From an uncultured Candidatus Saccharibacteria bacterium (GTDB lineage Bacteria; Patescibacteriota; Dojkabacteria; CAZCSM01): 64,000 nucleotides of DNA. The position numbers and the translations under genes were made by a program. The notes below the pieces were generated by a model. The model was not told the DNA's origin, made no database searches, and worked only from the letters and a program-made list of their open reading frames with translations. The stretch is taken from contig CAZCSM010000006.1 of assembly GCA_964501355.1 (NCBI GenBank), positions 2,347-66,346 of the forward strand. Reading direction: 5' to 3'. Shown here piece after piece: positions 1 to 64,000 of this stretch. Position 1 is the stretch's first letter, and the number at the start of each line of letters is the position of its first letter.

Positions 1-504
1 CAGACTTTAATCAAGATAGGTGACGATCCATACGAGTTTCCTTATTTGCAGGTAATGGATAAATTTTCTCAAAAATCAAAAAGTAAGGATGCTATGAGAA
101 AGCCGGGCGTTGTTATCGCCGGAAGCGGAATGTGTACAGGTGGCAGAGTAGTTGGCCACATCAAGAGGAGAATAACAGACCCAAACTCTTCAATCGTTTT
201 TGTTGGATATCAAGCAAAGGATACACTAGGACGACAGATTCAGGAGAATATGGGAACTGTCACTATTGAGGATGTCGAATATATTGTTCGCGCAAAGATT
301 ATAACAATTTCCGGTTTCTCTGCACATGCCGATCAAAATGATCTTGTAAAATGGATTACGCGATTTGACAAGGACAGACTTAAGAAACTTTTTTTAGTTC
401 ATGGAGAAGAAGATTCATTGAATAATCTTGAAAAATTGGTTGAGAGCGAACTCGATACAGATATTTATATTCCAAAGATGGGGGAATCTTTTACTTTAGA
501 TTAA
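1..504 (+). CDS. C-terminal part of a metallo-beta-lactamase-fold (beta-CASP-like) RNA-metabolising hydrolase. The gene begins upstream of the window.
   Basis: The reading frame is open from base 1. The tail contains ISGFSAHADQNDL and LVHGEEDS, typical of the beta-CASP/RNase J-CPSF family C-terminus. Confidence 0.5.
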   Translation, partial: QTLIKIGDDPYEFPYLQVMDKFSQKSKSKDAMRKPGVVIAGSGMCTGGRVVGHIKRRITDPNSSIVFVGYQAKDTLGRQIQENMGTVTIEDVEYIVRAKIITISGFSAHADQNDLVKWITRFDKDRLKKLFLVHGEEDSLNNLEKLVESELDTDIYIPKMGESFTLD

Positions 505-510
505 ATACAT

Positions 511-1437
511 ATGAATCAGGTAGAGCGGATTATAGAAGATATAAAAAGTTTAAAAGTTCAAGGTGCAACTAATGTTGCGAAAGCTTGTTTGGAAGGTGTA
601 AAGGTTTTTGCAAACATGTACGAGGGTACAAACTCCGATGAGTTTTTAAATGAACTGAAAGTTGTCGCTTGGAAACTTGCAAGCTCAAGGCCAACTGAGC
701 CGTTGGCACGAAACCTGATTCGGTATGTTTTATCAAACATAACCGCTGATGATATAAACCAAATTCGTGATGTACAACTTGACGATTTGATAATGTCTGC
801 ATATCAAATGATAGAAAGTGCAAAGGTCGAGATAGTACAAAATGGTACAGATTTACTTCGAAACGTTGATGCAATATTGACGCATTGTCATTCTTCCACC
901 GCGACCAATATTATCAAGGGAGTTCATTCAAACTTCCCAGAGCTGAAGGTTTTTGCAACAGAAACGCGCCCTAGATATCAGGGTCGAATTACAGCGAAAG
1001 AGCTTTTAAGTGCGGGGATAGATACAACACTCGTTGTAGATTCTGCTTCATCAATGTTCATCACCTCAACCAAGCAGCCTGATGTTGATGCAATCATTAT
1101 TGGTTGCGATGAAATAACAAAAAGAGGTTCCGCAATAAATAAAATAGGTTCTCTAGATATTGCTCTTGCTGCGAAGTATGCTGGAAAACCCTTATATGTT
1201 GCTTCTTCTTTATTGAAGCTGGATCTTTCAACTGAAGATTTTGAGCCGACAATCGAGCTTCGTGATGCTCATGAAGTTTGGCCGGAAGCACCAGAAGGAT
1301 TGGAAATCGTAAATCCTGCATTTGAGATGGTTCCGCATTCACTCGTTACAGGATTCATTACTGAAGTCGGTGTTGTTATCCCTCAGGAATTACTTATTCG
1401 GGCCGAGGAAAAATACCCTTGGATGAAAGGTTATTAA
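511..1437 (+). CDS. eIF-2B alpha/beta/delta family protein, likely ribose-1,5-bisphosphate isomerase
   Basis: 308 aa with the IF-2B-like fold motifs GATNVAKACLEG, IIGCDEI and GSAINKIGS. It sits directly upstream of an AMP-phosphorylase-like gene. Confidence 0.6.
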   Translation: MNQVERIIEDIKSLKVQGATNVAKACLEGVKVFANMYEGTNSDEFLNELKVVAWKLASSRPTEPLARNLIRYVLSNITADDINQIRDVQLDDLIMSAYQMIESAKVEIVQNGTDLLRNVDAILTHCHSSTATNIIKGVHSNFPELKVFATETRPRYQGRITAKELLSAGIDTTLVVDSASSMFITSTKQPDVDAIIIGCDEITKRGSAINKIGSLDIALAAKYAGKPLYVASSLLKLDLSTEDFEPTIELRDAHEVWPEAPEGLEIVNPAFEMVPHSLVTGFITEVGVVIPQELLIRAEEKYPWMKGY

Positions 1438-1510
1438 TTTTGGCTTGTGATTTATTAACTTTTCTGTACTATATTGTTCTGGGAGTTTTAATTTAGGGAA
1501 TTTTGTTACT

Positions 1511-3013
1511 ATGGTTTTTTATCTTCGTGCAAAAAAGTTGGATGTGACTACTGGTGACATCTTAATCGCTACAATTAATGAAAAAGATGCTGAATTGCAT
1601 GGAGTTCGTGCCGGACAGAGTGTTCAGATTGGTTGGGGGCGAAATACCATGGTTGCAACAATTAATGTTACCGATACAGAAGTACAACCGGGAGAAGTTG
1701 GATTTTTCGAAGATGCTTGGGATCGATTTGAGGCAACTGAGGGAGATCCTTACGAAATTGTTCAAATACAAATATTACAATCTCCGGAATCTGTTAAGCA
1801 TATAATTAAGAAGCTAAAGGGTGGGAAACTCAATTTTGAGGAGATGTACGAAATAATGAAAGATATCTCGACTCATCGTTTAGGTACAATTGAAACAACA
1901 TACTTTGCCGCATGCGGATATAACCCAGGGTTTGACGAGGAAGAAATCTACTTTGCTACAAAAGCAATGGCGGAAACCGGCGACATGTTACGATTTGAAG
2001 GGATTGTTGCTGATAAGCATTCGGTTGGTGGTGTTCCTGGAAAAGGAGTAACCCCGATTGTTGTTCCAATCATAGCTACGGCTGGATTGATTGTTCCGAA
2101 CACTTCAACTCGAGCAATTACTTCTGCTAGTGCAACAACAGATATGTTGGAGGTGATTATGCCAATGGTTTTCACAAAAGAGCAAATTGAGGCTATGGTA
2201 ATGAAAACTGGTGCTTGTATGGTATGGGGTGGGGGACTTGAACTTGCACCTGCAGATGATGAGATGATTCGCGTTGAGAAACCTCTGAAGATTGAATCTT
2301 TCGATAAATTTGTGATTAGTATTTTGGCAAAGAAAGTTGCTCCAGGTATCCAATATCAACTTATCGATCTTCCATATGGTCCGGGAACAAAAATAAAAAA
2401 TCCTGACGATATTGAATATGTTGAGAAGTTGTTTAAGGAAATATCGGCCAAATTCGGTATCAAATTGGAGGTTTATAAAAGAAAACCTGTTGGTCCTGAT
2501 GGAAATGCAATTGGTCCAACATTAGAATGTCGAGAATTTCTACGAGTCCTTGAGCAAGATCCTGCACGAAGTCTTCAGCTCGAAAAGGTGTCTTTGGATA
2601 TGGCGGGAATGATTTTGGAAATGACGGGAAGAGCTGAGTCTGGAAAAGGCTTTGATATGGCCAAGGAAATATTAATTTCTGGAAAGGCACTGCAAAAATT
2701 TAAAGAGATTATTGAGGTTCAGGGCGGGAATCCCAACGTCGTATCTTCTGATTTGAGATTTGGTCCTTTGTCATACGATATAATTTCTCAAAAGACGGGA
2801 ACGATCCAGTTCATTGATAACAAGCGGGCGATGGATGTTTGTCGAGGATTGGGGAATCCGTATATTAAAGAATCCGGAATCTATTTCTATAAATCTCCTG
2901 GCCAGACGGTAAGTGTTGGTGAAAAGGTTGCGACGATTTATGCAACGACCCAGACGCGCTTGGAAATTGGAAAGGGCGTGTGGATGGAAAATGAGATTAT
3001 TAAGATAGTTTAA
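1511..3013 (+). CDS. AMP phosphorylase (thymidine phosphorylase family with an N-terminal extension)
   Basis: 500 aa. Pyrimidine-nucleoside phosphorylase motifs HSVGGVPGKGVTP and TSTRAITSASATTDMLE. The roughly 90-aa N-terminal extension is typical of archaeal-type AMPpase. Confidence 0.65.
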   Translation: MVFYLRAKKLDVTTGDILIATINEKDAELHGVRAGQSVQIGWGRNTMVATINVTDTEVQPGEVGFFEDAWDRFEATEGDPYEIVQIQILQSPESVKHIIKKLKGGKLNFEEMYEIMKDISTHRLGTIETTYFAACGYNPGFDEEEIYFATKAMAETGDMLRFEGIVADKHSVGGVPGKGVTPIVVPIIATAGLIVPNTSTRAITSASATTDMLEVIMPMVFTKEQIEAMVMKTGACMVWGGGLELAPADDEMIRVEKPLKIESFDKFVISILAKKVAPGIQYQLIDLPYGPGTKIKNPDDIEYVEKLFKEISAKFGIKLEVYKRKPVGPDGNAIGPTLECREFLRVLEQDPARSLQLEKVSLDMAGMILEMTGRAESGKGFDMAKEILISGKALQKFKEIIEVQGGNPNVVSSDLRFGPLSYDIISQKTGTIQFIDNKRAMDVCRGLGNPYIKESGIYFYKSPGQTVSVGEKVATIYATTQTRLEIGKGVWMENEIIKIV

Positions 3014-3036
3014 TAATCATAAATATTATATAATGC

Positions 3037-3063
3037 AGAAGAACCTTTAATTAGGTTCTTTTG
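3037..3063 (+). terminator. Rho-independent terminator after the AMPpase gene
   Basis: Hairpin agaacct-ttaatt-aggttct followed by TTTT. A second 9-bp hairpin, gttcctttt/aaaaggaac, lies at 3083-3106. Confidence 0.5.
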
Positions 3064-3230
3064 TTTGAAGAATAAAAGTTATGTTCCTTTTGACACCAAA
3101 AGGAACCAAAAGTGCTGAAACAACCCAAATCCAACAAATAGCAACCTTTTACACATAGCTACCGGAATGGGTTGTTCCAGACCTCGGCGGCTAACAACAA
3201 AAAGCAAATAACAAAGGGGATAAGAACAAT

Positions 3231-4160
3231 ATGAAAGTAAATTTTAGCTGGAACAATTTAAAAAAAGGATTTATTGCGCTTGCTCCTATGGCGGGGATCA
3301 CGGATTCTCCGTTTAGGGAGGTCTGTCGTTCCTATGGGGCGGATGTTGTGTTTACAGAATTTGTACATGTTCGCGGTGTTGCGGCTAGAAATGAGAAAAC
3401 TTTAAAACTTTTAAACTATAAAGATGAAGAGCGACCTGTAATTGCCCAGATATTCGGAAAAGAACCAGAGTATTTTCATAAAGCGGCAAAGGTTATTGAG
3501 GAACTTGGTTTTGATGGCGTTGATATCAATATGGGTTGTCCGGCTAGGAAAGTTAAAGAACATGGTTCCGGCTCAGCACTGCTTAAAGATTTGAACCTAG
3601 CAAAAGAGATTGTCATCGCAACAAAAGAAGCGGTTTCGCTCCCTGTTAGCGTAAAAACACGCTTGGGTACAAATGAATACGAAGGATTGGCTTTCACACA
3701 AGGTTTGGTTGAAGCCGGTGCGGATCTACTAACAATCCATGGGCGAACTGTTGGTCAACAATTTGGGGGCATCGCAGATCTTGACGCCATCGCTGATATT
3801 GCGAAGTCGGTCAACATTCCTGTAATCGGAAATGGTGATGTTGTGGATTATTCTTCATATCGTAAAATGATGGAAACTGGGTGTTTTGGTGTAATGATTG
3901 GTCGTGGAGCGTATGGAAATCCTTGGATTTTCAAATCGATTAAAGACAGGAAGGACTATGCGCCATCGATTGAAGAGTTAAAGAAAGAAATCTTGCACCA
4001 TGCATCTTTAGTTGAGAATTTTTTAGATGGGGATTTTCTGCCATTTCGAAAACACCTTGCATGGTATGTCAAGGGCTTACAAAATGCACGGAGCATTCGT
4101 GCAGAGCTAGTACAAATAAATAATTATTCTGATATACTGAAAATAATAGAGAAACTTTAA
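3231..4160 (+). CDS. dus: tRNA-dihydrouridine synthase
   Basis: DUS family TIM-barrel with flavin-binding motifs LAPMAGITDSPFR, NMGCP and IHGRT. Confidence 0.8.
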   Translation: MKVNFSWNNLKKGFIALAPMAGITDSPFREVCRSYGADVVFTEFVHVRGVAARNEKTLKLLNYKDEERPVIAQIFGKEPEYFHKAAKVIEELGFDGVDINMGCPARKVKEHGSGSALLKDLNLAKEIVIATKEAVSLPVSVKTRLGTNEYEGLAFTQGLVEAGADLLTIHGRTVGQQFGGIADLDAIADIAKSVNIPVIGNGDVVDYSSYRKMMETGCFGVMIGRGAYGNPWIFKSIKDRKDYAPSIEELKKEILHHASLVENFLDGDFLPFRKHLAWYVKGLQNARSIRAELVQINNYSDILKIIEKL

Positions 4161-4172
4161 AAATTTATCAAT

Positions 4173-5294
4173 ATGAGTAATCAAAAACGTGGATTTGGTA
4201 GGGGACATAACTTAAGTATCGGTATTGTTGGACTTCCTAATGTCGGAAAATCGACCTTGTTCAATGCTCTTACAAATATTAACGTCCCAGCAGAGAATTA
4301 TCCGTTTTGTACAATTGATCCTAACATAGGTATCGTTCAAGTTCCTGACGAACGACTTAATGTTCTGGCAAAGATTGTTGAGCCGGATAAAATAGTAAAT
4401 GCCGTTGTTAAATTTGTCGATATTGCCGGTCTTGTAAAAGGTGCGTCAAAAGGGGAGGGTCTTGGAAATCAATTCTTATCAAATATTCGTGAAGTTGATG
4501 CAATTGCTCATGTTATTCGATTCTTCAAAGACGATAATGTGATTCATGTTAGTAATAAAGTCGACCCGAAGGACGATGTCGAGGTCATAGAAACGGAGCT
4601 GGCCTTAAAAGATCTTGAAACTGTTGAAAAAAGATTTTCCGGATTGCAAAAAGTTCTAAAGACAGCAAAGGATGATTCTCTCGAAGCAACTGAATTTCGT
4701 GCACTGGAAAAAATAAAAGTTGTGTTGGAAGATGGCGCTTGTGCAAGAGATGTTGATTTGACCGATGATGAATATAATGTTCTCCGAAATCTCGGTTTGC
4801 TTACACTCAAGCCGATTATTTATGTTTTTAATACAAATGATTTGACAGTGGATATCGAGGAGATGAAAAAAACTGCCGGCATCGGAGAAAGTGAGTTGGC
4901 GATTAAACTTGATATCAAAATGGAATCTGATCTTACCGAAATGACTGATGATGAACGTGAGCTTTTTATGGAAGAACTCGGAATGGAAGAATCGGGATTA
5001 GAATCTCTCGCAAGAGCTTGCTACAATCTCTTGGGTCTACAGTCTTACTTTACCGCTGGAAAGATGGAAGTAAAGGCCTGGACTATTAATTCGGGAGAAA
5101 CCGCTCCACAGGCTGCCGGTAGAATTCATGGCGACTTTGAGAAAAAGTTTATTTGTGCAGAAGTCGTTGGATATAATGATTTTGTAGAATTTAACGGTTG
5201 GAACGGGGCAAGAGAAAAAGGAAAGTTGCGGATGGAGGGTAAGGACTACATTGTGAAAGACGGTGACATTATGGTGTTCAGACATGGTGCATAG
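4173..5294 (+). CDS. ychF: Ribosome-binding ATPase YchF (Obg-family GTPase)
   Basis: P-loop GIVGLPNVGKSTLFNALT and a C-terminal TGS-like domain, in a 373-aa protein. Confidence 0.85.
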   Translation: MSNQKRGFGRGHNLSIGIVGLPNVGKSTLFNALTNINVPAENYPFCTIDPNIGIVQVPDERLNVLAKIVEPDKIVNAVVKFVDIAGLVKGASKGEGLGNQFLSNIREVDAIAHVIRFFKDDNVIHVSNKVDPKDDVEVIETELALKDLETVEKRFSGLQKVLKTAKDDSLEATEFRALEKIKVVLEDGACARDVDLTDDEYNVLRNLGLLTLKPIIYVFNTNDLTVDIEEMKKTAGIGESELAIKLDIKMESDLTEMTDDERELFMEELGMEESGLESLARACYNLLGLQSYFTAGKMEVKAWTINSGETAPQAAGRIHGDFEKKFICAEVVGYNDFVEFNGWNGAREKGKLRMEGKDYIVKDGDIMVFRHGA

Positions 5295-5393
5295 TTTCTT
5301 TTTGGGTATTGTGAAATCTATTTTCATGTGGTAAACTACGCGAAGTTATGAAGTTATTTATAATAATCTATTTTTAGTTTGAGACGAGGGTAA

Positions 5394-5702
5394 ATGAACA
5401 AGTACGAAGTAATGGCAGTTTTAAAACCTCTTTTGCCAGATGATATTCGCAGAGGTACAATGGAAAAGATTGAGAAAACGGTAAAATCTCTAAAAGGTAA
5501 AGTCGTTGCATCCGAAGTTTGGGGCAAAAGACATTTAGCATATGAAATCTCCGGTCACTCTGATGGTTATTATGTTTTGTGGGGTATTGAACTTCCTGCA
5601 GAAGGTGTTGCAAAATTGGATAATGATATTAGACTTAATTCAGAAATCTTAAGACATATTATCTTGAGAACTGAAGAGTTTAATTTGACAGAGATTAAAT
5701 AA
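5394..5702 (+). CDS. rpsF: 30S ribosomal protein S6
   Basis: MNKYEVMAVLKP start, about 100 aa, first gene of the conserved rpsF-ssb-rpsR cluster. Confidence 0.85.
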   Translation: MNKYEVMAVLKPLLPDDIRRGTMEKIEKTVKSLKGKVVASEVWGKRHLAYEISGHSDGYYVLWGIELPAEGVAKLDNDIRLNSEILRHIILRTEEFNLTEIK

Positions 5703-5745
5703 GAATCTTTATTATCGTTTAAATTGATTTATTTAGTAAAAAGAG

Positions 5746-6195
5746 ATGATGTCAGCAAGATCGTTAAACAAAGTGATGCTAATCGGAAATCTTACAAGAG
5801 ATCCGGAAATGAGACAAACACCAAGTGGTGCAGCCGTTTGTACGTTCGGACTAGCTACAAATAGTGTTTGGAAAACTTCTGATGGAGTTGTTGAAGAATC
5901 TACGGAATTTCACAATATAGTTTGCTGGAATAAATTGGCTGAGATTTGCAATCAGCTTCTTAGGAAGGGTATGAAAGTTTATGTTGAAGGAGAACTTCGA
6001 ACAAGAACTTGGGAAGATGAGACGGGCGTCAAGAAATGGAAAACAGAAATTAAGATCTCTGATATGATTCTTCTTGATAACAAAGGCAAGATATCAGATG
6101 CCGTTGTTGATGAAGTTGAAGAAGAGGATGAAGATGTTAAGGAAACTAATGATTCAGGTGAAGATGAAGTAAAACCTGAAGACGTATTATTTTAA
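5746..6195 (+). CDS. ssb: Single-stranded DNA-binding protein
   Basis: OB-fold start MLIGNLTRDPEMR.TPSG and an acidic C-terminal tail ending DVLF. Confidence 0.85.
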   Translation: MMSARSLNKVMLIGNLTRDPEMRQTPSGAAVCTFGLATNSVWKTSDGVVEESTEFHNIVCWNKLAEICNQLLRKGMKVYVEGELRTRTWEDETGVKKWKTEIKISDMILLDNKGKISDAVVDEVEEEDEDVKETNDSGEDEVKPEDVLF

Positions 6196-6212
6196 GTGAT
6201 TTGATAAGGTAA

Positions 6213-6464
6213 ATGGTCAAGAAGAAATTTAACAAAAAAAGAAATTCCTACATGTATAAAAACTTGAAATGCTCGCTTTGTGAAAGCGGTATTGATGGTT
6301 TGTCATACAAAGATGTATACAGATTGAAAAAGTTTGTGACATCAAGAGGAAGAATTCTTCCTAGAAAGAGAACTGGAACCTGCGCAAAACATCAAAAGCA
6401 AGTGACGGAAGCTGTAAAGTTAGCAAGACACGTTGCACTTCTTCCTTTCTCTGATGCAGAATAA
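6213..6464 (+). CDS. rpsR: 30S ribosomal protein S18
   Basis: [19 protein letters not shown]...ARHVALLPF is a canonical bS18 sequence. Confidence 0.9.
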
Positions 6465-6466
6465 AG

Positions 6467-7249
6467 TTGCATAACAACGACACTGTTTTTAAAATGAAAG
6501 TTAATCTGCCCTTAGCTTTTCCTGTTAAAATTAGGTTTATAATATACAGAGATTCTCTCTGTATATTTTTGTTTTCCCCAAAAAGCTTTTTCAAAAGAGA
6601 ATTTAACTTTCGGCTAACTTCCGATTTCTGGTTTAACCCGGATTCTCAGATTGAATACATTCTACAATTCATCAAATTGATTGAAAAGGATCTCGACTTT
6701 CAGATTCTTCTCAACGGGAAGCTGATTCCGTCCGAGTTATCTCCTGAAATCGATTCTTACAAACTGATTGTTAGAAAAGATAAACTTCTTGTGCAGGATA
6801 TTCTTCCATTTTTTGATTCTGTGGTTGAGCGAAACTTCCAAGGGTTTTCTCCGTATCTTGAAAACTTCGACGATGATAACTATTTGTATATAGATTACGA
6901 TGTGGATTTTTTTGGTGTTTTTGCAAGCAACGATTCAAGAAAGATCGGGGGGTATTGGAATCTGGGATACTTGTTTTACGAAAAGCTCGGGCTTGGATCT
7001 TTTTTAGAGCAGAGCGTCTTTGATCTAGATGTTCGTTCCTCGAAAAAAGTCTTCTCGGCTATCACCAATCAAATTAACGATATTCTCGGAAAGCAAAATC
7101 TGAACTTTTCTGATTTCTCAAGATTGTATCTGGGGGGTATTACTTCTGAGTATTTAGATGTTAAGAATAGTGATCTGCGGGTGGAGAATGACTTAGTGAT
7201 AATAGAAGATCAACATTTCGAATTACTGTTAAATCCTGAAAAGAAATGA
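6467..7249 (+). CDS. Hypothetical protein. The real start is probably an internal Met.
   Basis: 260-aa ORF with no recognisable motif. Translationally coupled to the next ORF. Confidence 0.3.
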   Translation: MHNNDTVFKMKVNLPLAFPVKIRFIIYRDSLCIFLFSPKSFFKREFNFRLTSDFWFNPDSQIEYILQFIKLIEKDLDFQILLNGKLIPSELSPEIDSYKLIVRKDKLLVQDILPFFDSVVERNFQGFSPYLENFDDDNYLYIDYDVDFFGVFASNDSRKIGGYWNLGYLFYEKLGLGSFLEQSVFDLDVRSSKKVFSAITNQINDILGKQNLNFSDFSRLYLGGITSEYLDVKNSDLRVENDLVIIEDQHFELLLNPEKK

Positions 7250-8196
7250 TAGAAAGTCTTGTCCCATACAATTCAAATTTAATTCCGATAATAGATAAAT
7301 TGTTTTCTATTCAACTTCCTGTTAAATCAGATATTTTAGTTACTCCTGGAGATAAACTGACACTCAAAGATCCATTGGCAAGCCACGAATACTCACCGAT
7401 TCTAGCATCATTCGATCTGGAAGATGAGTTGTGGAATCTCAAAGTTCTACATGGTGAGCTTGTTGAAAACGGCGCTGTCTTGGCAAAGAAACGTGGTATT
7501 TTTAAATATGATAACGAAGTTATAAAAAGTAATTCGAGCGGAGTTATTGATTTATCAGTTAAAGGAAAATTGTTGATTCGTGAGGATTACAAAGATGAAT
7601 TTATCCCCGCAGGATTTGCGGCTGTGGTTTCAAGCGTTGATAGGCTGAATTTTCGTGTTGAAGTGAATTTATCCGGTGCAGGAATTTCTCCATTATTCGT
7701 TCACAATTTACCAATATCCTTATCTTGTTTGGTCGGAAAAATGGATTCCGAAGTAAAGATCTTATTTCATAAAGAAGATTCATTATTTGATATAAAACTT
7801 GAGACATCATTTGATAAATTAATTATTATTGATTATCTAAAGAAGGATGAGTTCAAATGGGTAATGGAAAATTTGAGCCGATTCACAAATGGCCTGTGTG
7901 TGATTACCAGTGCAACAAATAAACCAAGAATTGAATTAGTCCAAAGACTTTTTGAAAAAGTTGATGGAAATCGTCTATTTCTTGATAATGGAGTTCTGTT
8001 TTCAACTCTCTGGAAATCAAGATTGAAAAGCTATAAATATGCGAAAGTTAGAAAAGGAAGTCTTGTTGTTATAAATCACTTTAATAAAGCTCCGATTTCA
8101 GGTAAAATAATCTCGTTCAAGGGGCTTTATATTCTTGTTGAAACTGAAGATAAAAAGCAAAGATATGCACATTATTTGAATGTATTTAAGGAATGA
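7246..8196 (+). CDS. Hypothetical protein
   Basis: 316-aa ORF overlapping its neighbours by 4 bp on each side (operon-like). No recognisable domain. Confidence 0.3.
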   Translation: MIESLVPYNSNLIPIIDKLFSIQLPVKSDILVTPGDKLTLKDPLASHEYSPILASFDLEDELWNLKVLHGELVENGAVLAKKRGIFKYDNEVIKSNSSGVIDLSVKGKLLIREDYKDEFIPAGFAAVVSSVDRLNFRVEVNLSGAGISPLFVHNLPISLSCLVGKMDSEVKILFHKEDSLFDIKLETSFDKLIIIDYLKKDEFKWVMENLSRFTNGLCVITSATNKPRIELVQRLFEKVDGNRLFLDNGVLFSTLWKSRLKSYKYAKVRKGSLVVINHFNKAPISGKIISFKGLYILVETEDKKQRYAHYLNVFKE

Positions 8197-9431
8197 GAAA
8201 AGAAGATTCAAAGACGCTATATTCGGTTGCAGGTGTTGTAATTGTTTCCCTGGCTACATTTATTTTCGGCTTGTCGCTGGGATTAAAACAAAGTAACGGT
8301 GCAGATACGATAACAAATTACAGGTTAACGGGGCTTCTTCAACCGGAAGAAAAAACGGAAGATTTGGATTTTACACTATTCTGGAACGTTTGGGATATTC
8401 TTGAAAATCATTATGTAGATAGTAATGTCGATGAGAAGCAGATGTTCGAGGGTGCAATAAAGGGTATGGTGTCTTCTCTTGAAGATCCTGCAACCTTATT
8501 TTACTCTTCTGAAGAAACTTCCGAATATGACAGAATAACTGCCGGTAATTTCGAAGGAATCGGTGCAGAACTAGGATATAGAAACAATCAGGTAATAATA
8601 AATTCTCCAATAAAAGGTTTTCCTGCCTTTGATGCTGGTGTAAGAGCAGGGGATTTAATAGTTGAGATTGATGGCGTAAGTACCGAGGGAATGGATATTT
8701 TGGAGGCAGTTATGAAAATTCGTGGAGAGAAAGGCACTGATGTCGTTCTTAAACTTTTGTCGTTAGGAGAAAGTGAACCACACTATACAACAATTACTCG
8801 AGGAACTATTCATGTTGACAGTGTTGCATGGTCGATGAAAGAAAACAACGTTGCTGTAATTGAACTTAGTCGTTTTACTGAAGATACATTGGCAAACTGG
8901 ATGTCACTTTGGGATAAAACTGTGGATGAAGTTGTTGCTCAAAATCCTGATAAATTAATTCTTGATTTAAGAGGGAATACCGGTGGCTACTTTGATGCAG
9001 CAATCTGGGCAGCAAGCGACTTCCTACCAAAGGGATCTGTCGTTTCCTATCAAAAGGATCGGGATGGAAATAATGAGGTTTTCTCTGTGAAGCGAGATGG
9101 AAAATTGTTAGATATCCCAATGATAATTTTAATTGATCAAGGAAGCGCTTCGGCATCGGAGATATTAGCAGGTGCATTGAAACATTATTCAAGAGGAACC
9201 ATTATTGGTGAGGAGTCATATGGAAAAGGTACGGCTCAGCAAATCTTAAACTTAGAGGATGGTTCTACTTTACACATCACAACTCAAAAGTGGTTGCTTC
9301 CAGATCAATCCTGGATTAATCATGAAAATAAGATAACACCTGACATCAAAGTCGAATTCCCACGAGAAGACTTTGAGAAGGGTCTAGATCCTCAAATGGA
9401 TAAAGCACTTGAGGAGATAAAGTCAAAATAA
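8193..9431 (+). CDS. ctpA: Carboxyl-terminal processing (S41) peptidase with PDZ domain
   Basis: N-terminal TM segment, PDZ segment GDLIVEIDGVSTEGM, and the S41 core LILDLRGNTGGY plus ASASEI. Confidence 0.8.
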   Translation: MRKEDSKTLYSVAGVVIVSLATFIFGLSLGLKQSNGADTITNYRLTGLLQPEEKTEDLDFTLFWNVWDILENHYVDSNVDEKQMFEGAIKGMVSSLEDPATLFYSSEETSEYDRITAGNFEGIGAELGYRNNQVIINSPIKGFPAFDAGVRAGDLIVEIDGVSTEGMDILEAVMKIRGEKGTDVVLKLLSLGESEPHYTTITRGTIHVDSVAWSMKENNVAVIELSRFTEDTLANWMSLWDKTVDEVVAQNPDKLILDLRGNTGGYFDAAIWAASDFLPKGSVVSYQKDRDGNNEVFSVKRDGKLLDIPMIILIDQGSASASEILAGALKHYSRGTIIGEESYGKGTAQQILNLEDGSTLHITTQKWLLPDQSWINHENKITPDIKVEFPREDFEKGLDPQMDKALEEIKSK

Positions 9432-9470
9432 GATATATCTTTTGTTGCAATTAATTTAGTTTCTTTCAAC

Positions 9471-10634
9471 ATGAAGATTAAAAAAATATCGCCTACATTT
9501 TTAACTTTTCTTGCGGGTTCTGCGACAACGTTTCTCTTAATTATTTCAATCTTCGGATCAAGTGTCTTTATCTTATCTCGAGGAGATAATTGGAATAAGT
9601 TTCTAGAACTGTTAAATTTACATGATAGTGTTACTGGTTCATTATCACAAACTCAAACTATATTAAATGAGGAATCCTCTATAATAGATGTCGTTTCAAA
9701 CGCAAGTTCAGCCGTCGTTAGCATTGCGGTTGAGCAGGTTGAATTCAGTCCTGTTTTGGGGCCACAGAATTCAGAGGATAATATTGGAACAGGATTTATA
9801 GTTACAGCTGAGGGTTTGATTGTAACCAATCAACATGTTGTTTCAGATCAAAAAGCTACTTACTCTGTAACGACTCAAGACAAAAAGACCTATGATGTTA
9901 CGAACATTTATCGTGATGAGGTCAATGATATTGCTTTAGTTAAGATTGATACTGCAGGAGATGAACTTCCATTTGTTGAGCTTGGAGATTCTGATGCGTT
10001 GAAAGTTGGTCAAATGGTTGTTGCAATCGGAACCCCTCTTGGAGATTATCCGGGTTCTGTAACAACAGGAATTGTAAGCGGTCTTGAAAGAACTGTTGAA
10101 ATCGGGTCCGGCTTCTGGTCGTCGTCAAAGGAATATGAAGGAGTAATTCAGACTGATGCTGCAATCAATCCTGGGAATTCCGGCGGTCCATTACTGAACT
10201 CAGCTGGTCAAGCAGTCGGAATCAATTTCGCAACGACATCCGGCGCAGATAATATTTCTTTTGCGATTCCAATTAACATTCTGAAGCAGAGGCTGGATGA
10301 CTTTGAAGCTCGTGGTGGTAAATTTGTCAAACCTTATTTAGGTGTTTCATATCAGCTTGTTGACGAATATGATGCTCTTCGTTTTCGTGTTCCGACGGGG
10401 GCTTTCATCGAAGATCTTGAAGAAGATGGTCCTGCTGAAAAGGGTGGAATTAGAGCTGGTGATATTGTTGTCGAGATGAATGGGAAAGATGTTTCAGGTG
10501 GATTACAAAATGTGATAATGACTTTTAATCCAGGAGAATCTGTTGAAATAAAGGTTTGGAGAAAAACAGGTGAAGACTACAGCGAAGGTGAATATATCGA
10601 TTTGAATGTCGAACTGGGTGAGGTAGAAGGCTAG
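9471..10634 (+). CDS. htrA: HtrA/DegP-family trypsin-like serine protease with C-terminal PDZ
   Basis: TM anchor, catalytic motifs TNQHVV, DIALVKI and GNSGGPLLN, and a C-terminal PDZ (GDIVVEMNG). Confidence 0.8.
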   Translation: MKIKKISPTFLTFLAGSATTFLLIISIFGSSVFILSRGDNWNKFLELLNLHDSVTGSLSQTQTILNEESSIIDVVSNASSAVVSIAVEQVEFSPVLGPQNSEDNIGTGFIVTAEGLIVTNQHVVSDQKATYSVTTQDKKTYDVTNIYRDEVNDIALVKIDTAGDELPFVELGDSDALKVGQMVVAIGTPLGDYPGSVTTGIVSGLERTVEIGSGFWSSSKEYEGVIQTDAAINPGNSGGPLLNSAGQAVGINFATTSGADNISFAIPINILKQRLDDFEARGGKFVKPYLGVSYQLVDEYDALRFRVPTGAFIEDLEEDGPAEKGGIRAGDIVVEMNGKDVSGGLQNVIMTFNPGESVEIKVWRKTGEDYSEGEYIDLNVELGEVEG

Positions 10635-11548
10635 TTGTTTTCAATTCTTATGAATCTATCAAAATTGGCGTAATCTTTGATTACGTCAATTTTACTTTTA
10701 GGAAAGTACTTTTTCGCTATCTCAGCAACAGATTCTCCTTGATCATGATTAATCTCAAGCAGGATTAACGACCTCTCTTTCATCTTATTTAATGCTTGTT
10801 TCAGAAGCCTTTCAATCAGTTCATAACCATTATTCCCACCGACAAGTGCTTGTTTTGGTTCAAATTTAACAACATTTTTTTCGAGAGTCAAATATTCCCT
10901 TTGTGGAATGTAGGGGAGATTTGATACCAATAGATCAATCTTAGTATCTATTTTTTCAAGTAGATGGCTTTCAACAAATTCAATCTTTATTTCCCTTTTC
11001 GGAAAATTAGATTCGTAATTCTGTTTTGCTATTTTCAATGCCTCTTTTGAAATATCCGTAGCAAGAAGTTGTCTATTACCCTCAGCTTCTTGTTTTTGCA
11101 ACTCCTTTGCAATTGTAATGATAATACATCCGCTTCCCGTCCCAACATCTACAATTGAATTTACTTGGTTTTTTTGAATATATTTTAGTGCTTCTTCAAC
11201 CAACAATTCAGTTTCTGGCCGAGGTATTAGAACATAGTTGTTTACAATAAAGTTGTAATCATAAAAAGTTTTATTTCCGATAATGTATGCAATCGGCTCC
11301 TGTTTACTTCTTCTGTCAATGAGTTTCTCAAATTCGTTCACATCTCGCTCCGATAATTGGTAATCAGGATTTGCAGAAATAAAGACTCTATCTTTTCCAA
11401 TTATATGTGAGAGTAAGATTTCAAGATCCAATAATGGAGTGGGGGACCAATCAACTTTTGGGAGAGATTGTTTAATTGCGTTACTTATTGTTGTCATCAA
11501 GTCTTTGCTTTCGAGCTTTTTCCTTGGCAACTTGTTTAAGTTCCTCAA
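10631..11548 (-). CDS. prmC: Release-factor glutamine N5-methyltransferase PrmC/HemK
   Basis: SAM motif [10 protein letters not shown] and substrate motif NLPYIP (an NPPY variant). It overlaps the prfA end, the classic prfA-prmC arrangement. Confidence 0.8.
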
Positions 11549-12578
11549 TAATCGGTTCTATTTCGCCTTCCATTATCTTTGGTAAGTTGTGCCAACTGAC
11601 TTTAATCCTATGATCAGTAACCCGATCTTGTGGGTAATTGTATGTTCGAATTTTCTCTGATCTATCACCTGTTCCAATTTGTGCACGTCTTGCATCTCCG
11701 CGTTCTTTGAACAATTTCTCCTGTTCGAGTTCGTATAGTCGGCTTTGCAGAACCTTCATTGCAGCAATCTTGTTTTTAAGTTGGGATTTTCGATCCTGAC
11801 AACTTACGACAAGTCCTGTTGGTAAGTGAGTGATTCGAACGGCAGAGTCTGTTGTGTTAACGCACTGTCCACCGGCACCGGTTGCTCTGTACACATCGAT
11901 TTTTAAATCCGAAGGATTAATTTCGACTTCAACATCTTCCTGTTCAGCAAGAACCGCGACCGTTGCTGTCGAAGTGTGAATTCTTCCAGCACTTTCCGTT
12001 GAAGGGACTCTTTGTACTCTATGTACACCGCTCTCGTACTTCAATGCTCCGTATGCACCATCGCCTTCTATCATCATTGAAACTTCCTTAAAACCTCCAG
12101 TTTCAGTCTTATTCGAATTCAAAAGCTCAACTGTCCAGTTTTGCATTTCTGCATATTTTGTAAACATTCTGAATAAATCTGCAGCAAATAATGCGGCTTC
12201 TTCACCACCGGTTCCCGCACGAATTTCCATGATAGCATTGTTGTCCTCATTCGGATCTTTTTCCTCAGTCAAATCTTCAATCTTTTTCTCAGCGAGTTTT
12301 AAATTTGCTTGTAGCTCTGCAGATTCTTCCTGTGCAAGAAGACGCATTTCCTCATCATCAGTTTCTGATAACAATAACTGAGAGTTCTCAAGATCTTTTG
12401 TGTATTTTTGGTAAAGATTACAAGCATCTATTATCTCCTGGTTTTTGGAAACCTCTTTGCTTAGTTTTTTTATAAGCTTCGGATTCGAAAGAACTTCTTG
12501 TGAAGCTAGTTGCTCATTCAATTTTCTGTTTTTTTCAATGTACTCTTGTACGTCGATATCCATATGATTATCTCTCAA
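11481..12578 (-). CDS. prfA: Peptide chain release factor 1
   Basis: GGQ motif in [25 protein letters not shown] and the RF1-type PxT region. Confidence 0.9.
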
Positions 12579-12594
12579 TATTCTTCATTATAAC

Positions 12595-12630
12595 AAAAAG
12601 CTCACATAATAAATATGTGAGCCTTGAAAA
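12595..12630 (-). terminator. Rho-independent terminator downstream of rpmE (minus strand)
   Basis: Perfect 9-bp stem gctcacata/tatgtgagc with a T-run on the minus strand. Confidence 0.5.
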
Positions 12631-12644
12631 TCGTAAAAGTGAAA

Positions 12645-12968
12645 CTAAGACATTTGTGCAAGCATATCTTTTAGTGTAACTTCCTTCTGTCCGTTACTGG
12701 AAGAAATTGCACTTTTTTGAGATCTCTTTGCTGCTCTTTTATCTCGTCTATTAACAACGGTTTCTTTTGCACCTTTCTTTCTCTCTTCAAATTTCTTTAC
12801 TAGAGATGCGGTGTCAACAATTCTAAGTTTTCCTGTATAAAAGGGATGACATTTTGAACAGATTTCAACTTTGATTTCGTCTTTGATTGAACCAGTTGTA
12901 AAAGTGTTTCCACAAACGCAAGTTACCTTGGCATCGGTGTTAAATTTTGGATGGATATTTGCTTTCAT
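12645..12968 (-). CDS. rpmE: 50S ribosomal protein L31 with a Lys-rich C-terminal extension
   Basis: MKANIHPKF start, followed by the zinc-ribbon CxxC...CxxC and HPFYTGK. Confidence 0.85.
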
Positions 12969-13089
12969 AATTCTATAATAAAACCTTAAGTGCTCAATTG
13001 CAAATGGAGTATAGCATATACATTATTAACATACAAGAAGTTAAAACCTACGAATTGCTCTTTTCATTAAATCATTAAATTATAAAAAA

Positions 13090-13119
13090 TTGACATCACT
13101 ATATTACCAAATGTACAAT
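13090..13119 (+). promoter_or_regulatory. Candidate sigma-70 promoter (TTGACA, 18 bp spacer, TACAAT) with an imperfect inverted repeat upstream of the csoR-like gene
   Basis: Consensus -35 and near-consensus -10 hexamers read directly, about 35 bp upstream of the start codon. ACCAaATGTA...TACATgGT pseudo-palindrome and GGTAGGGTAT overlap it. Confidence 0.35.
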
Positions 13120-13151
13120 ACATGGTAGGGTATATTTAAGACAAACAAATC

Positions 13152-13376
13152 ATGACAAACGCTGCCCAGAAACAGATCGTTAACCGCCTCCATCGGATTG
13201 AGGGCCAAGTGAGGGGTATAGAAAAAATGTTAGATGGTGATGAACAGGTAGAGAATGTACTGATGCAACTTGATGCAATAAAAGCAGGTGTTGATTCTCT
13301 GAAGCGTAACTACGTAAAAGAACACGTAAGGTCAACTCTATATGAGGAATTTGAATCGATATTAAAACTTATTTAG
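13152..13376 (+). CDS. CsoR/RcnR/FrmR-family metal-sensing transcriptional repressor
   Basis: 74 aa. The central segment resembles the DUF156 fold (four-helix-bundle repressor). Confidence 0.7.
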   Translation: MTNAAQKQIVNRLHRIEGQVRGIEKMLDGDEQVENVLMQLDAIKAGVDSLKRNYVKEHVRSTLYEEFESILKLI

Positions 13377-13392
13377 AACAAGGATTCGAACA

Positions 13393-14067
13393 ATGAAAGA
13401 AATAATTCCAGAGAAGAAAGCTCGAAAAGCAACTGAGCAGAAAGTTTCTCCTAAAATTAATGTTTCAAAAAAGAAACTTGAGAAGCTCAAACGAATATTA
13501 CCTATTTTAGGATTAATAATCGGTTTGTTTCTCATCATTTATCCGTTTCTACCGGGAATAATCTTCTTTTTTCAGGGTACCAAAGACAAGCCTTTGGAAT
13601 TACCATACAAATCGGTAATCGCAGAGAAGGTTGGTTCCGGGGATGATTTCTTGGAAGTTGATAAACCAATTCCTCTTGATAATACATTGGTTATACCGAA
13701 AATTGGAGTTGATGTTCAAATTGTTGAGGGAAGCACAGAAGATGCCTTACTTCGTGGTGCTTGGCATAGACCCGGAACGGGTAATCCTGTATCTGGTGGG
13801 AACTATGTTGTTACTGGGCATCGTTTCAGATACGTACCTCCAAACAATACAACCTTCTATAGTCTAGATAAACTTGAGGCTGGCGATTTGATAATTGTTT
13901 ATTATGAGGGACAAGAATTCGATTATAAAGTTGAGGAAATACTTATAGTCGAGCCGGAGGATTTGCAAGTTGAAGATGATTTAGGGTATGATGTTCTTAC
14001 CCTATACACCTGCACACCTCTTTGGACTAGTTCCAAGCGACTTGTGATTCGTGCACTGCCAATATAG
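13393..14067 (+). CDS. Sortase-family transpeptidase
   Basis: N-terminal TM anchor, a conserved His in VVTGHRF, and the catalytic-Cys motif TLYTCTP (TLxTC). Confidence 0.7.
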   Translation: MKEIIPEKKARKATEQKVSPKINVSKKKLEKLKRILPILGLIIGLFLIIYPFLPGIIFFFQGTKDKPLELPYKSVIAEKVGSGDDFLEVDKPIPLDNTLVIPKIGVDVQIVEGSTEDALLRGAWHRPGTGNPVSGGNYVVTGHRFRYVPPNNTTFYSLDKLEAGDLIIVYYEGQEFDYKVEEILIVEPEDLQVEDDLGYDVLTLYTCTPLWTSSKRLVIRALPI

Positions 14068-14094
14068 TTTTTATTATTTTTTCTATTCGTTACT

Positions 14095-14760
14095 ATGAAT
14101 ATTACATATTTGGGTCATTTATCCGTGGCAATCAAATCTAAAAATGCTTCGGTCGTTTTTAATCCATTTGATAAATCTGCAATCGGGTTTAATTGTAAAA
14201 AAACAGAATCAGACATAGTTTTGTCATCGGATGATTCTCCTGCATGTATGGATTATTCAAAGGTGTCCGAAAATAGTTACATTGTCAATGGTCCCGGGGA
14301 ATATGAGGTAAAGGGCGTTATGATTCTTGGTTTTCCAATGATGGAAAAAGAATCCGCAGAATCAGAAAAAATGGTAAATAGAAATACAATTTATCGACTT
14401 GAAATCGCTGGCGTTAATGTGTGTCATCTTGGTTCTCTTAAAAGAAAGTTGACAGATGATGAGATTGATGAACTCGGATCTATCGACGTTCTAATTCTAC
14501 CTGTTGGTAATGACAAATTTGTTGATAGTAAGGTTGCAGCCGATGTCGTAAATAAAATAGAGCCTGCTATTGTAATTCCTGTTGCGTATCAAGATCCTGA
14601 ATATTCGAAAGAATACTCAGAACTATCAACATCTGATAAGTTTCTTGAAGCAATGGGGGCATCGAAACCAGAGACTGAATCATATCTGAAAATTAAAAAG
14701 GGAGATATTGATACCGAAGGTGAGGGAACTCGGGTTGTTATTTTAGAACGAAAATCATAA
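14095..14760 (+). CDS. MBL-fold metal-dependent hydrolase (UPF0173-like)
   Basis: N-terminal region is beta-lactamase-fold-like (Lactamase_B_3-like). 221 aa. Confidence 0.45.
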   Translation: MNITYLGHLSVAIKSKNASVVFNPFDKSAIGFNCKKTESDIVLSSDDSPACMDYSKVSENSYIVNGPGEYEVKGVMILGFPMMEKESAESEKMVNRNTIYRLEIAGVNVCHLGSLKRKLTDDEIDELGSIDVLILPVGNDKFVDSKVAADVVNKIEPAIVIPVAYQDPEYSKEYSELSTSDKFLEAMGASKPETESYLKIKKGDIDTEGEGTRVVILERKS

Positions 14761-14769
14761 ATATTCACT

Positions 14770-16092
14770 ATGTCAGCAAAAGTTCCTCCAAATGATTTAG
14801 AGGCAGAGCAGTCGTTAATCGGTTCAATCTTTTTGGATCAAAATAGCATAATTAAGGTTGCTGATATTGTTCATCCGGAACTCTTCTATAATCCTGCGCA
14901 CAGAGAAATTTTTTCGGTTATTGTTGAACTTTTTGAAGAGCGCAAGCCTCTTGATATTGTTACGGTCTCAAATGCCTTAAAGAAAAAAAAGTTATTAGCA
15001 AAAACTGGTGGTTCAGCATACCTTACAAAACTTGTTAACAGTGTTCCAACGGCATCTCATGTTGAGGAATATGCTTCGATTGTAAAAGAAGCTGGTCTTC
15101 GACGAAGGCTAATTGAAACGGCTGCATTGATAAACGAGGAGGCCTTCAATGAAGATGAATCGATTGGTACCGTTCTTGATACGGCGGAAAAATCTCTATT
15201 CGACATCTCTCGAGGCAGTTTGAAGAAGGGCTTCGTTTCTGCAAGGTCTCTGCTCAAGGAAACATATGAAAGGGCTGCTGATGCGGATAAAAGCAAAGAA
15301 CTATTAGGGATTCCAAGTGGTTTTCGTGATTTGGATAAATTGTTAGGTGGTTTCCAACCTTCCGATTTAATTATTCTTGCGGCAAGACCTTCTGTCGGTA
15401 AAACTGCATTGTCACTAGATATTGCTCTAAATGCCGCAGTTCATGCGAAGAAGAAAGTTGGTTATTTCTCTCTTGAAATGTCTGACCAGCAGTTGATGGA
15501 GCGCTTGTTATCAATGCAAGCGAAGGTAAGTTTCTGGGATTTAAGAACGGGGCAGCTTCGTGATGATGCGTTTGAACGACTCGCAGATGCGATGGGACTT
15601 CTTTCAGAAGCCGAGCTCTTTATCGACGATACTCCAGGTCAGCATATCATGGAAATTCGTACTAAAGCTCGTCGTCTCCAGATGGAACATGGTGTTGATT
15701 TCATAGTTATCGATTATATGCAGCTTATTCACGGTAGTAGAACAGAAAATCGCGTTCTAGAAGTTTCTGAGATTTCCATGTCTCTTAAGAATATTGCGAG
15801 GGAACTAAATATCCCTGTTCTTGCATTGTCACAGTTATCTCGTGCTGTAGAAAGCCGTGATGGGAGAAGACCTCAGCTTTCTGATTTGAGAGATTCAGGT
15901 TCAATCGAACAGGATGCTGATGTTGTTATGTTTATTCATCGAGAAGATCGATATAATCCTGATACGGATCGAAAAGGCATTGCAGACGTTTTGGTTGCAA
16001 AGCATAGAAATGGTCCTGTCGGAGATATTGAACTTTCCTTTGTTCAGGAACAAGCGCGTTTCGCCAACTTGGAGAAGAGGCGATCTGAATAG
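14770..16092 (+). CDS. dnaB: Replicative DNA helicase DnaB
   Basis: N-terminal DnaB domain, Walker A ARPSVGKTALSLDIA and SQLSR/RDSGSIEQDAD motifs. 440 aa with no intein. Confidence 0.9.
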   Translation: MSAKVPPNDLEAEQSLIGSIFLDQNSIIKVADIVHPELFYNPAHREIFSVIVELFEERKPLDIVTVSNALKKKKLLAKTGGSAYLTKLVNSVPTASHVEEYASIVKEAGLRRRLIETAALINEEAFNEDESIGTVLDTAEKSLFDISRGSLKKGFVSARSLLKETYERAADADKSKELLGIPSGFRDLDKLLGGFQPSDLIILAARPSVGKTALSLDIALNAAVHAKKKVGYFSLEMSDQQLMERLLSMQAKVSFWDLRTGQLRDDAFERLADAMGLLSEAELFIDDTPGQHIMEIRTKARRLQMEHGVDFIVIDYMQLIHGSRTENRVLEVSEISMSLKNIARELNIPVLALSQLSRAVESRDGRRPQLSDLRDSGSIEQDADVVMFIHREDRYNPDTDRKGIADVLVAKHRNGPVGDIELSFVQEQARFANLEKRRSE

Positions 16093-16140
16093 TTATTGAT
16101 TGCCGGTCTTTTTTAAGGTAAAATACGTGCAATCTCCAAT

Positions 16141-16230
16141 GCCGGAGTGATGGAACTGGTAGACATGCGGGACTCAAAATCCCGTGGGACTTATACTCCC
16201 GTGAGGGTTCGATTCCCTCCTTCGGCACCA
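16141..16230 (+). tRNA. tRNA-Leu (anticodon CAA), class II with long variable arm, CCA encoded
   Basis: GCCGGAG acceptor, anticodon loop ACTCAAAAT, long extra arm GTGGGACTTATACTCCCGTG, T-arm GGTTCGATTCC and a CCA 3-prime end. Confidence 0.85.
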
Positions 16231-16340
16231 AAAATCTCAAATAGAAATCTCCAGATGAATTGCTACTTTTATTTAGTTTTGGATTGGCTTTTACCGCTAT
16301 TTATTGGTAAAATCCCAGTATTGATATTTTATTTTATGTT

Positions 16341-16916
16341 TTGATAATCATCATGGCAGTATTATCTAATACAGAATTGCGAAACGGTGTGGTTTATACG
16401 GAAGGTGGAGAAACCTTTATTGTTTTAAAATATGAGCACAATAAACAGGGAAGGGGAAGTGCAACTGTAAAGGTAAAAGTAAAAAATATTAAAACAGGAG
16501 CAATTACTATTAAGTCATATAAAGGTGGAGATAAAGTAGAGTCTGCTGATGTTACCGCTGAGAATGCACAGTACCTATATGATGACGGAACGGATGCTTA
16601 TTTCATGAATGAGGAAACATTCGATCAGTATACTATTCCTCTTGATATGATTGAAGAGGAATCAGGTTTTCTGAAAGAAGGTCAAAAGGTCTTCGTAAAG
16701 AAATTAGAAGATGAACCAATTTCATTAGAGCTGCCGAAGAAGATTGAACTTGTTGTAGAGTATACCGAGCCAGCAGTGGCTGGAAATACTTCAAGTGGTG
16801 CAATGAAAGTTGCTAAGTTGGAAACAGGCAAGGAGATTAATGTTCCTTTGTTCGTTTCTATTGGAGATACAATCATTGTAAATACTGAAACAAAAGAATA
16901 TGTTGGTAGAAAATAA
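16341..16916 (+). CDS. efp: Elongation factor P
   Basis: KOW-like N-terminal domain with the KxGKG loop region (KQGRGSATVKVKVKNIKTG) followed by two OB domains. About 190 aa. Confidence 0.85.
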   Translation: MIIIMAVLSNTELRNGVVYTEGGETFIVLKYEHNKQGRGSATVKVKVKNIKTGAITIKSYKGGDKVESADVTAENAQYLYDDGTDAYFMNEETFDQYTIPLDMIEEESGFLKEGQKVFVKKLEDEPISLELPKKIELVVEYTEPAVAGNTSSGAMKVAKLETGKEINVPLFVSIGDTIIVNTETKEYVGRK

Positions 16917-17509
16917 TGAATTTGTTAATAGATCTAATAGAGTTTAATATGGAAATCCCTTATCTGCTCGTTTTCGCAATACTTGCTATGGGTGTCGTTT
17001 TCCTATGGATATCTCTTGTGATTTGGGTTTGGTTTGATTCAAATAAATATTTCCAATCATTTGTCTTTCGATTCTTTTTCGCATTTACAACCTTGGTTTT
17101 TGGATTCATCGGTCTGATTGTTTACCTTTTGTTTCGGTATAGCAGATTGGAGAACAATGGAGCTATTCAAGGTGAATCTGAACTAGAGAGTCTCGGAATT
17201 CACCTTTGTTCAAGATGCAACGCCGCCAATTCTATTGAAAATCATTTCTGTCGCAAATGTGGTTTTCGTTTACAAAAAAAATGTAAGGGTTGTAATAGCT
17301 ATGTCGGCGTCGAGGATTCATTCTGTTTTGAATGTGGTGCTGCACTAAAAAAGGAAGTTTATAGTCCAGTCCAAAAAAATAAGGTAGAAAATTTTGCACA
17401 ATTAGGATATATTAGAGATGTGTTTTCTAAGACTTTTGCATCTTTGATCTCTTTCTTCAAAGCGAAGAAAAGCAAGAACCACAAGAACAAAAAAGCACAA
17501 AACTCGTAG
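16916..17509 (+). CDS. Membrane protein with a cytoplasmic double zinc-ribbon
   Basis: Two TM helices, then CSRCN..CRKCG and CKGCN..CFECG. Confidence 0.4.
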   Translation: MNLLIDLIEFNMEIPYLLVFAILAMGVVFLWISLVIWVWFDSNKYFQSFVFRFFFAFTTLVFGFIGLIVYLLFRYSRLENNGAIQGESELESLGIHLCSRCNAANSIENHFCRKCGFRLQKKCKGCNSYVGVEDSFCFECGAALKKEVYSPVQKNKVENFAQLGYIRDVFSKTFASLISFFKAKKSKNHKNKKAQNS

Positions 17510-17530
17510 ATATTCTTTATTGTGTGAAGT

Positions 17531-18817
17531 ATGAAAATTATTGAAAGATCCCTTAAGGGTGGTACTAAGCTTATCCTCGTTGATTTACCCGATTCGACTT
17601 CTATTACTGCTGCAATATTTGTGAAGGTAGGTTCTAGAATTGAGTCAAATTCTGAATCTGGAATCTCACATTTAATTGAGCATTGTATCTTCAAAGGCAG
17701 CAGAAAATTCCCGACACCGCAAATAATCTCCTTTAGTCTAGAAGGTTTAGGTGCGAGCATTGATGCCGGTACAAGTAAGGAATACACATATTATATGGTA
17801 AAGTCTGTTCGGGAGAATTTCCCCGCAGTTTTAGATATATTGTTGGATATTTACACAAATCCTTTGATGGAAGAGGATTCAGTTCAAAGAGAGAAGGGGG
17901 TTGTTCTTGAAGAAATTCGTATGTATCGAGATGATCCAACGGATGAAGTTTCGAAATTATTTACCCAAACTCTTTGGAAGAACCAGAGCTTAGGAAGAGA
18001 AATTTCCGGGAATATCACTACAGTAAAGTCATTGGGAGCGAAGGATTTGATGGAATTTATCCGCAAGAACTATACTCGCAAGAATACTCAAATTGTAATT
18101 TCCGGGAACTTAGATAATCTGGAAAATGTCTCTAGATCAATCGCCCAAAAACTTTCCGATTTGTCAGAAGAGCCAATTGGGTCTTTTACCGCCGCTGAAG
18201 AATCTCTTCTCCAAGATACGGTGGTTTATAAAAAGGATAAAGTAGAACAAACGCATTTGATTCTGGGAACGTACGGTGTTGGGTTAAATAATCCTGGCAA
18301 ATTTGCTGCTGCTGTTGGCAACACAATTTTAGGGCAGGGGATGGGATCGAAACTTTATCGGTCGATTCGTCATGAGCATGGTCTCGCATATTATATTAAC
18401 TCCGGAAATTTAAGCTATACGGATTCCGGTGCTTTATACATTCGAGCCGGAGTAGATCAAAAACGAATTTATCGGGCATTAGAGTCTATTGTACTTGAGA
18501 TAAATAGCATGATGTCGGGAGATTTCTCTGATGAAGAACTTCATCGTGCAAAACAAATGCTGAAGAGTGCTTTAACATTGGAATTAGATGGAAGTGATAG
18601 CATGGGACTCTATGTCGGTATTCAAAACTTGCTAGTCAAGGAGCCAATGAATATTGATGAAGTAAAAGCTGCGGTTGATGCTGTGAATAAATCAGACATT
18701 GTTCAGATCTTTCGATCAATTTTTTCTAAACCAATGTTACTCTCAATAATCTCCTCGAAGGATATTGAAGAGACAAAATTGCGAGATATTTTATCTCAAA
18801 TTGGTGATAATCAGTAA
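17531..18817 (+). CDS. M16-family (pitrilysin/insulinase-like) zinc peptidase
   Basis: Inverted zinc motif HLIEH (HxxEH) and a downstream Glu-rich region. 428 aa. Confidence 0.75.
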   Translation: MKIIERSLKGGTKLILVDLPDSTSITAAIFVKVGSRIESNSESGISHLIEHCIFKGSRKFPTPQIISFSLEGLGASIDAGTSKEYTYYMVKSVRENFPAVLDILLDIYTNPLMEEDSVQREKGVVLEEIRMYRDDPTDEVSKLFTQTLWKNQSLGREISGNITTVKSLGAKDLMEFIRKNYTRKNTQIVISGNLDNLENVSRSIAQKLSDLSEEPIGSFTAAEESLLQDTVVYKKDKVEQTHLILGTYGVGLNNPGKFAAAVGNTILGQGMGSKLYRSIRHEHGLAYYINSGNLSYTDSGALYIRAGVDQKRIYRALESIVLEINSMMSGDFSDEELHRAKQMLKSALTLELDGSDSMGLYVGIQNLLVKEPMNIDEVKAAVDAVNKSDIVQIFRSIFSKPMLLSIISSKDIEETKLRDILSQIGDNQ

Positions 18818-19692
18818 TGTCGGTTTTGACTTTTCTACAAGAAAATTCTTTTTTTTGGTTGCTATCTTCTTGGGCGATTATCTCATATTTGCTTTGGGAT
18901 ACTTACCGAAGGAACTTTGCTGGAAAGAACAGTTTCGATATTACGATAATCGGTTCTTTGTTAATCCTCTTTCTCCACAGAATATCTCACATTTTCGTTT
19001 TTGCGAAAGAATACCGGTCGAATTATTGGTCGTGGAATCCTATTGCTTGGGTAAATGGTGAAAAAATGTTCTTCGGCTCAAAGCCTTGGGTTATCTTTTC
19101 TTTCTGGTACAAAGGTTTCGACTTTAGGATCTTGCTCATCTGTGGTCTTTTGATTATATTCATTATTTCCAAACTCCAACAGATTTCTTTTTGGAAAATA
19201 ATAAATAGCTTGGCCAATACATTTTTCATATATTCTCCCGTTTTTTTTGTCTTATCATATTTCCAAAATTTAATTATTGGTTACAATACCGACAAGTTTT
19301 ATGGAGTTCCTTTTTGGGGTACGGAAGGTATGCGACATCCTGTACAAATTTACCTGTTAATAATTTGGTTCACCGTCCTACTTATATGGATATGGCTGAA
19401 TAGAAAATACAAATTGCTTGAAAATGTTGGCGGCTTAATACAGTTGGCAATCCTTCTCGTATGTTCATCATTTGTTCTTCAGTTCTTTGCTTATAATATT
19501 TCGCCTTTTGTGATAGATTGGTTAAGAATAGTGTCTGCACTTTCTGTTTTATTCGGAATTATTAGCATCTTTTTTGAAAGAGCTAACATTAAAGAGGATG
19601 CTCCTAAAGCACCAAATACAATAAATAGATTTACACCATTCAATAGTTCTAATTTAAATAAAAATCAAAACCGATGGACAAAGAAAAGATAA
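18817..19692 (+). CDS. lgt: Polytopic membrane protein, probable prolipoprotein diacylglyceryl transferase
   Basis: Multi-TM protein with GTEGMRHPVQIYLL, which resembles the Lgt signature G.RHP.QLYE. lspA lies downstream. Confidence 0.5.
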   Translation: MSVLTFLQENSFFWLLSSWAIISYLLWDTYRRNFAGKNSFDITIIGSLLILFLHRISHIFVFAKEYRSNYWSWNPIAWVNGEKMFFGSKPWVIFSFWYKGFDFRILLICGLLIIFIISKLQQISFWKIINSLANTFFIYSPVFFVLSYFQNLIIGYNTDKFYGVPFWGTEGMRHPVQIYLLIIWFTVLLIWIWLNRKYKLLENVGGLIQLAILLVCSSFVLQFFAYNISPFVIDWLRIVSALSVLFGIISIFFERANIKEDAPKAPNTINRFTPFNSSNLNKNQNRWTKKR

Positions 19693-20024
19693 TGAAAATT
19701 CTCATCACTAAGAAGTCTGAATTAGAATCGCTTATCAACAGGGTTTCTTCTGAAGAGATGGTTGAGTCGGATAGTTGGAAAATGGTGAATGAAATCGGTG
19801 ACGAGGCAATGGAAGGGCAGGAGCTACTTTCAAAACAAGAGAAATTGGATAATCTGCAAAATATGTTGCGACGAACAGAACAGGCTATGGAAGATTTGAA
19901 TAGCGGTCGATATGGTATTTGTAACCGATGTGAGGAAGAAATCGATGAGGATCGATTAACTGCTCATCCGCATGCACAGTATTGTTTTAAGTGTCAAAGT
20001 CTTGTTGACGATCAAGAGGAATAA
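19674..20024 (+). CDS. DksA/TraR-family C4 zinc-finger protein
   Basis: C-terminal CNRCEEEI...CFKCQ zinc finger after a coiled-coil. Confidence 0.7.
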   Translation: MDKEKIMKILITKKSELESLINRVSSEEMVESDSWKMVNEIGDEAMEGQELLSKQEKLDNLQNMLRRTEQAMEDLNSGRYGICNRCEEEIDEDRLTAHPHAQYCFKCQSLVDDQEE

Positions 20025-20451
20025 ATTAATAAAATTATTGCTATTGTTAGTTTCGTTATCATTAGCAGTGTTCTTCTTATCAACTGTCATATCATCAAGT
20101 AGTGTTATTACTTTTAACAATGGTTTTTCTTTCGGAATTGGGAATTTTTTCTTTGCAACACTATTTTCTCTGATATCGTTGACAGTGATTTTTTACTTCA
20201 TAATAAGAAGCGAAGATCAGATTAAAAGAATACTTTTATCATTTATTTTTATCGGTGGACTTGCGAATTTGATAGAAAGACTCTTTTATGGGGTTGTTCA
20301 TGATTATTGGAATTTTGTAGGGCTTTGGTATTTTAATCTTGCCGATCTCATAATAAATCTTGGCGCGATCTCTTTAATTTTGTTTATAATATTCAGCCTT
20401 GGCCAACCTAAAACTAAACTACAACGAGACAGTCAGGCGGAGATTAGATGA
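19972..20451 (+). CDS. lspA: Lipoprotein signal peptidase II. The real start is probably downstream of the ORF start.
   Basis: Motifs NNGFSFGIGN and FNLADLIINLG. Four TM segments. Confidence 0.7.
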   Translation: MHSIVLSVKVLLTIKRNKLIKLLLLLVSLSLAVFFLSTVISSSSVITFNNGFSFGIGNFFFATLFSLISLTVIFYFIIRSEDQIKRILLSFIFIGGLANLIERLFYGVVHDYWNFVGLWYFNLADLIINLGAISLILFIIFSLGQPKTKLQRDSQAEIR

Positions 20452-21352
20452 ATTCTTAGTTAAACAAGAAGGTATTCATAGCAGGTCATTTGCGTCAAAA
20501 CTTATTAAGAACGGCAACGTAAAAATAAATGGATCTATTGAAGTTCGTCCGTCATATAAATTATCTGCAGGTGACCTCGTTGAGGCTATTATTGAAGACT
20601 TAATGCCGGAGATAAAAGTTCTACCGGAAGAGGTCCCTTTCAAGGTACTCTATGAAGATGATTATATTCTCATTTTAGATAAACCAGCTGGGGTAGTTGT
20701 GCATCCTGGAGCCGGTAATTGGAATGGTACGCTTGTATCGGGACTTGTTAATCATTGGGGGAAGATTCCTGAAGGCCTAGACAAGAATCGTCCGGGGATA
20801 GTCCATCGATTGGATAAGGATACTTCTGGTCTCATGCTTATTGCAAAGAATGCTCGTGCTGTGGCATATTATTCTGATCTGTTTAAACAGCATAAAATTC
20901 AAAAGAAATATATTGCACTGGTTTATGGGAAAGTTCCGGAGAGGATTGGTGATATTTCGAGCAATATTGCAAGACACCCTGTTGATAGAAAGAAAATGAC
21001 GGTTGTTGATCCTCAAGAGGGGCGATATGCAGAGACTCATTACAAAGTTATTGGATATTATGTTAATCCAAAAGATCCAAAGAATACATATACGCTGGTT
21101 GAGGTCCTTTTAAAAACAGGTCGTACTCACCAGATTCGGGTTCATTTTAAACACCTCGGTTATCCACTCGTTGGAGATCGGGTATATTCCGGAAGGCGGC
21201 TGCGAGGCCTCTATCCTGAAGCTAGTAGGCAGTTACTTCATGCGTACTCTCTAAAGTTTGAAGATATTAAAGGGGATCATCTTCACTTCAAGGCGCTGCC
21301 CCCATCTGATTTTAACAATTACCTGAAATCTTTAGTTAAAATTGACGATTAG
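20399..21352 (+). CDS. rluD: RluA-family 23S rRNA pseudouridine synthase (RluD-like) with N-terminal S4 domain
   Basis: S4 domain RLDEFL, catalytic motif HRLDKDTSGLMLIAKN, and RTHQIRVH. Confidence 0.8.
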   Translation: MANLKLNYNETVRRRLDEFLVKQEGIHSRSFASKLIKNGNVKINGSIEVRPSYKLSAGDLVEAIIEDLMPEIKVLPEEVPFKVLYEDDYILILDKPAGVVVHPGAGNWNGTLVSGLVNHWGKIPEGLDKNRPGIVHRLDKDTSGLMLIAKNARAVAYYSDLFKQHKIQKKYIALVYGKVPERIGDISSNIARHPVDRKKMTVVDPQEGRYAETHYKVIGYYVNPKDPKNTYTLVEVLLKTGRTHQIRVHFKHLGYPLVGDRVYSGRRLRGLYPEASRQLLHAYSLKFEDIKGDHLHFKALPPSDFNNYLKSLVKIDD

Positions 21353-21668
21353 TATGAATCTGGCAGTCAAGCGTTTTATAAAAAAAGATGAATTTTTTAT
21401 ATGTGGAAATTGTGGCGTGGAAGTTGATCCTTCTTCTGAGGGGAGCTGTCGAAACCACTGTCCGGTGTGTTTATATTCAAAACATTTAGATATAAATCCT
21501 GGTGATCGTTTGGCAAATTGTGGAGGGTTGATGTTGCCAATTGATATTGAACAGAAGTCCGGGAAATTCCGAATACTTCATAAATGCGTTAAATGTGGGT
21601 TCAAACGTTGGAATAAAGCTGCTGCTGAAGATGATTTAATTGGATATTATGAGAAGAAAAATTCATAA
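21342..21668 (+). CDS. RNHCP-domain zinc-ribbon protein
   Basis: Literal RNHCPVC plus CGNCG and CVKCG cysteine pairs. Confidence 0.5.
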   Translation: MTISMNLAVKRFIKKDEFFICGNCGVEVDPSSEGSCRNHCPVCLYSKHLDINPGDRLANCGGLMLPIDIEQKSGKFRILHKCVKCGFKRWNKAAAEDDLIGYYEKKNS

Positions 21669-22962
21669 CACAAAAGGAATAAAGACCCATATCAAAATGG
21701 TGAATAGGCGAGAGAAAAAGACTCCGTTTAAAATAAACATGAAGCTTTTGCGTTTAGGCGGTATCATTTTTTTTGTTCTTCTTCTCATAGGAGGCGTGTA
21801 TATGTGGTATAAAAGACGTTACAGCGGCTTCATTGAGTTTTATAACAATTATCAACCCGCCTTAGCGCCGGGAGATACTCTCTCTGAAATCGTCGAGTTG
21901 TCAGAAAATAAATCATTTAACGTTTTGTTGCTTGGGTTAGATCAACGGGAAAGCGGTCATATAAAAGCAGATGCTGTGTTTATCATCCATTTTGATTCGA
22001 TTTCAAAACATTTTCAGGTGTTTGAATTGCCGAGCAAAGCAAAATATTACTGGTCAAAGAAGGATGAATATATAGAGCTTGCAAATATATATGCACTTGG
22101 GCAATTACAATCTCCTGAAGCAGGCTACTCAATAATCCAGGATGTTCTGGAAAGTAACTTGGCGATAAAGATTGATGCATACGTAGCCTCTGATATCGCA
22201 GGATTTAAGCAGGTTATCAAGGATATGGGTAACCTTAGTATCCAGAATGATGAATCTTTTACAGACAATGATCTGGAAAGTTTTGATCTAAGGCCCGACT
22301 TCCCATCTGGTCCATTACACCTTTCTGCAAATGAAACCGTCGCATTTGTTCGTGCCGATGAGAATGGGTTTTACTCGAAAAGTTTTCGTCATTATGCCGT
22401 AATGAGATCTCTGATTGAATCGGTGAATGTGTCGTCCTTATATTCTCCACTCGGAACTTTTGAAGATATTGACGAGCATATTTACTCCAATATTCAAGGC
22501 GCAAGTATCCGCCATTTTATTAAACTATTTGCGAATGAAAATACATTTACATTTGATTTCTACCAAGTGGGTATTGTTTTATCAAAATCTCCGGAGGTTG
22601 AGGGAGAAGTCTTTGATCCTTTAAAGTTTGATGATTTTGTATCCTCTACCTTTGATAATGGGGAAGTTGTACGAGAGCAAGCCAGAATCGAAGTCTATAA
22701 TTCAACAAGTATACCCGGTCTCGCTTCACGGTACACTCGTGTTTTGCAAAACATGGGTTGTGACATCATTCGAAAATCCAATACTGGAACGGATGTCTCC
22801 AAAACAATGATTTTTGCTGAAAATCCAGAACTCTTTCCTCTTACAATTGCTCAAATCAAAAATGCGTTCGAAGTGGATGTGGAGGTGATAAATGATTCAC
22901 TCGATTTCGTTACAACTGGTGATTTGATAATTGTACTCGCGGATGATGTAGAAACCATTTAA
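21640..22962 (+). CDS. LytR-CpsA-Psr (LCP) family cell-envelope polymer ligase
   Basis: TM anchor, then FNVLLLGLDQRESGHIKADAVFIIHFD (LCP catalytic core) and a C-terminal LytR_C-like domain. Confidence 0.7.
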   Translation: MDIMRRKIHNTKGIKTHIKMVNRREKKTPFKINMKLLRLGGIIFFVLLLIGGVYMWYKRRYSGFIEFYNNYQPALAPGDTLSEIVELSENKSFNVLLLGLDQRESGHIKADAVFIIHFDSISKHFQVFELPSKAKYYWSKKDEYIELANIYALGQLQSPEAGYSIIQDVLESNLAIKIDAYVASDIAGFKQVIKDMGNLSIQNDESFTDNDLESFDLRPDFPSGPLHLSANETVAFVRADENGFYSKSFRHYAVMRSLIESVNVSSLYSPLGTFEDIDEHIYSNIQGASIRHFIKLFANENTFTFDFYQVGIVLSKSPEVEGEVFDPLKFDDFVSSTFDNGEVVREQARIEVYNSTSIPGLASRYTRVLQNMGCDIIRKSNTGTDVSKTMIFAENPELFPLTIAQIKNAFEVDVEVINDSLDFVTTGDLIIVLADDVETI

Positions 22963-23019
22963 CTATTTCCTCCATTATGATAATCTAAATATAAGATATT
23001 TTTACTGCCCAATATCACC

Positions 23020-24729
23020 ATGGCTATTAGCGTTGCCGAACTACAAAAAGCCCTTGTTGAGTCAAAAAAACTGAGTGCTGAGGATTTTGATAAAATTAAC
23101 GAAACCGCGAATCGGTTGAATTCTACCGTAGAGCAGGTTCTTCTCGGAAAGGGTTTCTTCTCAGAAGCCGAATTGGGAGCATTACTTGCGAAACGCTATG
23201 GTGTTGATTTTGTTGAATTAGGTAAGCAGGAAATCACTCCTGACATATTGTTCTCCATTCCAAAGGAAATTGCCAGTCGAAAGAAGGTTATTGTATTCGC
23301 TAAGGACCGCGGAATAATGAGTGTGGCAATGTCAAATCCCTTAGATTTGGAAACACTCGATTACATAAAGAAGAGTACAGGATATAACGTAAAGGTATAT
23401 TACGCATTTGAAGAAAGTATTAATGATGCTCTGCGTGCCTATCAAAAGGATATCAAGTTAGCTTTTGTAAATTTAATTGAGGAACAGGCCGAGAAGACAA
23501 AAAAAGAGAAGGGGGCTATTGAGGATGTTGCGAAAAAGATTCCTATTGTTAAGTTGGTTGACACGCTTATCGAATATGCTGTTAATGAGGGGGCCAGTGA
23601 TATTCACATTGAGCCTTTAGAAGAAGAGGTTTTGATTAGATACCGAATAGATGGACAGCTTAGAGATATAACTACGCTTCCAAAAGAAATTCTTCCCATT
23701 CTGATTGCAAGAATTAAAATCATTGCCAATTTACAAATAGATGAGCATCGTTTACCACAGGACGGAAGAATAAACACTATAGTTAACAATAGTAAAGTTG
23801 CTCTTCGAGTCTCTGTTCTTCCTCTATTCTACGGTGAGAAGATAGTGATGAGAGTTTTAGAAGAAACTGCACGGCGTTTCAGTTTGGAGGATCTAGGTGT
23901 TTTAAACCACAACCTCGAGGTTATGAAGAGAAATATCTCGAAGCCCCATGGAATGGTTTTGGTGACCGGGCCGACAGGTAGCGGAAAAACAACCACTCTT
24001 TACACGGTGCTTAGCATTCTCAATACAACTGATGTTAATATTAATACAATTGAAGATCCGATTGAATACAGTATGCCTCGAATCAACCAGACTCAGGTTA
24101 ATGCGAAAATCGGTTTTACATTTAGCGTTGGGTTGAGATCTCTTCTACGGCAGGACCCTGACATAATCATGGTCGGTGAAATTCGTGACAAGGAAACTGT
24201 ACAAATGGCTGTCAATGCTGCAATGACGGGCCACCTTGTTCTGTCCACATTACATACAAATAATGCAGCAGCATCTATCCCGCGTCTTTTGGATATGGGT
24301 GTTGAACCATTTCTTGTAGCTTCAACGCTAAATGCTGTAATGGCTCAGCGATTAACTCGGAAACTTTGTAACGAATGTAAGGAAAAGTATGAGATTCCCG
24401 AGAAGCTGCTAGCGAGCCTTAAAACAGATCTTGAAAAACAAGGATTAACTGCTGCACAGATAAAAGAGGCTGTGGGAGACGGTCATTTCTACAAACCCAT
24501 TGGTTGCAAAAAATGCGGCAATAAAGGTTACAAGGGACGACTTGGTATCTACGAGGTCTTAGAGATGTCCCCAAAGATTATGGAATTAGCTGTATCTGAT
24601 GTCGTTACATATGAGCTTCAAAAGACCGCTATTAAGGAAGGTATGACTACAATGTTATATGATGGAATTACAAAGGCTCGCGAAGGTTTGACCACTTTAG
24701 AAGAAGTATTAGCCGCAACTAGAGAATAA
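23020..24729 (+). CDS. pilB: Type IV pilus assembly ATPase PilB (GspE family), locus 1
   Basis: N-terminal GSPII_E_N domain, Walker A VTGPTGSGKTTTLY, Asp/His boxes, and a tetracysteine CNEC...CKKCG. Confidence 0.85.
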   Translation: MAISVAELQKALVESKKLSAEDFDKINETANRLNSTVEQVLLGKGFFSEAELGALLAKRYGVDFVELGKQEITPDILFSIPKEIASRKKVIVFAKDRGIMSVAMSNPLDLETLDYIKKSTGYNVKVYYAFEESINDALRAYQKDIKLAFVNLIEEQAEKTKKEKGAIEDVAKKIPIVKLVDTLIEYAVNEGASDIHIEPLEEEVLIRYRIDGQLRDITTLPKEILPILIARIKIIANLQIDEHRLPQDGRINTIVNNSKVALRVSVLPLFYGEKIVMRVLEETARRFSLEDLGVLNHNLEVMKRNISKPHGMVLVTGPTGSGKTTTLYTVLSILNTTDVNINTIEDPIEYSMPRINQTQVNAKIGFTFSVGLRSLLRQDPDIIMVGEIRDKETVQMAVNAAMTGHLVLSTLHTNNAAASIPRLLDMGVEPFLVASTLNAVMAQRLTRKLCNECKEKYEIPEKLLASLKTDLEKQGLTAAQIKEAVGDGHFYKPIGCKKCGNKGYKGRLGIYEVLEMSPKIMELAVSDVVTYELQKTAIKEGMTTMLYDGITKAREGLTTLEEVLAATRE

Positions 24730-25952
24730 TGAAATTTAAATATACAGTTACAGACAAAAAGGGGCAGGTTGTAAAAGGCGAGATGGTTGCTCGAACACAG
24801 TCAGAGATTGAATCCAATCTTCTGGAGGATGGTTATACTGTTTTGGCGATTGAGCCGGAAAAGGAATCGTCGGAATCTTCAAAAAAACAATCCGCACTTT
24901 TTCAAAAGAAAATTTCGTTACAGGAAAAGATTCTTCTTTTCACAAACTTGGCGGCAATGCTTAAGGCTGGATTGCCTGTTGTTGATGCGATTGATGTCCT
25001 AAAGGAAGGTCAAAAGAATCAGAGATTGATAGAAATACTAGATGTAGCAAGTTATGACATCCAGGGTGGTATGACCTTTCATTCCGCATTGAGCAAGTTT
25101 CCCGATGTTTTTACGACAATGGACCTTAGTATGTTTGAAGTCGGAGAAGTAGGAGGTATGTTAGAAGAGAATATCAGAACGCTGGCAACAGAATTAAAGA
25201 ATCAAAAAGATCTTCAGTCGAAAGTAAAAGGTGCAATGATGTACCCTATGGTGATTTCAATTGCTTTGGTGGCAATCGTAATATTGCTTATTATTTTCGT
25301 AATACCGCAGATTGCAGGCTTTTTCAAAGACGCTGATTTGGAGTTGCCAATTACAACAAGAATGTTAATCGGATTAAGTGACCTTCTTATAAATTATGGC
25401 ATATATGTTCTCGCGGTTGTAATTGCTGCCATAGTTGCTTTTCGCACAACATATAAGAAAGTAAAGAATTTCAAGCGGATGATTGACGGACTATTATTAA
25501 AGATTCCATTTGTTGGTGTTCAGATTATTAAATTAAATACAGCAAGATTTACAAAAACGTTAGCATCTCTTTTAAAAAGCGGAGTTCCAATTATTCGTTC
25601 TTTGGAAATTACGAAAAATGGCTTTTCTAATTTGATTTATCAAGAGGCTCTTGAAAGTATTGCTCAAGATATTGAATCTGGTCAAGAACTTGCAGATGCG
25701 ATGGCAAAGTTTCCAAACATCTTTTACTCAATGGCTGTTAGGATGGTAAGAGTAGGGGGGCAGACGGGAACTATCGACGAATCTCTACTAAACGTGGCGA
25801 TATATTATCAAGAAGAAGTCACGGAAATTCTCGACAACTTATCCTCTATTATAGAACCTGTTTTATTACTTGTAATGGGTGGTGGAATTGCACTAATTGC
25901 ATTATCTGTACTTGGACCTATTTATCAATTAACCGGGAGTATATCTCAGTAA
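24729..25952 (+). CDS. pilC: Type IV pilus inner-membrane platform protein PilC (GspF family)
   Basis: Two T2SSF repeats and three TM segments. Translationally coupled to pilB. Confidence 0.85.
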   Translation: MKFKYTVTDKKGQVVKGEMVARTQSEIESNLLEDGYTVLAIEPEKESSESSKKQSALFQKKISLQEKILLFTNLAAMLKAGLPVVDAIDVLKEGQKNQRLIEILDVASYDIQGGMTFHSALSKFPDVFTTMDLSMFEVGEVGGMLEENIRTLATELKNQKDLQSKVKGAMMYPMVISIALVAIVILLIIFVIPQIAGFFKDADLELPITTRMLIGLSDLLINYGIYVLAVVIAAIVAFRTTYKKVKNFKRMIDGLLLKIPFVGVQIIKLNTARFTKTLASLLKSGVPIIRSLEITKNGFSNLIYQEALESIAQDIESGQELADAMAKFPNIFYSMAVRMVRVGGQTGTIDESLLNVAIYYQEEVTEILDNLSSIIEPVLLLVMGGGIALIALSVLGPIYQLTGSISQ

Positions 25953-26417
25953 ATGAAAATGCAAAGGGGTTTTACAATGATTGAGATTATCGTTGTTATC
26001 GGCGTCTTAATGCTAATCTCGTCAGGTGCAACAATTCTTTTCCTATCAACTCAGGCAAACAATCAAAGAGAGGTAATAGTGAATGAATTAATCTCCTCTT
26101 TGCGAAAAGCTCAATCCCGAGCCATAAACGGAGAAAATCAATCCGAATTCGGTATATATTTTGAAGAGCACAAATATATCGAATTCCAGGGGGCAAGCTA
26201 TATGGAGGGTAATCCAGATAATATCGTGAACCTGTTGCCAGCTGGTGTCACTATTCGCAATATCAACTTTAATGGCGACGATTTTGTTTATTATGAAAGA
26301 ATGACGGGAGAAGCTAATTATGAGGGGAGCGTTGATATTGCTGTAGTTGGAATTGCTGATGCAAAGAGGATCTCTGTCAATAAATCAGGTATTGTAAATC
26401 TTGAGATTGTTGAATAA
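25953..26417 (+). CDS. Prepilin-type N-terminal cleavage/methylation-domain minor pilin
   Basis: RGFTMIEIIVVIGVLMLI matches the class III signal G/FTxxE. Confidence 0.7.
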   Translation: MKMQRGFTMIEIIVVIGVLMLISSGATILFLSTQANNQREVIVNELISSLRKAQSRAINGENQSEFGIYFEEHKYIEFQGASYMEGNPDNIVNLLPAGVTIRNINFNGDDFVYYERMTGEANYEGSVDIAVVGIADAKRISVNKSGIVNLEIVE

Positions 26418-26910
26418 CCCAAAATTGATGTTTAAGAATCAGCAAGGTGCTCTACTAATAGAGTTTTTAATTGTTCTTGCCCTGATTTCGATATTACTAA
26501 CTTCTGGTTTAGACATTCTAGGACCTAGCTTAAAGATTGTTTATCAGAGTGAGGAACGTGAATTTGTATCTTCTTTGATCCAGGAACAATTTGAGGTTGT
26601 TCGAAGCATTCGCGATGAAGATTGGAATGCTTTGTCAATAAATGGCACATATCATTATGAAGACATTGAGGGTGAAGAGGAAGGTTTGCGTCTGGTTGAG
26701 GATCCGATTACGTATTATGATAAATATGAAGTAGGTATTACACTCTCAGATGTTTATCGAGATTCAAACGGGGAGATTCTTGAGACTGGAGATTTAGATC
26801 AAATTGATACATATACTCGCATGATTTCAGTGTCTGTTTCTTGGGACTCATATGGCGTTTTAAAAAATGAAGTTCAAAGTATTTATCTAACAAATTGGGG
26901 TGATTTTTAG
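26401..26910 (+). CDS. Minor pilin-like protein
   Basis: QGALLIEFLIVLALISILL is a prepilin-like hydrophobic N-terminus with Glu at +5. Confidence 0.55.
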   Translation: MRLLNNPKLMFKNQQGALLIEFLIVLALISILLTSGLDILGPSLKIVYQSEEREFVSSLIQEQFEVVRSIRDEDWNALSINGTYHYEDIEGEEEGLRLVEDPITYYDKYEVGITLSDVYRDSNGEILETGDLDQIDTYTRMISVSVSWDSYGVLKNEVQSIYLTNWGDF

Positions 26911-27415
26911 AAAAGATTTAAAAAGTAATAATGATCAGGCAGGATTTACCCTTGTCGAGGTAATTATCTACATTGCCGTGTCCTCGGTAATGCTCATTAT
27001 TGTAGTTTCGTTCGTGCGCCATATCTTATTGGTAAGAAATAAAGTGACCATTTTATCCAAGGTGCAACAGAATGCTCGATATGCAATGACAAGGATGGTA
27101 AAAGAGGTGCGATATGCGGATGATTTGGAAGTTGTAGATCAGAATACTTTGAGACTTTCCGTAGGAGATCCACTTAGAAATCCATTGTATTTTGATTTAC
27201 AGGGAGGGGTTCTATATATGAAAGAGGGTCTTGGCGATTTCGTCGCAATAACAGGGAATGATGTGAAGGTTGGCGATGTGCTTTTTGAAGACCGTACAAC
27301 TCCAAATTCTGCAGACATTGTAAAAATAACTCTAACCATCTCACATCCTGACGCGAGTGTCTCTCCTGACAGTCAGGCAACTATTAATCTAGATACATAT
27401 GTGGCAAAAAGGTAA
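26900..27415 (+). CDS. Minor pilin (PulJ/PilW-like)
   Basis: AGFTLVEVIIYIAVSSVML prepilin signal. Confidence 0.65.
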   Translation: MIFRKDLKSNNDQAGFTLVEVIIYIAVSSVMLIIVVSFVRHILLVRNKVTILSKVQQNARYAMTRMVKEVRYADDLEVVDQNTLRLSVGDPLRNPLYFDLQGGVLYMKEGLGDFVAITGNDVKVGDVLFEDRTTPNSADIVKITLTISHPDASVSPDSQATINLDTYVAKR

Positions 27416-28715
27416 GTATTCACAATTTAATAAAGAGAAAGGGCAGGTCGCAATTATTGCCGTGTTAGTAGTTTCTCTAATTATGGTTTCCGTTGTTTTT
27501 GCAATCTCGAAAATGTCTCTGGATAATTATGAGATGGCTGACCTAAGTCTCTCATCCACTCAGGCATATTTTTTAGCAGAATCTGGAATAGAGGAGGGGA
27601 TTTACAGACTGAAAGATGATTTGAACTATACAGGAGGGAATTACGATACTCCTATTGGGAATTATGTAATCGAAGTCACCGATAATACGACATATTACAC
27701 AGTTCGTGCAGAAGGACATGTTGGTGGTGTGGTTCGTGCAATTACAGCAAATCTTTCAATATCCGTTGAGAGTGCAAAGATAACTGGCTATTCAGCTTTT
27801 GCAGGAGATGACGTATGGATGTTTTGGTCTAATGCAATTGTTAATGGTGACGTATGGGCGAATGACGATGTCGATTTTTCTAGTAATTCTACCGTATATG
27901 GTGATGTCATTTCTGCTGGGCGTGGAAGTTATTTTACAAGCTGGGTTTCTGATCATGCAAGTATTCTTGATAACCCGGCAACCGCAGATCGAGTTGAAGG
28001 TAACTTCTGGTCGGTAAATCAGATAAGGGTTATTTTAGAAGGGCGGGTTGCGGGAGATGCTTACAGTGAGAATGAAATAATTACTTTGCTTGGTGGTCAT
28101 ATTGATGGAACAGAATATCCGGATCAGGATTTAACGGCAGAAACAGAGCGCATAGAGGTTCCGATGTTTGATTTTTCAACGTATGAGGCACAAGCACAAG
28201 CGGGAGGAACTTTCTATGCAACGGCAACTCAATTCGAAAACTACGTTAATAGTAGGAATGATGGGAGCACTCGCACTCTTCCTGATGGAGTATATTACAT
28301 TAGAAACGGTAATGTGTTTTTTAATCCAGGGCCCCCAATTGTACTTAATGGAAGCATTATTACAGAAGGTGAGATCCGATTCTACTGTGGAGTTCAAATA
28401 AATGCTCAAAATAATTTGCCGGCGCTTGCGGCTGCAAAAGACGCAGAATTCAGAGATTACGGATGGCCAACATATGGTGGTGACTTTGTAACAATAAATG
28501 GTGTATTATATTCTGAGAGAGATATAATCTTAAGACACGATAGCAGCGGAAAGCTAATTGAGGTTAATGGTGCTGCTTGGGCTGGTGACGATTTGCGAAT
28601 CGAAAACTCCAGTACAGTGAATTTTTTGCCGGAAGTAACACAGAATGTCATCGGCTTTGGTTTTACAGTAGAGCCAGGACAGGTTTCAATAGATAATTGG
28701 CAAGAAACATTATAA
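27399..28715 (+). CDS. PilX/PilY-like large pilus-associated protein
   Basis: N-terminal EKGQVAIIAVLVVSLIMV pilin-like anchor, then a 400-aa Asp/Gly-rich beta domain. Confidence 0.4.
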   Translation: MWQKGKYSQFNKEKGQVAIIAVLVVSLIMVSVVFAISKMSLDNYEMADLSLSSTQAYFLAESGIEEGIYRLKDDLNYTGGNYDTPIGNYVIEVTDNTTYYTVRAEGHVGGVVRAITANLSISVESAKITGYSAFAGDDVWMFWSNAIVNGDVWANDDVDFSSNSTVYGDVISAGRGSYFTSWVSDHASILDNPATADRVEGNFWSVNQIRVILEGRVAGDAYSENEIITLLGGHIDGTEYPDQDLTAETERIEVPMFDFSTYEAQAQAGGTFYATATQFENYVNSRNDGSTRTLPDGVYYIRNGNVFFNPGPPIVLNGSIITEGEIRFYCGVQINAQNNLPALAAAKDAEFRDYGWPTYGGDFVTINGVLYSERDIILRHDSSGKLIEVNGAAWAGDDLRIENSSTVNFLPEVTQNVIGFGFTVEPGQVSIDNWQETL

Positions 28716-28725
28716 AATAAAATCT

Positions 28726-30465
28726 ATGACTGCCCTAGATTTTGACAAGTTAATAGAAGGTGAAGATACTTTCGGTTTGGACATTTCCAATACGAGAGTA
28801 AAAGCTATGTGGGTCACGAAATCCGGGAGAAGCAATTTACATCTTCAGAGTTTTGGTGAAGAAACAATTCCTGCAAGTGCTGTCGTAGGTGGAATAATTC
28901 GTCGTCCTGAAGTCGTTGCAGAGGCAATTAAAAAAATACTCAAAAATTCATATCCGAAACCAATTCGGACGAAATATGCCATCTGCTCAATCTCTCAAGA
29001 AAAGGTTTACCTAAAGATTGAGGATTTTCCAAATATTGAAAAGGAGAAACTTCGAGAAGCTGTCACTTGGAAAGCAAACAAGGTTCTTGCAATGCCTTTG
29101 GAAAAGATTTACTGGGATTGGCACAGACTTAATCCAAAGGAAGATGAAAGTACGGTGAGTATTCAGTTTGCAGCCGTGGAAAAGGAAGTTGTCGACTCAT
29201 ATGTCCATGCAATTCGCCTTGCCGGAATTATTCCTCTCGCATTTGAAATGGAGTCAAGTGCTGCAGGACGAGTTCTTCTAGCATCAAATGAAGAGCTTAA
29301 AGAGTCTCCATTGTTATTTGTTGATATCGGAAATAGCAATACAAATCTCTCGATTTATCATCAAGGTGGTTTTCGTTTTAATTCTTCAGTAAATGTCGGA
29401 GGAAATCAAGTAACAAAGATCATTGGTACAGAAAAAGGATTATCTCCCGTCGAGGCGGAGGAGTATCAGCGCACAACAGGACTAAAAACTAAAACAGAAA
29501 CTCTTCAATCCGCGCTTTCTGCTTCTCTCACACCAATAATCTCCGAGATGATGGGTGCAATGCGCTTCTATGATAAAACACCGGGAAAAGAAGATGACAT
29601 TAAATTGGCGAAAGTTTATGGGGATGGTGCATCGCTTAAGGGCGTCGATAAATACCTTGATGAACAGATTCCGGATCTGAAAGTGGGGTATGCAAACCCA
29701 AGTATTGGGATGATTCCGATTCCTCAATTTATTTCCCATGAGAAAATATTTCCGCATCTGGTTGTTACGGGGCTAGCGCTGAAGGGCCTCGGCAAATATC
29801 ATGAATTTGGAGATGTTAACTTCCTTCCTGCGGACGTCCAGAAAGCTTATGTAAATGAGCAGCTTAAAAAGAAAGTTGGAAATATCGTTAAGATTTTATC
29901 AATAAATATAATTGCGATTTGTGGATTCTTGTTGGGTGGACTATTTCTTCTTACTGAGGAATCGAGTCAAATCCAAGCAACAATTAATTCGAAAAAGGCG
30001 ATTCTGCAAGGTTCAAGTATTCAAACAAAGTCATTGGAGATTAGCAAATTCAATGAATCCCTTGCATCGATAAGCTCTATAATAAATTCCGAATTTGATT
30101 GGATAAAAATCTTCGATAAGATCCTTTCTGTAACTCCGGGAAATGTCGTGTTGGATAATATTGATATATATGTAGATGAGTCTTTGGCTCCGAAATCAGA
30201 ACCTATCTGGATTATTAGTCTATATGGTAGAACTGATAATAGACAAACTGTAATTGATTACAGTACAAATCTAATTTCAACGGAAGTTTTCTCAAATGTA
30301 CAAATTCCCGTTTCGGCTTTTTCTTCCGGTGAAGAGGTTGAATTTCGTATTAACATGGATCTGAGCTTTACGAATTTATTGGCAAATCCAGAAAACTTTG
30401 CTAAGAAATCTACAACACAAACAACTGGAGAATTAGAACTTAAACCTTTCACGCCTGCAAAATGA
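28726..30465 (+). CDS. pilMN: PilM-PilN fusion protein
   Basis: N-terminal FGLDISNTRVKAMWV actin-like PilM fold. One TM segment at about aa 390. A PilN-like periplasmic C-terminus. Confidence 0.65.
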   Translation: MTALDFDKLIEGEDTFGLDISNTRVKAMWVTKSGRSNLHLQSFGEETIPASAVVGGIIRRPEVVAEAIKKILKNSYPKPIRTKYAICSISQEKVYLKIEDFPNIEKEKLREAVTWKANKVLAMPLEKIYWDWHRLNPKEDESTVSIQFAAVEKEVVDSYVHAIRLAGIIPLAFEMESSAAGRVLLASNEELKESPLLFVDIGNSNTNLSIYHQGGFRFNSSVNVGGNQVTKIIGTEKGLSPVEAEEYQRTTGLKTKTETLQSALSASLTPIISEMMGAMRFYDKTPGKEDDIKLAKVYGDGASLKGVDKYLDEQIPDLKVGYANPSIGMIPIPQFISHEKIFPHLVVTGLALKGLGKYHEFGDVNFLPADVQKAYVNEQLKKKVGNIVKILSINIIAICGFLLGGLFLLTEESSQIQATINSKKAILQGSSIQTKSLEISKFNESLASISSIINSEFDWIKIFDKILSVTPGNVVLDNIDIYVDESLAPKSEPIWIISLYGRTDNRQTVIDYSTNLISTEVFSNVQIPVSAFSSGEEVEFRINMDLSFTNLLANPENFAKKSTTQTTGELELKPFTPAK

Positions 30466-31103
30466 AACAAGAAGAAGTAAAACAAATAAAAAAGCAAAAT
30501 CCAAACCAATATTATATTGTGGTAGGGTTATTTGTAGTTTCTCTCGTAGGATTATTAATCTTTAGCTATTCGCAGTTGAAGAAATCCGCGACAAAAGTCT
30601 CCGATCAACTTGCTCTGTTGAATCAGTATGCCCTGGAAGAGGCTAAGATTAATAAGCTTTTAAGTGATCATGGTGAGGTTGAGGAACAGTCATTACTTCT
30701 TACAGAAGCAATCCCAGATAAGGGGAAATTGGTGAGCTTCATTGAGAACATAGAGAAGATTGGAGAAATGCTAAATCTGGATTTAGATGTAAGACTAAAA
30801 GAGGGCGTTGTTGACGAAGATGGTGTGGTTGTTGATGTCGAATCTGAGGCAACAAAACGCGTAACTGCATATGCAGGAATATCCTCAGTGGAAGTATTGG
30901 AGGTCGGAGTTTCTGTGCGTACAGATCCGGATGAGTTTGACAAGATAATAAACTTTATCGGTATGCTCGAAGATCTTAAATATTATTCGAGAATTGTTGA
31001 TATGAAATTTATTTCTGGGTTAGACGATCGAGATGGGAGATATTATCTCGATAGTATTTTCACATTAAATTTATATGTTAAAGCCGGTACAGAATCAAAG
31101 TGA
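30462..31103 (+). CDS. pilO: PilO-like bitopic inner-membrane pilus alignment protein
   Basis: Single N-terminal TM, coiled-coil and a C-terminal alpha/beta domain. Sits after pilMN in the locus. Confidence 0.45.
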   Translation: MKQEEVKQIKKQNPNQYYIVVGLFVVSLVGLLIFSYSQLKKSATKVSDQLALLNQYALEEAKINKLLSDHGEVEEQSLLLTEAIPDKGKLVSFIENIEKIGEMLNLDLDVRLKEGVVDEDGVVVDVESEATKRVTAYAGISSVEVLEVGVSVRTDPDEFDKIINFIGMLEDLKYYSRIVDMKFISGLDDRDGRYYLDSIFTLNLYVKAGTESK

Positions 31104-31402
31104 AAGAATTATCAGATAAAATACAAAAGAATATAGTAATTTACATAGAAGTGTTTATTTATGCCGTAATGCTTGCTGTAAACATTTTCTTCGCCTTTGA
31201 AATATATGCGAAGGTCATAGAGAAAGTTGCTCCCAGTGCAAAGACGGTTGAGCTGGAAATCTCAAGTCTAAATTCTCTCAATGAAGACTTGCTAAATGTT
31301 TTCAAGGAAGATCATCAGGAAAGAAAGACCTATATTGAGAGTGGTGATGGTACGTTTGAGAATAAATGGCAAACTCTCTCAAATCCACGCTCTCCATTCT
31401 AA
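31100..31402 (+). CDS. Small membrane protein of the pilus locus
   Basis: 100 aa with one TM segment. Coupled to pilO. Confidence 0.3.
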   Translation: MKELSDKIQKNIVIYIEVFIYAVMLAVNIFFAFEIYAKVIEKVAPSAKTVELEISSLNSLNEDLLNVFKEDHQERKTYIESGDGTFENKWQTLSNPRSPF

Positions 31403-31484
31403 CTTCCCCCTGAACTCAAGATTTCTACATTTAACTTGTTAAGATTCGTGTGCGTTCGCTGTATTGTCTTTTTTTCTGCAATAG

Positions 31485-31515
31485 AAAAATCCCCTATAGA
31501 ATAGGGGATTTTTCA
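31485..31515. terminator. Bidirectional rho-independent terminator between pilus locus 1 and the convergent pilA
   Basis: Perfect palindrome AAAAATCCCCTATAGAATAGGGGATTTTT with A and T runs on both sides. Confidence 0.6.
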
Positions 31516-31536
31516 TGCTTACCTTGGAAATAGATC

Positions 31537-31998
31537 TTAGTATGTCAAGTAGAACTTTGTTTCTTCTTGATCTGCATTCACTTCCATATTGTTTGTTGCA
31601 ACAATGATGTGTTGAGGTGATGCTGTACTATCTACACCGATTAGATACTCTGTAGTTCCATCTGGGTCTACAGGTAGTTCACTTAGATAAGTTGTAAGTC
31701 CATCAAGGTCACTTACGTTACATGCGCCTGCTGTTCCACAAGTAGGTGCTCCAGATACTGTTAATGAATCAAGTGCTGCTCCGCCGATTGTTGGGAAGGC
31801 ACCATTATTATCAATAGTATAAACACTTACTGCTTGAAGAACTGCATTCACATCTTCTCTTCGTCTCGAGTTTCTTGCATCTTGGAATCTTTTCACAGGA
31901 TTTAATGCAACAAGTGTTACAACTGCGAGAATACCAAGAATAGCGATGACTACAAGGATTTCAATTAAGGTAAAACCTTTTTGATTAAGCTTTCTCAT
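31537..31998 (-). CDS. pilA: Type IV major pilin (PilA-like)
   Basis: KGFTLIEILVVIAILGILA prepilin signal and a strong AGGAGGTG ribosome-binding site. 153 aa. Confidence 0.8.
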   Translation of the reverse strand: MRKLNQKGFTLIEILVVIAILGILAVVTLVALNPVKRFQDARNSRRREDVNAVLQAVSVYTIDNNGAFPTIGGAALDSLTVSGAPTCGTAGACNVSDLDGLTTYLSELPVDPDGTTEYLIGVDSTASPQHIIVATNNMEVNADQEETKFYLTY

Positions 31999-32201
31999 TT
32001 GATATACTCACCTCCTTGTGATTTTAGACAGTTTAAGTTTTCACAATATTCGTTTATCAGTTGAATATCGTTCATTACCAATCTACATTATTGTGTTCTT
32101 CCTTGTCAAGAAGACACTTTTTTTGTTTCAAAAACATAGTAAATGCAAAGTTTTGCAATTTGTTGTAGAATGTAAAAGATTAGTTAAATGGAACTTTCAG
32201 T

Positions 32202-32987
32202 ATGTCAGGACATTCCAAATGGTCAACTATTAAAAGGAAAAAGGGTGCTCTAGATGCTAAGCGAGGTCAAGTCTTCACGAAGATCTCAAAGATGATAACT
32301 ATCGCTGCACAAGAAGGCGGTGGTGATCCAGATATGAACTTCTCTTTGCGTATTGCTATAGAGAAGGCAAAAGAGGCAAACATGCCAAAAGACAACATCG
32401 ACAGAGCTGTTAAAAAAGGATTGGGAGAGGGTGGTGGTGAAGCGTTAGTTGAAATGTCATATGAGGGCTATGGTCCTGAGGGAGTTGCTGTTATTGTTGA
32501 TGCAATGACAGATAATAGAAATCGTACTGCAGCCGAGGTTCGCCATATTTTTGAGGGTTGCGGCGGATCATTGGGATCGGATGGCGCCGTTTCTTGGCAG
32601 TTTGAAACAAAAGGTTTGATTACGATTAAATGTAAAAAGATTCAAAAATCAGAGAAATTTGGTAAAGAGGACGAAGAGGTTTCTATCGATAAGGACGAAT
32701 GCATGTTAGAGATTATGGAGGTTGAGGGTGTAGAAGACGTTCGGGAAATAGATCTGGAAGAAGAAGGCTTGGGTCTAGAAATTTATTCTGATAAAAAGGA
32801 CTTTGCTCCAGTACGGGGACAGGTTGAGCAGTTAGGTTATGTAATTGTTTCCTCTGAAATCATCAAGGTTCCGACCAATCCTACGAAAGTCAGTGCTGAA
32901 GTAGTTGAGAAAGTCCATCACTTTATAGAGTCTATGGAGGAAAATGAGGATGTCCAAAATGTTTGGGTTAATATAGACTTAGAATAA
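32202..32987 (+). CDS. yebC: YebC/PmpR-family transcriptional regulator
   Basis: MSGHSKWSTIKRKKGALDAKRG is the canonical N-terminus. Carries an acidic insert. Confidence 0.85.
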   Translation: MSGHSKWSTIKRKKGALDAKRGQVFTKISKMITIAAQEGGGDPDMNFSLRIAIEKAKEANMPKDNIDRAVKKGLGEGGGEALVEMSYEGYGPEGVAVIVDAMTDNRNRTAAEVRHIFEGCGGSLGSDGAVSWQFETKGLITIKCKKIQKSEKFGKEDEEVSIDKDECMLEIMEVEGVEDVREIDLEEEGLGLEIYSDKKDFAPVRGQVEQLGYVIVSSEIIKVPTNPTKVSAEVVEKVHHFIESMEENEDVQNVWVNIDLE

Positions 32988-33497
32988 TTGATGTCAAAGA
33001 AATCATCTATTCGTATATTGGGGATTGATCCCGGGATTGCAATAACAGGGTGGGGGATTGTAGATTTTGACGGAAACCAGTGTAAAGTAATTTCATATGG
33101 TGCAATTATTACTAACTCTGACCAACTGATTGAAGATCGTTTGAATATTCTTTTTGATGATTTGGATGAAGTCGTAGCAGAATTCTCTCCTTCCGTTATG
33201 GCAATAGAGCAATTGTTTTTTTTCAAAAATGCAAAAACGATAATTACCGTTGGGGAGGCGAGGGGGGTTACACTGCTTGCCGCGAAGAGATGCAATCTTG
33301 GAATATTTGAGTATACGCCCTTGCAAATAAAGCAGGCTGTGACAGGCTATGGGCGTGCTGCCAAAGCTCAGATGCAGCAGATGATAACGGAATTGCTAAA
33401 ACTTGAGGAAACGCCAAAGCCTGATGATGTTGCTGATGCATTGGCAGTAGCCTATACTCACAGTGTATATAATAATCACTTTAAATTCGAAAAATGA
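32988..33497 (+). CDS. ruvC: Holliday junction resolvase RuvC
   Basis: ILGIDPGIAITGWGIV and an acidic catalytic tetrad region. Confidence 0.85.
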   Translation: MMSKKSSIRILGIDPGIAITGWGIVDFDGNQCKVISYGAIITNSDQLIEDRLNILFDDLDEVVAEFSPSVMAIEQLFFFKNAKTIITVGEARGVTLLAAKRCNLGIFEYTPLQIKQAVTGYGRAAKAQMQQMITELLKLEETPKPDDVADALAVAYTHSVYNNHFKFEK

Positions 33498-34081
33498 TAG
33501 GATATCTAAAAGGTACTGTAATTGAAACCGATGCAGAGACTCTAATTTTAAATGTTAGTGGAGTAGGGTACCTAGTTCATGCTAATACCTCTGTCATACG
33601 CAAGGATGAAGATAAGGAGTTTTATATCTATACACATGTTCGCGAAGATCAGCTAAATTTGTATGGATTTCCCACTCAAGAAGAACTGACCCTATTTAAA
33701 ATTTTGATTTCCGTTAAAGGAGTTGGACCAAAAGTGGCGATGAGTATTCTTTCCAATCTCAGTGTGGAAGAGCTTGCTCAGGCTGTTCTACTTGATGACG
33801 CGAAAACAATTCAGTCTGTTCCAGGAATTGGGAAAAAAGGTGCTGAGCGGATTGTTCTTGAAATAAGAGGACAGATTGAGAACTTAGGATATTCTGCAAA
33901 GGGTGGAGTAGAAAGAAACACAACGAAGATAGCGAGTAACTTGAAAAAGGAAGTTCTTGGTGCCCTGCAAAACCTCGGTTATAATAAAGGGGAAGCAGAA
34001 GATAGACTGGATGCTGTGATGCAGGACTATTCTGGCGAAATGAAGGTCGAAACTCTGATTAAACTATGTTTGAGCACATAA
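33494..34081 (+). CDS. ruvA: Holliday junction DNA helicase RuvA
   Basis: MIGYLKG start, OB-fold, and a paired helix-hairpin-helix ([17 protein letters not shown]). Confidence 0.85.
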
Positions 34082-34085
34082 AATT

Positions 34086-35087
34086 GTGATAGAAAAGAGA
34101 ATTGTTTCTCCCACTGCGGATAAACAGGATGTTAAAATAGAAAAAACATTAAGACCTCGAACTTTAAAGGAATTAATCGGGAGGGAGCAGGAAAAGGAAA
34201 GCTTCAACATATTAATTGATGCCGCGAAGAAACGTGGTGCTTCTATCGACCATGTCTTATTATATGGTCCGCCGGGGCTTGGCAAAACTACTCTTGCTCA
34301 TATTTTGGCAAATGAGATGAACGTTGGAATCAAGGTCACATCGGGGCCGGCCATTGAGCGCGCTGGTGATTTGGCTGCAATTCTAACGAACCTTCAAAAA
34401 CACGACATCTTGTTTATTGATGAGATACATAGATTGAACAAGGTTGTCGAGGAAATCTTATACCCTGCTATGGAAGATTCTTCCTTAGATATAATTATTG
34501 GGAAGGGACCTTCTGCAAGAACTGTCAAATTAGACTTGCCGCCATTCACCTTGATCGGTGCTACGACTAAGATTGGTATGCTCAGTTCTCCGTTGCGTGA
34601 TCGTTTCGGAGTCATTCACAGACTTAATTATTATAGTGAGGAGGAGCTTGCGCAGATAATTATTCGGTCTGCAGATGTGCTCGGTGTATCCATATCACAA
34701 GAGTATGCAAAGGAAATTGCGGAAAGATCTCGCGGGACAGCCAGAATTGCAAATAGACTGCTGAAACGTGTTCGAGACTATGCGGAAGTAAAAAATGATA
34801 GTGTTATCGATAGTAATGTCGTTGCAGAATCACTGAATATAATAGGCGTTGATAAAAATGGTTTGGATAACTTGGATAGAATGGTTCTCTCGGTAATATT
34901 AGAAAATTATAGTGGCGGGCCTGTCGGTCTTAAGGCTATTGCTGCCGTAATATCTGAGGATGTGGATACCCTTGCTGATGTTTGCGAGCCATACCTCCTG
35001 CAAAACGGTTATATCCTGAGAACGCCACGAGGAAGGGTTGCAACTAAAAAAGCCTATGATTTACTTGGTTTAGAATATAAATTTTAA
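34086..35087 (+). CDS. ruvB: Holliday junction DNA helicase RuvB
   Basis: AAA+ Walker [12 protein letters not shown], Walker [11 protein letters not shown], and a winged-helix C-terminus. Confidence 0.9.
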
Positions 35088-35089
35088 AG

Positions 35090-35854
35090 ATGCAAAAACG
35101 AACAAGAATTGGTGTGCTAAGTGTTCTTATGGGAGTACTCTTGTTACTCAGTCCTTCGTTTCACATCGGCAACCCGGCACTGTTTGCTGTTCTGGTGGCT
35201 TCTGTAATGTATTTTGGTCTTTATTGGGTTTTGGAATTTAACGTCATTGGGCTGCGCTTGATTTTTGTTTTTCTTCTACCAATAATTTTTACATTCTTAT
35301 TCGTTCAAAGATTACTAAGTGCATGGGGTAGTGGCGCAATCAGCTTCCCGATCGCTGTGTTTTTTGCCATCCTTACTTACGTTCTAATACTAACTGCAAA
35401 TATCTTGAATGTTGCATCGGTTAAGAAAATCCCGCTGCTTCAGGTCGCTCAGACGTCATTGTATTTCTTCTCTACAGTTACCGTTTTCTTTGCTTTCGAC
35501 GCCATTCAGGGCCTGGAAATGGGTACTATACTTGATGTTTTAATTATTGCTTTAGTGGGATTTATAATCACATACCAGCTGATGTGGTTTATTTTGGAGT
35601 CAAGAGCAGACCTCTTTAATGCCGCCTTGATGATCGATCTGGCTTTGGTGATGATTTACTTTGCTTTGTCCTTCTTTCCAATACCATATATGCTCTATAA
35701 CCTAGTTCTCGCGACTGTCTTCTACATCCTTTCTGGGTTATTCATGCATTCAGCAAAGAAGAGTCTTACCGTCGGTATTATTATCGAGTATGTTGTTGTT
35801 ATTGCTGTAATATCTACAATATCAATCCTATCACTTAATTGGGGAAGCTTCTAA
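35090..35854 (+). CDS. Polytopic membrane protein of unknown function
   Basis: 254 aa with about 7 predicted TM helices. No motif recognised. Confidence 0.35.
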   Translation: MQKRTRIGVLSVLMGVLLLLSPSFHIGNPALFAVLVASVMYFGLYWVLEFNVIGLRLIFVFLLPIIFTFLFVQRLLSAWGSGAISFPIAVFFAILTYVLILTANILNVASVKKIPLLQVAQTSLYFFSTVTVFFAFDAIQGLEMGTILDVLIIALVGFIITYQLMWFILESRADLFNAALMIDLALVMIYFALSFFPIPYMLYNLVLATVFYILSGLFMHSAKKSLTVGIIIEYVVVIAVISTISILSLNWGSF

Positions 35855-36570
35855 GAAGCTTTGGGTATATCAATCCAAGAACGAGAATCTATTCAGCCTG
35901 TTTTCCCGTCTTTATAATAAGAATCCTCTATGAGGATTCTCTCACTTTTGTTTATTAATACGGCGGATTGTAATCATGCAAAACTTTAAGAGGCATTAGT
36001 AAAGAGTGGGGGAGTAGGGGCCTCAAGATTAGAGATTGATAATTATTATCCCATAATTATAAAACTATAGGACCTGGAGTTAATAAAGTTTTAATAATTC
36101 AAAATAGGGTGAAACGGACAGTGAAACAGGAATACGCGTAACATTCATAGCTTACTGTGGATAAGTACCCCTGTGACCATATCCTCGGGGGAGACCCGGT
36201 TTAACACAAATAATGTATAAATAATAATTGTATTTATCTTATAAACGTTGATGGTGGAGGATTAAATAGATGAATATTATTCTAATTATTCCCCATTAGG
36301 GCGCGTTGATCTAAAATGTTTGCAAATCGACAATCTGAGTGCTAATATAAGAGCATAAACTATTTCGTATAATCACCCTTATGCGAAGTACTGTGTCGAC
36401 AGGGAGCGACGGGGCAGTCCCCTGTTCTATTTTCAATATTTGCTGATTTATCTCTTTGCTTCTATAATTAATTTGAATTATTAATCATTTATTTTTATAA
36501 ACAATTCTTTTATTTACCTTTCGGTCTTGTATTCGTTCTATTACTATTAACTTTCATTGAAAATACGCTT

Positions 36571-37686
36571 ATGGTTGCTTTAGATCCCCTATCGATTGAA
36601 ATTCCTTATAAAGAGGACTTTTTGATTGATTTGACAAACAATAATTACTCTATTGAAACTGTTTATAACTACGGTAGGGATCTTACGGTCTTTGAAAGGT
36701 TTCTACAATCACGTAAAGTTCCATTTGAGAAGTTGGATAAAAGGACGATTAGTTTGTACAAAGGATTTTTACGCTCAGGGAAACATTTGGAAATAATAAA
36801 TGAGCTTCGAGATAGAGAAGAATTTTTGAAAATTACGGGACATGCTTCAATTAACATTGGTGATACGGCAGAATCTCGTGTGACGAATTCTAAGGGGGTT
36901 CTAAGCGACGATAAGGTTGCAGGTGCTACACGAGGTGCTTTGCAAAATACAAGTTTGAATAAACTCTCGGCTCGATCTGTGAATCGGATGCTTTCTGCTC
37001 TCAGATCTTACCTCGGATATTTGCTCGACTATGATTATGTATGTCCGATTGCTCCCGAAGTTATTAAACTTATAAAAACGGAACGTAAAGAATCTCAAGT
37101 TGCTGATCTTGATGAATTAATTCAAATTATCGAAGCTTCAGAATTATATGAGGAAGATGACTTTGTTAAACTTCGAAATCGTGCAATGCTTGAAGTTCTT
37201 TTTTCAACTGGGATGAGAATCTCTGAACTTGTTAGTTTAGGAACTGCGGATATTAATGCGGAAGGTAAGATCTATATTATGGGTAAAGGAAAGAAGCAGC
37301 GTATGGTTTATTTGACCGAAAGGGCTAGGGGGCATTTGAATGAGTATATGAAGAGAAGAGGGACTTCTGAATTTTCTACCTCCCCTGCTCTATTTTTATC
37401 TTCTCGCGGTCAGGGGAAAAATACGAGAAAAAGTCGAATAACTCCACGTTATGTTCAGATGAAAATTCAACAATATCGCAAACTTTTGGGGATTGTGGTT
37501 CCGGTGACGCCACATGGTTTGAGGCACGGTTTCGCAACTTATTTGGCTGAAGAAGGCGCAAATCCGGCGGCGATCCAGAGGCTTCTCGGTCATGAATCTC
37601 TTCAAACTACGACAAGATATGTGCATGCGTCGGATAAATTTGCAGAGGAAACACATAAGAAATATCATCCGCTGGCGGTGGGATAA
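36571..37686 (+). CDS. Tyrosine site-specific recombinase/integrase (XerC/D-phage integrase family) with an enlarged N-terminal SAM-like domain
   Basis: C-terminal catalytic motifs HGLRH and LLGHESLQTTTRYVH, with R...K...H.R..Y placement. It follows a 716-bp non-coding region. Confidence 0.8.
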   Translation: MVALDPLSIEIPYKEDFLIDLTNNNYSIETVYNYGRDLTVFERFLQSRKVPFEKLDKRTISLYKGFLRSGKHLEIINELRDREEFLKITGHASINIGDTAESRVTNSKGVLSDDKVAGATRGALQNTSLNKLSARSVNRMLSALRSYLGYLLDYDYVCPIAPEVIKLIKTERKESQVADLDELIQIIEASELYEEDDFVKLRNRAMLEVLFSTGMRISELVSLGTADINAEGKIYIMGKGKKQRMVYLTERARGHLNEYMKRRGTSEFSTSPALFLSSRGQGKNTRKSRITPRYVQMKIQQYRKLLGIVVPVTPHGLRHGFATYLAEEGANPAAIQRLLGHESLQTTTRYVHASDKFAEETHKKYHPLAVG

Positions 37687-37890
37687 GAAAATTAAAAATT
37701 AAAAATTAAAAAGTAAAAAAGAAATTTTACGGTTTCAGTGGCAGGGACAGGATGAGGGTTTTTGTAGTCTGGAAAGTGCAATGCACTGTTACTCGTCACT
37801 GAATTTGTGTAAAAAATCTCTTGCAATCAGGCGGATTTTTGATAATATATGTCATATACTTATAAATATTTATAGTTTTGTGTCACAAAC

Positions 37891-38514
37891 ATGCGTTTTT
37901 TAGATTTTAAACAAAAGCTTGAAGGTTTTGTAGTATTTTCTTTGGATGATATTGGGGCTTTTGATCCGAATTTTAATATGGTTCAATTGTCGCAGTGGCA
38001 AAAGAAAAATTACATTAGGAAAATTATAAAGGGAAAGTATATTTTCTCTGATTCAGATTTAAATGAAAAACATCTTTTCTTAATCAGTAATGAGCTTTTG
38101 TCGCCGTCATATATTTCATTAGAAACGGCACTTTCGTGGTATGGAATAATACCCGAAGGTGTTTATACGATAACGGCGGTTTCACCTATTCGAACTATGG
38201 ATTATCAAGTTTCAATTGGTAATTTTTCTTACAATAAGATAAAGAAGTCGGCTTTCTTCGGAGATGTTGTGAATGAGATTCCCGGAACTAAGAGAAAATA
38301 TAGGATTGCTTCAATAGAAAAAGCCATTATTGATTATTTGTATTACCACAAAGAAATAGTATCTTCTGATGATATCGATGCTTTGCGATTTAATAGTACT
38401 GTCATAAAAAACGGTTTAGACTTTAATCTCTTCATTTCATATGCGAAGGTTATTGAAAACGCAGAGTTATTGAAAAGAGCCAATATTTTTGTAAAGTATT
38501 TTGAGAATGCTTAA
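37891..38514 (+). CDS. AbiEi-family type IV toxin-antitoxin antitoxin/transcriptional regulator
   Basis: N-terminal winged-helix segment FSLDDIGAFDPNFNMVQLSQWQKKNYIRKIIKGKY is typical of the AbiEi_4 domain. It overlaps the downstream toxin by 14 bp. Confidence 0.65.
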   Translation: MRFLDFKQKLEGFVVFSLDDIGAFDPNFNMVQLSQWQKKNYIRKIIKGKYIFSDSDLNEKHLFLISNELLSPSYISLETALSWYGIIPEGVYTITAVSPIRTMDYQVSIGNFSYNKIKKSAFFGDVVNEIPGTKRKYRIASIEKAIIDYLYYHKEIVSSDDIDALRFNSTVIKNGLDFNLFISYAKVIENAELLKRANIFVKYFENA

Positions 38515-39280
38515 ATTAAGTGAAATTAAAGAGAATTATTCTCCTAAATTACAGGTTTTCTCAAGAGGAATTCTGAGAGAATATATTCAATACAAGATTC
38601 TTGAGGTTATTTATAGTTCCAAATTTGCTTCGAAGTTGGTTTTCATGGGCGGAACAGCTCTTCGAATTGTTTATGATAATCAGAGGTTTTCTGAAGATTT
38701 AGACTTTGATAATTTTTCTTTAACAGTTGATGATTTTGAGAATCTTACCAATTTAATAGAGAATTCTTTGGAGAATGAGGGTTATGAAATAGAGATTAGG
38801 AATGTCTACAAAGGTGCTTTTCATTGTTATATCAAAATTCCGAAAGTATTGCAGCTTGAGGGTTTATCTGATATTTCGAACGAAAAGATTACGATTCGAA
38901 TTGATACAACTCCTCAAAATTATGATTATAAGAAGGGTTTATTTTTGATTGATAAATTTGGTGTGTATCAGAATATTTCTGTTGTCCCAATAGAGCTTTT
39001 GATGGCACAGAAGTTTGCTGCGATTTTAGGCAGGAAACGTGCAAAGGGTCGAGATTATTTTGATTTGTCGTATTTGTTTGGTTTGGGTGTTGAACCTGAT
39101 ATGTTATATATTGAAAAGAAATTAGGGTTTTCAAATTTGTCTGAACTTCGGATTGCTGTTCTCGATCATCTTAAGAATGTAAATTTGGAGGATATGGTTA
39201 AAGATGTGGAAAAGTTCTTGTTTAATCCTAGTCACACTGACAGAATAAGAAATTTTCCGCAAATGATAGAAAAGCTTTGA
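38501..39280 (+). CDS. AbiEii/AbiGii-family nucleotidyltransferase toxin (DUF1814)
   Basis: Motifs FMGGTALRIVY and RFSEDLDFD match the nucleotidyltransferase-fold abortive-infection toxin. Confidence 0.75.
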   Translation: MRMLKLSEIKENYSPKLQVFSRGILREYIQYKILEVIYSSKFASKLVFMGGTALRIVYDNQRFSEDLDFDNFSLTVDDFENLTNLIENSLENEGYEIEIRNVYKGAFHCYIKIPKVLQLEGLSDISNEKITIRIDTTPQNYDYKKGLFLIDKFGVYQNISVVPIELLMAQKFAAILGRKRAKGRDYFDLSYLFGLGVEPDMLYIEKKLGFSNLSELRIAVLDHLKNVNLEDMVKDVEKFLFNPSHTDRIRNFPQMIEKL

Positions 39281-39303
39281 AAGAAGCTTCCCCTACTTTC
39301 TTT

Positions 39304-39372
39304 GTGTACATGCTTCGGATAAATTCGCAGAGGAAACGCATAAGAAATATCATCCGCTGGCGGTGGGATAAG
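39304..39372 (+). pseudogene. Orphan duplicate of the integrase 3-prime terminus (last 22 codons plus stop)
   Basis: The 69-bp copy of 37618-37686 has 5 mismatches that are all synonymous, so it still encodes VHASDKFAEETHKKYHPLAVG followed by a stop. The last 33 bp are identical. Confidence 0.6.
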
Positions 39373-39605
39373 ATAAGGAAAAAGTAAAAAGGAAAAATAT
39401 GTGGTGAGCTTGTCCCTCCTTAGCGGGACGAAGTAAAACTAGGGGAAAAAAGATGCTTTTTCCTCAAATTTTTGGTAAAATGTTATCTTATATCTATATA
39501 TTATATCATTTTTATTTATTTATTTTATTTGTAGAATAAAATGCTGACACTAACAGGAGACCAACAATAGAATCTATTCTTGGAGATGAAGTTTTAGATC
39601 GTGCT

Positions 39606-40697
39606 TTGAAGATAGTAACAATGGAAGATTTTGATGCCACAGCACCTAATTATGCTGCTGCTGCATTGGGAACTACTGTTTCTGAAGCTCAGGCAGATCC
39701 GGATCAAGCTGTACAAAAACTTATCGAACTTCAAGCTAGATTAATGTCAACAAGTGCTTTGGCACCTGATTTTGCTAATAAAGTTCTTTTAGGTTTGAGT
39801 GATCTTCATACTGGCTTAGCTTTGATATTACCGCCAGACTTTAATGAAAAGGTTACTGCAAGAGCTGTAGAATTAGGATATGTTCCTAATAAACAGGAAG
39901 ATACTGAAGGAGCGCGAGAAGATAATGATGATTTTGATCCTTCCCAAGTAATTGTTAATTTAGCAGATACAGATGGTCTTGGTGATGTTGGAGATGATTT
40001 TTCACCAGAGCAAGCCGAGCAAGCTATGAGAGCTTTCGGATTGGTAAAGGAAGATGGGGTATCTTGGGCAGATCTTTATAAGCAATGGAAAGAAGAAAGG
40101 CATCCTGCAGTTCGTAATTTTCTAAACGGTGCACGGGGTTCTTTCAACGAAGCAGATTATAATGCATTGAGCACTAGGCTTCAGAGGGCTTGGGGAATTC
40201 TCGGTGAAACTTTAAGTTCTGGTTCAGAAAATGGAAATCTTTTGAGGGTGGCTTTAAATACAAGATTTGCTAGAAATGATTCAAAACAATCTTCTGCACA
40301 AGGTCAACAAAGACCTGTTGTAGAAGAAGTTGTCCGATCTCATGTAGCAACTCCTGTTGCTGTTAAAGCAAAGGCAGAGGTTGCTCCTACTGCCCTTTCT
40401 GAAGAAGAGAGATTGGTTATGGAGAAAATGGGATCAAGTATTGATAATCTTAGAAATATGGGAGCTGAAGCAGCATACAAGCTTGCTTGGAGTAAGTTTA
40501 ATAGAGAATGGCAAGATGCTGGTCGTGAAGCTATCGATAGAGACCTTAGCACAGGAAATGCCGGTCTGCAATTTAGACAGGAACAAACAACTGAAATTCG
40601 TACTGCAATTCGATATTTGAGAGATAAAGTCTTTGGAGAGGCTGAATGGCAGAAATTAGATGATAAATACACATTGACACAAAGACAGAGATGGTAA
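39606..40697 (+). CDS. Acidic soluble protein of unknown function, with a probable TTG or internal ATG start
   Basis: 363 aa, Ala/Asp/Glu-rich, no TM segment. Visibly higher GC and different codon usage from the flanking genes. Confidence 0.35.
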   Translation: MKIVTMEDFDATAPNYAAAALGTTVSEAQADPDQAVQKLIELQARLMSTSALAPDFANKVLLGLSDLHTGLALILPPDFNEKVTARAVELGYVPNKQEDTEGAREDNDDFDPSQVIVNLADTDGLGDVGDDFSPEQAEQAMRAFGLVKEDGVSWADLYKQWKEERHPAVRNFLNGARGSFNEADYNALSTRLQRAWGILGETLSSGSENGNLLRVALNTRFARNDSKQSSAQGQQRPVVEEVVRSHVATPVAVKAKAEVAPTALSEEERLVMEKMGSSIDNLRNMGAEAAYKLAWSKFNREWQDAGREAIDRDLSTGNAGLQFRQEQTTEIRTAIRYLRDKVFGEAEWQKLDDKYTLTQRQRW

Positions 40698-40715
40698 ATT
40701 TTTATTAGATTTTTT

Positions 40716-40748
40716 AAAAAGAGGTCTTAAAGGCGACCTCTTTTTTTA
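40716..40748. terminator. Bidirectional rho-independent terminator
   Basis: AAAAAGAGGTC-ttaaaggc-GACCTCTTTTTTT, lying between convergent genes. Confidence 0.6.
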
Positions 40749-42707
40749 CTCCCCCACTCCAACTAAATATGTTGCTGGGACTGCCACATAACTTGAATGT
40801 AGCGTATATTTATCTTCTCGTCCGTCTGTGAATGTCACCGTTCTGAAGTAATCGGTTTGAAATCCTGCGATTGCAGATTTTGTTAACTTCCGTTCTCCTG
40901 GTGCTAAATCTGCAGATGGAATTTCATAAGAAGTTGATGCCCAGTATTTCCCATATATTTCAGGACCTGAGACTTCAACTTTTCTTCCATCGTCCGTTCC
41001 ATAAATCCAAACTCTTGCTCGTTTAGTTTCGGTATTAACATCTTGCTGAATAAGAATGTGTCCGGGGGAATCATTTCTAAACTGCATACTTGCAGATGGA
41101 ATGTAAACTGAAGCATCAAGCCCGGGTTGTGGCCATCTATAATATTCCACATCATAACTGTGCGGATGTCGTTCAACAATCGGAAACCCTCCATAAAATG
41201 CTGCCCGAAAAAGTGTTGTGGATGTTTGACAAATTCCTCCACCATATTCTAATGCAGTTTGTGTTCTGTTTTTTATCACCCAACCAGGCATGAAACCATG
41301 TGCGGCATCAATTGGTCCAATGTATTGAGCATAATTGAAAATTTCTCCCGGACCAATTATTACATTTTGAAACCTTGATAAGCCGACCTTTATGTTGGTT
41401 TCCCGACTGTCTGTAGAATGACCGAAATCTGATTCCCCGTAAGCTATTAACTCTTTAATTCCTAGATTAAGCTCCGTTTCATCGTATATTTGCCCCTCCT
41501 GTACAGATATAGGAAGTTCGGTTTCATAGATACTATTTTTGAAGTTTTCTACAATTAATTCAACAGCCTGTTCTTTTTCAAGAGCATATCCATCTTTTAG
41601 CGTTCCTTCAACAATAACTGTTTCATTAGCATCAAGACTTAATTTGATGTGTTCAGCGTGATTATCAAGTTGACTTACAATATTAGTATTTACATATTTA
41701 TCAATTTCCTCCGGATTTAAAAGAATGCTAAAGTTCACAGGTACTGTATCTTCACCTGCAACAATTCCTGTTCCAAACTTGTAATAAATTGGTTTTGAGA
41801 ACAGTGCATTTGCAAAGGTCTTTGAGGAAATGTCGAAAAGCAACCACTCTGGGTGATCAGCAAGTTTTTCAGTGACATTAACATTGCCGGCTTTAAATTT
41901 AAGCTCTTGTTCAATAATCTCATTTGCAGCATCTGCGATAACAGCAACTTCTCCATATGAAAGTGTCGGAGTACTTTGTGTCGTTTGGAGACTGTATGAT
42001 TCTCTATACAAATATTCAAATGCAGTCTTAACATTATTAACACTTTCTGGGGTTAGTGATGTTCCCGATTTCCCCTCAACGACAACAAATCTTCCCTCCT
42101 GATGAATCACCTCCGGTTCCTTGAACGGACTAATGTTTTCGAAATTCGCATAAATTGTGTTAAGAATATTTGCCTCTTTTACATTTACACTAAGCGCTCT
42201 GTCGTATTTCTTAAAATTATTTCCAATTGAATAAACATATTCAGAAAACGTATCAGGATATGCAGGATGTTGAGCTGTGTAAATGTTTTGGAGAACCTCA
42301 TTTGCGTTAATTTCTGCATTAAAGTCTGTAATATCGATTGTTTCTTTTTCACCGTTAATTTCAACTTCTACTGTATTTACTTGAAAATCTTCAATTGCTC
42401 CAGCAAGTATTTCTCTTGCTTCTGCAAGAGTCATTCCTCCAACATAGTAATCCCCTACTCTCGTTTGAATGTAAAATCTGTTATGGAAATAAATGTAATT
42501 TGCCAACAAAATTAATGAAATTAATAGTGTTGAAAATATGAATGCATACGAAGTTGCCGTCAAAACTTGTCGACGTTTTGATGGTGCATTATAGCTAACT
42601 AGCTTCTCTTTTTGATTCGTTGGTTTCGTTCCCATAGCAGTTTTTTGCGTTTTGGCAATATTATCAAATTTATAATAACGTTTTTTCCGGTTCTTAACAA
42701 TATTCAA
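40746..42707 (-). CDS. VanW-like domain membrane-anchored protein
   Basis: N-terminal TM. The C-terminal YGGGICQTSTTLFRAAFYGG matches the VanW-domain signature GGGVCQ.STTL. 653 aa. Confidence 0.5.
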   Translation of the reverse strand: MNIVKNRKKRYYKFDNIAKTQKTAMGTKPTNQKEKLVSYNAPSKRRQVLTATSYAFIFSTLLISLILLANYIYFHNRFYIQTRVGDYYVGGMTLAEAREILAGAIEDFQVNTVEVEINGEKETIDITDFNAEINANEVLQNIYTAQHPAYPDTFSEYVYSIGNNFKKYDRALSVNVKEANILNTIYANFENISPFKEPEVIHQEGRFVVVEGKSGTSLTPESVNNVKTAFEYLYRESYSLQTTQSTPTLSYGEVAVIADAANEIIEQELKFKAGNVNVTEKLADHPEWLLFDISSKTFANALFSKPIYYKFGTGIVAGEDTVPVNFSILLNPEEIDKYVNTNIVSQLDNHAEHIKLSLDANETVIVEGTLKDGYALEKEQAVELIVENFKNSIYETELPISVQEGQIYDETELNLGIKELIAYGESDFGHSTDSRETNIKVGLSRFQNVIIGPGEIFNYAQYIGPIDAAHGFMPGWVIKNRTQTALEYGGGICQTSTTLFRAAFYGGFPIVERHPHSYDVEYYRWPQPGLDASVYIPSASMQFRNDSPGHILIQQDVNTETKRARVWIYGTDDGRKVEVSGPEIYGKYWASTSYEIPSADLAPGERKLTKSAIAGFQTDYFRTVTFTDGREDKYTLHSSYVAVPATYLVGVGE

Positions 42708-42745
42708 CGGATAAGTTGAGGAAAAGTAACACTTTCATTAATAAT

Positions 42746-42774
42746 GTAGGGACAGGTTTAAAACCTGTCCCTAC
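42746..42774. repeat. Palindromic element GTAGGGACAGGTTT-A-AAACCTGTCCCTAC (REP-like), copy 1
   Basis: Perfect 14-bp arms. The same core recurs twice at 55.5 kb. Confidence 0.6.
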
Positions 42775-42799
42775 CAATTGATTGAACTAATAATTAATC

Positions 42800-45463
42800 T
42801 TACACTACCGCCATAGAAGCTACTTCATCATCACCTTTTACATTCATCAATTTCACACCAGTTGTTTGTCTATGCTGTGTTGGAATTCCTTCTTTCAAAG
42901 GAAGCATTATCGCAATGCCTTTCTTTGAAATTATTAACAAATCTTTATTAGGATGATCAAGAATTCTTGCGGAAATAAGTTTCCCTGTTTTACTCGTTAC
43001 CTTAAATGTAAATACACCCTGTCCGCCACGTCCCTGTACGGCATATTCTTCAAGTTTAGTCATTTTTCCATATCCCTTTTCAGAAACGAGAAGTAAACTC
43101 ACTTCACCTTCTCTGACAACATCCATTACTACAACACCATCGTCTTCTTTCTTAAACTTAATCCCGAAGACTCCCATTGAAGCTCTTCCCATCGGTCTAA
43201 CATCACTTTCTTTGAATCTGATACTTTTACCATATTTTGTAACAAGCATTACTTCATTATCTCCGGTTGTAGGTCGAACCCATGCGAGTTCATCTCCATC
43301 TTTTAGCTTGATTGCGATAAGCCCGGATGATCTGATATTACTGAATTCAGAAAGTTCAGTCTTTTTTACAATACCTGCGGTTGTTGCCATAAACAGATAT
43401 TTATATTTCTTTCCTGATTTTTCCGATTTCTCCTCTCCTTCTTGAATAACATCTTCTTCAAAGAAGCCATCTTCTGTTCGTGTTAGAACGCTGCTTACAA
43501 GCTCATTTTGGTCAACATCAATTAGATTAATAATCGGCTGTCCCTTTGCTGTTCGTCCAAAATCCGGAATTTCATGTGCCTTTAACTGGAATACCCTGCC
43601 CTTATTCGTAAAGAATAAAATATCATCATGAGTATTGCATTTAAGCACGTGTTCAACAAAGTCGCCTTCTTTTGTAGTCATTCCTTTTTTCCCGGTTCCA
43701 CCCCTGTGTTGTGGCGCATATGTACTCTCAGGCATTCTCTTAATGTATCCTTCGTGCGATATTGTAATAAACACATCTTCCGGTTTGACAAGGTCTTCTT
43801 CTGAAATCTCCCCCACTTTGCCTTTGATAACCTTTGTTCGTCTTGCATCTCCAAACTTTTCCTTAACTTCGAGAAGTTCATTCTTCACTTCATTTAAGAT
43901 TGCAATTGGATCGGCAAGAAGAATTTCTAAGTCAGCAATGAACTTTTTGATTTCCTTGTATTCTTCTTCGATTTTCTGTCTTTCAAGAGCGGCAAGTCTT
44001 CGAAGTTGCATATCTAGAATTGCTTGTGCTTGGATCTCCGAAAGCTTAAATCTCTTTATCAAATTATCTTTCGCTGTTTCCTGCGTCTTCGATTCACGAA
44101 TTGTTTTGATAACTTCATCCAGATTATCAAGTGCAATCTTCAACCCTTCCAAAATGTGTGCTCTGTACTTTGCTTTCGCCAGGTCATATTCATTCTTTCG
44201 AATAACAACTTCTTGTCTATGACTAATGAATAATTCTAATATTCTCTTTAGTGACAGGACATGAGGTTCATTCTCAACAAGTGCAAGCATATTGGCATTA
44301 AATGCCTTTTGCATCTCCGTGTACTTGAAGATTTTATTCAAAATCGTCTTTGGTTTTGCATCTTTCTTCAGTTCAACTACAACACGTATTCCTTCTCTAT
44401 TTGACTCATCCCGAAGATCTTTAATTCCATCAAGCTTCTTCTCTTTATATAAGTCTGCAATTTTAGCGACCAAATGTGCTTTGTTAACCTGGAAAGGAAG
44501 TTCTGTAATAATAATTTGGAATCTGTCTGCTTTGCTTTCTTCAATCTTTGCAACACCTCTCATCACAATTCTTCCCTTGCCGGTTGAGTATGCTTCAAGA
44601 ACAGATTCTCTGTCATAAATTACTCCGCCCGTTGGGAAATCAGGACCTTTTACAAATTCAATAAGTTCGTCAGCGGTTGCTTCAGATTGGAATTTCGGAT
44701 AAAGTGATTCTCCTTCTGCAAATGTAACGTCTTGATAAATTTCGTCAGGATTTGCGACTTCGGGAACTTTTTGAGTTTTTTCTCTTTCAATTCTTAATTC
44801 GTTATATTTTGATTTTCCTTCCCATTCATTTCCCTTATCGATCATATGGGCAAGCGCATCTACAATCTCTCCCAGATTATGAGGTGGGATTTTTGTTGCC
44901 ATACCGACAGCGATTCCGTCAACGCCATTAAGAAGAAGCATCGGAAGTTTCGACGGTAAAACGGTCGGTTCTGTATGATTTCCGTCGTAGTTTAATTCAT
45001 ATTTGACAGTATTCTTATCAATATCGGCTAAAAGATCGGCTGTGATTTTTCCCATTCTCGATTCGGTGTAACGCATCGCAGCTGCACTATCACCATCAAT
45101 AGATCCGAAGTTTCCTTGTCCGTCAACCATTAAGTATCTTGAACTGAAATCCTGTGCCATTCGAACCATTGTCTGATAAATAGCCTGATCACCATGAGGG
45201 TGATATTTTGCCATAACTTCACCAACCGTATTTGCAGATTTTCGATATGCAGAAGTTGGAGTGATCCCCAATTTATCCATGGCAAAAAGAATCCTTCTCT
45301 GCACAGGTTTCAATCCGTCTCGAACATCCGGAAGAGCTCTTGCTACAATAACACTCATCGAATAGTTAATGTACGACTTTTTCATTTCATCCGATATTCT
45401 AATCGGCTTAATGTTTTTATCAATTTGCTCTAGTTCAAGATTCTCAGTATTGTTGTCGTTCAT
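42800..45463 (-). CDS. gyrA: DNA gyrase subunit A
   Basis: AAMRYTE catalytic-Tyr region, QRR-region motifs and a C-terminal beta-pinwheel with GyrA-box-like QGRGG. 887 aa. Confidence 0.95.
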
Positions 45464-45486
45464 TTCTTAATAATTTGACCTAATAT

Positions 45487-47415
<1,929 letters not shown>

Positions 47416-47577
47416 CTAAAATCTACTAATATACCAAATAAAGGATTATTTCTGCTCTCCCATCTCTCTAGGAATTCTAAAGATAATAGAATTAGCTTAA
47501 TTGATAATAAAATAAAGCGTTTTATTACGTAGAGTCAATAATGCAAAAGTTATTCTAGCACAAAAACTTTTTGCGTT

Positions 47578-48066
47578 CTACTTTTTAGGCGAAGGTCTCA
47601 TTTCTGAAACCTTGGGGGCAGTACTTGCATGATGTTCTTTATGCGCGGGTTTCCCGTCTGATTCATATTTTAGACAGCACATTAATTTCCCACAGTATCC
47701 GGTATATTTTTGCGGACTACATGGGAGATTTTGTTCTTTAATCAATTTAACCGAGACTGAATCGAAGCTCTTCAAGAATCTCTTGCAGCAACATATCTCT
47801 CCACAAGGACCAATACCGCCAACTTCTTTTGCTTTATCTCTTGGTCCAACTTGTCTTAGCTCAATTTTGACAGAAAGTTCATTTTGAAGGACTTTCAATA
47901 ATTCTCTAAAGTCGATTCTTTTTGCAGATTCGAATTTGAAGATAATTTTTCTCTCCCTTGCAAGATAGTCCGTGCCGATAATTTGCATAGGAAGCTTCAA
48001 TTTCTGAACGTAATTCTTACAAAGTTCCGTTGCTTTATCTAAATTTTTTGTTTCGCCTTTTGCCAT
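47578..48066 (-). CDS. PSP1 C-terminal domain protein (RicT/YaaT-like)
   Basis: Cys-rich core GPCGEICCC...YTGYCGKLMCCLKYE. Located downstream of holB, as in Firmicutes. Confidence 0.7.
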   Translation of the reverse strand: MAKGETKNLDKATELCKNYVQKLKLPMQIIGTDYLARERKIIFKFESAKRIDFRELLKVLQNELSVKIELRQVGPRDKAKEVGGIGPCGEICCCKRFLKSFDSVSVKLIKEQNLPCSPQKYTGYCGKLMCCLKYESDGKPAHKEHHASTAPKVSEMRPSPKK

Positions 48067-48076
48067 ATCAGTTATT

Positions 48077-48865
48077 TCAACTCTTACAATTTTTATATAC
48101 CTCTTTATCTAATGTTTGTAACATCAGATTTTCTAAAACCAGTAATTTATTTGTATTATAAAGGATTTTCACTCTATCTGCCAGTACTTTGTTTAAGTCT
48201 TTTACTGCGGTCTTTCTCAATATTTCATTTCCTAAATTCATTTTTAAAATTGCTCTGATTCCCCCGATTATCTTATCGATAAATTCTAAAGTGTAAAATG
48301 CATCTTTACGTTCCTCTTTTTTATCCTTATCAGTAACCTCTTTCACTAATTGAAACCTTTGTGGTAAATCCAGGTTAACAATTCCCATAATTAATGCGCG
48401 GTCTGAGACGGTTTCATCCCCGACCTGGTTAATTTTCAAAATCTGACTTCTCGATTGAATCGTATCCAGAAGATGTGATGCATTATCAACCGTCAAAATA
48501 ATTCTTACATACGATGGAGGTTCCTCTAGTGTTTTCAACAAAGCATTTTGTGCACCAATGCTTAAGGTTTGTGCATTCTTTATTATCACTACACAGACCT
48601 TAGAAACAAGTGGTTTAGAATTAATCTTTTGAATAATCTTTTCACGCACAAAATCAACGGAAATGTTTTTCTTATCCTCTGGCTTTTCAACCAATATAAA
48701 ATCCGGATGGTTGCTATTTTCAAAACTAACACAGCTCTGACAATTATCGCAACCCTCATCTCCTTCTGTATCAAGACAAAGATTTGACTTAGCCAACGAT
48801 AAGGCTTTTACAAAACCCTGTTCAATATTTGCTGATTCTATTATTAATGTTTGTGGTAGTTTCAT
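48077..48865 (-). CDS. holB: DNA polymerase III delta-prime subunit
   Basis: Zinc module CDNCQSC and the AQNALLKTLEEPP motif, with a degenerate Walker A. Confidence 0.7.
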   Translation of the reverse strand: MKLPQTLIIESANIEQGFVKALSLAKSNLCLDTEGDEGCDNCQSCVSFENSNHPDFILVEKPEDKKNISVDFVREKIIQKINSKPLVSKVCVVIIKNAQTLSIGAQNALLKTLEEPPSYVRIILTVDNASHLLDTIQSRSQILKINQVGDETVSDRALIMGIVNLDLPQRFQLVKEVTDKDKKEERKDAFYTLEFIDKIIGGIRAILKMNLGNEILRKTAVKDLNKVLADRVKILYNTNKLLVLENLMLQTLDKEVYKNCKS

Positions 48866-48914
48866 AGCAGAACAAGTGTATCACAGGAGAGACTGTTATT
48901 GAAACAAAAAATGA

Positions 48915-50195
48915 TCAAGGATTTTTTGCACCGTACGTTCTTGAGTTTGCAAGTCGACTTCGAAAATCCGCAGATGATTCGGCCCAATATTGTGATCGAT
49001 ATGCTCCTATGACTTCAGCTCCTGCATATTTTAAAGTTTGAGGTAGCCGATATCGTATATTGGGGATTAATACAGATACAGTTATATCATCCGTTGCCCG
49101 TTCTCGTGTCGGTTCTTCTGGGTTGTAATTTTCGACCTGCTCCTCTTGAATTAGATAAAGGTATTGTGTAACTTCTTCTTCCGTCGTCAATGTTAAAAGT
49201 TTCCCAATTCTATGAACCAACCTCTCTTTGTCGAGTTCTTTTGTAAGATCTAAGTCATAAATGAAGCCGTCACTTGCAAGTAGGACTCCGTACACCTTTT
49301 CGACAGGGATTTGGTATAACTCGCTATTTTGCAAATGCGCAGTGTATATATCAGGCAAACCTCTTAGTACCGGAACTATGTGACGTTTGTTCACATATGA
49401 GTCCTCATAGTACCCCCTGCTACGAAGCATTCTCGAGGCATCCTCCGCACTTGAAGCCTGTCCGGATGATATTAGTTCATTTATGCGAACTGTCGTTTGT
49501 TGGTCGAAATATTTATTGGAATCTATATATGCAGGAACGATTCGACCGTCTCTCAAAATTACAAATATGGGTGCATCTCCTATTGAAGTAACTTCTACAT
49601 GTTTATACTGGTGAATACAGAACGCTGCTGTCGCACCAGGGACTTTATCCGGCGTCAATGTTGTTTCAAGGAAACCGCTAAATAGAGAATATCCTGTCGG
49701 AGGAATATGGTACATCCTTTGAAGATGTTCATTAATCTCAAATATTAATCGGGGACTTTCTACTGCTGGAAAATTATGATTTGTGAAATCTCTATGCAAT
49801 CGAGTGTTAATATAAGCGGTATCCATTCTTATGAGGAATTCTTTTATGATCCTTGGGGCAATCGTGTCAGTTCCGCCCTCGTTAACTTGGTATCTATCTG
49901 GAATTCCAATCAGTTCCAATGCTTCTGATAATGGATTGATTGGTGTGACACCATCAATAACCGCTGATATCTCAAGCATTCCATGGACTCTTTTATAAAC
50001 AGGCAGATCTCCGGAGACGGGCTTCCCCATTGCGGGTATTCCGGCTGATAGATGGGCGCTTATATATCGCTCTCCTTTTTCTGTCCAGTTCCAAGTAGAT
50101 AGCTCTGTTCCGGATGGATCTATTTCTGTGCCCATTAATACTCTTGATACACGATTACCGCCCTGCATTATACTGGATATATATGTGTGGTTCAA
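48915..50195 (-). CDS. Hypothetical protein with weak PPM/PP2C-like C-terminal motifs
   Basis: IGDAPIFVILRDG and LLASDGF resemble PP2C motifs 8 and 11. The N-terminal metal-binding DGxGG motif is not evident. Confidence 0.3.
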   Translation of the reverse strand: MNHTYISSIMQGGNRVSRVLMGTEIDPSGTELSTWNWTEKGERYISAHLSAGIPAMGKPVSGDLPVYKRVHGMLEISAVIDGVTPINPLSEALELIGIPDRYQVNEGGTDTIAPRIIKEFLIRMDTAYINTRLHRDFTNHNFPAVESPRLIFEINEHLQRMYHIPPTGYSLFSGFLETTLTPDKVPGATAAFCIHQYKHVEVTSIGDAPIFVILRDGRIVPAYIDSNKYFDQQTTVRINELISSGQASSAEDASRMLRSRGYYEDSYVNKRHIVPVLRGLPDIYTAHLQNSELYQIPVEKVYGVLLASDGFIYDLDLTKELDKERLVHRIGKLLTLTTEEEVTQYLYLIQEEQVENYNPEEPTRERATDDITVSVLIPNIRYRLPQTLKYAGAEVIGAYRSQYWAESSADFRSRLANSRTYGAKNP

Positions 50196-50288
50196 CTCTG
50201 ATTTGAATTAATCTGTTCGTAATTGACGTCGTCGTTTACTTATAATAGTATATCTATGTGATTATTGTTAAATTAACTCAACTGCCTT

Positions 50289-52088
50289 ATGTACGCGTCT
50301 CAAAGCGTTGCTGAAAAATTACTCGAAAAAGGTACTATTAACGCGGATCAATTCTCTGCGGCTCGTTCAGAATCATTGCGAAAAGGCGTTGCGGTAGAAG
50401 ATGTCTTACAAAGCGATGGTGTTGTAAGTGGTGTTGATATTGCAAAAGCAAAGTCTGAAATTTATGATATCCCGTTTGTTGATCTCCTTGAATTATCCTT
50501 TGATAAAGATGTAATAAGCAAAATCTCAGCTGATGTTGCTCGTCGTCAGAACGCTATTCCATTCAAAGCAACCGAAACCGCTCTTGAAATTGCCATGAAA
50601 GATCCTTTGGATATTCAGGCTGTAAACTATCTCTCAAAATTAATCGGACAAAGGATAATTCCTTATTATGCCGATCCGGCTGCGATTGAGAAAGTGATTG
50701 ATTCTCAGTATAAAGAAGAGTTTGCTGGTGAAGTTACGGAAGCTATTGAAGAAGTTTCAGAGGATAAACCAAAGGAAATTGAAGAGCAGATTTCTGATGT
50801 TGGAAAAGTTGAAGAAGAGATTCAGCGTGCACCTGTCGCTCGTATTATCAATATGATGCTTGAGTACGCTGTTAAATCAAAGGCTTCTGATATTCATATT
50901 GAGCCAAGTGAAACGAAGCTTCGAGTTCGGATGAGAATACATGGTGTTCTAGTTCAAAAACTTGAAATGCCAATGAGTGTTCATCCTGCACTTGTTTCTA
51001 GAATCAAAATTTTGGCGAAACTGAAAATTGATGAAAAGAGAGTTCCTCAGGATGGTCGTTTTGGTATAAAACTGAAGGGGAAAGAAGTTGACCTTCGTGT
51101 CTCTACGTTACCTACAATTGACGGTGAAAAAGTTGTTATTCGTTTGCTTGATCGTTCAAGCGGAATTTTTAGTTTAGAGGAAACGGGGCTTAGAGGAAGT
51201 GCATATAAATCATTTTTAGAAGCCTTAACCTTAACGACAGGAATTGTGCTTGTGACGGGTCCGACCGGTAGTGGTAAAACACAAACTCTTGCAAGTTCAC
51301 TTGATAGGATTAATACAGAGAAAATAAATATTATCACACTTGAGAATCCTGTTGAAATTAAGATTCCCGGTGTTAACCAGGTTAATGTTAATCCTGATGC
51401 TGGGCTAACTTTTGCCTCAGGTCTTCGCTCTATTCTTCGTCAGGACCCTGATGTTGTGATGGTCGGTGAAATTCGTGATGGAGAAACGGCAAGACTTGCA
51501 ATGCAGGCTTCTTTGACTGGTCATTTGGTGTTTTCTACACTTCACACGAATAGTGCGGCGGGAGCACTTCCTAGGCTTATTGATATGGGAATTGAGCCAT
51601 ACCTTATTGCTTCCACCGTTCATTTGGTTGCAGCACAAAGACTTCCTCGAAAAATTTGTCCTTTTTGCATGGAGAGCTATGTGGCTACCCCCGAGGTCGC
51701 AAAAGATATTGTCGATGTACTGGGTAACTTAAAGATTGATATTGTCTCTCACTCGAAACAATATTGCCCAGTTTGCAAAGCAGGACAACCCTGCCCTCAT
51801 ACAGAAATTGAAAAGGATGATATTCCTGACATTGATCAATTAATTCTTTTCCGAGGGAAAGGATGCGAAAAGTGTGAAGGAAGCGGTTATTCAGGAAGAA
51901 TTGGAATTTATGAAGTATTGAATGTTACTGACAAGATTGGTAAATTAGTAATGGAACAAAGCTCTACAAGTCAGATTGACGATTTGGCCAGAGCGGAAGG
52001 CATGATTTCAATGACACAGGATGGGTACTTGAAAGCTTTGGAGGGAATAACTACGATTGAAGAAGTTTTAAGAGTTTCAAAAGCATAA
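50289..52088 (+). CDS. pilB: Type IV pilus/T2SS assembly ATPase (PilB/GspE), locus 2
   Basis: GSPII_E_N-like N-terminus, Walker A VTGPTGSGKTQTLA and an extended Cys cluster CPFC..CPVC..C..C. Confidence 0.85.
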   Translation: MYASQSVAEKLLEKGTINADQFSAARSESLRKGVAVEDVLQSDGVVSGVDIAKAKSEIYDIPFVDLLELSFDKDVISKISADVARRQNAIPFKATETALEIAMKDPLDIQAVNYLSKLIGQRIIPYYADPAAIEKVIDSQYKEEFAGEVTEAIEEVSEDKPKEIEEQISDVGKVEEEIQRAPVARIINMMLEYAVKSKASDIHIEPSETKLRVRMRIHGVLVQKLEMPMSVHPALVSRIKILAKLKIDEKRVPQDGRFGIKLKGKEVDLRVSTLPTIDGEKVVIRLLDRSSGIFSLEETGLRGSAYKSFLEALTLTTGIVLVTGPTGSGKTQTLASSLDRINTEKINIITLENPVEIKIPGVNQVNVNPDAGLTFASGLRSILRQDPDVVMVGEIRDGETARLAMQASLTGHLVFSTLHTNSAAGALPRLIDMGIEPYLIASTVHLVAAQRLPRKICPFCMESYVATPEVAKDIVDVLGNLKIDIVSHSKQYCPVCKAGQPCPHTEIEKDDIPDIDQLILFRGKGCEKCEGSGYSGRIGIYEVLNVTDKIGKLVMEQSSTSQIDDLARAEGMISMTQDGYLKALEGITTIEEVLRVSKA

Positions 52089-52116
52089 ATTAAATTACTT
52101 ATTAATAAATATCAAA

Positions 52117-53244
52117 ATGCCCGAAGATACAACACAAACAAGCGCAAGTGTTACTGCAGTACCTACTCAAGCATTGAAACCTTCAGGACCTTTGACTATG
52201 GCGAAGCTTTTGCAGCTCGTTGTTGATAGAGATGCTTCGGATCTTCATCTTACTGCCGGTTATCCTCCTATTCTTCGAATTGACGGAAAGCTTGTTTCTT
52301 ACGGAGTTAAACCTTTGGAAGCGGAAGATGTAAAAAAGCTTGTTTTGCAGACATTACCGGATGAACAAAAGGAACTACTTGAGGTGAACAAAGAAGTTGA
52401 TTTGTCATATGCTTTCGAAGAAAAAGCAAGATTTAGAATCAACGCCTATAACGAGAGAGGAAATGTTGCTGCTGCATATCGTTTGATTCCACAGGAGATA
52501 AGGTCTATGGAAACGTTGGGACTTCCGCAAATCTTTCATGAATTCACAAAACTTCCACAGGGTCTGGTTTTGCTTACAGGTCCTACCGGACATGGAAAAA
52601 GTACTACGCTTGCTGCTCTATTGAATGAAATTAATATGACCCAGGCAAGACATATTGTTACGATCGAAGACCCTATTGAATACCTTTACCCTGTTGGAAA
52701 ATCTCTTGTTGATCAAAGAGAGCTTCACAGAGATACTCATTCTTGGGAGATTGCTCTTCGAAGTGTTCTTCGTCAGGACCCTGATGTTGTTCTTCTCGGT
52801 GAGATGCGAGATTACGAAACAATTTCAGCGGCAATAACAGTTGCTGAAACGGGTCATTTGGTATTTGCGACTTTGCATACAAATAGTGCATCTCAATCAA
52901 TCGATAGAATAATCGATGTTTTTCCTGAACATCAACAGGCTCAGACACGAACACAGCTTGCAAATATTCTTGAAGGGGTTGTTTCTCAGCGACTTGTCCC
53001 CGTAATAGGTGGTGGTCGAAAAGCTGTTGTTGAAGTAATGCTTGCAACATCTGCCGTCAGGAATACAATTAGAGAAGGTAAAACATACCAAATTGATAAT
53101 ATTATTGCAACCAGTGGTGATGTGGGGATGATAAGTTTAGAGAAGTCACTTGTGAATCTTGTTCGCGAAGGAAAGCTAACGCTTGAAGAAGCTCAAGCCC
53201 ACTCTCTCAAACCAGAGGAGATTGTAAGATTGGTTCGGGGATAA
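52117..53244 (+). CDS. pilT: Twitching-motility retraction ATPase PilT
   Basis: Walker A LTGPTGHGKSTTLAAL plus the PilT-specific motifs GEMRD and AHSLKPEE. Confidence 0.85.
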   Translation: MPEDTTQTSASVTAVPTQALKPSGPLTMAKLLQLVVDRDASDLHLTAGYPPILRIDGKLVSYGVKPLEAEDVKKLVLQTLPDEQKELLEVNKEVDLSYAFEEKARFRINAYNERGNVAAAYRLIPQEIRSMETLGLPQIFHEFTKLPQGLVLLTGPTGHGKSTTLAALLNEINMTQARHIVTIEDPIEYLYPVGKSLVDQRELHRDTHSWEIALRSVLRQDPDVVLLGEMRDYETISAAITVAETGHLVFATLHTNSASQSIDRIIDVFPEHQQAQTRTQLANILEGVVSQRLVPVIGGGRKAVVEVMLATSAVRNTIREGKTYQIDNIIATSGDVGMISLEKSLVNLVREGKLTLEEAQAHSLKPEEIVRLVRG

Positions 53245-53264
53245 AGGAAAATTTAAAATTAAAA

Positions 53265-53633
53265 ATGAAAAATTTTAAAAAAGAGGAGAAAATTCAGTAT
53301 AGGGCTTATGCTTTTTCTCTTAATGTTATAAATCTTTTAAAGAGAAGTAAGAAACATGATTATATAAACGAGGTTCTTTTCAAGCAAATACTTCGTTCTG
53401 TAACTTCGATTGGAGCAAACATTATTGAGGGTCAAGCGGGAATTAGTCGTAAGGAGTTTCGAAATTATATGAGTATTGCACTCAAAAGTGCAAATGAAAC
53501 AAAATATTGGTTAGCACTAATACGAGATTTAAGGATATTTGTGAAAGATGATGTTGACTCGTTAATAGAAGAGTCAATAGAGATTGCAAATATATTAGGA
53601 GCGATTGTCTTCAAGTTAAGGAAAAATGACTAA
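53265..53633 (+). CDS. Four-helix-bundle protein (23S rRNA intervening-sequence protein family)
   Basis: 122 aa. SIGANIIEGQ...SANETKYWL matches the TIGR02436-type four-helix bundle. It is flanked by inverted A/T-rich repeats. Confidence 0.7.
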   Translation: MKNFKKEEKIQYRAYAFSLNVINLLKRSKKHDYINEVLFKQILRSVTSIGANIIEGQAGISRKEFRNYMSIALKSANETKYWLALIRDLRIFVKDDVDSLIEESIEIANILGAIVFKLRKND

Positions 53634-53680
53634 TGTGGAATGTTTTTGAATTTTTAACTTTTAATTTTTAATTTTCTTTT

Positions 53681-54895
53681 ATGCCGAAATTTTACTATAC
53701 AGCTAGAACTAAAACGGGAGAAGAACGAAAAGGAGATGTCGAGAGCAATTCAAAAGGTCAAGTTGCCGACTTGCTTCGCTCAAAAGGACTCGTTCCTATT
53801 GAAATTGATGAACAGAGAGGCTTCAACTTTGAGAAGCTTTCTGAAACGAATGTCGGCGGAGTGCCCATGAACGAGAAGGTTGTCTTTATGAGGCAGCTTG
53901 CGACCATGGTCGGTGCAGGATTACCACTTGTTCAAAGTATCGAAATTCTACAAGCTCAAGCTCAGAATAAGGCTTTTCAGGTTGCTCTAAAGAATATTGT
54001 AGATGCAATTCGTGGAGGTAGTAATCTTGCAGATTCAATGGATAAACAAACGGGAGTGTTTGATGAAATTACTGTTAATCTTGTCCGTGTTGGTGAGGAA
54101 ACAGGAAAGTTGGAGGAGATATTCAATCGTCTTGCGGATGATATGGAAGATCAGCGAACTTTTAGAAGCAAAGTTCAAAGTGCAATGGTCTACCCAATAA
54201 TCATAATTCTAGTTATGGTTGCGGTCGTTGGGATTCTTCTTGTCACAATGGTGCCTCAAATGACTGAAATGTATCAGGAATTTGATGCTGAACTTCCTCT
54301 TCCCACGAGGATGATGGTTTGGTTGAGTGATGTTTTAATTAATTATTGGTGGTTGGTAGGACTTCTTGTTGCTATTGTTGTAGGAAGTTTCGTTGCTTAT
54401 CGTAGATCTCCCGCCGGTCGAGAAATTACTGATAGTCTAATGTTAAAGATTCCGGTTTTTGGGAAATTGATGAGAGATGTTCAGGTCGCCGATTTCACAA
54501 GAACTTTTGAGTTGATGATGGCTAGCGGTATTGATATTACAAAGGCACTTGAAGTAACAGCTGCATCCCTCAGCAATATCATGTTTCGAAAAACAGTTGA
54601 GGCGACGATTAAGAAAGTAGAAAAAGGTGTTCCTCTCGCTGTGCCGATTTCTGAAGATCCCAACTTTCCTGTGATTGTCAGCCAGATGATTGCTGTCGGT
54701 GAAGAAACCGGGAAAGTCGATGTAATCCTGGGCAAATTAAATGAGTATTACACGGAAGAAGTTAACCATACAGTAAATAACTTGACAGCTTTATTGGAAC
54801 CAATTATCTTAGTAGTGATGGGTACTGTTGTAGGATTTATTGCTATAGCAATTTACCTTCCAATATTCCAAATTGGAGAAACAATGGGCGTTTAA
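53681..54895 (+). CDS. pilC: Type IV pilus platform protein PilC/GspF, locus 2
   Basis: Two T2SSF repeats and three TM helices. 404 aa. Confidence 0.85.
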   Translation: MPKFYYTARTKTGEERKGDVESNSKGQVADLLRSKGLVPIEIDEQRGFNFEKLSETNVGGVPMNEKVVFMRQLATMVGAGLPLVQSIEILQAQAQNKAFQVALKNIVDAIRGGSNLADSMDKQTGVFDEITVNLVRVGEETGKLEEIFNRLADDMEDQRTFRSKVQSAMVYPIIIILVMVAVVGILLVTMVPQMTEMYQEFDAELPLPTRMMVWLSDVLINYWWLVGLLVAIVVGSFVAYRRSPAGREITDSLMLKIPVFGKLMRDVQVADFTRTFELMMASGIDITKALEVTAASLSNIMFRKTVEATIKKVEKGVPLAVPISEDPNFPVIVSQMIAVGEETGKVDVILGKLNEYYTEEVNHTVNNLTALLEPIILVVMGTVVGFIAIAIYLPIFQIGETMGV

Positions 54896-54973
54896 TTTAT
54901 GTTATCCTGAATTTATTTCAGGATTTCATAAAGAAATATATGTTTACACTTTTTAATTAATAAAATTTCAAGA

Positions 54974-55390
54974 ATGGAGCAAAAACAAAAAGGTTTCACA
55001 ATCATTGAACTTCTCGTAGCTATGGCAATCTTGGGTCTGCTTATTGCTGTTATGATTCCTGGTATTGCCGTTGTTAGAAGAGGTGCTAGAAACACGGCAA
55101 GAAGAACTAGTTTGCAGGCTATCCAAGCCGCAATTGAAGATTATTATGGTACGGCTAGAAAATATCCGACCGTCACAAACAATGCTCCATCAGGGATTAC
55201 AATTAACTATACCGGTGCTGATGCGGAAGTTGATTCTCAGTTTACAGATACAGCTGCCACTGCTGCTTGTGGTAGTGCAATTAGTGATGTACAGTTTCGC
55301 TATAAATATGAATTAGTTACAGGTGGATACAAGCTAACTGCTTGTATGGAACCGGACGGTGAATCTTATATTCTGGATGGCACAAACTAG
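54974..55390 (+). CDS. Type IV pilin with C-terminal disulfide loop
   Basis: KGFTIIELLVAMAILGLLIAV prepilin signal. C-terminal Cys pair CGSAIS...KLTAC. Confidence 0.7.
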   Translation: MEQKQKGFTIIELLVAMAILGLLIAVMIPGIAVVRRGARNTARRTSLQAIQAAIEDYYGTARKYPTVTNNAPSGITINYTGADAEVDSQFTDTAATAACGSAISDVQFRYKYELVTGGYKLTACMEPDGESYILDGTN

Positions 55391-55416
55391 TTAATAAAGT
55401 TTTGTGGATTAGTTAT

Positions 55417-55446
55417 TAAAAGAGAACCTTCGGGTTCTCTTTTGTT
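55417..55446 (+). terminator. Rho-independent terminator after the pilin gene
   Basis: AAAAGAGAACC-ttcg-GGTTCTCTTTTGTT. Confidence 0.6.
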
Positions 55447-55474
55447 ATGGGATGGATACCGTGAATAATATTTT

Positions 55475-55552
55475 GTAGGGAACAGATATACCTGTTCCCT
55501 ACAGGATGTAGAATTATGGAATTCGTAGGGACAGGTCGCGACCTGTACCTAC
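55475..55552. repeat. Two adjacent REP-like palindromes with a GTAGGGA(A)CAGG core, copies 2 and 3
   Basis: GTAGGGAACAG-atatac-CTGTTCCCTAC at 55475-55502. GTAGGGACAGGTCG/CGACCTGTACCTAC, with one mismatch, at 55525-55552. Confidence 0.55.
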
Positions 55553-55591
55553 ATTGTGCTATGATGGTTTTATAAAATTAATTTTAATCAC

Positions 55592-56446
55592 ATGCTTTAT
55601 ATTCTTCTCCCTACTCTATTCATCTTCGGTCTTGCATTCGGTAGTTTTCTGAACGCTTTTGAATATCGATTATTTACGAAAAAAGACTGGGTGAAGGCAA
55701 GATCTCACTGTCCGAATTGCAAACATGAATTGTCTGCTCTGGATTTAGTTCCGGTTTTTTCCTGGTTATTTCTTGGTGGAAAGTGTAGATATTGCAGCAA
55801 GAAGATTTCTTGGCAGTATCCGGTTGTTGAGTTGGTTCTGGGAGTTTTGTTTGTAGTATATGGCTGGGTTGCTTTTGGTGGGATTTTGGGGGAACAGATA
55901 TATCAGTTCCCTACGATTGTCGATTTTACAAATTTGATTTTTGGGCTGATTGTTATTTGGTCTCTTGTTTTCTTTACAGTTTACGATTTGAAATATGGTT
56001 TGATTCCGGACAAGGTTTTGTTCCCATTGATTTGTCTGACACTTGTTAGAAATATTATTTTTTATGTATTGCGAATTCAAAATAGTCTTTCTCCATTTCT
56101 TGCTGATTTCAACTTCTGGAATCATATTCTGGCAGCGGTTTTGGCTGGCGGTTTCTTTTTCTTGGTTATCTATTTCACCAAAGGTCGTGGTATGGGTGGT
56201 GGTGATATGAAGCTTGTTTTTTGGTTTGGTTTGCTTTTGGGAGGCGCCCCTACTCTGGTTTCTCTTTATATTGGATTTATTGTTGGCGGAATTTATGGTG
56301 CAGTTGTTTTGTTAATTGGAAAAAAGAAATTTGGACAAACAGTTCCTTTTGGTCCATTTTTATGTTTGGGGGCAATTATTGTTCTTCTTGCACAGGATTA
56401 TCTTGTGGACTGGGCAAATCAGACTTTCTTTGGGGGAATCCTCTAA
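55592..56446 (+). CDS. pilD: Prepilin peptidase/N-methyltransferase (A24 family)
   Basis: N-terminal zinc ribbon CPNCKHEL...CRYCSKKI, polytopic body and a conserved Asp region (GGGDMKL). Confidence 0.85.
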   Translation: MLYILLPTLFIFGLAFGSFLNAFEYRLFTKKDWVKARSHCPNCKHELSALDLVPVFSWLFLGGKCRYCSKKISWQYPVVELVLGVLFVVYGWVAFGGILGEQIYQFPTIVDFTNLIFGLIVIWSLVFFTVYDLKYGLIPDKVLFPLICLTLVRNIIFYVLRIQNSLSPFLADFNFWNHILAAVLAGGFFFLVIYFTKGRGMGGGDMKLVFWFGLLLGGAPTLVSLYIGFIVGGIYGAVVLLIGKKKFGQTVPFGPFLCLGAIIVLLAQDYLVDWANQTFFGGIL

Positions 56447-56752
56447 TCGGTTATAGGTTTTAGTTTCTAGGTGTTAGTAGTGACAAATCAAGCTAATTTT
56501 TTGAACTAAACTCGTTTTTTGAATTTGAAGTTTTGACAAGTTTCTCTTGATAATTGGGAAACTTAGAGAAGTAATAATGAGAATGATTTTACGAAATATT
56601 CTTCTTCCATGGCAAACCTGACGATTGCAACAGAAATAGAACTTATTGTTTCTGAAACCTATAAACTAGAACCTAAAACCTATTCCCTGTTTTCATTGCT
56701 TTCTCCCCCTACTCTTTGCTATTCTGGTATGTAGAAATTTATCAAAAATTTA

Positions 56753-57295
56753 ATGTCTAATAAGTACTGCTCGAGAAACGGTTTTACAATAATTGAGCTG
56801 ATGATTGTGATGGCTATCATCGGTGTTCTTATGCCACTTGGTATCAATGCCTTTGTGAGTACGCGCCGATCAAGGGAAGTCGCAGAAGCTGCTGCAAACG
56901 CTCGCGATGTAATTAAAAGTGCTCGTGCAATGGCGCTTTCTGTCTCTTCGCCAATAACCGAGACTGATTGGCCCGTTGCGTATGAAGTGGTTTTCTCAAG
57001 TGGTAATAATACCGTGACAACAAATACTAGAGCCGTATCTGGTGATGAGCAATATTCGGACTGGGTTGCGGCTCCGGGATACTCAACGACGCAAGTCTCT
57101 TCATTGAATTTTGCGCCAGCATCTGTTTCAACACCTTCTTGTGATCGTGTTGTGTTTTCAAGCGTAAATGGGGAGATGTTCATCTATGATTCAATCTATG
57201 GAGTAAAGAGTAGTTGTACGATAACATTCACTTCGGGTAATAAAACTAGAACATTAGTCCTAAATTCTGCGCTTAAGCAGTTTGATATAGAATAG
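56753..57295 (+). CDS. Minor pilin (prepilin-type)
   Basis: NGFTIIELMIVMAIIGVL prepilin signal. Confidence 0.65.
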   Translation: MSNKYCSRNGFTIIELMIVMAIIGVLMPLGINAFVSTRRSREVAEAAANARDVIKSARAMALSVSSPITETDWPVAYEVVFSSGNNTVTTNTRAVSGDEQYSDWVAAPGYSTTQVSSLNFAPASVSTPSCDRVVFSSVNGEMFIYDSIYGVKSSCTITFTSGNKTRTLVLNSALKQFDIE

Positions 57296-57298
57296 AAA

Positions 57299-57715
57299 AT
57301 GAATTTTCTTAAAAAGCAAATTAAAGATCAAAAAGGCGCAAGCATTATCGAAACGCTTGTGGCATTAGCATTCATTGCGATTGTTTCATCATCATTTATC
57401 AATCTTGCAATTGTTGCAAGAAAGATTTCATTTCGGAATCGAGTGCAAAATGATCTTGGAAGATATGCGGGGATGATAGCAGAGGAAGTTGTGAAGGATT
57501 ATACATTAGAAGGGAATTCTATTATTAGTAGTAATCGATATTGTATAACTAATGTTAATAGTGAGGTTGGGGCTTTGGTTGAAGGTTTCCTTGAAACCTT
57601 TGATTCGTATACTTGCACTTTCCCTACAATAGCAGAAGGGAATTATCAAATTAAATTAACGGTAGATGTCTTTGGCAAAACGTTAGAAGCAAAAAGATTT
57701 GTGATATTAAAATGA
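57299..57715 (+). CDS. Minor pilin-like protein
   Basis: KGASIIETLVALAFIAIV N-terminus. Confidence 0.55.
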   Translation: MNFLKKQIKDQKGASIIETLVALAFIAIVSSSFINLAIVARKISFRNRVQNDLGRYAGMIAEEVVKDYTLEGNSIISSNRYCITNVNSEVGALVEGFLETFDSYTCTFPTIAEGNYQIKLTVDVFGKTLEAKRFVILK

Positions 57716-58263
57716 AGAAATTTCTTAAAAAACCGAATACTCAAGAATCCGGCTTTACGTTAATAGAATTGATGATCTCCATGGGGCTTCTTACTTTCGT
57801 CATGGGGATTTCTATGAATATTCTTTCCATTGTCCTGGAACTTACCAATGATGCTGATTATTCAGCTGTTATTACGCAGGAATCAAATTACGCATCGGAA
57901 AGAGTGAAGAGAATGGTCCGAAGTGCGGAAAAGTTTACAGTATCAGATAATGGGACACCCGAAATTGGAGATGATTCTCTGGAAATTGTTTTGGATGGTC
58001 GAACACATCAGTTGACTCTGCAACTCGTACCGGGTTTTACAGATAGGTTTACTTTGAAAGAGCAGATAAGTGGAAATCCCTCTTCCTCTATTCTTTCTTC
58101 TGAGGTATATATTAAACAATTTGGTTCAGAGCCTGTTTTTACAGATGTAAATGGAATTGGGGTTAGGATGGCCTTTGAGATATACCATGAGAGGGATGAT
58201 AATTCTAGTGCTGGTGCGTTTGTTTATACTCAGGCAATTGGTAGAAACGAGATTTTGAATTAA
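57712..58263 (+). CDS. Minor pilin (PulJ/PilW-like)
   Basis: SGFTLIELMISMGLLTFV prepilin signal. Confidence 0.65.
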   Translation: MKKFLKKPNTQESGFTLIELMISMGLLTFVMGISMNILSIVLELTNDADYSAVITQESNYASERVKRMVRSAEKFTVSDNGTPEIGDDSLEIVLDGRTHQLTLQLVPGFTDRFTLKEQISGNPSSSILSSEVYIKQFGSEPVFTDVNGIGVRMAFEIYHERDDNSSAGAFVYTQAIGRNEILN

Positions 58264-58307
58264 CAGAAAAGATTTTGATATAAGTCAGTTTTGTGTAATA
58301 CTGGTTT

Positions 58308-58342
58308 AAAAGATAAAAGATAAAAGATAAAAGATAAAAGAT
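58308..58342 (+). repeat. Heptanucleotide tandem repeat (AAAAGAT)x5 running into the ATG of the downstream gene
   Basis: Five perfect units read directly, ending ...AAAAG-ATG at 58341. Confidence 0.8.
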
Positions 58343-59096
58343 GAAAATCTGTGGTTATAGCAAAAATGAAAAAGGTCAGGTTTTATTGATGGTTATTATT
58401 ACCAGCACTATTGCTCTGCTTATAGTCACAGGTGTTTTTATGAGAGTTATGAAGTTAACACGTCAGGGTGTTGAGATGGAAACACACGATGCTGCATTTA
58501 GTGCTGCAGAAAAATACGCTAGACAGATCTTAGATCAACTAGAGTTAGGAAATACTGTGTCAGATACAACTTTGCAACAATGGGTTACTAATTACGATGA
58601 TTTAATTGCTGCAAGCAGAAATGAAATCAATAATATAAATGGATATTCTTTGGAAGATGGTAGTTCTTTTGAGATGGTTGGGGAAATGACCGGTTCTACA
58701 ACCTTCAAAATAGGTTCAGGATCTTGGGGAGATGTACGTATTCTTTTCACCTCCGTTGTTTATTCAGGGGGGCAATATTCAGTTCAAAAAAGAATATTTA
58801 AAACATGTAGTAATACTGATGGTGATTTGACAGCAGTTACATGTGCTTCTGCTTTGGATGTAGATACTTTTACTTATACACATCAGCCAGGCGAGGTTAC
58901 AGTACGAATGAAGCCAATCGGCGGAAAGGTCTCTTTAAATATAAATTCTTCTGCTAATCTATTTAATGAGTTTTCGTTTACAACTCGTGAAGAAGGCACT
59001 TTGTCCGAAGCCACATTATCAGTTCCTGTCTCAAAATCAATGCCTTCCCTATTCGATCATGTTTTGTATAATGGAAAAAGTCAAATTAATAAATGA
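58341..59096 (+). CDS. PilX-like pilus-associated protein. Paralog of the 27399-28715 gene.
   Basis: N-terminal EKGQVLLMVIITSTIALLIV shares the EKGQV-plus-hydrophobic anchor with the locus-1 PilX-like protein. Confidence 0.4.
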   Translation: MKICGYSKNEKGQVLLMVIITSTIALLIVTGVFMRVMKLTRQGVEMETHDAAFSAAEKYARQILDQLELGNTVSDTTLQQWVTNYDDLIAASRNEINNINGYSLEDGSSFEMVGEMTGSTTFKIGSGSWGDVRILFTSVVYSGGQYSVQKRIFKTCSNTDGDLTAVTCASALDVDTFTYTHQPGEVTVRMKPIGGKVSLNINSSANLFNEFSFTTREEGTLSEATLSVPVSKSMPSLFDHVLYNGKSQINK

Positions 59097-61081
59097 ATGT
59101 GTTTTTAGGAAAATCTATGGGAAAAATTTTGTTTAAAACTTTACTGATTGCTATTTCACTGATTATATTTGGGGGAATCTATTTCTTTTCCGGAAAGCCC
59201 ATTTTTGCAGCATGTGGAGATACTTGTTGTGTCTATTATTGGAAAGATGGTGCTGGAAACGATGTGTGCGGGGATTGGGATACTATTAGATGCGATGGGT
59301 GTTCTCAGAATCCTCCAGTATGTTGCGGACATTGTGGACCTTGTGCGCCAGCACCTTCTGCCGTTTGTGGAAATGGAAGTAAAGAAGGTTCTGAGCAGTG
59401 CGATGATGGTAATACAACAAGTGGGGACGGGTGTAGTAGCTCATGTATAACTGAGTTTTGCGGTGATGGGACGACACAGAACTGGCCTGGGCATACGGAA
59501 GAGTGTGACGATCATAATACAACAAGTGGGGACGGGTGTAGTAGTTTATGTATAACTGAGTTTTGCGGTGATGGTATCATACAGAATTGGCCGGGACATA
59601 CCGAGCAGTGTGATGATTGGGGTACTGCGCCTAATGATGGTTGTAGCGCAACTTGTCAAAAAGAGGTTTGGCCAATAGCAAAAATAGAGGCAATGGATAT
59701 CAACAATAATTTAATAGAGCATAACGCTCCTGGAGGTATACCTGATCTTAATCAGTATAAGGAGCTTAATCGTAGTACAAGTGATGATTATTTGAGACTT
59801 TCTACTGAGGGTCAAATTCCATTTGGATATAACATAGATCGAATAGAAATGTATTTTCGTAAAAGATATAACTTTGATGGAGCAGTTCCTTCATTAGCGG
59901 AGGCTCAGGCTGAATGTACCAACGGCTGGAGTACACCTCCTTCAAATCCCAGCTCCGCTTGGTGTGTTTATCAGACACCTCTATCATGTACATCTGGAAC
60001 ATGTTCTTCTTCAAGTGATTTTGCAACCTGGGACCCAGGCAATTACTCTTCAGGTTATTATGAATTCGTTATCAATGCTTTTGCGGATGGTGGTAATTGT
60101 ACGGGAAACCGAGATCATGATGGATATAATGCTGCGTTAGGTGTTCAAACCATAGCTCCTTGGTATGATTGTGATCCATATACGACGGAGGATGAAAGTA
60201 ACACGGTTTTCCCCAATCCTTGGTCCGGGGTAAATGAAGAAAGTGACTCTTTACAGATTGCATTGCTAGATAGCTGCGGAAATGGTATTAAAGAGGAATC
60301 TGAAGAATGTGACGATGCAAATGCTAGCAATTTTGATTCTTGTCGAGATAATTGTCTCTGGAACGTTTGTGGTGATGAGTATCCAAATACTGATGGAGAT
60401 CTTACAGATGCAACACAGACCCCACCGGCAAATAGCTATGTTGAAGAATGTGATCAAGGTGGTAATAATGGAACGGGACATGGTTGTGCACTTGATTGTT
60501 CTTTCGAAAATGGTGCTTGGTTTAGAACCTGGGATGGCGATATTTACTCAAGTGAGGGTGTCACTCAACGTGTCTCTGCAGACGTCCCCCTAGATCCTGT
60601 ATTCTCAACATATATGTGTTATGACAGTTATGGTATTTTCACAGTTGGGTTAGGATGTTTCAATACAAATATACTTGATGACGAGCCTAATTCGCCTTTT
60701 TATGTTGACTTGGATTTGAGTACAAGCGAGATTTCTCCTGTGGAAATAAAGACAAACGAAGAGTTTGTGAAAATACAAGCAAAATTATCTGGATTTACAA
60801 ATGAACAGAATTTTAGCAATAATGGAGTTGAAGTTACATTTTATAATGTTGCGGGAGGAGTCCGTACTATGCCGGAAAGAATAGAAGATAATAGAATCGT
60901 TTACTTGTCTGATAATCTAGAAATTGGGGAGAATATTGAATATAGTGAATCTTGCGCTGATGAGAAATCGTGTTCTTTATTAATTGTTGTAGATGGTAGT
61001 GTTACAATTACAAAAGATGTTGAGCATATAGACGCCTTCATTATTGCAAGTGGTAGAATTATAGTTGAGAGTGGGTATTAA
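59093..61081 (+). CDS. Secreted/membrane-anchored protein with Myxococcus-type cysteine-rich repeats
   Basis: Signal anchor, then tandem CG(N/D)G...E(Q/E)CDDGNTTSGDGCSS.C repeats (the TIGR02232-type pattern) and a large Cys-rich beta domain. Confidence 0.6.
   Translation: MNVFLGKSMGKILFKTLLIAISLIIFGGIYFFSGKPIFAACGDTCCVYYWKDGAGNDVCGDWDTIRCDGCSQNPPVCCGHCGPCAPAPSAVCGNGSKEGSEQCDDGNTTSGDGCSSSCITEFCGDGTTQNWPGHTEECDDHNTTSGDGCSSLCITEFCGDGIIQNWPGHTEQCDDWGTAPNDGCSATCQKEVWPIAKIEAMDINNNLIEHNAPGGIPDLNQYKELNRSTSDDYLRLSTEGQIPFGYNIDRIEMYFRKRYNFDGAVPSLAEAQAECTNGWSTPPSNPSSAWCVYQTPLSCTSGTCSSSSDFATWDPGNYSSGYYEFVINAFADGGNCTGNRDHDGYNAALGVQTIAPWYDCDPYTTEDESNTVFPNPWSGVNEESDSLQIALLDSCGNGIKEESEECDDANASNFDSCRDNCLWNVCGDEYPNTDGDLTDATQTPPANSYVEECDQGGNNGTGHGCALDCSFENGAWFRTWDGDIYSSEGVTQRVSADVPLDPVFSTYMCYDSYGIFTVGLGCFNTNILDDEPNSPFYVDLDLSTSEISPVEIKTNEEFVKIQAKLSGFTNEQNFSNNGVEVTFYNVAGGVRTMPERIEDNRIVYLSDNLEIGENIEYSESCADEKSCSLLIVVDGSVTITKDVEHIDAFIIASGRIIVESGY
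59402..59650 (+). repeat. 108-bp tandem DNA repeat, about 2.3 copies, encoding the 36-aa Cys-rich repeat
   Basis: gatggtaatacaacaagtggggacgggtgtagtag...gagtgtgac repeats at 59510 with roughly 90% identity. Confidence 0.7.
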
Positions 61082-61174
61082 GTTGAAATGAATATGTTGG
61101 TTTTGGAGTAAAACCATTTACGTCTTCGGTATGGGAGAAGAAGTGATAATGAAATCTTTTTAGAAAATTCTGAT

Positions 61175-62320
61175 ATGATAATGGAAAGGAAAACACGGAA
61201 AATATTAATTGAGGGAGTACTGATTCTTTTTGCAGTAAGTGTTAGTATTTCTATTTGGGGAGACAGAGAACTGGCCGAAGCTGCAACAACCTGTGTTGAT
61301 GATACATTATCTGCTTCAGTAAATAATTCTACCAAAATAAATGCAACTTCAATATGCAACGCTCCCAGTGTATCTGTTGTTAGTCCTACTCAGATAGATA
61401 TCCGATTTGAAAGGGCTGGACAACCATCCCCAGCTCTTTGCCGAAATTCTTACCCGGTAGTATATACTAGTGGAGTGGGTTGGCAGTTAACTGCTTGTTA
61501 TACAGGAACTTGTGAGACACGAACTTTGCAGGTTGCATATGAGGGATCCTTTTGGACAGGAGGCCTTGAGGATACCGATGAAGGAACGGGTGATGGACAA
61601 CCAGATTATGATATTCAAATTTCTGCGAGTATAGTACATATACCATGTTGTGGTGATGGTTCGGTGGACGCTGATGAATTATGTGATAACATAGCTCCTT
61701 ATAACTATAAAGATGATTGTGGTTATGGAGAGACAAATTGCTGTTACACTCCAGCTGTAGGAACATCTTTAATGTGTACAACATACCTCGGTCCACATTG
61801 TGGTGATGGAATTCCCAACGGGTCGGAAGACTGCGATGATGGGAATACAGTTGATGGTGATGGTTGCAATACATACACTTCTAATTGTCAACATATTTGT
61901 GGTGATGGCTCGTTAGATGAGGATGAAGAATGTGAATCTAATGGCATATGGTATGGAGGAACCGGCTTGCCTATTGGCTCCTGTACGGTTACTGACCCAC
62001 CGGGTACGTGTAAATATTGTAATGCGGCCGATTGTACCGTTCAATCTGTTGCAGACGGTGCAGATGTTCCACTTGTTGTTACAGGGGGATTGGTTGCACT
62101 TGGTCAAAATCAAAGTGATTCTGCGATTGAATTGCAGCGAAATATTATATTCTACTCCCCCATTGATGGTGAACTATATTTCGGTGATAGTACAGAAGAT
62201 TTTAACAACAATATGAGTCCCGCGGAAGCTCTTTACTATGATCCTCGTTATTTAGATATTTATAGAAATATTTTAGGCGATTTCGGAAATATACAATTTA
62301 GAGAGTCAGGTGTTCAATAA
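61175..62320 (+). CDS. Second secreted protein with Myxococcus-type cysteine-rich repeats
   Basis: Signal peptide, then CCGDGSVDADELCDN, HCGDGIPNGSEDCDDGNTVDGDGC and ICGDGSLDEDEEC repeats. Confidence 0.6.
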   Translation: MIMERKTRKILIEGVLILFAVSVSISIWGDRELAEAATTCVDDTLSASVNNSTKINATSICNAPSVSVVSPTQIDIRFERAGQPSPALCRNSYPVVYTSGVGWQLTACYTGTCETRTLQVAYEGSFWTGGLEDTDEGTGDGQPDYDIQISASIVHIPCCGDGSVDADELCDNIAPYNYKDDCGYGETNCCYTPAVGTSLMCTTYLGPHCGDGIPNGSEDCDDGNTVDGDGCNTYTSNCQHICGDGSLDEDEECESNGIWYGGTGLPIGSCTVTDPPGTCKYCNAADCTVQSVADGADVPLVVTGGLVALGQNQSDSAIELQRNIIFYSPIDGELYFGDSTEDFNNNMSPAEALYYDPRYLDIYRNILGDFGNIQFRESGVQ

Positions 62321-62346
62321 TTTTTAGATAAATTAATTAACAGAAA

Positions 62347-62718
62347 ATGGCAAATATACTTGTAGTAGAAGATGAAAAAGATTTATTAGATATCTATCAG
62401 GAAGTCCTGGAAGGTGCTGGTTATAAGGTTGTAACAGCAGAAAATGGTAAGGTTGCTCTCGAGAAGTTGAGCGAAAGTCCCTTTGACTTGGTACTTCTTG
62501 ACCTTATGATGCCCGAGGTAGATGGTATGGAAGTTTTGAAGGTTATTCGTGCAGATAAAGATGGGAAATATAAAAATCTGAAAGTCATTGTTCTTACAAA
62601 CCTTTCAAGCGATGTCGTGATAAAGGAAAGTTTTGATGCAAAGGCTGATGGATATTTAATGAAAACAGAGTTAACTCCAAGTCAGGTGGTCGAAGAAGTT
62701 CGAGGGTTCTTAAATTAA
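62347..62718 (+). CDS. Stand-alone CheY-like response-regulator receiver domain
   Basis: ILVVEDE...DLVLLDLMMP...K receiver signature. There is no output domain. Confidence 0.8.
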   Translation: MANILVVEDEKDLLDIYQEVLEGAGYKVVTAENGKVALEKLSESPFDLVLLDLMMPEVDGMEVLKVIRADKDGKYKNLKVIVLTNLSSDVVIKESFDAKADGYLMKTELTPSQVVEEVRGFLN

Positions 62719-62780
62719 AGAATTGACTCGGGTATAAACACCTGTTATCTTAAATACTGATAATTTGTTATATCAAAAAA

Positions 62781-63812
62781 ATGTCACTGCCTAATTTTTT
62801 TGGATTGGATTTTGGAAATCATACTGTAAAAATTGTTCAATTAAAAGGCCAGCAAGGAAAGCCTTCTCTTGTCAGTTACGGTGGCACCTCTACCCCATTC
62901 GGCGTCATTAGAAGTGAAAATGAAGAACACCAAAAAGGTCTTGCCGATGTGACAAAAGCCCTCGTTAAAACACTAAATATCAAGACAAATAATTGTGTTG
63001 TTGCATTGCCGGAGTCATCAATATTTACGAGACTCATTACAATTCCCGGAATGAAACCACAGGAAGTTGAAAATGCCGTATATTGGGAGGCAAAACAATA
63101 TATTCCTGTCGATTTGGAAGCTGTCCAATTGGATTGGATGGAAGTCGGCGAAACTGTAGTTGGCGAGACCGTACAAAAGAAAATACTTCTTGTCGCGGCT
63201 CCAAAGACATTGGTTGAATTATATGTAAAGGTCGTTCAGATGGCAGGTTTAGAGCCGATTGCTTTGGAAACAGAAGCAATTGCGAATGTACGAGCAATGA
63301 GCAACTCAACTCAAAATTCTAATGCTATTATCCTCGATTTTGGGGCTCAGTCTACAGATCTCGTTGTAATGAGCAAAGGAAACTTGCTTTTCTCTCAAAC
63401 TTTAAGTACCGGTTCAGATGCTTTAACAAAGGCTATTATGCAGGATTACGCGCTGAATGAAGAACAGGCGGAACAGTACAAGAGAACATACGGTGTTGAT
63501 GAAACTCAGCTTGAGGGCAAGTTAGTACAAACACTTGCACCCGTCATGAATTCCATCGTTGATGAGACGAGGAGAGCTTTGGGCTTTTATCGAACACACG
63601 CAGCTGAAGAAGCCCCGGACAAGGTTTTTCTCGTTGGCGATGGAGCAAGGCTTCCTGGATTGTCTTCATTTATGACGAAATCTTTAGGCGTTGAGTCTTC
63701 AGTAGGAAATCCTTGGAACAATATTGATTTAGGAGATCGCTTTGCTCAGGAGTTAGCTTCGGGCTCTCCTGGTTACTCTGTTGCAGTTGGTCTAGCATTA
63801 AAGTCAAAATAG
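62781..63812 (+). CDS. pilM: Type IV pilus assembly protein PilM, locus 2
   Basis: FFGLDFGNHTVKIVQL actin-like ATPase fold. 343 aa. Confidence 0.8.
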   Translation: MSLPNFFGLDFGNHTVKIVQLKGQQGKPSLVSYGGTSTPFGVIRSENEEHQKGLADVTKALVKTLNIKTNNCVVALPESSIFTRLITIPGMKPQEVENAVYWEAKQYIPVDLEAVQLDWMEVGETVVGETVQKKILLVAAPKTLVELYVKVVQMAGLEPIALETEAIANVRAMSNSTQNSNAIILDFGAQSTDLVVMSKGNLLFSQTLSTGSDALTKAIMQDYALNEEQAEQYKRTYGVDETQLEGKLVQTLAPVMNSIVDETRRALGFYRTHAAEEAPDKVFLVGDGARLPGLSSFMTKSLGVESSVGNPWNNIDLGDRFAQELASGSPGYSVAVGLALKSK

Positions 63813-63815
63813 ATA

Positions 63816-64000
63816 TGGCAGAAAAAGGACAGGGCGTAAATCTATTACCCTCCCTCACAAAAGGTGAGATGAAAAAAGAACGTCAAAAAGGGCAGCTAAT
63901 TCTTGGTACAACAGGTGTGACCTTCCTTGTCGCTTTGATAACGGCGGGTCTTTTGTTCTATAACTTATATCTTCAGTACAAAGTTCAGGGTGCCCCTTTC
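63816..64000 (+). CDS. pilN: PilN-like protein. The 5-prime part only, running off the window end.
   Basis: N-terminal VNLLPS motif followed by a TM segment (TTGVTFLVALITAGLLF), immediately after pilM. Confidence 0.55.

Follow-up and report, generated by a model that had tools for sequence, protein, structure and literature searches.

What becomes of RuBP in a bacterium that keeps, side by side, the two genes expected to produce it and has no RuBisCO gene next to them? This question is raised by a 64-kb stretch of DNA (hereafter, the window) from a tiny-genome CPR bacterium, probably belonging to the Dojkabacteria. At its left end, a phosphorylase and an isomerase would carry out the first two steps of the NMP shunt (the "AMP pathway" of archaea and CPR bacteria), which leads from NMP to R15P and then to RuBP. 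Since this pathway has already been published for CPR bacteria, the pair itself is not new. The unusual point is that the lineage is without the RuBisCO gene that many of its relatives have exactly between the two genes.

Organization of the Locus

Three genes follow one another on the forward strand. The first (positions 1 to 504) corresponds to the 167 C-terminal codons of a beta-CASP/RMMBL metallo-hydrolase RNase, recognized by the Pfam Beta-Casp and RMMBL domains. Its frame is open from base 1 and the gene runs past the left edge of the window, the full protein being 456 aa long in the identical Logan contigs L005 and L006. It ends 6 bp before the gene of a 308-aa ribose-1,5-bisphosphate isomerase of CPR type (e2b2, eIF-2B family; 511 to 1437), which a 73-bp intergenic spacer (1438 to 1510) separates from the gene of a 500-aa AMP (NMP) phosphorylase (1511 to 3013). 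A previous sequence-only reading had described an eIF-2B-family isomerase adjacent to a 500-aa thymidine-phosphorylase-family enzyme with an N-terminal extension, with a beta-CASP RNase directly upstream, and the open reading frames lie exactly as it claimed. In related loci, a form III RuBisCO or RuBisCO-like gene occupies the position of the spacer, which we call the slot. At least six samples, assembled independently and with different pipelines, show the same beta-CASP/isomerase/phosphorylase order; hence, the junctions do not stem from faulty assembly. The identical isomerase is found only on Logan contigs of 2.3–2.5 kb, and a scan of GTDB representatives gave no relatives beyond two with 49% and 39% identity.

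Identity of the Two Enzymes

The IF-2B domain (PF01008) spans the full length of the isomerase (203 bits, profile positions 1–279 of 280). Among the NCBIfam models, the R15P isomerase (R15Pi) model TIGR00511 scores best, with 210 bits versus 165 for the MtnA model TIGR00512, and aligns end to end (residues 3–302 against positions 1–299 of 301). Likewise, R15Pi structures of the PDB (5YFJ/3A11) score best, with 152 versus 111 bits. The catalytic pair is kept, C126 and D200 aligning with Ph C135/D204 and Tk C133/D202, and the PDB mutant chains D204N and C135S corroborate these positions. The 5-phosphate side-chain ligands Ser137 and Lys240 correspond to S128 and K236, and the C-H-S motif and Lys236 of the window protein are replaced by C-N-A and Thr in three annotated MtnA proteins. 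Among the 1-phosphate ligands, Arg65, Gln166, and Lys215 are kept as R60, Q157, and K211, and Arg22 (Ph-R22) is replaced by Gln17; N210 is a further conserved residue. Gln17, within the motif IQGATNV, is common to every CPR homologue, even those of L020 and L025, which lie beside a canonical RuBisCO, and is thus a lineage trait. None of the eight residues of the AMP allosteric activator site (L115, S181, T185, R205, G225, P227, P246, and T280), a feature of the Thermococcales enzymes and not of the whole R15Pi family, is kept. Activation by AMP is therefore unlikely to operate as in the P. horikoshii enzyme. Judging from these matches, the isomerase would convert R15P into RuBP.

In the phosphorylase, the Pfam domains Glycos_trans_3N (PF02885), Glycos_transf_3 (PF00591), and PYNP_C (PF07831) all lie from residue ~98 onward. 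They are preceded by a family-specific N-terminal domain (~residues 1–95) matching the N-domain of the T. kodakarensis AMP phosphorylase 4GA5; this alignment covers query residues 9–486 against chain residues 7–479, with 314 bits. PyNP and TP chains of the PDB align only from residue ~96 (102 bits for the best PyNP). The NCBIfam model AMP_phos (TIGR03327) gives 452 bits versus 170 for Y_phosphoryl and 104 for T_phosphoryl. In an outgroup-rooted neighbor-joining (NJ) tree, the phosphorylase falls, with a bootstrap of 100, in a clade with the Tk AMP phosphorylase (AMPpase), an annotated Natrialba AMP phosphorylase, and a Pacearchaeota homologue. The protein passes two subfamily cut-offs (NF003338, 454.4 against 434; TIGR02645, 437.4 against 434.6) and stays under the equivalog cut-off of TIGR03327 (451.7 against 535), as the isomerase does under that of TIGR00511 (209.8 against 314.1 bits). 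Thus, the two proteins are divergent CPR members rather than close orthologues of their archaeal counterparts. By homology, the phosphorylase would catalyze the conversion of NMP and Pi into ribose-1,5-bisphosphate and a base.

It is extremely improbable that the pair consists of housekeeping paralogues, namely MtnA, of methionine salvage, and DeoA/PyNP, the pyrimidine nucleoside phosphorylase. The MtnA model TIGR00524 does match the isomerase above its subfamily cut-off (203.5 bits, 185.85 being required), and relatives of the phosphorylase are named "thymidine phosphorylase" in some databases. However, the R15Pi-specific Ser128 and Lys236 stand where MtnA has Ala and Thr, MtnA models expect ~30–40 more residues at the N terminus than the isomerase has, and the vicinity contains no mtnK. 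As for the phosphorylase, it possesses the AMPpase N-domain, and PyNP and DeoA remain outside its bootstrap-100 clade. Ligand residues, N-domain, and phylogeny effectively refute this reading. The sequence-only reading had proposed archaeal/CPR-type identities for both enzymes and had named groupings with MtnA and with DeoA/thymidine phosphorylases as the contrary outcomes; neither grouping was observed, and models, structures, residues, and the NJ tree all agree with its proposal.

Absence of RuBisCO in the Window and at the Slot of Its Clade

The Tk-RbcL probe used to look for RuBisCO was validated on the PDB, scoring 1023 bits on 1GEH and recovering forms I, II, and III with E < 1e-79. Over the 64-kb window, its best tblastn match has an E-value of 13 and its best phmmer --max match, over all six frames, an E-value of 0.43, and none of the RuBisCO motifs KDDE, HRAxH, and GGGxxGH is present. 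The sequence-only statement that the window holds no RuBisCO was therefore right. The 73-bp spacer is itself too short for a recognizable RuBisCO relic.

The window sequence belongs to a clade of 10 sequences (bootstrap 100), in which the slot measures only 65–73 bp in all six organisms with readable context, the basal one included. This clade has yielded no RuBisCO from any of its members, ~74 kb of syntenic sequence having been examined (the window and 10 kb upstream in L093), and none of the 181 RuBisCO matches listed is linked to the clade contigs (69.6, 42.6, 28.3, and 26.6 kb, and others). The slot is also empty in two other lineages, L077 and the L008 group, whose 115-kb and 133-kb contigs are without any RuBisCO among the matches listed. 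Contig linkage of RuBisCO to the phosphorylase was obtained for 26 relatives. These linkage results cover the best 120 matches per search with form III-like queries, a form II/III or III-like gene on another contig being outside their reach.

The RuBisCO Slot in Relatives and Its History

In six related loci (L003, L020, L025, L087, L089, and L090), a RuBisCO gene of 1.2–1.4 kb lies between the isomerase and phosphorylase genes. The linked RuBisCO of the nearest relatives is form III (NCBIfam type III; "Form III-c" by source names). The sequence-only reading had named a form II/III RuBisCO as the usual partner; it was correct about the pathway and is refined on this point, the relatives' enzyme being form III, not II/III, and sited between the pair. 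In total, 15 beta-CASP–isomerase–phosphorylase loci are without RuBisCO versus 6 with it. Dispersed arrangements also exist, with isomerase and RuBisCO genes but no phosphorylase in L102 and the phosphorylase alone in L088.

Over 24 linked loci, RuBisCO and phosphorylase distances co-vary (Mantel r = 0.79, 0 of 5000 permutations), and RuBisCO is found in the slot in clade A, in clade B1, and on the deep L020/L025 branch. Taken together, this correlation and the presence of in-slot RuBisCO in sister and deeper branches argue for loss rather than repeated gain. The beta-CASP, isomerase, RuBisCO, and phosphorylase block appears to have been inherited as a unit in this Dojkabacteria-like group, and the RuBisCO gene would have been removed from between the pair on the stem of the window clade. 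Support is only 68% at the node that unites this clade with its sister, and NJ is a simple distance method. We regard as unlikely the reverse history, in which the two genes alone are the original state and other lineages gained RuBisCO between them by lateral transfer, nothing being lost here. This would agree with the vertical inheritance of deoA/e2b2 and the lateral transfer of RuBisCO described in CPR by Jaffe et al. (PMC6389311), and with the greater number of empty-slot loci. However, it needs repeated insertion at one exact intergenic position, and both the strongly correlated divergence of RuBisCO and phosphorylase and the spread of in-slot RuBisCO over three groups speak against it. 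It bears on history only and fits either functional scenario discussed below.

The RuBisCO that occupies the slot in sister lineages has itself changed. The essential carbamylated Lys201 was lost at least three times independently, i.e., K201R in clade B1, K201Q on the P0017 contig, and K201F on the P0013 contig, and its loss is often accompanied by further active-site losses. The K201R protein scores under the NCBIfam type III cut-off (409 against 497). This absence of the carbamylated lysine suggests that carboxylation is dispensable in the group. Such K201-substituted in-slot RuBisCOs were not found in PMC5113843, in PMC6389311, or in a full-text literature search. Canonical RuBisCO, Lys201-substituted RuBisCO-like protein, and empty slot in one conserved operon amount to a natural experiment on RuBisCO loss or repurposing, and this series among close relatives points to concrete proteins for assay, such as the in-slot K201R proteins of L003 (8575–9942) and L090 (10001–11323) and the canonical one of L087 (1308–2657).

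Selection on the Pair and Its RNase Neighbor

The isomerase and phosphorylase genes remain under strong purifying selection. Both reading frames are intact in 6/6 organisms. Amino acid identity within the window clade is 61–87% for the isomerase and 70–81% for the phosphorylase, and in the clade comparison the pair is as conserved as bS6, YchF, RF1, and SSB, and more conserved than beta-CASP and Dus. Against L001, dN is 0.084 for the isomerase and 0.124 for the phosphorylase, with dS saturated; the resulting dN/dS, below ~0.05, is an upper-level statement only, because synonymous sites are saturated. It is thus barely credible that the two genes are decaying after the loss of RuBisCO, or that errors of assembly or binning brought them together. 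The missing third gene is the sole point for such views, against intact frames, ribosomal-protein-level conservation, a low dN/dS, and an arrangement that recurs unchanged when different samples are assembled independently with different pipelines.

In 17 loci, the beta-CASP gene directly precedes that of the isomerase, and it also adjoins the related phosphorylase on a Sphingobium plasmid. We did not find this neighbor of the pathway in PMC5113843, in PMC6389311, or in a full-text literature search. Its conservation suggests a direct genetic link of RNA degradation to the NMP shunt, in which the RNase could yield 5'-NMPs from RNA for the phosphorylase. The three genes are probably co-transcribed; promoter and terminator scans of positions 1–5500 gave counts at chance level and thus no signal support for it. 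Cas14 and aCPSF1 identities were considered for the beta-CASP protein, but the model scores are far under the cut-offs (427 against 800 and 311 against 580, respectively), and PADLOC matches none of the three proteins to a defence system. The CRISPR/defence reading was consequently dropped, the protein being a generic beta-CASP.

Possible Fates of RuBP

We lean, with some reserve, toward a working AMP/NMP phosphorylase and R15P isomerase, a RuBisCO lost from the slot, and RuBP most likely used by a RuBisCO presumed to lie elsewhere in the genome. This RuBisCO may be a relocated or a laterally acquired replacement form, and it would give 3-phosphoglycerate for lower glycolysis. Published genomes offer precedents. 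Indeed, RuBisCO-bearing CPR genomes all have both genes of the pair, and Peregrinibacteria PER-1 has its phosphorylase and isomerase genes side by side, with RuBisCO at another locus (PMC5113843). Moreover, several RuBisCO forms, some laterally acquired, are frequent in Dojkabacteria, and two forms have been found in one genome (PMC6389311). In haloarchaea, the NMP phosphorylase is confined to RuBisCO-bearing species (PMC9700705). The dispersed loci L102 and L088 also speak for this reading. Against it count the failure to find RuBisCO in the syntenic sequence and among the listed matches for the clade, the Lys201 losses in sister lineages, and the isomerase's Gln17 and missing AMP-activator site.

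On the other hand, the same enzymes may operate in a lineage without functional RuBisCO, with a RuBisCO-independent fate of RuBP, which we consider possible though doubtful. The empty slot of all six clade members whose context is readable, basal one included, the strong purifying selection on the pair, the repeated loss of Lys201 in relatives, and the empty slots of L077 and the L008 group, on 115–133 kb contigs without listed RuBisCO, are all consistent with it, and the use of R15P isomerase without RuBisCO is proven in haloarchaea (PMC9700705). However, the window ORFs include no HAD-type phosphatase (RuBP phosphatase), class II (FucA-type) Ru1P aldolase, PfkB-type kinase, ribose-1-phosphate kinase, or PRK, the window being only ~10% of a genome of ~0.6–0.9 Mb. 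The haloarchaeal RuBisCO-free route is also without the NMP phosphorylase, which accompanies RuBisCO only (PMC9700705). Furthermore, neither upper glycolysis nor the pentose phosphate pathway is present in the published genomes of Dojkabacteria (PMC5113843), and RuBisCO-derived 3-PGA is hence the stated entry into energy metabolism.

Just as tentatively, a Dojkabacteria sub-lineage may have uncoupled the nucleotide-ribose shunt from carboxylation, with RuBisCO deleted in the window clade and Lys201-disabled in its sisters, and the pair still constrained. If true, this would imply a RuBP fate undescribed in bacteria: either a new enzyme would consume RuBP, or the K201R RuBisCO-like protein would have an activity other than carboxylation. 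Dojkabacteria are described with almost no central metabolism beyond the feeding of RuBisCO-derived 3-PGA into lower glycolysis; a truly RuBisCO-less member keeping both upstream enzymes would therefore need a new use of RuBP, and the significance of the locus rises if the clade is truly without RuBisCO. With a distant RuBisCO, the reading toward which we lean, its value is mainly confirmatory, as a further example of the published CPR pathway.

Comparison with Known Systems

The window enzymes share superfamilies and folds with MtnA and DeoA/PyNP, and MtnA shares the catalytic Cys/Asp with the isomerase. They differ from them by the Ser/Lys 5-phosphate ligands, which are Ala/Thr in MtnA, and by the extra N-domain of the phosphorylase, which is also phylogenetically apart from DeoA/PyNP. 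An AMP metabolic pathway, or NMP shunt of the pentose bisphosphate pathway, was reportedly described in T. kodakarensis by Sato in 2007 and by Aono in 2012 and 2015. Structures of this system (4GA4-6, 3A11, 3VM6, and 5YFJ) match the domain architectures of both window enzymes, phosphorylase N-domain included. The catalytic Cys/Asp and the sugar and phosphate ligands of the Thermococcales R15Pi are shared with the window isomerase, except for Ph-Arg22, which is Gln. Nevertheless, identity to the T. kodakarensis isomerase is only ~35%, and here no RuBisCO lies nearby.

The haloarchaeal non-carboxylating pentose bisphosphate pathway (Sato et al. 2022, PMC9700705), which uses R15P isomerase without RuBisCO, is the only proven RuBisCO-free precedent for RuBP. 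It differs in that its R15P comes from a ribose-1-phosphate kinase and not from an NMP phosphorylase as in the window pair, and it needs a RuBP phosphatase and a Ru1P aldolase, neither of which is in the window. The CPR nucleoside/AMP pathway (Wrighton et al. 2016, PMC5113843; Jaffe et al. 2019, PMC6389311) comprises the same two enzymes and explicitly includes Dojkabacteria. Its published gene order, isomerase–RuBisCO–phosphorylase, is reproduced in the six loci with an occupied slot, and it is against this order that the window clade stands out, a whole and well-supported clade without RuBisCO at the conserved position.

Gene layout and general content

The window has a low GC content (about 0.33-0.41) and carries dense bacterial housekeeping genes. 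At its left end, a beta-CASP/RMMBL RNase gene, of which the C-terminal part is present as an open frame (1-504), is followed after 6 bp by a gene for a 308-aa IF-2B-family protein (511-1437) and, 73 bp further, by a gene for a 500-aa thymidine-phosphorylase-family protein (1511-3013), whose closest named relatives are Candidatus Dojkabacteria / Patescibacteria. DusB, YchF, bS6, SSB and bS18 come next in order (after 3013), all of these genes lying on the plus strand. The sequence-only reading had described the adjoining isomerase and phosphorylase and the RNase directly upstream, and the ORFs bear this out.

Two distinct type IV pilus clusters (23020-31998 and 50289-63812) encode PilB/GspE ATPases, PilC, PilT, PilM, prepilin peptidase and numerous pilin-like ORFs; the second includes a 23S rRNA-intervening-sequence protein gene (53265-53633) and, at its end, two large DUF4215-repeat proteins (59093-62320). 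The lowest-GC stretch of the window (0.33 at 38-40 kb) holds an integrase-like ORF, a 207-aa ORF without Pfam match and an AbiEii-family nucleotidyltransferase toxin (36571-39280), which may form a small mobile or toxin-antitoxin island. The GC skew, positive elsewhere and negative at 42-50 kb, flips across a minus-strand block (40746-50195: VanW-like, GyrA, GyrB, PSP1, a delta-prime-like ORF and PP2C-like), a pattern that would fit either an inverted segment or a replication landmark.

Identity and conservation of the pair

We found that the phosphorylase matches the T. kodakarensis AMP phosphorylase (4GA5) with 314 bits over residues 9-486, a span that takes in the N-terminal domain and thus confirms the proposed N-terminal extension; in the PDB, the best pyrimidine-nucleoside phosphorylase (PyNP) reaches 102 bits and E. 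coli thymidine phosphorylase (DeoA) 51. It passes the NCBIfam models NF003338 (454, cut-off 434) and TIGR02645 (437, cut-off 434.6), and scores 452 against AMP_phos TIGR03327, below its cut-off of 535. A neighbor-joining (NJ) tree with annotated PyNP and DeoA as outgroup places it, at bootstrap 100, in one clade with the T. kodakarensis enzyme, a Pacearchaeota homologue, a Natrialba protein annotated as AMP phosphorylase and a proteobacterial member of the 'thymidine phosphorylase family'. These scores and this clade effectively rule out a DeoA/PyNP identity. Many metagenomic homologues (loci L029-L086) align only from about residue 94-108 and therefore lack the N-terminal domain, in agreement with the ~80-aa N-terminal deletion described for Gottesmanbacteria (Jaffe 2019, PMC6389311); within the flank covered, neither an isomerase nor a RuBisCO match lies upstream of any of these phosphorylases.

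For the isomerase, the best NCBIfam model is that of ribose-1,5-bisphosphate (R15P) isomerase, TIGR00511 (209.8 bits end to end, under the cut-off of 314). The models of methylthioribose-1-phosphate isomerase (MtnA) give 150-175 bits and expect 30-40 additional N-terminal residues. Against the PDB, the P. horikoshii and T. kodakarensis R15P isomerases score 152 bits and B. subtilis MtnA 111. Measured against the residues listed for the P. horikoshii structures (PMC5789824), the window protein retains C126 and D200 of the catalytic site, N210 and K211 as sugar ligands, R60, Q157 and K211 as ligands of the 1-phosphate, and S128 and K236 as ligands of the 5-phosphate. C-H-S plus Lys is common to R15P isomerases and the window protein, and three annotated plasmid-borne MtnA proteins have C-N-A plus Thr at these positions. 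An ordinary MtnA identity is effectively excluded by the model scores and the 5-phosphate ligands. Model, PDB, residue and tree evidence hence support the earlier interpretation as the archaeal/CPR AMP-pathway pair.

Across the window clade (10 phosphorylases, window's included), identity is 61-87% for the isomerase and 70-81% for the phosphorylase, which is on a par with bS6, YchF, SSB and RF1 and higher than for the beta-CASP RNase and Dus on either side. Relative to comparison locus L001, dN is 0.084 and 0.124, respectively, with synonymous sites saturated. Judging by this conservation, the pair is probably functional.

Gene order and history of the RuBisCO slot

We gathered about 100 loci by exact-protein look-ups and scans of genome and metagenome collections, and took a gene census by tblastn. 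The beta-CASP, isomerase and phosphorylase genes are directly adjacent in 15 loci; a RuBisCO gene occupies the slot between isomerase and phosphorylase in six, two of them with beta-CASP upstream. Two loci show isomerase-phosphorylase with the upstream part cut off, one RuBisCO-phosphorylase and one beta-CASP-phosphorylase, and many more distant phosphorylases have neither gene nearby. The clearest comparison is L090, which reads CysS, CCA-adding enzyme, beta-CASP, isomerase, RuBisCO, phosphorylase, where window-clade loci L002, L091 and L093 read CysS, CCA-adding enzyme, beta-CASP, isomerase, phosphorylase, Dus, YchF, bS6. A further 26 phosphorylase matches (44-55% identity) were paired with form III RuBisCO matches by equal bp size of their contigs, three of these links being verified directly (P0011/L087, P0060/L003; on the RuBisCO side, L089 and L090). 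In L002, a 70%-identity relative, YchF is called as two ORFs (8105-9225; 171 and 202 aa) instead of the single 373-aa gene of the window, either a frameshift/pseudogene or an assembly error.

Dispersed versions of the pathway also exist. In L088 (Ga0233431_1000003, 952 kb), a lone phosphorylase lies near a beta-CASP gene, with two large FlgD_ig/Por_Secre_tail proteins between them; in L102 (ERZ28615714 scaffold_1, 495,627 bp), the isomerase adjoins RuBisCO with no phosphorylase alongside, and PrgI/TraC-like genes and a recombinase/phage-like island lie beside them.

In an NJ tree of 136 phosphorylases (100 bootstraps), the window clade has support 100, and its slot is empty, with spacers of 65-73 bp, in all six members with readable context (window, L001, L002, L007, L091, which is basal, and L093). 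Its sister group (61 leaves, support 100; joining node, 68) includes clade A, whose slot holds a canonical RuBisCO, clade B1, which has a RuBisCO-like gene there, B2 (with L077), where the slot is empty, and B3, represented by L088 and its lone phosphorylase on the 952-kb contig. Deeper branches mix RuBisCO-in-slot loci (L020, L025) with loci of the L008 group, whose slot is empty. Over 24 linked loci, the distances of RuBisCO correlate with those of the phosphorylase (Mantel r=0.79, 0/5000 permutations), pointing, by simple distance methods, to a cluster passed down as one unit within this part of the tree. On the same basis, the pattern argues that empty slots would be deletions or relocations and not the ancestral state.

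Lys201-substituted RuBisCO homologues in relatives

Among the matches listed, 9 of 181 RuBisCO homologues lack the carbamylated Lys201. Five are K201R (L003/P0122, P0123, P0124, P0126, L090/P0135), all on clade-B1 phosphorylase contigs where the link is known; K201Q (P0243) and K201F (P0246) lie on the 4,513-bp and 8,686-bp contigs of phosphorylases P0017 and P0013; the remaining two carry K201M and K201L, P0242 and P0170 being listed with this set. Two such genes (L003, 8575-9942; L090, 10001-11323) stand between R15P isomerase and AMP phosphorylase. Several of these proteins have also lost H298, K334 or E204, and the HRAMH motif is often broken or K334 missing, with K175, K177, D203, R295 and S379 retained. 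Against the type III RuBisCO model (NCBIfam, cut-off 497), the L003 protein scores 409 and the canonical L087 protein 537. By sequence, they resemble non-carboxylating RuBisCO-like proteins embedded in the operon. For form III-c sequences, Jaffe et al. (PMC6389311) describe only minor changes at one Asp, and we found no description of Lys201-substituted in-slot RuBisCOs in that paper.

Linkage with the beta-CASP RNase

A beta-CASP / 'MBL fold RNA-specificity domain' gene directly precedes the module in 17 CPR loci. The same RNase type precedes a related 'thymidine phosphorylase family' gene, itself followed by a PRPP synthetase gene, on Sphingobium cloacae plasmid pSCLO_2 (L099, locus 1-2231). 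The RNase-NMP phosphorylase linkage is conserved, and this adjacency makes the RNase a plausible NMP source. A full-text literature search found no paper linking the two.

Fate of RuBP

Acting on AMP or other NMPs, the phosphorylase would free R15P, which the isomerase would then convert to RuBP, the RuBisCO substrate. As previously claimed, the window holds no RuBisCO: a T. kodakarensis RbcL probe, validated on the PDB (1023 bits to 1GEH; E<1e-79 to forms I, II and III), gave nothing in six frames (best tblastn E=13, phmmer --max E=0.43), and no active-site motif was found. Pfam scans of 20 otherwise unassigned window ORFs revealed no HAD phosphatase, class II aldolase, sugar kinase or PRK.

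We lean slightly towards a RuBisCO elsewhere in the genome as the RuBP consumer. The PER-1 arrangement is already published and published Dojkabacteria genomes depend on 3-PGA (both PMC5113843), RuBisCO is diverse and laterally mobile in Dojkabacteria (PMC6389311), and the haloarchaeal NMP phosphorylase occurs only with RuBisCO (PMC9700705); these points, like the dispersed genes of L088 and L102, speak for this reading. Two observations speak against it: among the matches listed, on contigs up to 133 kb, no RuBisCO is tied to any empty-slot lineage, and the in-slot enzyme appears to have been inactivated repeatedly in sister lineages. A fate of RuBP independent of RuBisCO we consider rather unlikely. 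Both the AMP pathway and its occurrence in Dojkabacteria have been published before; the modestly interesting lead is that a conserved operon position is cleanly devoid of RuBisCO across the clade, together with the Lys201-substituted proteins of relatives.

Comparison with the archaeal isomerase

The 1-phosphate ligand Arg22 of archaeal R15P isomerases is Gln17 in the window protein, and none of the eight AMP-binding activator-site residues of the P. horikoshii enzyme is kept. Both changes (Gln within the motif IQGATNV) are common to every CPR homologue examined (window, L001-L003, L007, L008, L013, L020, L025, L077), including isomerases encoded beside canonical RuBisCO. They are thus traits of the CPR subgroup and no sign of an altered role here, and regulation of the CPR isomerases probably departs from that of their archaeal counterpart.

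Follow-up and report, generated by a model that had tools for sequence, protein, structure and literature searches.

Nanosynbacter lyticus TM7x (Saccharibacteria) has a PilT-containing and a PilT-less type IV pilus (T4P) system, and experiments have shown that the two produce distinct filaments that serve different functions (Grossman et al., bioRxiv 2024 / ISME J 2025, PMC11623550). Compared with monoderm type IVa pili, those of TM7x are reportedly much thinner (PMC11623550). For CPR bacteria in general, the excerpted text of Méheust et al. (2019, PMC6744442) describes co-localised PilB, PilT, PilC, PilM ("GspL domain"), PilN, PilO, PilD and pilins, and reports the absence of PilQ, consistent with the absence of an outer membrane. 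The DNA described here holds the same co-localised components; in that excerpt, however, PilB and PilT are treated as one family within a single T4P component set, and two loci are not distinguished.

The window analysed here (the whole stretch of DNA, 64 kb) contains two pilus loci, locus 1 (23020-31998) and locus 2 (50289-64000). With a probability of roughly 0.8, we read their genes as encoding two distinct type IVa-like pilus machines that diverged long ago and use no secretin; PilT belongs to one of them and is missing from the other.

Sequence comparison of PilB1 and PilB2 places the host genome in CPR/Patescibacteria, as the named relatives of both are all Patescibacteria, with Dojkabacteria (WS6) the nearest. 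A host of this group is an ultra-small bacterium. The first-pass annotation had deduced a monoderm envelope from sortase, LCP, lgt and lspA. Family searches confirm sortase, LCP and LspA in the window, whereas the "lgt" ORF (18817-19692) has a sub-threshold Pfam LGT match (E 0.0029, 17.4 bits versus a cut-off of 24.9), and lgt and lspA are not diagnostic for monoderm versus diderm cells. A monoderm-type envelope nevertheless fits the taxon, because PilQ and the outer membrane are reported absent from CPR/Patescibacteria in the excerpt cited above (PMC6744442). Profile searches found no secretin-family match among ORFs of at least 100 aa in the window, in line with the earlier claim that PilQ/GspD is missing; statements on secretin, PilD and PilT cover the 64-kb window rather than the whole genome.

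Locus 1 is a tightly packed plus-strand operon with pilA1 convergent downstream:

23020..24729, + strand: PilB1, extension ATPase of the PilT-less system (Pfam T2SSE 452 bits, plus MshEN)
24729..25952, + strand: PilC1, platform protein (two Pfam T2SSF domains)
25953..26417, + strand: minor pilin 1a, prepilin motif G/FTMIE at residue 6 (N_methyl E 2e-6)
26401..26910, + strand: minor pilin 1b, prepilin motif G/ALLIE (N_methyl E 0.0047)
26900..27415, + strand: minor pilin 1c, prepilin motif G/FTLVE (N_methyl E 4e-7)
27399..28715, + strand: predicted ComZ/GspK-like tip pilin, 438 aa (hydrophobic N-terminal helix, no Glu5; pilin-like sheet; beta-solenoid)
28726..30465, + strand: PilM-PilN fusion, 579 aa, GspL-like architecture (PilM_2 at residues 17-353)
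30462..31103, + strand: PilO-like protein, 213 aa (predicted fold: TM, coiled coil, two alpha-beta-beta units)
31100..31402, + strand: 100-aa single-TM protein, last gene of the operon (ORF overlapping the pilO1 stop)
31485..31512, no strand: terminator-like hairpin flanked by A and T runs (AAAATCCCCTAT-aga-ATAGGGGATTTT, read from sequence)
31537..31998, - strand: PilA1, candidate major pilin of locus 1, G/FTLIE (N_methyl E 8e-10)

To judge from its sequence, locus 1 is a complete-looking type IVa-like gene set; its ORFs are intact and catalytic motifs are present, and neither PilT nor PilD is encoded in it. PilB1 scores 577 bits on the NCBIfam model for T4aP PilB (TIGR02538; below the cut-off of 675.65), 559 on the GspE model and 267 on the ComGA model, and its top PDB match is PilB of M. 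xanthus (E 2e-130). PilB2 behaves alike (574, 570 and 254 bits), so that both lie under the trusted T4aP PilB cut-off with GspE nearly equal. When the two are aligned, Walker A, Walker B and the CxxC...CxxC pair are seen in PilB1, and PilB2 is longer by about 30 residues in the zinc-finger region, where it has additional Cys. The pilC1 start codon overlaps the stop of pilB1, and PilC1 scores 306 and 257 bits on the GspF and PilC models, both under their cut-offs. The PilM-PilN fusion exceeds the TIGR01175 cut-off (134.7 versus 133 bits) and has a VNFLP motif just ahead of a TM segment, a sub-threshold Pfam PilN match in its C-terminal half (E 0.0044) and a conserved length of 570-577 aa in the related loci L087, L088, L089 and L091.

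The 213-aa ORF has no sequence-family match in Pfam and NCBIfam profile searches. In Foldseek, the top match of its low-confidence single-sequence AF2 model (pLDDT 61.6) is chain O of 3jc8, a model of the M. xanthus pilus machine (E 2e-6); from the chain letter, we take this chain to be PilO. P. aeruginosa PilO (2rjz, prob 1.0) comes next. Its positional ortholog in L088 matches Pfam PilO (E 3e-4), and we predict that the ORF is PilO-like. The 100-aa protein keeps its position in L087, L089 and L091 with 26-33% identity.

The three minor pilins (25953-27415) share a G/(F or A)-x-x-x-E prepilin motif, and orthologs of minor pilin 1b occupy the corresponding place in L087, L088, L089 and L091. 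The 438-aa protein that follows, first annotated as PilX-like, is predicted from its modelled fold to be a ComZ-like tip pilin with a GspK-like domain and a beta-solenoid of about 300 residues. The Thermus thermophilus competence pilus tip ComZ/PilA2 (Salleh et al. 2019, PMC6561018; PDB 6QVI) likewise joins a GspK-like pilin domain to a triangular, ice-binding-protein-type beta-solenoid, lacks a clear PilD site and is encoded after a run of minor pilins. The two are 11-14% identical in sequence, and T. thermophilus, in contrast, is a diderm with PilQ and uses one PilF ATPase for both functions. The hairpin between the end of the operon and the convergent pilA1 appears terminator-like in both directions. 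Among NCBIfam models, PilA1 scores best on GspG (45 bits, under the cut-off; the match covers profile positions 1-107 of 134).

Locus 2 lies entirely on the plus strand:

50289..52088, + strand: PilB2, extension ATPase of the PilT-containing system (T2SSE 437 bits, plus MshEN)
52117..53244, + strand: PilT, retraction ATPase (TIGR01420 452 bits, over the 319 cut-off)
53265..53633, + strand: four-helix-bundle gene (23S_rRNA_IVP family), 122 aa, between pilT and pilC (PF05635 E 1.5e-23; TIGR02436)
53681..54895, + strand: PilC2, platform protein (two T2SSF domains; GspF 366 bits, PilC-Myxococcus 362 bits)
54974..55390, + strand: PilA2, candidate major pilin of locus 2, G/FTIIE (N_methyl E 3e-9)
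55420..55447, + strand: intrinsic terminator-like hairpin directly 3' of pilA2 (AAGAGAACC-ttcg-GGTTCTCTT then TTGTT, read from sequence)
55592..56446, + strand: PilD, prepilin peptidase (A24_N_bact E 2e-31, Peptidase_A24 E 7e-13)
56753..57295, + strand: minor pilin 2a, prepilin motif G/FTIIE (N_methyl)
57299..57715, + strand: minor pilin 2b, prepilin motif G/ASIIE at residue 13
57712..58263, + strand: minor pilin 2c, prepilin motif G/FTLIE (N_methyl)
58341..59096, + strand: putative PilX/GspK-like protein, 251 aa (hydrophobic N-terminus EKGQV..., no Glu5)
59093..61081, + strand: cysteine-rich surface protein, 662 aa, 40 Cys, N-terminal anchor (four DUF4215 repeats, E 8e-21; TIGR02232 115 bits)
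61175..62320, + strand: cysteine-rich surface protein, 381 aa, 22 Cys (DUF4215/TIGR02232)
62347..62718, + strand: CheY-like single-domain response regulator (Response_reg E 1e-25)
62781..63812, + strand: PilM2 (PilM_2 188 bits; TIGR01175 213 bits, over the cut-off)
63816..64000, + strand: PilN2, N-terminal 61 codons, cut by the window end (MAEKGQGVNLLP... then TM segment; VNLLP motif)

These genes look like a full retractile type IVa-like set, with PilO probably past the window end. In WS6 relatives, ORFs of 233 aa and 238 aa follow pilM, the former with a weak PilN match. PilT has the Walker A motif GPTGHGKST, the Walker B motif DPDVVLLGEMRD, a His box and AVRNTIRE. PilD is the sole prepilin peptidase in the window, and the assignment of both PilT and PilD to locus 2 alone holds within it. 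The 122-aa 23S_rRNA_IVP family gene is bordered by inverted A/T-rich repeats, is present at the pilT/pilC junction in L092 and absent from it in L084, L085, L090 and L093, and is probably not a pilus component. PilA2 has a Gly+Ala+Ser+Thr content of 37%. Minor pilin 2b has no match in the Pfam search and a positional ortholog (39% identity) in L084. The 251-aa product has no family match in Pfam or NCBIfam; it is similar to the locus-1 tip pilin at the N-terminus, and shares 32-36% identity with its positional orthologs in L084 and L090. Its stop is overlapped by the start of the gene for the 662-aa protein, a candidate adhesin, whose similarity to the 381-aa protein is confined to the repeat. 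In relatives, the matching region encodes unrelated Cys-rich proteins.

All pilus genes named at first pass were recovered at their positions by Pfam/NCBIfam searches, ORFs, prepilin motifs or the PilO fold match; its list had missed the 122-aa and 100-aa genes, and the gene order it called mirrored is in fact collinear on the plus strand. The paralogy it proposed is borne out, and by sequence the loci are old paralogs rather than the near-identical recent duplicates that would have argued against it, because PilB, PilC and PilM are 39%, 32% and 26% identical and the PilB copies fall in separate clades (bootstrap 100 for PilB2, 76-86 for PilB1). The deep branching of both clades relative to diderm PilBs is weak (bootstrap 38-49) in this tree, which was built without sequences from the monoderm T4aP organisms Clostridium and Streptococcus sanguinis; CPR cells differ from those organisms in being episymbionts.

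Each locus type recurs in relatives. In GTDB species genomes, pilB is directly followed by pilC with no adjacent pilT in all 80 PilB1-type loci examined, which indicates from gene order that the PilT-less type is widespread in Patescibacteria, and four relatives, with PilB identity as low as 53%, retain locus 1 gene for gene. The six PilB2-type loci examined all have the order gyrA-gyrB-holB, then pilB-pilT-...-pilC-pilin-pilD-minor pilins-response regulator. In L085/L086 and L092, pilM comes directly after the regulator, which has the same position in the others. One relative (71-73% identical) has both loci on one contig in the same order (L084 and L087), and sample ERR15087767 holds both types.

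The major pilin of locus 1 appears conserved, whereas the pilins of locus 2 diverge fast. PilA1 is 68-80% identical in relatives with 71-73% identical PilB1, and PilA2 is 29-31% identical in relatives with 71-73% identical PilB2, a contrast drawn from three locus-1 and two locus-2 comparisons in one small clade; locus-2 pilins overall are 29-40% identical.

The likeness to TM7x, a member of the same superphylum, is close in gene content: one locus with PilB, PilT, PilC, PilD, PilMNO and about five pilins, the other with PilB, PilC and PilMNO and no PilT. Secretin is absent from TM7x and from the window here, both encode large "PilX" proteins of the tip type in which no PilD site can be recognised, and a recombination gene adjoins the PilT-less locus. 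In contrast to TM7x, the host here is of another class (Dojkabacteria-like), PilM and PilN are fused, locus 2 encodes cysteine-rich cargo proteins, and the full minor-pilin set and major pilin lie within the PilT-less locus rather than in a third locus. The tip is a predicted beta-solenoid, as opposed to the beta-propeller (PilX2) and jelly-roll (PilX1) of TM7x. By analogy with the TM7x experiments (PMC11623550), the two pili may have divided roles in this genome, as the first-pass annotation had suggested.

One such role could be DNA uptake. Locus 1 would then be a competence pilus whose ComZ-like beta-solenoid tip binds extracellular DNA, with retraction by PilT in trans or by PilB-independent collapse, DNA passing to ComEC for nucleotide scavenging and transformation, and host contact and motility left to locus 2. 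The Firmicutes Com (ComG) pilus, which takes up DNA, resembles locus 1 in lacking a secretin and PilT in a monoderm envelope. Both PilBs here differ from it, however, in their long N-terminal MshEN domain and in scoring 254-267 bits on ComGA (below the cut-off of 300) versus 574-577 on the PilB model, and PilMNO is present here, whereas ComG operons are not known to have it. CPR bacteria are unable to make nucleotides and are naturally competent (PMC11623550). The predicted tip and the conserved major pilin also favour uptake: PilA1 is above GyrA in conservation between relatives (80% versus 72%), as a universal ligand would predict, while locus-2 pilins diverge. Furthermore, yebC-ruvCAB adjoins locus 1 here and in three relatives, and recX lies two genes downstream in one Dojkabacteria relative. 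This linkage is local rather than general, because recA is nearby in 2 of the 80 PilB1-type loci and recX or a convincing ruv gene in none of them. TM7x mutants in the PilT-less T4P-2 have wild-type competence (PMC11623550), locus 1 has no dedicated retraction ATPase, and a beta-solenoid does not imply DNA binding, since cellulose-binding tapirins and ice-binding proteins share the fold. We regard uptake by locus 1 as unlikely.

Considerably more doubtful is the reading of locus 1 as a short pseudopilus that would act like a type II secretion piston and push proteins through the monoderm cell wall. The order of locus 1, E-F-(G)-H-I-J-K-L-M, is canonical for type II secretion, the PilM-PilN fusion is GspL-like, a retraction ATPase is absent, the tip has a GspK-like domain, and among NCBIfam models PilC1 and PilA1 score best on GspF and GspG, respectively. 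Yet GspE/F/G scores are all under cut-offs, the T4aP PilB model gives PilB1 a slightly higher score, GspC and GspD are absent, the envelope is monoderm-type, and locus 2, clearly with PilT, has the same order; the long beta-solenoid would suit an exposed adhesin or receptor, and the TM7x PilT-less locus gives visible thin filaments (PMC11623550). That the loci are redundant copies of one system, one being lost, is disfavoured and scarcely credible: PilD and PilT are missing from locus 1 and some Saccharibacteria clades have a single T4P system (PMC11623550), but intact ORFs and catalytic motifs, gene-for-gene conservation in relatives, the wide spread of PilB1-type loci, a highly conserved major pilin and paralogs 26-39% identical all speak against decay.

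As two separate pilus machines, the loci could work as follows. Locus-1 prepilins would be processed by the PilD of locus 2. Locus 2 would build a retractile pilus for twitching and pulling the cell onto its host, and the fast divergence of its pilins and the variability of its cysteine-rich proteins may reflect adaptation to particular partners. Locus 1 would build a second filament, non-retractile or retracted by PilT in trans, with a beta-solenoid tip that may bind a conserved ligand. Neither pilus would need a secretin, we propose, because the cell has no outer membrane.

This interpretation has largely been published already, for CPR pili without PilQ (Méheust 2019) and for the dual TM7x pili (Grossman 2024/2025). 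What is added here is a widespread PilT-less locus type with a fused PilM-PilN and a predicted ComZ-like tip pilin, together with an apparently conserved locus-1 major pilin set against fast-diverging locus-2 pilins and variable cysteine-rich surface proteins.

The window holds two type IV pilus loci where the first-pass annotation had placed them, as an ORF listing and Pfam and NCBIfam scans bear out. Locus 1 (23020-31402, plus strand) is a nine-gene operon whose starts and stops overlap or abut, and locus 2 (50289-64000, plus strand) begins with PilB2. Their gene order, previously described as mirrored, is in fact collinear. PilT and PilD are confined to locus 2 within the window, as had been claimed; no second PilT is found there, and locus 1 thus has no PilT of its own.

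Components of the two pilus loci
Locus 1, first two genes: PilB1 and PilC1
Locus 1: three prepilins, with motifs G|FTMIE, G|ALLIE and G|FTLVE
Locus 1, 27399-28715: 438-aa protein, hydrophobic at the N-terminus and without Glu5
Locus 1: 579-aa protein, PilM fused to a PilN-like half with a VNFLP motif and then a TM segment
Locus 1, operon end: 213-aa PilO-like protein, then a 100-aa TM protein
31537-31998, convergent, downstream of the locus-1 operon: pilin gene pilA1
Locus 2, after PilT and ahead of PilC2: four-helix-bundle gene, overlooked in the first-pass annotation
Locus 2: PilC2, then PilA2 (54974-55390), with a canonical terminator hairpin after pilA2 (read by eye)
Locus 2 only, downstream of PilA2: PilD
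Locus 2, after PilD: three prepilins and the 251-aa PilX-like protein (58341-59096)
Locus 2: two cysteine-rich DUF4215/TIGR02232 proteins, then a CheY-like receiver
Locus 2, window's end: PilM2, then PilN2 as far as codon 61, including a VNLLP motif

Together the loci encode eight prepilin motifs (class III signal G|F-x-x-x-E) and the core minor-pilin set of type IVa pili, including a GspK/PilX-like member without Glu5. Both PilC proteins have the two T2SSF domains of a platform protein, and both PilBs have the T2SSE core, N-terminal GSPII/MshEN domain, Walker A/B motifs and zinc-binding Cys pairs that mark a PilB. PilT scores 452 bits on TIGR01420 (cut-off 319), with Walker A, Walker B, His-box and AVRNTIRE motifs intact. 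PilM scores above the model cut-off in both loci, and PilN, called from its motif and a sub-threshold match (Pfam PilN, E 0.0044, for the PilN-like half of the locus-1 fusion), takes its place in a PilM-PilN-PilO subcomplex. PilO2 falls past the window end, where relatives carry PilO. Searches of Pfam, NCBIfam and PDB sequences identified neither PilO1 nor either PilX-like protein, and structure prediction alone helped. The 213-aa protein, folded from its single sequence, gave a weak model (pLDDT 61.6) whose top Foldseek match is chain O in 3jc8, a model of the M. xanthus pilus machine; we take this chain, from its letter, to be PilO. P. aeruginosa PilO (2rjz) is also among the matches (prob 1.0), and on this low-confidence fold match the protein is PilO-like, a putative PilO1. 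A terminator-like bidirectional hairpin, read by eye, separates the locus-1 operon from pilA1; promoter and terminator scans gave counts near chance.

The two loci are paralogous, as first proposed, and they are old paralogs: PilB, PilC and PilM share 39%, 32% and 26% identity, the pilins align at the N-terminus only, and the sole DNA repeat common to both is a 66-nt Walker B region (74-79% identity). Protein identities of 26-39% rule out a recent duplication and therefore remove one of two findings, near-identical recent copies, that the first-pass annotation had named as refuting its reading. On profile scores both ATPases fit the T4aP PilB model best (577/574 bits for PilB1/PilB2), under its NCBIfam equivalog cut-off of 675.65 and barely higher than on the GspE model (559/570, cut-off 630). 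The ComGA model gives 267/254 bits (cut-off 300), far under the PilB-model scores. For PilC1/PilC2 the ComGB and GspF models give 137/146 (cut-off 240) and 306/366 bits (cut-off 424), and the GspG scores of the pilins are 45 bits (PilA1) and 38 bits (cut-off 89). By these scores the window has no ComG-type pilus with a ComGA-type ATPase and ComGB/ComGC equivalogs. The best solved-structure relatives of both PilBs are Myxococcus, Geobacter and Thermus PilB/PilF. In a neighbour-joining PilB tree (573 columns), built solely from CPR sequences and three diderm references, the PilB2 sequences form a clade (bootstrap 100) apart from a PilB1 clade (76-86). Sisterhood of the two CPR clades has a bootstrap of just 49, and this tree does not settle how they relate to diderm PilBs.

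In PilB2 (50289-52088) the C-terminal zinc-finger region is enlarged by about 30 residues, further cysteines among them. Because members of the PilB2 clade (proteins P0008-P0042) range from 586 to 751 aa, this region or another appears to be a variable insertion site.

No family match to a secretin (PilQ, GspD) was found among all ORFs of at least 100 aa in the window, and the earlier statement that none is present holds to that extent. PilQ absence is reported across CPR in PMC6744442, which describes CPR cells as having no outer membrane; a secretin would for that reason not be needed. Among the envelope genes listed previously, sortase, LCP and LspA are confirmed, while lgt has a sub-threshold match only: a 291-aa polytopic membrane protein (18817-19692), encoded ahead of a DksA-type zinc-finger gene and of lspA, matches Pfam LGT at E 0.0029 and could represent a highly divergent Lgt.

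Every named relative of either ATPase belongs to Patescibacteria/CPR, the nearest being Dojkabacteria/WS6. At 511-3013 an IF-2B-family protein, possibly a ribose-1,5-bisphosphate isomerase, adjoins a 500-aa glycosyl-transferase-family-3 protein (AMP-phosphorylase-like), which we take to be a nucleoside-salvage pair known from CPR and archaea and typical of CPR. We examined 80 loci with a PilB1-clade ATPase from GTDB species genomes, with labels including Paceibacteria, Komeilibacteria, Kaiserbacteria, Nomurabacteria and Jorgensenbacteria. In all 80, pilB is followed directly by pilC with no adjacent pilT, and the complete locus-1 architecture recurs in a named Dojkabacteria MAG. A metagenome scan with PilB2 returned only three loci. 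The order gyrA-gyrB-holB, then pilB-pilT-(IVP)-pilC-pilin-pilD-minor pilins-response regulator, is found in 6/6 PilB2-type loci; in L085/L086 and L092 pilM directly follows the regulator, and in the window two cysteine-rich genes precede the regulator and pilM follows it. In a relative with 71-73% identity (L084 and L087), a single 36.8-kb contig holds both loci, ordered as in the window and in matching surroundings, and a second sample also yields both. Hence a pairing of one retractile with one PilT-less system extends to a Dojkabacteria-like lineage, and the PilT-less type is common across Patescibacteria.

About 20 of the 80 PilB1-type loci (L002-L067, Parcubacteria-type) have a CheY-like receiver directly upstream of pilB, often with a pilin gene or a pair of them alongside. 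The window and its Dojkabacteria relatives have the receiver in the PilT-containing locus instead; wherever pilM can be identified there, the receiver lies upstream of it. One Patescibacteria genome (L038, 191-11887) has a PilT-less locus and, 9 kb downstream on the same strand, a second pilB-pilT pair, whose PilB is equidistant from PilB1 (40%) and PilB2 (39%) of the window.

The four-helix-bundle gene between pilT and pilC (122 aa, within 53236-53680) belongs to the 23S rRNA IVP/TIGR02436 family and is flanked by inverted A/T-rich repeats of the AAAATTAAAAATTAAAAA type. It is missing from this junction in four relatives and present in L092 (13849-14190), with 38% protein identity. Its family includes Avd proteins; a diversity-generating retroelement was considered and rejected, the window having neither a reverse transcriptase nor a template/variable repeat pair. 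The stretch from the pilA2 terminator to pilD contains two palindromes, perfect or nearly so and related to each other, GTAGGGAACAG...CTGTTCCCTAC and GTAGGGACAGGTCGCGACCTGTACCTAC (55474-55553). The AAAATTAAAAATTAAAAA-type motif recurs after a tyrosine integrase gene (37676-37720). That region (36571-39397) contains a 93-nt direct repeat, 89% identical, with one copy (37620-37712) covering the 3' end of the integrase gene and the other at 39305-39397. Between the repeats are an AbiEii-type toxin (38501-39280) and, upstream of it, a 207-aa gene without a family match; the arrangement looks like a cassette inserted at the integrase gene end with target duplication.

The 438-aa protein of locus 1, modelled from a nine-sequence alignment (pLDDT 85.5), is predicted to have a long N-terminal helix, a pilin-like sheet and a beta-solenoid, and its Foldseek match is ComZ (E 9e-9). 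[quoted passage not shown] The model thus points to a ComZ-like tip pilin, a GspK-type pilin domain with a triangular beta-solenoid. The family has 6155 representatives at E<=1e-3 and occurs in 29/80 PilB1-type loci; its ligand could be DNA or a glycan.

Conservation was compared in a few genomes at equal motor identity (PilB1 71-73%, PilB2 71-73%, GyrA 72%). PilA1 is 80, 68 and 72% identical in three relatives, above GyrA in one, with the locus-1 minor pilins 1a-c at 45-67% and the tip pilin at 54-59%. In contrast, PilA2 has 31 and 29% identity in two relatives at the same genome distance; identities there are 34-40% for the locus-2 minor pilins 2a-c and 32-36% for the PilX-like protein. Downstream of these minor pilins, each close relative encodes different large, cysteine-rich, N-terminally anchored proteins (window 59093-62320, L084 19506-21254 and L090 13165-16512, a further PilB2-type locus). 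Their cysteine counts include 40 and 22, those of the two window proteins, and 36; DUF4215 repeats occur in some, and beyond the repeat the proteins are not similar. No such protein is encoded here in WS6 relatives. This part of the pilus operon could be an interchangeable adhesin slot. As judged from few genomes, the locus-2 filament may be fast-evolving and partner-facing and the locus-1 filament may have a conserved ligand.

In T4aP, PilD cleaves and methylates prepilins, a complex of minor pilins and tip primes assembly on PilC, PilB powers extension and PilT retraction, and PilM-N-O link the ATPase to the platform. Both loci would follow this scheme, with locus 1 presumably borrowing the locus-2 PilD and being either non-retractile or served by PilT in trans. 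Saccharibacteria TM7x (Nanosynbacter lyticus) likewise has one locus with PilB, PilT, PilC, PilD, PilMNO and pilins and one with PilB, PilC and PilMNO without PilT (PMC11623550), a likeness in gene content. In genetic tests the TM7x system with PilT proved essential, with a link to twitching (PMC11623550), and the thin filaments made by the PilT-less one speed host binding, with competence unaffected (PMC11623550; ISME J 2025).

Evidence that locus 1 serves DNA uptake is mixed. The ComZ-like fold, the conserved pilin (DNA being a universal ligand) and a local yebC-ruvCAB/recX neighbourhood speak for it; the TM7x competence result (PMC11623550) and the occurrence of the same fold in adhesins speak against it, and so does the finding that recombination genes are not generally linked to such loci. 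With E. coli RecA as probe, recA was found in the fetched flanks of 2/80 PilB1-type loci, and recX or a convincing ruv gene in 0/80; a general association of PilT-less loci with recA/recX/ruv was accordingly rejected. A secretion pseudopilus is an unlikely reading of locus 1: its gene order is T2SS-like, E-F-(G)-H-I-J-K-L-M, but no GspC or GspD was found in the window and the GspE/F/G scores all fall under their cut-offs. That the two paralogous loci are simply redundant is unlikely too.

Our boldest reading is that the PilT-less, PilM-PilN-fused systems of the PilB1 clade form a distinct, ancient, CPR-wide filament class that takes up extracellular DNA through a ComZ-like tip and an unusually conserved major pilin, while the PilT-containing system, equipped with fast-evolving pilins and exchangeable cysteine-rich adhesins, serves as a host-specific grappling hook; we give it a probability of roughly 15%.

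CPR/Patescibacteria comprise perhaps a quarter of bacterial diversity, and type IV pili are thought to be their main tool to find, bind and feed on hosts; to our knowledge, experiments on CPR pili are limited to Saccharibacteria. The central points of the first-pass annotation are correct but already known for the superphylum, and the locus pair leaves the current picture unchanged and adds detail: a Dojkabacteria-like host, the wide spread of the PilT-less clade, the fusion of PilM to PilN and the T2SS-like gene order, the ComZ-like tip, the conservation contrast and the cysteine-rich cargo. Testable candidates follow, namely the ComZ-like tip pilin, the conserved versus hypervariable major pilin and the variable cysteine-rich surface proteins in a pilus operon. 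If the DNA-uptake reading is true, nucleotide-auxotrophic, ultra-small bacteria would have a dedicated DNA-feeding pilus.

What the first reader, a model, noticed from the sequence alone, without database searches (positions are those of the whole stretch)
28726..30465. Fused PilM-PilN protein in locus 1 versus separate pilM and pilN in locus 2
A single 579-aa ORF combines the cytoplasmic actin-like PilM fold, one TM helix and a PilN-like periplasmic domain. Locus 2 encodes the two as separate genes (62781-63812 and 63816 onward). The fusion hard-wires the PilM-PilN interaction that is normally mediated by the PilN N-terminal peptide. It is also a useful marker to distinguish the two machineries.
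Basis: inference. Interest (0 to 1): 0.5.

Follow-up and report, generated by a model that had tools for sequence, protein, structure and literature searches.

The report
Natural PilM-PilN fusion protein in Patescibacteria
A single gene really does join two type IV pilus assembly proteins (PilM and PilN), but such fusions are already known elsewhere, so this is a correct, useful annotation and not a surprise.

Summary
The 579-aa ORF at 28726-30465 (+) is real and is a genuine single-chain PilM-PilN ("PilMN").

- **Junction (364-368):** VNFLP, the signature N-terminal motif of PilN. It is nearly invariant in 40 fused homologues.
- **C-terminal part:** one N-in transmembrane helix (~386-410), a coiled coil and an alpha-beta-beta-alpha-beta-beta domain. 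A profile of this part matches stand-alone ~185-aa PilN proteins end to end, and it links to solved PilN structures.

The fusion is not an artefact. The identical protein occurs in an independent assembly. Fused homologues at 17-87% identity sit in the same ~10-gene cassette in Dojkabacteria, Doudnabacteria and other Patescibacteria.

Locus 2 does encode separate pilM (62781-63812) and pilN. The pilN start is 63815, not 63816.

The peptide motif is among the most conserved elements of the protein.

Natural PilM-PilN fusions are already described (C. difficile PilMN; GspL/PulL/EpsL). I rate this a new member of a known kind, of low to moderate interest. Public records call these proteins only "PilM".

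The parts
28726..30465 (+). pilMN: single 579-aa ORF encoding fused PilM-PilN
   Evidence: ORF list and translation. Full-length fused homologues of 575-581 aa at 51-87% identity, plus a Dojkabacteria homologue at 26%.
28768..29784 (+). Cytoplasmic actin-like PilM domain (aa 15-353)
29785..29814 (+). 10-residue linker (aa 354-363, GLGKYHEFGD) between the end of PilM and the PilN motif
   Evidence: Alignment with the PilM2 C-terminus (...VGLALKSK*) and with 40 fused proteins. There is no in-frame ATG, GTG or TTG here, so no internal start.
29815..29829 (+). VNFLP (aa 364-368): the PilN N-terminal PilM-binding signature motif, retained at the junction
   Evidence: N365 is present in 39/40 and P368 in 40/40 fused proteins. 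The motif is present in 28 of 32 distant fused clusters. Locus-2 PilN has VNLLP at residues 8-12. M. xanthus PilN (3JC8) aligns from MIRINLLP.
29881..29955 (+). Single transmembrane helix (about aa 386-410), N-in/C-out
   Evidence: It is the only hydrophobic segment by Kyte-Doolittle hydropathy. KKK lies upstream and EES downstream. It lies within the long AF2 helix 369-427.
29956..30084 (+). Extracytoplasmic coiled-coil region (aa 411-453)
   Evidence: AF2 helices 369-427 and 430-453. The same region aligns to stand-alone PilN proteins.
30100..30366 (+). Ferredoxin-like alpha-beta-beta-alpha-beta-beta PilN core domain (aa 459-547)
   Evidence: DSSP on the AF2 model: H459-469, E475-483, E494-503, H506-518, E522-526, E538-547, with pLDDT about 70-86. 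Pfam PilN covers aa 462-543.
30462..31103 (+). 213-aa bitopic protein in the PilO/GspM position, overlapping the pilMN stop by 4 nt (ATGA)
   Evidence: It has a short N-terminus, one TM helix, a coiled coil and an alpha/beta domain. It is conserved in the same position in L002, L006 and L007. The PilO assignment is weak: Pfam PilO hits 1 of 6 homologues at E 0.013, and hhalign to the PilN profile is not significant.
31100..31402 (+). 100-aa small TM protein, a conserved cassette member of unknown role
   Evidence: Translation. ORFs of 88-103 aa occupy the same position in L002, L006 and L007.
23020..24729 (+). Locus-1 extension ATPase (PilB/GspE type)
   Evidence: Pfam T2SSE E 1.3e-135 and MshEN. 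TIGR02538 PilB 577 bits and GspE 559 bits, both below their cutoffs.
24729..25952 (+). Locus-1 platform protein (PilC/GspF type)
   Evidence: Pfam T2SSF E 1.7e-51. The best NCBIfam hit is GspF at 306 bits, below its cutoff.
25953..27415 (+). Three small prepilin-type minor pilins (154, 169 and 171 aa)
   Evidence: Pfam N_methyl. Weak ComGD/GspH, ComGE and ComGF-like NCBIfam hits.
27399..28715 (+). 438-aa large pilin-like protein (GspK/PilX-like N-terminus)
   Evidence: N-terminal hydrophobic helix. Weak GspK N-terminal hit at E 0.027. Homologues of 435-455 aa sit at the same position in L002, L006 and L007.
31537..31998 (-). Divergently encoded GspG-like pilin (153 aa), the probable major subunit of locus 1
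   Evidence: Pfam N_methyl E 7.8e-10. TIGR01710 gspG E 7.8e-12, below cutoff. A minus-strand pilin sits in the same place in L002, L006 and L007.
62781..63812 (+). Locus-2 stand-alone pilM (343 aa)
   Evidence: Pfam PilM_2 E 2.6e-55 over the full length, ending ...VGLALKSK*.
63815..64000 (+). Locus-2 stand-alone pilN, with only the first 61 codons inside the window
   Evidence: MAEKGQGVNLLPSLTKGEMKKERQKGQLILGTTGVTFLVALITAGLLFYNLYLQ...: the motif followed by a TM helix. It aligns to the start of the fused C-terminal profile.

Best explanation
The ORF encodes a natural single-chain PilM-PilN (PilMN). It is the assembly-platform (alignment) subunit of a second, PilT-less type IV filament cassette in a Dojkabacteria-like Patescibacteria (CPR) genome.

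Shown:
- An N-terminal full PilM actin-like domain.
- A 10-residue linker.
- The canonical PilN N-terminal motif (VNFLP).
- One N-in transmembrane helix.
- A coiled coil and a ferredoxin-like PilN core outside the membrane.
- In sequence terms the gene is pilM read straight into pilN, with no extra domain and nothing deleted.

Inferred:
- The VNFLP peptide still docks into the PilM groove. Docking is most simply in cis, as in the engineered P. aeruginosa PilM:PilN(1-12) chimera, which has the same connectivity.
- The covalent link enforces 1:1 stoichiometry and co-localisation, rather than replacing the contact.
- The outer domain pairs with the translationally coupled downstream 213-aa bitopic protein, which sits in the PilO/GspM position.
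- The complex surrounds the PilC-type platform.
- It couples the PilB-type ATPase to polymerisation of the locus-1 pilins.

The fusion is old. It is shared, with the same gene order, by Dojkabacteria, Doudnabacteria and other Patescibacteria.
For: - **PilN part.** All 8 fused homologues hit Pfam PilN. The C-terminal profile gave 3323 hits at E<=1e-3. Among the best 148, 112 are stand-alone proteins of 145-247 aa (most ~185 aa), most of them matched from their residue 2-6 onward. Another 32 are fused proteins matched at their C-terminal ends. Sampled stand-alone hits pass the Pfam PilN gathering score. A profile of the window C-terminus plus 61 stand-alone relatives has M. xanthus PilN (E 1.1e-6) and T. 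thermophilus PilN (E 1.4e-3) as its top two PDB hits.
- **Motif retention.** N365 is present in 39/40 and P368 in 40/40 fused proteins.
- **Topology.** One hydrophobic segment with positive charge on the inside.
- **Not an artefact.** The identical protein is on an independent Logan contig. There are fused homologues at 51-87% and ~20-30% identity.
- **Synteny.** The same gene order is seen in L002, L006 and L007.
- **Feasibility of cis docking.** The 5EOU chain (372 aa) is PilM followed by PilN(1-12) at its C-terminus. AF2 pLDDT is about 88-89 across residues 351-370.
- **Lineage.** The nearest named GyrB relatives are Dojkabacteria/Patescibacteria at 60-63% identity.
Against: - For this protein alone, the Pfam PilN score (15.5-17.5 bits) is below the gathering score of 22.8. 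The assignment rests on profile and transitive evidence.
- The C-terminal domain could not be fold-searched on its own, because I could not crop the model and had no prediction jobs left.
- The PilO identity of the downstream 213-aa protein is weak.
- There is no expression or functional data for any member.
- The locus-1 gene order and pilin types also resemble a T2SS or Com-type system, so the name of the machine (pilus or pseudopilus) is open.
Confidence: 0.88

Rival explanations
1. The protein is a GspL-type component, and locus 1 is a T2SS-like (pseudopilus/secretion) or Com-like (DNA uptake) machine, not a type IVa pilus. On this reading the fused protein should be filed as GspL, not PilMN.
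For: The gene order is ATPase, platform, three small minor pilins, a large GspK/PilX-like pilin, the fused protein and then a bitopic protein. This mirrors gspE-F-(G)-H-I-J-K-L-M. The probable major pilin's best hit is GspG, and the platform's best hit is GspF. Locus 1 has no PilT, whereas locus 2 has one. GspL is described as a PilM-PilN fusion (PMC10191384, PMC6325625). Recombination genes follow locus 1 (YebC-RuvCAB) here and in L006, and RecX lies nearby in L002.
Confidence: 0.1
2. The fusion is an assembly, sequencing or gene-calling artefact that merged adjacent pilM and pilN genes.
For: In many genomes, including locus 2 of this window, pilM and pilN are adjacent and separated by only a few bases. 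A single indel or a lost stop codon would therefore create such an ORF.
Against: The identical 579-aa protein was recovered from an independent run (Logan DRR835035). Six homologues at 51-87% identity have the same length, 575-581 aa. About 32 more 50%-identity clusters are fused, with the junction motif in frame. The junction has no in-frame start codon, and the linker is conserved in length.
Confidence: 0.01
3. The C-terminal half is not PilN but a PilO-like or unrelated bitopic domain that merely shares the topology of a TM helix, a coiled coil and an alpha/beta domain.
For: PilN and PilO share a fold and topology. The Pfam PilN hit for this protein alone is below threshold. The profile of fused C-termini alone found no PDB PilN.
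Against: The N-terminal NLLP motif is specific to PilN and is nearly invariant. All 8 close homologues hit PilN and none hits PilO. Stand-alone relatives pass the PilN gathering score. The enlarged profile hits solved PilN from Myxococcus and Thermus as its top two PDB matches. A separate PilO-position gene follows.
Confidence: 0.02

Closest known systems
PilMN of Clostridioides difficile (primary type IV pilus cluster)
   Same: Both are natural single-ORF fusions of PilM and PilN in a bacterium without an outer-membrane secretin. Each is followed by a PilO-type gene and sits inside a pilB-pilC-pilin cluster. The fusion was described by Pelicic 2019 (PMC6916266, citing Melville and Craig 2013). 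The gene product is named PilMN in PMC6143707 and PMC7057214.
   Different: The phylum differs (Firmicutes versus Patescibacteria). Pelicic notes a different PilM-PilN contact motif for monoderm Firmicutes, whereas this protein keeps the classical NLLP-type motif. The C. difficile cluster includes PilT, and locus 1 here does not.
Separate PilM + PilN of type IVa pili (T. thermophilus 2YCH/4BHQ, P. aeruginosa 5EOX, M. xanthus 3JC8)
   Same: These give the best structural and sequence matches for both halves. They share the same N-terminal PilN motif, the same topology and the same domain order.
   Different: They are two polypeptides held together only by the PilN peptide docking into PilM. Here one chain carries a 10-residue linker. 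Sequence identity is only about 20-26%.
Engineered P. aeruginosa PilM:PilN(1-12) chimera (PDB 5EOU)
   Same: It has the same connectivity, PilM C-terminus joined to PilN N-terminus by a short linker. The chain is 372 aa against 357 aa for PilM alone, and both align from residue 15.
   Different: It is artificial and carries only 12 PilN residues, with no TM helix or outer domain.
GspL / PulL / EpsL of type II secretion systems
   Same: It is a bitopic protein with a cytoplasmic actin-like domain, one TM helix and a periplasmic ferredoxin-like domain. The literature describes it as a natural fusion of PilM and PilN (PMC10191384, PMC6325625, PMC4471445). It is followed by GspM, as the fused gene here is followed by a bitopic protein. 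The locus-1 gene order is similar.
   Different: The protein has no detectable sequence membership: there are no T2SSL or GspL_C hits. It has a full PilM/FtsA-like fold and keeps the acidic and glycine residues of the nucleotide-binding motifs in this protein. No secretin or GspC was found in the window.
Amuc_1101 family PilM-like pilus complex protein (NCBIfam NF045709, Akkermansia type)
   Same: It is a long (608-position) PilM-like model. The model aligns to residues 14-469 of this protein, beyond the PilM domain and through the TM/coiled-coil region.
   Different: The score of 93.6 bits is far below the family cutoff of 650, so the protein is not a member. The architecture of that family was not examined here.

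Membership tests
PilM (Pfam PF11104 PilM_2 / TIGR01175) | Sequence match above the curated thresholds | tested here: met
   PF11104 scores 109.8 bits against a gathering score of 27, over residues 17-353. TIGR01175 scores 134.7 bits against a cutoff of 133.
PilM (Pfam PF11104 PilM_2 / TIGR01175) | Actin/FtsA-like fold closest to solved PilM structures | tested here: met
PilM (Pfam PF11104 PilM_2 / TIGR01175) | Nucleotide-binding motifs of the actin-like ATPase fold | tested here: inconclusive
   The window protein has D19, D200-I-G202 and G299-D-G301. Across 40 fused proteins, position 19 is D/E in 35/40, position 200 is D/E in 28/40, and G299 is present in 40/40. Binding itself is not testable here.
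PilM (Pfam PF11104 PilM_2 / TIGR01175) | Binds the cytoplasmic N-terminal peptide of PilN | not testable with these tools
   The motif is present and conserved, and AF2 is confident at the junction. No coordinates, complex model or experiment were available.
PilN (Pfam PF05137) | Sequence match above the Pfam gathering score | tested here: not met
   This protein scores 15.5 bits (full length) or 17.5 bits (C-terminal part) against a gathering score of 22.8. Homologues P0038 and P0047 pass, and all 8 close homologues hit PilN.
PilN (Pfam PF05137) | Homology to bona fide stand-alone PilN over the whole length | tested here: met
   The C-terminal profile matches ~185-aa proteins from their residue 2-6 to the end at E down to 1e-18. 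These proteins pass the Pfam PilN gathering score. The enlarged profile hits solved PilN 3JC8_N (E 1.1e-6) and 4BHQ (E 1.4e-3).
PilN (Pfam PF05137) | Conserved cytoplasmic N-terminal (I/V)NLLP motif followed by one N-in TM helix | tested here: met
   VNFLP lies at residues 364-368. N is present in 39/40 and P in 40/40 fused proteins. There is a single TM helix at about 386-410 with KKK on the inside.
PilN (Pfam PF05137) | Coiled coil plus ferredoxin-like alpha-beta-beta-alpha-beta-beta outer domain | tested here: met
   DSSP of the AF2 model gives H430-453, then H459-469, E475-483, E494-503, H506-518, E522-526, E538-547. A separate fold search of this domain was not possible.
PilN (Pfam PF05137) | Heterodimerises with PilO | not testable with these tools
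   A translationally coupled bitopic 213-aa gene follows, but its PilO identity is weak.
GspL (T2SS protein L; Pfam T2SSL / GspL_C) | Sequence match to the GspL cytoplasmic or periplasmic domain models | tested here: not met
   No such family appears in the Pfam scan at E<=0.1 or in the NCBIfam scan.
GspL (T2SS protein L; Pfam T2SSL / GspL_C) | Cytoplasmic domain structurally closest to GspL/EpsL rather than PilM | tested here: not met
GspL (T2SS protein L; Pfam T2SSL / GspL_C) | Encoded with a secretin (GspD) and GspC | tested here: not met
   None was found among the window ORFs scanned with Pfam. Not every ORF was scanned. The lineage is Patescibacteria.
Natural PilMN fusion of monoderm type IV pili (C. 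difficile type) | PilM and PilN in one ORF inside a pil cluster that lacks a secretin | tested here: met
   The literature definition is in PMC6916266.
Natural PilMN fusion of monoderm type IV pili (C. difficile type) | Common origin (orthology) with C. difficile PilMN | not tested
All named members of the fused clade found here are Patescibacteria.
Amuc_1101 family (NCBIfam NF045709) | Score above the family cutoff | tested here: not met
   93.6 bits against a cutoff of 650.

The most novel reading that the evidence does not exclude
The fused PilMN may mark a distinct, ancient type IV filament cassette that is widespread in Patescibacteria. The cassette runs ATPase, platform, three small pilins, a ~435-aa GspK/PilX-like pilin, PilMN, a ~200-aa bitopic protein, a ~95-aa TM protein and a divergent GspG-like pilin. 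It has no PilT and no secretin. It would be neither a classical T4aP nor a T2SS nor a Com system. It combines a T2SS-like gene order and an L-type fused subunit with a still fully PilM/PilN-like sequence, including the retained NLLP peptide. That would make it a living intermediate showing how GspL arose from PilM plus PilN. It could also be the host-attachment or DNA-uptake machine of these episymbionts.
Probability: 0.15. Interest if true: 0.55.

Novelty: new member of a known kind. Interest (0 to 1): 0.27.

Why it matters
- **Annotation.** Every named member of this fused clade that I could look up is called only "PilM". Automated surveys would therefore score the PilN component of this cassette as missing. 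Recognising PilMN fixes that. It also gives a simple marker separating the two pilus systems of these genomes: the PilT-containing locus has split pilM and pilN, and the PilT-less locus has fused pilMN.
- **Biology.** The NLLP peptide stays nearly invariant although the chains are covalently joined. This argues that the PilN peptide-PilM contact does more than tether. For example, it may set the PilM conformation or its partner choice, as proposed for P. aeruginosa.
- **Limits.** This is a modest point, and the architecture itself is already known from C. difficile and from GspL. Two-pilus-system Patescibacteria are being studied experimentally (PMC11623550), so a defined marker for the second system has some practical value.

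Tried and rejected
- The search for related loci with alignment A1 failed, because no stretch was conserved enough. The source genome was therefore not named directly. Lineage was inferred from GyrB relatives instead.
- I tried to extend past the window end to get full-length locus-2 PilN. Exact look-ups of PilM2 and PilC2 found nothing on record. Only 61 codons of PilN2 could be compared.
- The listing of cluster members on ten window proteins gave no organism names.
- A PDB sequence search with the fused-only C-terminal profile A3 found nothing relevant. It worked only after adding stand-alone relatives.
- The first AF2 model, from 9 sequences, was mediocre (pLDDT 67.5, with the junction below 50). 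It was replaced by the 40-sequence model.
- The afdb50 fold library was unavailable.
- Testing the downstream 213-aa ORF as PilO gave little. Pfam PilO hit 1 of 6 homologues at E 0.013, and hhalign against the PilN profile matched only the TM helix. Its PilO role therefore rests on position and topology alone.
- The Melville and Craig 2013 review is not held. The C. difficile fusion is cited through PMC6916266.
- A neighbour-joining tree of the PilN domain groups nearly all fused proteins together. I treat this only as a hint of a single origin: the domain is short, the method is NJ, and the hit list was selected by a profile built from fused proteins.
Full report
**Observation**

The window contains an uninterrupted 579-codon ORF at 28726-30465 on the + strand. 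The other two + frames are full of stops. Pfam places a full-length PilM_2 domain on residues 17-353 (E 1.8e-31) and gives a weak PilN hit on 462-543 (E 0.018, 15.5 bits, below the gathering score of 22.8). NCBIfam TIGR01175 (pilM) scores 134.7 bits, just above its cutoff of 133.

Hydropathy shows exactly one hydrophobic segment, at roughly residues 386-410. KKK lies on its N-terminal side and EES on its C-terminal side, which fits an N-in/C-out topology.

Locus 2 encodes a stand-alone 343-aa PilM at 62781-63812 (Pfam E 2.6e-55). It is followed by a gene starting at ATG 63815. The product begins MAEKGQGVNLLPS...TM helix, which is a typical PilN start, and it is cut by the window end.

**Is the fusion real?**

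- The exact 579-aa protein is also encoded on an independently assembled Logan contig (DRR835035).
- Six homologues at 51-87% identity are 575-581 aa long. A 577-aa homologue at 26% identity comes from a Candidatus Dojkabacteria genome.
- A profile of the C-terminal part retrieved 32 further fused clusters of 470-588 aa among the best 148 hits.
- The junction DNA has no in-frame alternative start codon.

An artefact is therefore excluded by conservation, although I could not inspect reads.

**Is the C-terminal half PilN?**

- All eight C-terminal segments of the close fused homologues hit Pfam PilN, best E 6.2e-5.
- An HMM of residues 358-579 (alignment A3) searched against 1.84 billion representatives gave 3323 hits at E<=1e-3 and 236 at E<=1e-10.
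- Of the best 148 hits, 112 are stand-alone proteins of 145-247 aa (most ~185 aa), most of them matched from their own residue 2-6 onward. That is the size and layout of PilN. The 32 fused proteins are matched at their C-terminal ends.
- Sampled stand-alone hits (P0051, P0053, P0054, P0058) and fused hits (P0038, P0047) pass the Pfam PilN gathering score. The fused ones also carry PilM_2 at the N-terminus.
- A profile of the window C-terminus plus 61 stand-alone relatives has M. xanthus PilN (3JC8 chain N, E 1.1e-6, aligned from MIRINLLP) and T. thermophilus PilN (4BHQ, E 1.4e-3) as its two best PDB matches.

The 40-sequence AlphaFold2 model has mean pLDDT 86 and pTM 0.68. It shows a long helix at 369-427 (juxtamembrane plus TM plus coil) and a second helix at 430-453. 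These are followed by an alpha-beta-beta-alpha-beta-beta unit (H459-469, E475-483, E494-503, H506-518, E522-526, E538-547), which is the ferredoxin-like layout known for PilN and PilO. I could not crop the model to fold-search this domain separately.

**The N-terminal half is PilM, not GspL**

**The junction**

PilM2 ends ...VGLALKSK*. The fused protein reads ...VTGLALKG-LGKYHEFGD-VNFLPADVQKAY...KKK-[TM].

The fusion is therefore simply pilM read through into pilN. It has a ~10-residue linker, comparable to the 7 residues that precede VNLLP in PilN2.

Across 40 fused proteins that are otherwise only about 30% identical per column, the motif [ILVM]-N-[LF]-[LVI]-P has N in 39/40 and P in 40/40. 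These are among the very few (near-)invariant positions of the whole protein.

Established knowledge is that the PilN N-terminal peptide docks onto PilM (2YCH; PMC6325625, PMC6916266). The engineered P. aeruginosa PilM:PilN(1-12) chimera 5EOU has the same connectivity. Its chain is 372 aa against 357 aa for PilM alone, with the extra residues at the C-terminus. AF2 is confident across 351-370, with pLDDT about 88-89.

From this I infer that the peptide still docks, most simply in cis, and that the covalent link adds stoichiometry and co-localisation rather than replacing the contact. Docking itself was not observed here.

**Context**

Locus 1, in gene order:

| Coordinates | Strand | Product |
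|---|---|---|
| 23020-24729 | + | PilB/GspE-type ATPase |
| 24729-25952 | + | PilC/GspF-type platform |
| 25953-27415 | + | three small prepilins |
| 27399-28715 | + | 438-aa GspK/PilX-like protein |
| 28726-30465 | + | pilMN |
| 30462-31103 | + | 213-aa bitopic protein, overlapping the pilMN stop (ATGA) |
| 31100-31402 | + | 100-aa TM protein |
| 31537-31998 | - | GspG-like pilin |

Locus 1 has no PilT and no prepilin peptidase. Locus 2 has PilB, PilT, PilC, a pilin, PilD, minor pilins, two DUF4215 proteins, a receiver-domain protein, then PilM and PilN.

The same locus-1 gene order, including the fused gene and the two small downstream ORFs, is found in three other places:
- L006, with 55% identity, also followed by YebC-RuvCAB.
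- L002, Dojkabacteria GCA_016932045.1.
- L007, Doudnabacteria GCA_016788825.1.

The nearest named GyrB relatives are Dojkabacteria/Patescibacteria at 60-63% identity. Named members of the fused clade are Dojkabacteria, Doudnabacteria, "Patescibacteria group" and an ACD "uncultured bacterium". All are annotated only as PilM.

A neighbour-joining tree of the PilN domain groups almost all fused proteins together. This suggests one old fusion, but the tree is weak evidence.

The 213-aa protein has PilO-like position and topology but only a marginal PilO signal.

**Comparison with what is known**

[quoted passage not shown] PilMN is the standard name there (PMC6143707, PMC7057214).
- Two distinct type IV pilus systems, one with PilT and one without, are described in Saccharibacteria, where PilM and PilN are listed as separate genes in both loci (PMC11623550).
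- Within the searches I ran, I found no paper describing the Patescibacteria fused form.

The architecture is thus known. Its occurrence as a conserved cassette marker in Patescibacteria appears undescribed, but it is an incremental addition.

**Verdict**

This is a new member of a known kind, with interest about 0.27.

The most novel reading still open concerns the whole PilT-less cassette, which has a T2SS-like order and an L-type fused subunit that is still PilM/PilN-like in sequence. It could be a distinct Patescibacteria-wide type IV filament class that shows how GspL arose. I give that about 15% probability.

Noticed in passing
window 23020-31998; L002 3841-14188; L006 4248-13207; L007 4314-12960: A ~10-gene cassette is syntenic across Dojkabacteria-like, Dojkabacteria and Doudnabacteria genomes. 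It comprises a PilB-type ATPase, a PilC-type platform, three small pilins, a ~435-aa GspK/PilX-like protein, fused PilMN, a ~200-aa bitopic protein, a ~90-100-aa TM protein and a divergent GspG-like pilin. The order resembles gspE-F-H-I-J-K-L-M, but there is no secretin and no PilT.
   Followed up: partly
window 31100-31402 (+): A 100-aa ORF with one TM helix and a coiled coil sits downstream of the PilO-position gene. It matches no family. ORFs of 88-103 aa occupy the same position in L002, L006 and L007, so it is probably a real, unnamed cassette component.
   Followed up: partly
window 27399-28715 (+): A 438-aa protein has a pilin-like N-terminal hydrophobic helix, with only a weak GspK N-terminal hit (E 0.027) and a weak bactofilin-like repeat signal (E 0.028). 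It may be a large tip or minor pilin, and it is conserved at this position in related loci.
   Followed up: partly
window 32202-35087 (+); L006 13414-16365; L002 15560-16210: Recombination genes lie directly downstream of the PilT-less pilus cassette: YebC-RuvC-RuvA-RuvB here and in L006, and RecX nearby in L002. In Saccharibacteria TM7x the PilT-less locus carries RecAX (PMC11623550). This may hint at a link to DNA uptake, or it may be coincidence.
   Followed up: no
window 53265-53633 (+): A 23S rRNA intervening-sequence protein family gene (PF05635, E 1.5e-23) is inserted between pilT and pilC of locus 2.
   Followed up: no
window 59093-62320 (+): Two proteins with DUF4215 repeats (662 aa and 381 aa) lie inside locus 2, between the minor pilins and pilM. 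They may be pilus-associated surface or adhesin proteins.
   Followed up: no
window 62347-62718 (+): A stand-alone response-regulator receiver domain protein (123 aa, PF00072 E 1.4e-25) lies immediately upstream of pilM in locus 2. It may be a PilG/PilH-like regulator.
   Followed up: no
window 511-3013 (+): An IF-2B family protein lies next to a glycosyl transferase family 3 protein. From memory, this looks like the ribose-1,5-bisphosphate isomerase / AMP phosphorylase pair typical of CPR nucleotide salvage.
   Followed up: no
proteins P0008 and P0188 (homologues of window 28726-31103): Public records label 60-64%-identical homologues of PilMN and the downstream gene as 'Clostridiaceae bacterium' MAG proteins. 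They sit on 2.6-2.8 kb contigs. Given the Patescibacteria affinity of the window (GyrB), these are probably mis-binned contigs.
   Followed up: partly
proteins P0016, P0018, P0020, P0021: Other extended PilM proteins exist: PilM plus SH3-type domains (PF08239/PF06347; 487-596 aa) and a 784-aa PilM-containing protein. PilM is therefore fused to partners other than PilN in some lineages.
   Followed up: no
window 36571-37686 (+): A tyrosine recombinase/integrase (PF00589 E 1e-38) lies a few kb downstream of locus 1. A similar integrase sits at the equivalent place in L006 (18089-19195), so it is more likely a conserved XerC/D-type gene than a mobile-element marker.
   Followed up: no

Follow-up and report, generated by a model that had tools for sequence, protein, structure and literature searches.

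In streptococci and lactococci (XerS/difSL) and in Helicobacter and Campylobacter (XerH/difH), the xer gene and its inverted-repeat target adjoin and form one module, and such xer-dif linkage has been named a likely hallmark of single-recombinase systems (PMC5357621). Archaeal dif sites match bacterial dif at 14-18 of 28 positions (PMC2958812). Furthermore, Xer-related tyrosine recombinases of unclassified candidate phyla have been grouped as the 'Cand' subgroup (Smyshlyaev et al. 2021, PMC8138268); we found no mention of a target site for this subgroup in the part of that paper available to us. In the 64-kb stretch of DNA analysed here (the window), positions 35855-40750 probably hold a resident module for chromosome maintenance, followed by a small accessory spot, rather than an integrative island equipped with an integrase. 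The module, at 35855-37686, would comprise a regulatory gap, a dif-type site and a xer gene, whose product we infer to act on the site. The accessory spot, beginning at 37687, would be an interval that varies across the lineage and here holds AbiEi/AbiEii, a lineage-specific orphan gene and VanW. The first-pass annotation had considered the entire stretch a horizontally acquired island. Every feature that it listed lies where it was placed and the stretch behind the recombinase gene is indeed accessory, but xer and the gap with the dif-like site are resident and syntenic in relatives.

The gene at 36571-37686 (plus strand) encodes a 371-aa tyrosine recombinase (Pfam Phage_integrase, 1e-38). 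It had been called a tyrosine integrase, and while the enzyme class stands, conserved synteny and Xer-type scores speak against an island integrase. The top NCBIfam scores are all to Xer families (XerC 204 bits, XerD 190 bits, archaeal XerA 178 bits) and the best solved relatives in the PDB are XerD (5dcf, 1a0p) and XerA (4a8e); the protein lies below the curated cutoff of each named Xer family, which sets it apart from XerC, XerD and XerA themselves. Its conserved tail can be aligned to the C-terminal end of XerD (...LHQQHHPRA), and the residues read as catalytic (R216, K239, H315, R318, H341 and Y350) are invariant in the homologue alignment. Homologues with 45-61% identity are encoded at seven loci from genomes and at 80 of the metagenome loci, which number at least 452, and the genes repeatedly follow the order yebC-ruvC-ruvA-ruvB-(membrane gene)-xer-gyrA(-), with the shared synteny seen in Dojkabacteria, Woesebacteria, Amesbacteria and many metagenome contigs. 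Because the recombinase is conserved at this identity in the same neighbourhood of other candidate-phyla genomes, we regard it as resident; judged from sequence and gene order, Xer is conserved as a resident gene of the lineage. The comparison with relatives suggested at first pass hence places only the interval after xer in the accessory fraction, with xer and the gap being part of the conserved neighbourhood. Over the left half of the proposed island, uniform composition and the same recombinase in place in orthologous genomes, the findings named beforehand as speaking against an island, were largely observed.

Like XerS/difSL and XerH/difH, the locus combines a single Xer-family gene with an immediately neighbouring inverted-repeat site, and the near-symmetric arms of the site fit one protein on both. 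Nonetheless, the recombinase belongs to neither of these families: it reaches 105 bits on the NCBIfam XerS model, which has a cutoff of 267, and its PDB match to XerH is weak (1.5e-11). The site also differs from difSL, which has an 11-bp spacer, in its 12-6-12 layout with the classical 6-bp spacer and in its arm sequences. The best sequence and structure matches of the recombinase are to the proteins of the XerC/XerD-dif and archaeal XerA-dif systems, its C-terminal tail ...H-x-x-(Y/H)-H-P is XerD-like, and the 11-6-11 type geometry and inner ATAA/TTAT bases of the site are shared with classical and archaeal dif. With 16 of 28 matches to bacterial dif, the site falls inside the range of archaeal dif (PMC2958812). 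In contrast to the XerC/XerD pair, most loci of the family have one gene, and in contrast to E. coli or Thermococcales, the site adjoins the recombinase gene. As far as the available part of its description goes, the 'Cand' subgroup (PMC8138268) resembles, in its origin from candidate phyla, the family described here, which derives from Dojkabacteria, Woesebacteria and Amesbacteria MAGs.

The ORF-free stretch upstream of xer (35855-36570) measures 716 bp, as first noted, and its largest internal ORF spans 41 aa, but it is not empty: it contains a 30-bp dif-like site and a conserved perfect DnaA box. Its left neighbour is a conserved membrane-protein gene (35090-35854, plus strand; weak Pfam DUF5656 match, E=0.003, below cutoff), homologues of which, about 270 aa long, lie 0.5-0.9 kb upstream of xer in eight loci (L016, L019, L025, L027, L044, L053, L055 and L064). 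One terminator-like hairpin follows the membrane gene (35920-35940, plus strand) and another lies between the dif-like site and xer (36408-36426, plus strand), the latter folding no better than shuffled sequences (z -0.7). The DnaA-box 9-mer TGTGGATAA (reverse complement TTATCCACA), at 36156-36164 on the plus strand and upstream of the dif-like site, is the sole perfect copy in the window. Across 846 kb of related loci, 22 of 28 perfect DnaA boxes precede the dif site by no more than 400 nt, and these 22 share one orientation relative to it. The conserved box, together with promoter-like elements upstream, would probably contribute to regulation of the xer/dif module.

The predicted dif site, TATTTCGTATAA-TCACCC-TTATGCGAAGTA, is located at 36361-36390 (plus strand), 181 bp ahead of the xer start, and consists of inverted arms of 12 bp on either side of a 6-bp spacer. 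In a PWM scan of the window it scored 23 bits, while the runner-up reached 3.3 bits. In 76 of 90 sequences such a site, a single one per locus, was the top match, just upstream of xer and usually within 130 bp. Its distance to xer was between -5 and 433 bp in 73 of them and spanned -5 to 3,231 bp overall, with intervening genes in L003 and L006; its orientation was that of xer in 66 and inverted in 10. The family consensus, AACTGAGTATAA-TATCTC-TTACACTCAGTT, carries 1.3-2.0 bits per position in the arms and about 1 bit in the spacer and is kept across genomes of 24-57% GC. The match to E. coli and B. subtilis dif amounts to 16-18 of 28 positions, and at least 16 matches to E. coli dif are attained by 0.07% of the window's 28-mers. 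In addition, the outer arm positions covary palindromically (observed versus expected 43 vs 28, 36 vs 26 and 52 vs 42), which fits a single protein binding both arms. The runner-up at 37803-37832 (plus strand) agrees with the family consensus at 20 of 30 positions, about one such match being expected by chance in a binomial estimate by hand, and is possibly a chance occurrence. Local GC skew changes sign at about 40.7 kb and is positive again at 50 kb, which may simply reflect the minus-strand block vanW-gyrA-gyrB-PSP1-holB-PP2C.

The site includes a perfect TATAAT and is near the xer start in many loci, and a promoter or operator role, additional to or in place of recombination, is possible. 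That the palindrome is a promoter/operator, for instance in Xer autoregulation or for another repressor, and not a recombination site, with the true dif elsewhere in the genome, seems to us unlikely. The -10 hexamer does fall within the left arm, the site most commonly lies about 28 bp from the xer start codon, and several loci have TTGACA-like boxes upstream; moreover, a degenerate pattern of the site also matches hairpins in ssRNA phages and in a phage tail gene that are unrelated to it, implying that such palindromes can have other origins. However, the 12-6-12 geometry, the inner ATAA...TTA[CT]A and the number of matches to classical dif are dif-like, conservation is lower in the spacer than in the arms, and both the ten inversions of an asymmetric site and the range of distances with genes in between argue against a fixed promoter geometry.

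Behind xer, the genes for the antitoxin/regulator AbiEi (37891-38514, plus strand; PADLOC AbiEi 3.7e-54; NCBIfam TAA_AbiEi 3.7e-8, below cutoff) and the nucleotidyltransferase toxin AbiEii (38501-39280, plus strand; PADLOC AbiEii 1e-87; Pfam AbiEii PF08843 7e-23) overlap by 14 nt, in agreement with the abortive-infection-type TA pair proposed at first pass. The pair resembles AbiE type IV toxin-antitoxin/abortive infection systems in its overlapping genes, antitoxin preceding toxin, and in strong full-length PADLOC matches; no differences from AbiE were detected at the sequence level, and phage defence or addiction activity is putative. AbiE is a recognised abortive-infection/TA module and is flanked by a direct repeat, which brackets the 1.6-kb AbiE pair only and not the 4.9-kb stretch. 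Both genes are restricted to the window and two contigs nearly identical to it, and the relatives closest to AbiEii (59-69% identity) are encoded in unrelated contexts.

The feature earlier described as an integrase-end remnant is one copy of this 93-nt direct repeat (37620-37712 and 39305-39397, both on the plus strand, 89% identical). The first copy consists of the final 67 nt of xer and 26 nt downstream, and the second is a relic of the xer 3' end. Nucleotides 39306-39371 of the relic code for VHASDKFAEETHKKYHPLAVG and a stop, beginning right after the catalytic Tyr codon, and show four differences from the live copy, each a synonymous third-position change. Among the 90 sequences the relic occurs only in the window and the near-identical contigs, and the relics of the window and L002 differ only synonymously. 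A single old insertion is insufficient to explain these purely synonymous differences without gene conversion or independent events. A terminator-like hairpin after the relic (39442-39465, plus strand) is probably the original xer terminator.

The arrival of AbiE would have duplicated the last 67 nt of xer and the 26 nt downstream, so that AbiE now has the live xer 3' end on its left and, on its right, the dead relic followed by the old terminator. Most likely, either an element that itself carried a copy of the xer 3' end would have integrated, with an attL/attR-like outcome, and since decayed, or homology-anchored illegitimate recombination would have taken place. The event is reconstructed rather than observed, since no closely related genome with an empty AbiE site was found. 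As with integrative elements that target gene 3' ends and produce attL/attR repeats, the direct repeat corresponds to the 3' end of the target gene, the gene has stayed intact, and a displaced relic is found beyond the insert, on the side away from the gene. Unlike these elements and IMEX at dif, the AbiE insert is without an integrase and just 1.6 kb long, its repeats are not dif, and neither an empty site nor an excised form was seen. It is improbable that the pair is a Xer-exploiting cassette of the IMEX/dif-module type, which the neighbouring Xer would have inserted into a secondary site within the xer 3' end and which could excise via the 93-bp repeats. Such a cassette would fit the lack of a recombinase of its own, the position beside xer with direct repeats on both sides, the weak dif-like sequence at 37803-37832, the dif-arm-like sequence adjoining the repeat start (relic TTCGGATAA versus window dif TTCGTATAA, 8/9 in a manual comparison), and the perfect dif-like palindromes in tailed-phage contigs without a xer homologue. 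Yet the repeats are not dif sites and contain no PWM match, other loci show no enrichment of dif arms downstream of xer, neither flanking repeats nor a nearby xer accompany the closest AbiE relatives, the weak site is at chance level, and the restriction of the relic to the window and near-identical contigs likewise speaks against it.

A 2,972-bp dif-xer-abiE block (36209-39180) is shared with the Logan contigs L001 and L002 with one difference, whereas their flanks outside the block are 25-35% diverged or unrelated, which points to recent exchange. As the block ends inside abiEii and inside homologous flanks, its limits indicate homologous recombination and not an island boundary; after the arrival of AbiE, the block would thus have been exchanged between diverged lineages.

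In relatives, the xer-gyrA interval holds from zero to three unrelated small genes, xer directly abutting gyrA in L057 and L064, and orf363 and vanW are present in the window only. This varying content, together with the identity of AbiE, marks the region after xer as accessory. The orphan orf363 (39606-40697, plus strand) has a real coding signal (GC1 0.57, GC2 0.42, GC3 0.21), and its 363-aa product is acidic, as first described (pI 4.8; D+E 58 vs K+R 42). Only the protein itself was found in 5.8e9 clustered and 1.84e9 representative proteins, no match was obtained in Pfam, NCBIfam, PADLOC or PHROGs, and its AF2 model has a pLDDT of 46. The noticeably higher GC and different codon usage ascribed to this gene were not confirmed: its GC is 0.400 vs a window gene mean of 0.380 (z +0.7), with a low GC3, and in synonymous codon choice it resembles the other genes more closely than the average gene does (z +1.5). 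Neither xer nor orf363 deviates in composition or codon usage, low total GC is limited to the AbiE genes (0.31-0.32), whose GC3 is normal, and composition sets no island boundaries. The bidirectional intrinsic terminator common to orf363 and vanW was confirmed as an 11-bp stem at 40716-40745 between runs of A and T (-14 kcal/mol on one strand and -15.5 kcal/mol on the other).

That the whole of 35855-40750 is one horizontally acquired integrative or defence island with the tyrosine recombinase as its integrase is very unlikely and largely refuted by synteny: a tyrosine recombinase labelled 'integrase' in PHROGs does stand next to a TA pair, a gene-end repeat and an orphan gene, in a block that moved between lineages, but xer and its gap keep their place in distant relatives, no repeats were found bracketing the whole stretch, the direct repeat encloses AbiE alone, and neither composition nor the block ends suggest an island. 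The reading as a self-mobile defence island is rejected, and the accessory parts are the TA pair and the orphan gene (and VanW) behind xer.

The locus is an example, from a new lineage, of the known single-recombinase Xer/dif arrangement with a predicted dif site and a small adjoining accessory spot. Each dif copy would be bound by two Xer protomers at its two near-identical arms, and on a chromosome dimer the two dif copies would synapse. Tyr350 would then cleave at the edges of the spacer, and monomers would be restored after strand exchange in two rounds.

The left part of the locus is a plus-strand series of yebC (32202-32987), ruvC (32988-33497), ruvA (33494-34081), ruvB (34086-35087) and a membrane protein gene with a weak DUF5656 match (35090-35854), followed on the same strand by a 716-bp gap (35855-36570, largest ORF 41 aa) and the tyrosine recombinase gene, here called xer (36571-37686). 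Further plus-strand features are abiEi (37891-38514), abiEii (38501-39280), a copy of the recombinase gene 3' end (39305-39397) and an ORF of 363 aa, orf363 (39606-40697). Past a bidirectional terminator (40716-40745) lie vanW, gyrA, gyrB, a PSP1-domain gene, holB and a PP2C phosphatase gene, all on the minus strand. Every feature listed by the first-pass annotation was found again in its place; it had read them as one horizontally acquired island at 35855-40750, with the recombinase as integrase. Scanning one genome per species gave seven homologues of the recombinase with 46-61% identity, from Ca. Dojkabacteria, Woesebacteria, Amesbacteria and MAGs labelled Dehalococcoidia, and a metagenome scan added at least 452, of which we retained 80. 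In the complete genome of Ca. Dojkabacteria KatS3mg084 (AP026679.1, 738 kb), xer falls at 245-266 kb. Sufficiently long contigs repeat the order yebC-ruvC-ruvA-ruvB-(membrane gene)-gap-xer, with gyrA following on the other strand. Hence xer and its upstream gap keep the same synteny in deep lineages, and of the components of an island, an integrase with cargo absent from the relatives' locus, just the genes after xer vary. This vertical conservation of the xer neighbourhood, of the kind named beforehand as a refutation, argues against the island as first proposed, and we regard xer as a resident Xer-group recombinase and not as an island integrase. The observation was real and its interpretation half right. 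Of the claimed island, the left half is a predicted Xer/dif module that is conserved and belongs to a known type, in a lineage without a previously described site; on the right there is only a small accessory spot, which includes an AbiE pair and an orphan gene.

Xer/dif target sites are about 28-31 bp long, with two inverted arms of ~11 bp and a central region of 6-8 bp (up to 11). The predicted site in the gap is a 30-bp palindrome with 12-bp arms and a 6-bp spacer, TATTTCGTATAA-TCACCC-TTATGCGAAGTA (36361-36390), 181 bp 5' of the xer start codon. It scores 23 bits with the weight matrix of the family, the second-best match in the 64 kb reaching 3.3 bits. The family consensus is AACTGAGTATAA-TATCTC-TTACACTCAGTT, with 1.3-2.0 bits per position in the arms and ~1 bit in the spacer. 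The site was the top match in 76 of the 90 sequences, with one strong match per locus and over a range of 24-57% GC; several of the sequences lacking it are contigs that end upstream of xer. Its distance from the xer start, on the upstream side, is -5 to 433 bp in 73 of the 76 loci and mostly within 130 bp; relative to the gene it points the same way in 66 of them and is inverted in the other 10. One inner position is consistently asymmetric and gives the site a polarity, and the outer arm positions covary so that the palindrome is preserved, as would be expected if one protein reads both arms. A hairpin with compensatory changes in the gap, considered as an RNA feature, proved to be this DNA palindrome conserved in sequence. 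Three loci (L003, L006, L007) carry extra sequence between site and xer. In L006 (6741-10000) a 512-aa minus-strand gene splits the two and in L003 (8575-10000) ORFs of 87 and 223 aa do so; because of these inserted genes, the dif-xer junction is itself a spot of insertion. The idea of dif half-sites bracketing xer was dropped, with zero enrichment downstream of the gene. As a separate observation, an exact copy of the left dif arm of locus L013 (TACTGAGTATAAT) lies ~20 nt past the xer stop codon (3165-3177), so that xer there has a full dif on one side and a half site on the other, an arrangement not seen in the other loci.

The geometry of the site and its inner ATAA...TTA[CT]A agree with classical dif. 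Against what we take to be the reference dif sequences of E. coli and B. subtilis, the consensus matches at 16 of 28 positions each and the site at 16-18 of 28; just 0.07% of the 28-mers in the window equal the consensus in its match to E. coli dif. For comparison, archaeal dif has 14-18 of 28 positions in common with the bacterial consensus (PMC2958812). The recombinase itself is matched best by the NCBIfam models of XerC (204 bits), XerD (190 bits) and, with a full-length match, archaeal XerA (178 bits), in each case below the curated equivalog cutoff, and its nearest solved structures are E. coli XerD (5dcf, 1a0p) and Pyrococcus XerA (4a8e). The R-K-H-R-H-Y catalytic set (R216, K239, H315, R318, H341, Y350) is invariant in the alignment of the Xer proteins, and a strongly conserved tail, HASDK[FY]AEETHKKYHPL, aligns with the C-terminus of XerD. 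Third codon positions of the xer 3' end vary freely, so that its conservation is at the protein level and a constraint on the DNA was rejected. A review (PMC5357621) names a dif site that adjoins the recombinase gene as a likely mark of single-recombinase systems, namely XerS and XerH. The linkage of gene and site is common to these modules and to the family studied here, whereas by sequence the protein falls outside both, with 105 bits against a cutoff of 267 for the XerS model and only 1.5e-11 for the XerH chain 5jjv, behind both XerD and XerA. Among the Xer-related recombinases, a 'Cand' subgroup from candidate phyla was named earlier (PMC8138268), and our literature search found no paper describing the target site of a candidate-phyla Xer. 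We infer that recombination takes place at the site. Compared with most orthologues, the Xer of the window has a ~45-residue insertion in the N-terminal DNA-binding domain (residues ~75-130), and that of L006 a shorter one in the same place. A second, more distant xer-like gene adjoins the first in three loci (L007, 10989-11870; L009, 7-924; L022, ~8950-9958), and therefore two recombinases may be in use in some lineages.

The aligned gaps of the related loci are conserved only in short motifs that resemble protein-binding sites. The window holds a lone perfect DnaA-box 9-mer, TGTGGATAA, at 36156-36164. In the related loci (846 kb), 22 of 28 perfect boxes lie at most 400 nt upstream of dif and in one orientation relative to it, the conserved box being placed 30-260 nt upstream. 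Many loci also show an extended -10-like motif, TGATATAGT, ~25 nt before the box and TTGACA near dif. The presence of a conserved DnaA box beside dif was unexpected, and its meaning is something we infer. An origin of replication was rejected for the gap, since there is one perfect box, no cluster and no dnaA nearby. A structured RNA, for which motifs had at first suggested RNase P RNA, was rejected as well: Rfam returned no match for the 561-nt stretch of the gap even at E<=10 and none for the corresponding gaps of 18 related loci, and the fold was no better than that of shuffled sequences (z -0.9). With no RNA family from Rfam and a box that marks no origin, the gap reads as regulatory DNA plus a predicted recombination site. 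Its segment 36001-36205 is ~70% identical to positions 342-546 of L001, a Logan metagenome contig of another lineage; invariant blocks (AAAGAGTGGGGGAGTAGG, ACTATAGGACC, TAGGGTGAAACG, GCGTAACATT, CTCGGGGGAGAC) alternate there with variable ones, and the two sequences compared contain a CCCC...GGGG hairpin with a varying loop. This segment was without an Rfam match.

To the left of xer most long loci have a positive GC skew, and to its right a negative one. In the window it flips at ~40.7 kb, the negative block coincides with the minus-strand genes, and the skew is positive again at 50 kb, for which reason we do not claim the replication terminus at ~40.7 kb that the flip suggested. Since the skew turns positive again past the minus-strand gyrase block, here and in the related loci L018 and L019, the flip may be no more than a gene-strand effect.

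What varies in these lineages is the interval between xer and gyrA, which in relatives is empty (L057, L064) or holds one to three small unrelated genes. In the window it contains abiEi, abiEii, orf363 and vanW, none of which occurs at this locus in any of the distant loci. Both proteins match their PADLOC models over the full length (AbiEi 3.7e-54, residues 1-202 of 207; AbiEii 1e-87, residues 3-258 of 259), and the genes are adjacent, overlap by 14 nt and form one operon; by profile they are assigned to the AbiE type IV toxin-antitoxin or abortive-infection pairs. The nearest relatives of the pair (59-69% identity, some of them from Dojkabacteria) have unrelated surroundings that contain neither xer nor flanking repeats, and the cassette DNA gave no match to plasmids. 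Orf363 had been described as higher in GC and different in codon usage. Its total GC is in fact average (z +0.7, with +0.5 for xer) and its codon choice typical of the window or better, so that the compositional argument for an island fails; the abiE genes are low in total GC and normal in GC3. The GC of orf363 by codon position (0.57, 0.42, 0.21) shows that it is coding. No family in Pfam, NCBIfam, PADLOC or PHROGs matched the protein and two exhaustive searches detected no relatives; a single-sequence AlphaFold model was all-helical and of low confidence (pLDDT 46), too poor for a structure search. Elsewhere in the window, a '23S rRNA-intervening sequence protein' (PF05635, 1.5e-23; 53265-53633) is encoded within a type IV pilus cluster in the order T2SSE, T2SSE, PF05635 gene, T2SSF.

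The sole long direct repeat that could represent att sites brackets abiEi and abiEii and leaves xer outside except for its last 67 nt. A second copy of these 67 nt and of the 26 nt that follow them (37620-37712) stands at 39305-39397, 89% identical, as a relic that begins just past the catalytic tyrosine codon. A terminator-like hairpin follows the relic (39442-39465), and the live xer end is without such a terminator. The relic differs from the live copy of the window by four changes, all synonymous and at third positions. In L002, a second Logan contig, the relic departs from the live copy at seven synonymous positions, in a single Gly-to-Asp replacement and in its stop codon. As these differences are mostly synonymous, the relics would have diverged under protein-level selection, each being either the tail of a former xer allele of its lineage or a copy kept in step by gene conversion. 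In the proposed route, incoming DNA with a full xer 3' end would have joined within the tail of the resident gene, either through the site-specific integration of a now decayed element or through homology-anchored illegitimate recombination. The idea that integration targets xer 3' ends in general was rejected, since among the 90 sequences a relic occurs only in the window and L002. Nor is the AbiE pair a dif-flanked cassette, as the weight matrix found no dif in the repeats and the remaining 87 loci have no relic; the only dif-like match near the pair (37803-37832) is at chance level. An IMEX/dif module, a recombinase-less element between dif and a dif-like site, was dismissed because the repeats are the xer 3' end.

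The same two contigs (L001, Logan SRR29243437; L002, Logan SRR29243436) are identical to the window but for one base over 2,972 bp (36209-39180), a block with dif, xer, abiEi and most of abiEii. Directly outside it they diverge by 25-35%, and they are unrelated to the window left of ~36001 and past the relic stop codon (39371), where L002 carries a different gene. The breakpoints are sharp (36206-36208 and 39181), which points to a recent recombinational exchange of the block between lineages. Because the right breakpoint lies within abiEii, both lineages had the same architecture beforehand and the dif-xer-abiE block was exchanged by homologous recombination.

Sites resembling dif were also seen in viral contigs, where most matches were false positives (ssRNA levivirus hairpins, a tail-protein gene) and one tailed-phage group stays a lead. 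The IMG/VR contigs of that group, L098 (1446-1475), L100, L102, L114 and L131, carry AACTGAGTATAATGACCATTATACTCAGTT upstream of a terminase gene, with both 12-bp arms identical to the dif arms of L003 and L006. In L098, the contig checked for this, the site is intergenic, and the contig encodes a terminase and a portal protein; a full contig of this group, IMGVR_UViG_3300022821_000073, is 32 kb long. tblastn found no xer homologue on the contigs of the group, which may represent an Xer-exploiting phage of these hosts. The degenerate dif pattern further matches a perfect palindrome in the maturation-protein gene of L095, L129 and ~14 other IMG/VR contigs of ~4.4 kb with levivirus-like ssRNA phage genes (replicase and maturation in L129, maturation in L095); such matches are RNA hairpins with no relation to dif and count as false positives.

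For annotation, the locus illustrates that an Xer recombinase beside a toxin-antitoxin pair can mimic a defence island and that synteny decides, not gene content. A dif site is hereby predicted for a large uncultured bacterial radiation, and the 30-bp site offers a handle for locating termini and for finding the phages of these hosts and mobile elements that exploit Xer. A wider reading, which we consider rather unlikely, is that candidate phyla and some of the contigs labelled Dehalococcoidia would have an undescribed single-recombinase Xer/dif module with dif and a perfect DnaA box upstream of xer, a site that phages may exploit. If true, dimer resolution or xer expression would be tied to the replication initiator. 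Like archaeal XerA, the module might operate independently of FtsK and at a place other than a classical terminus.
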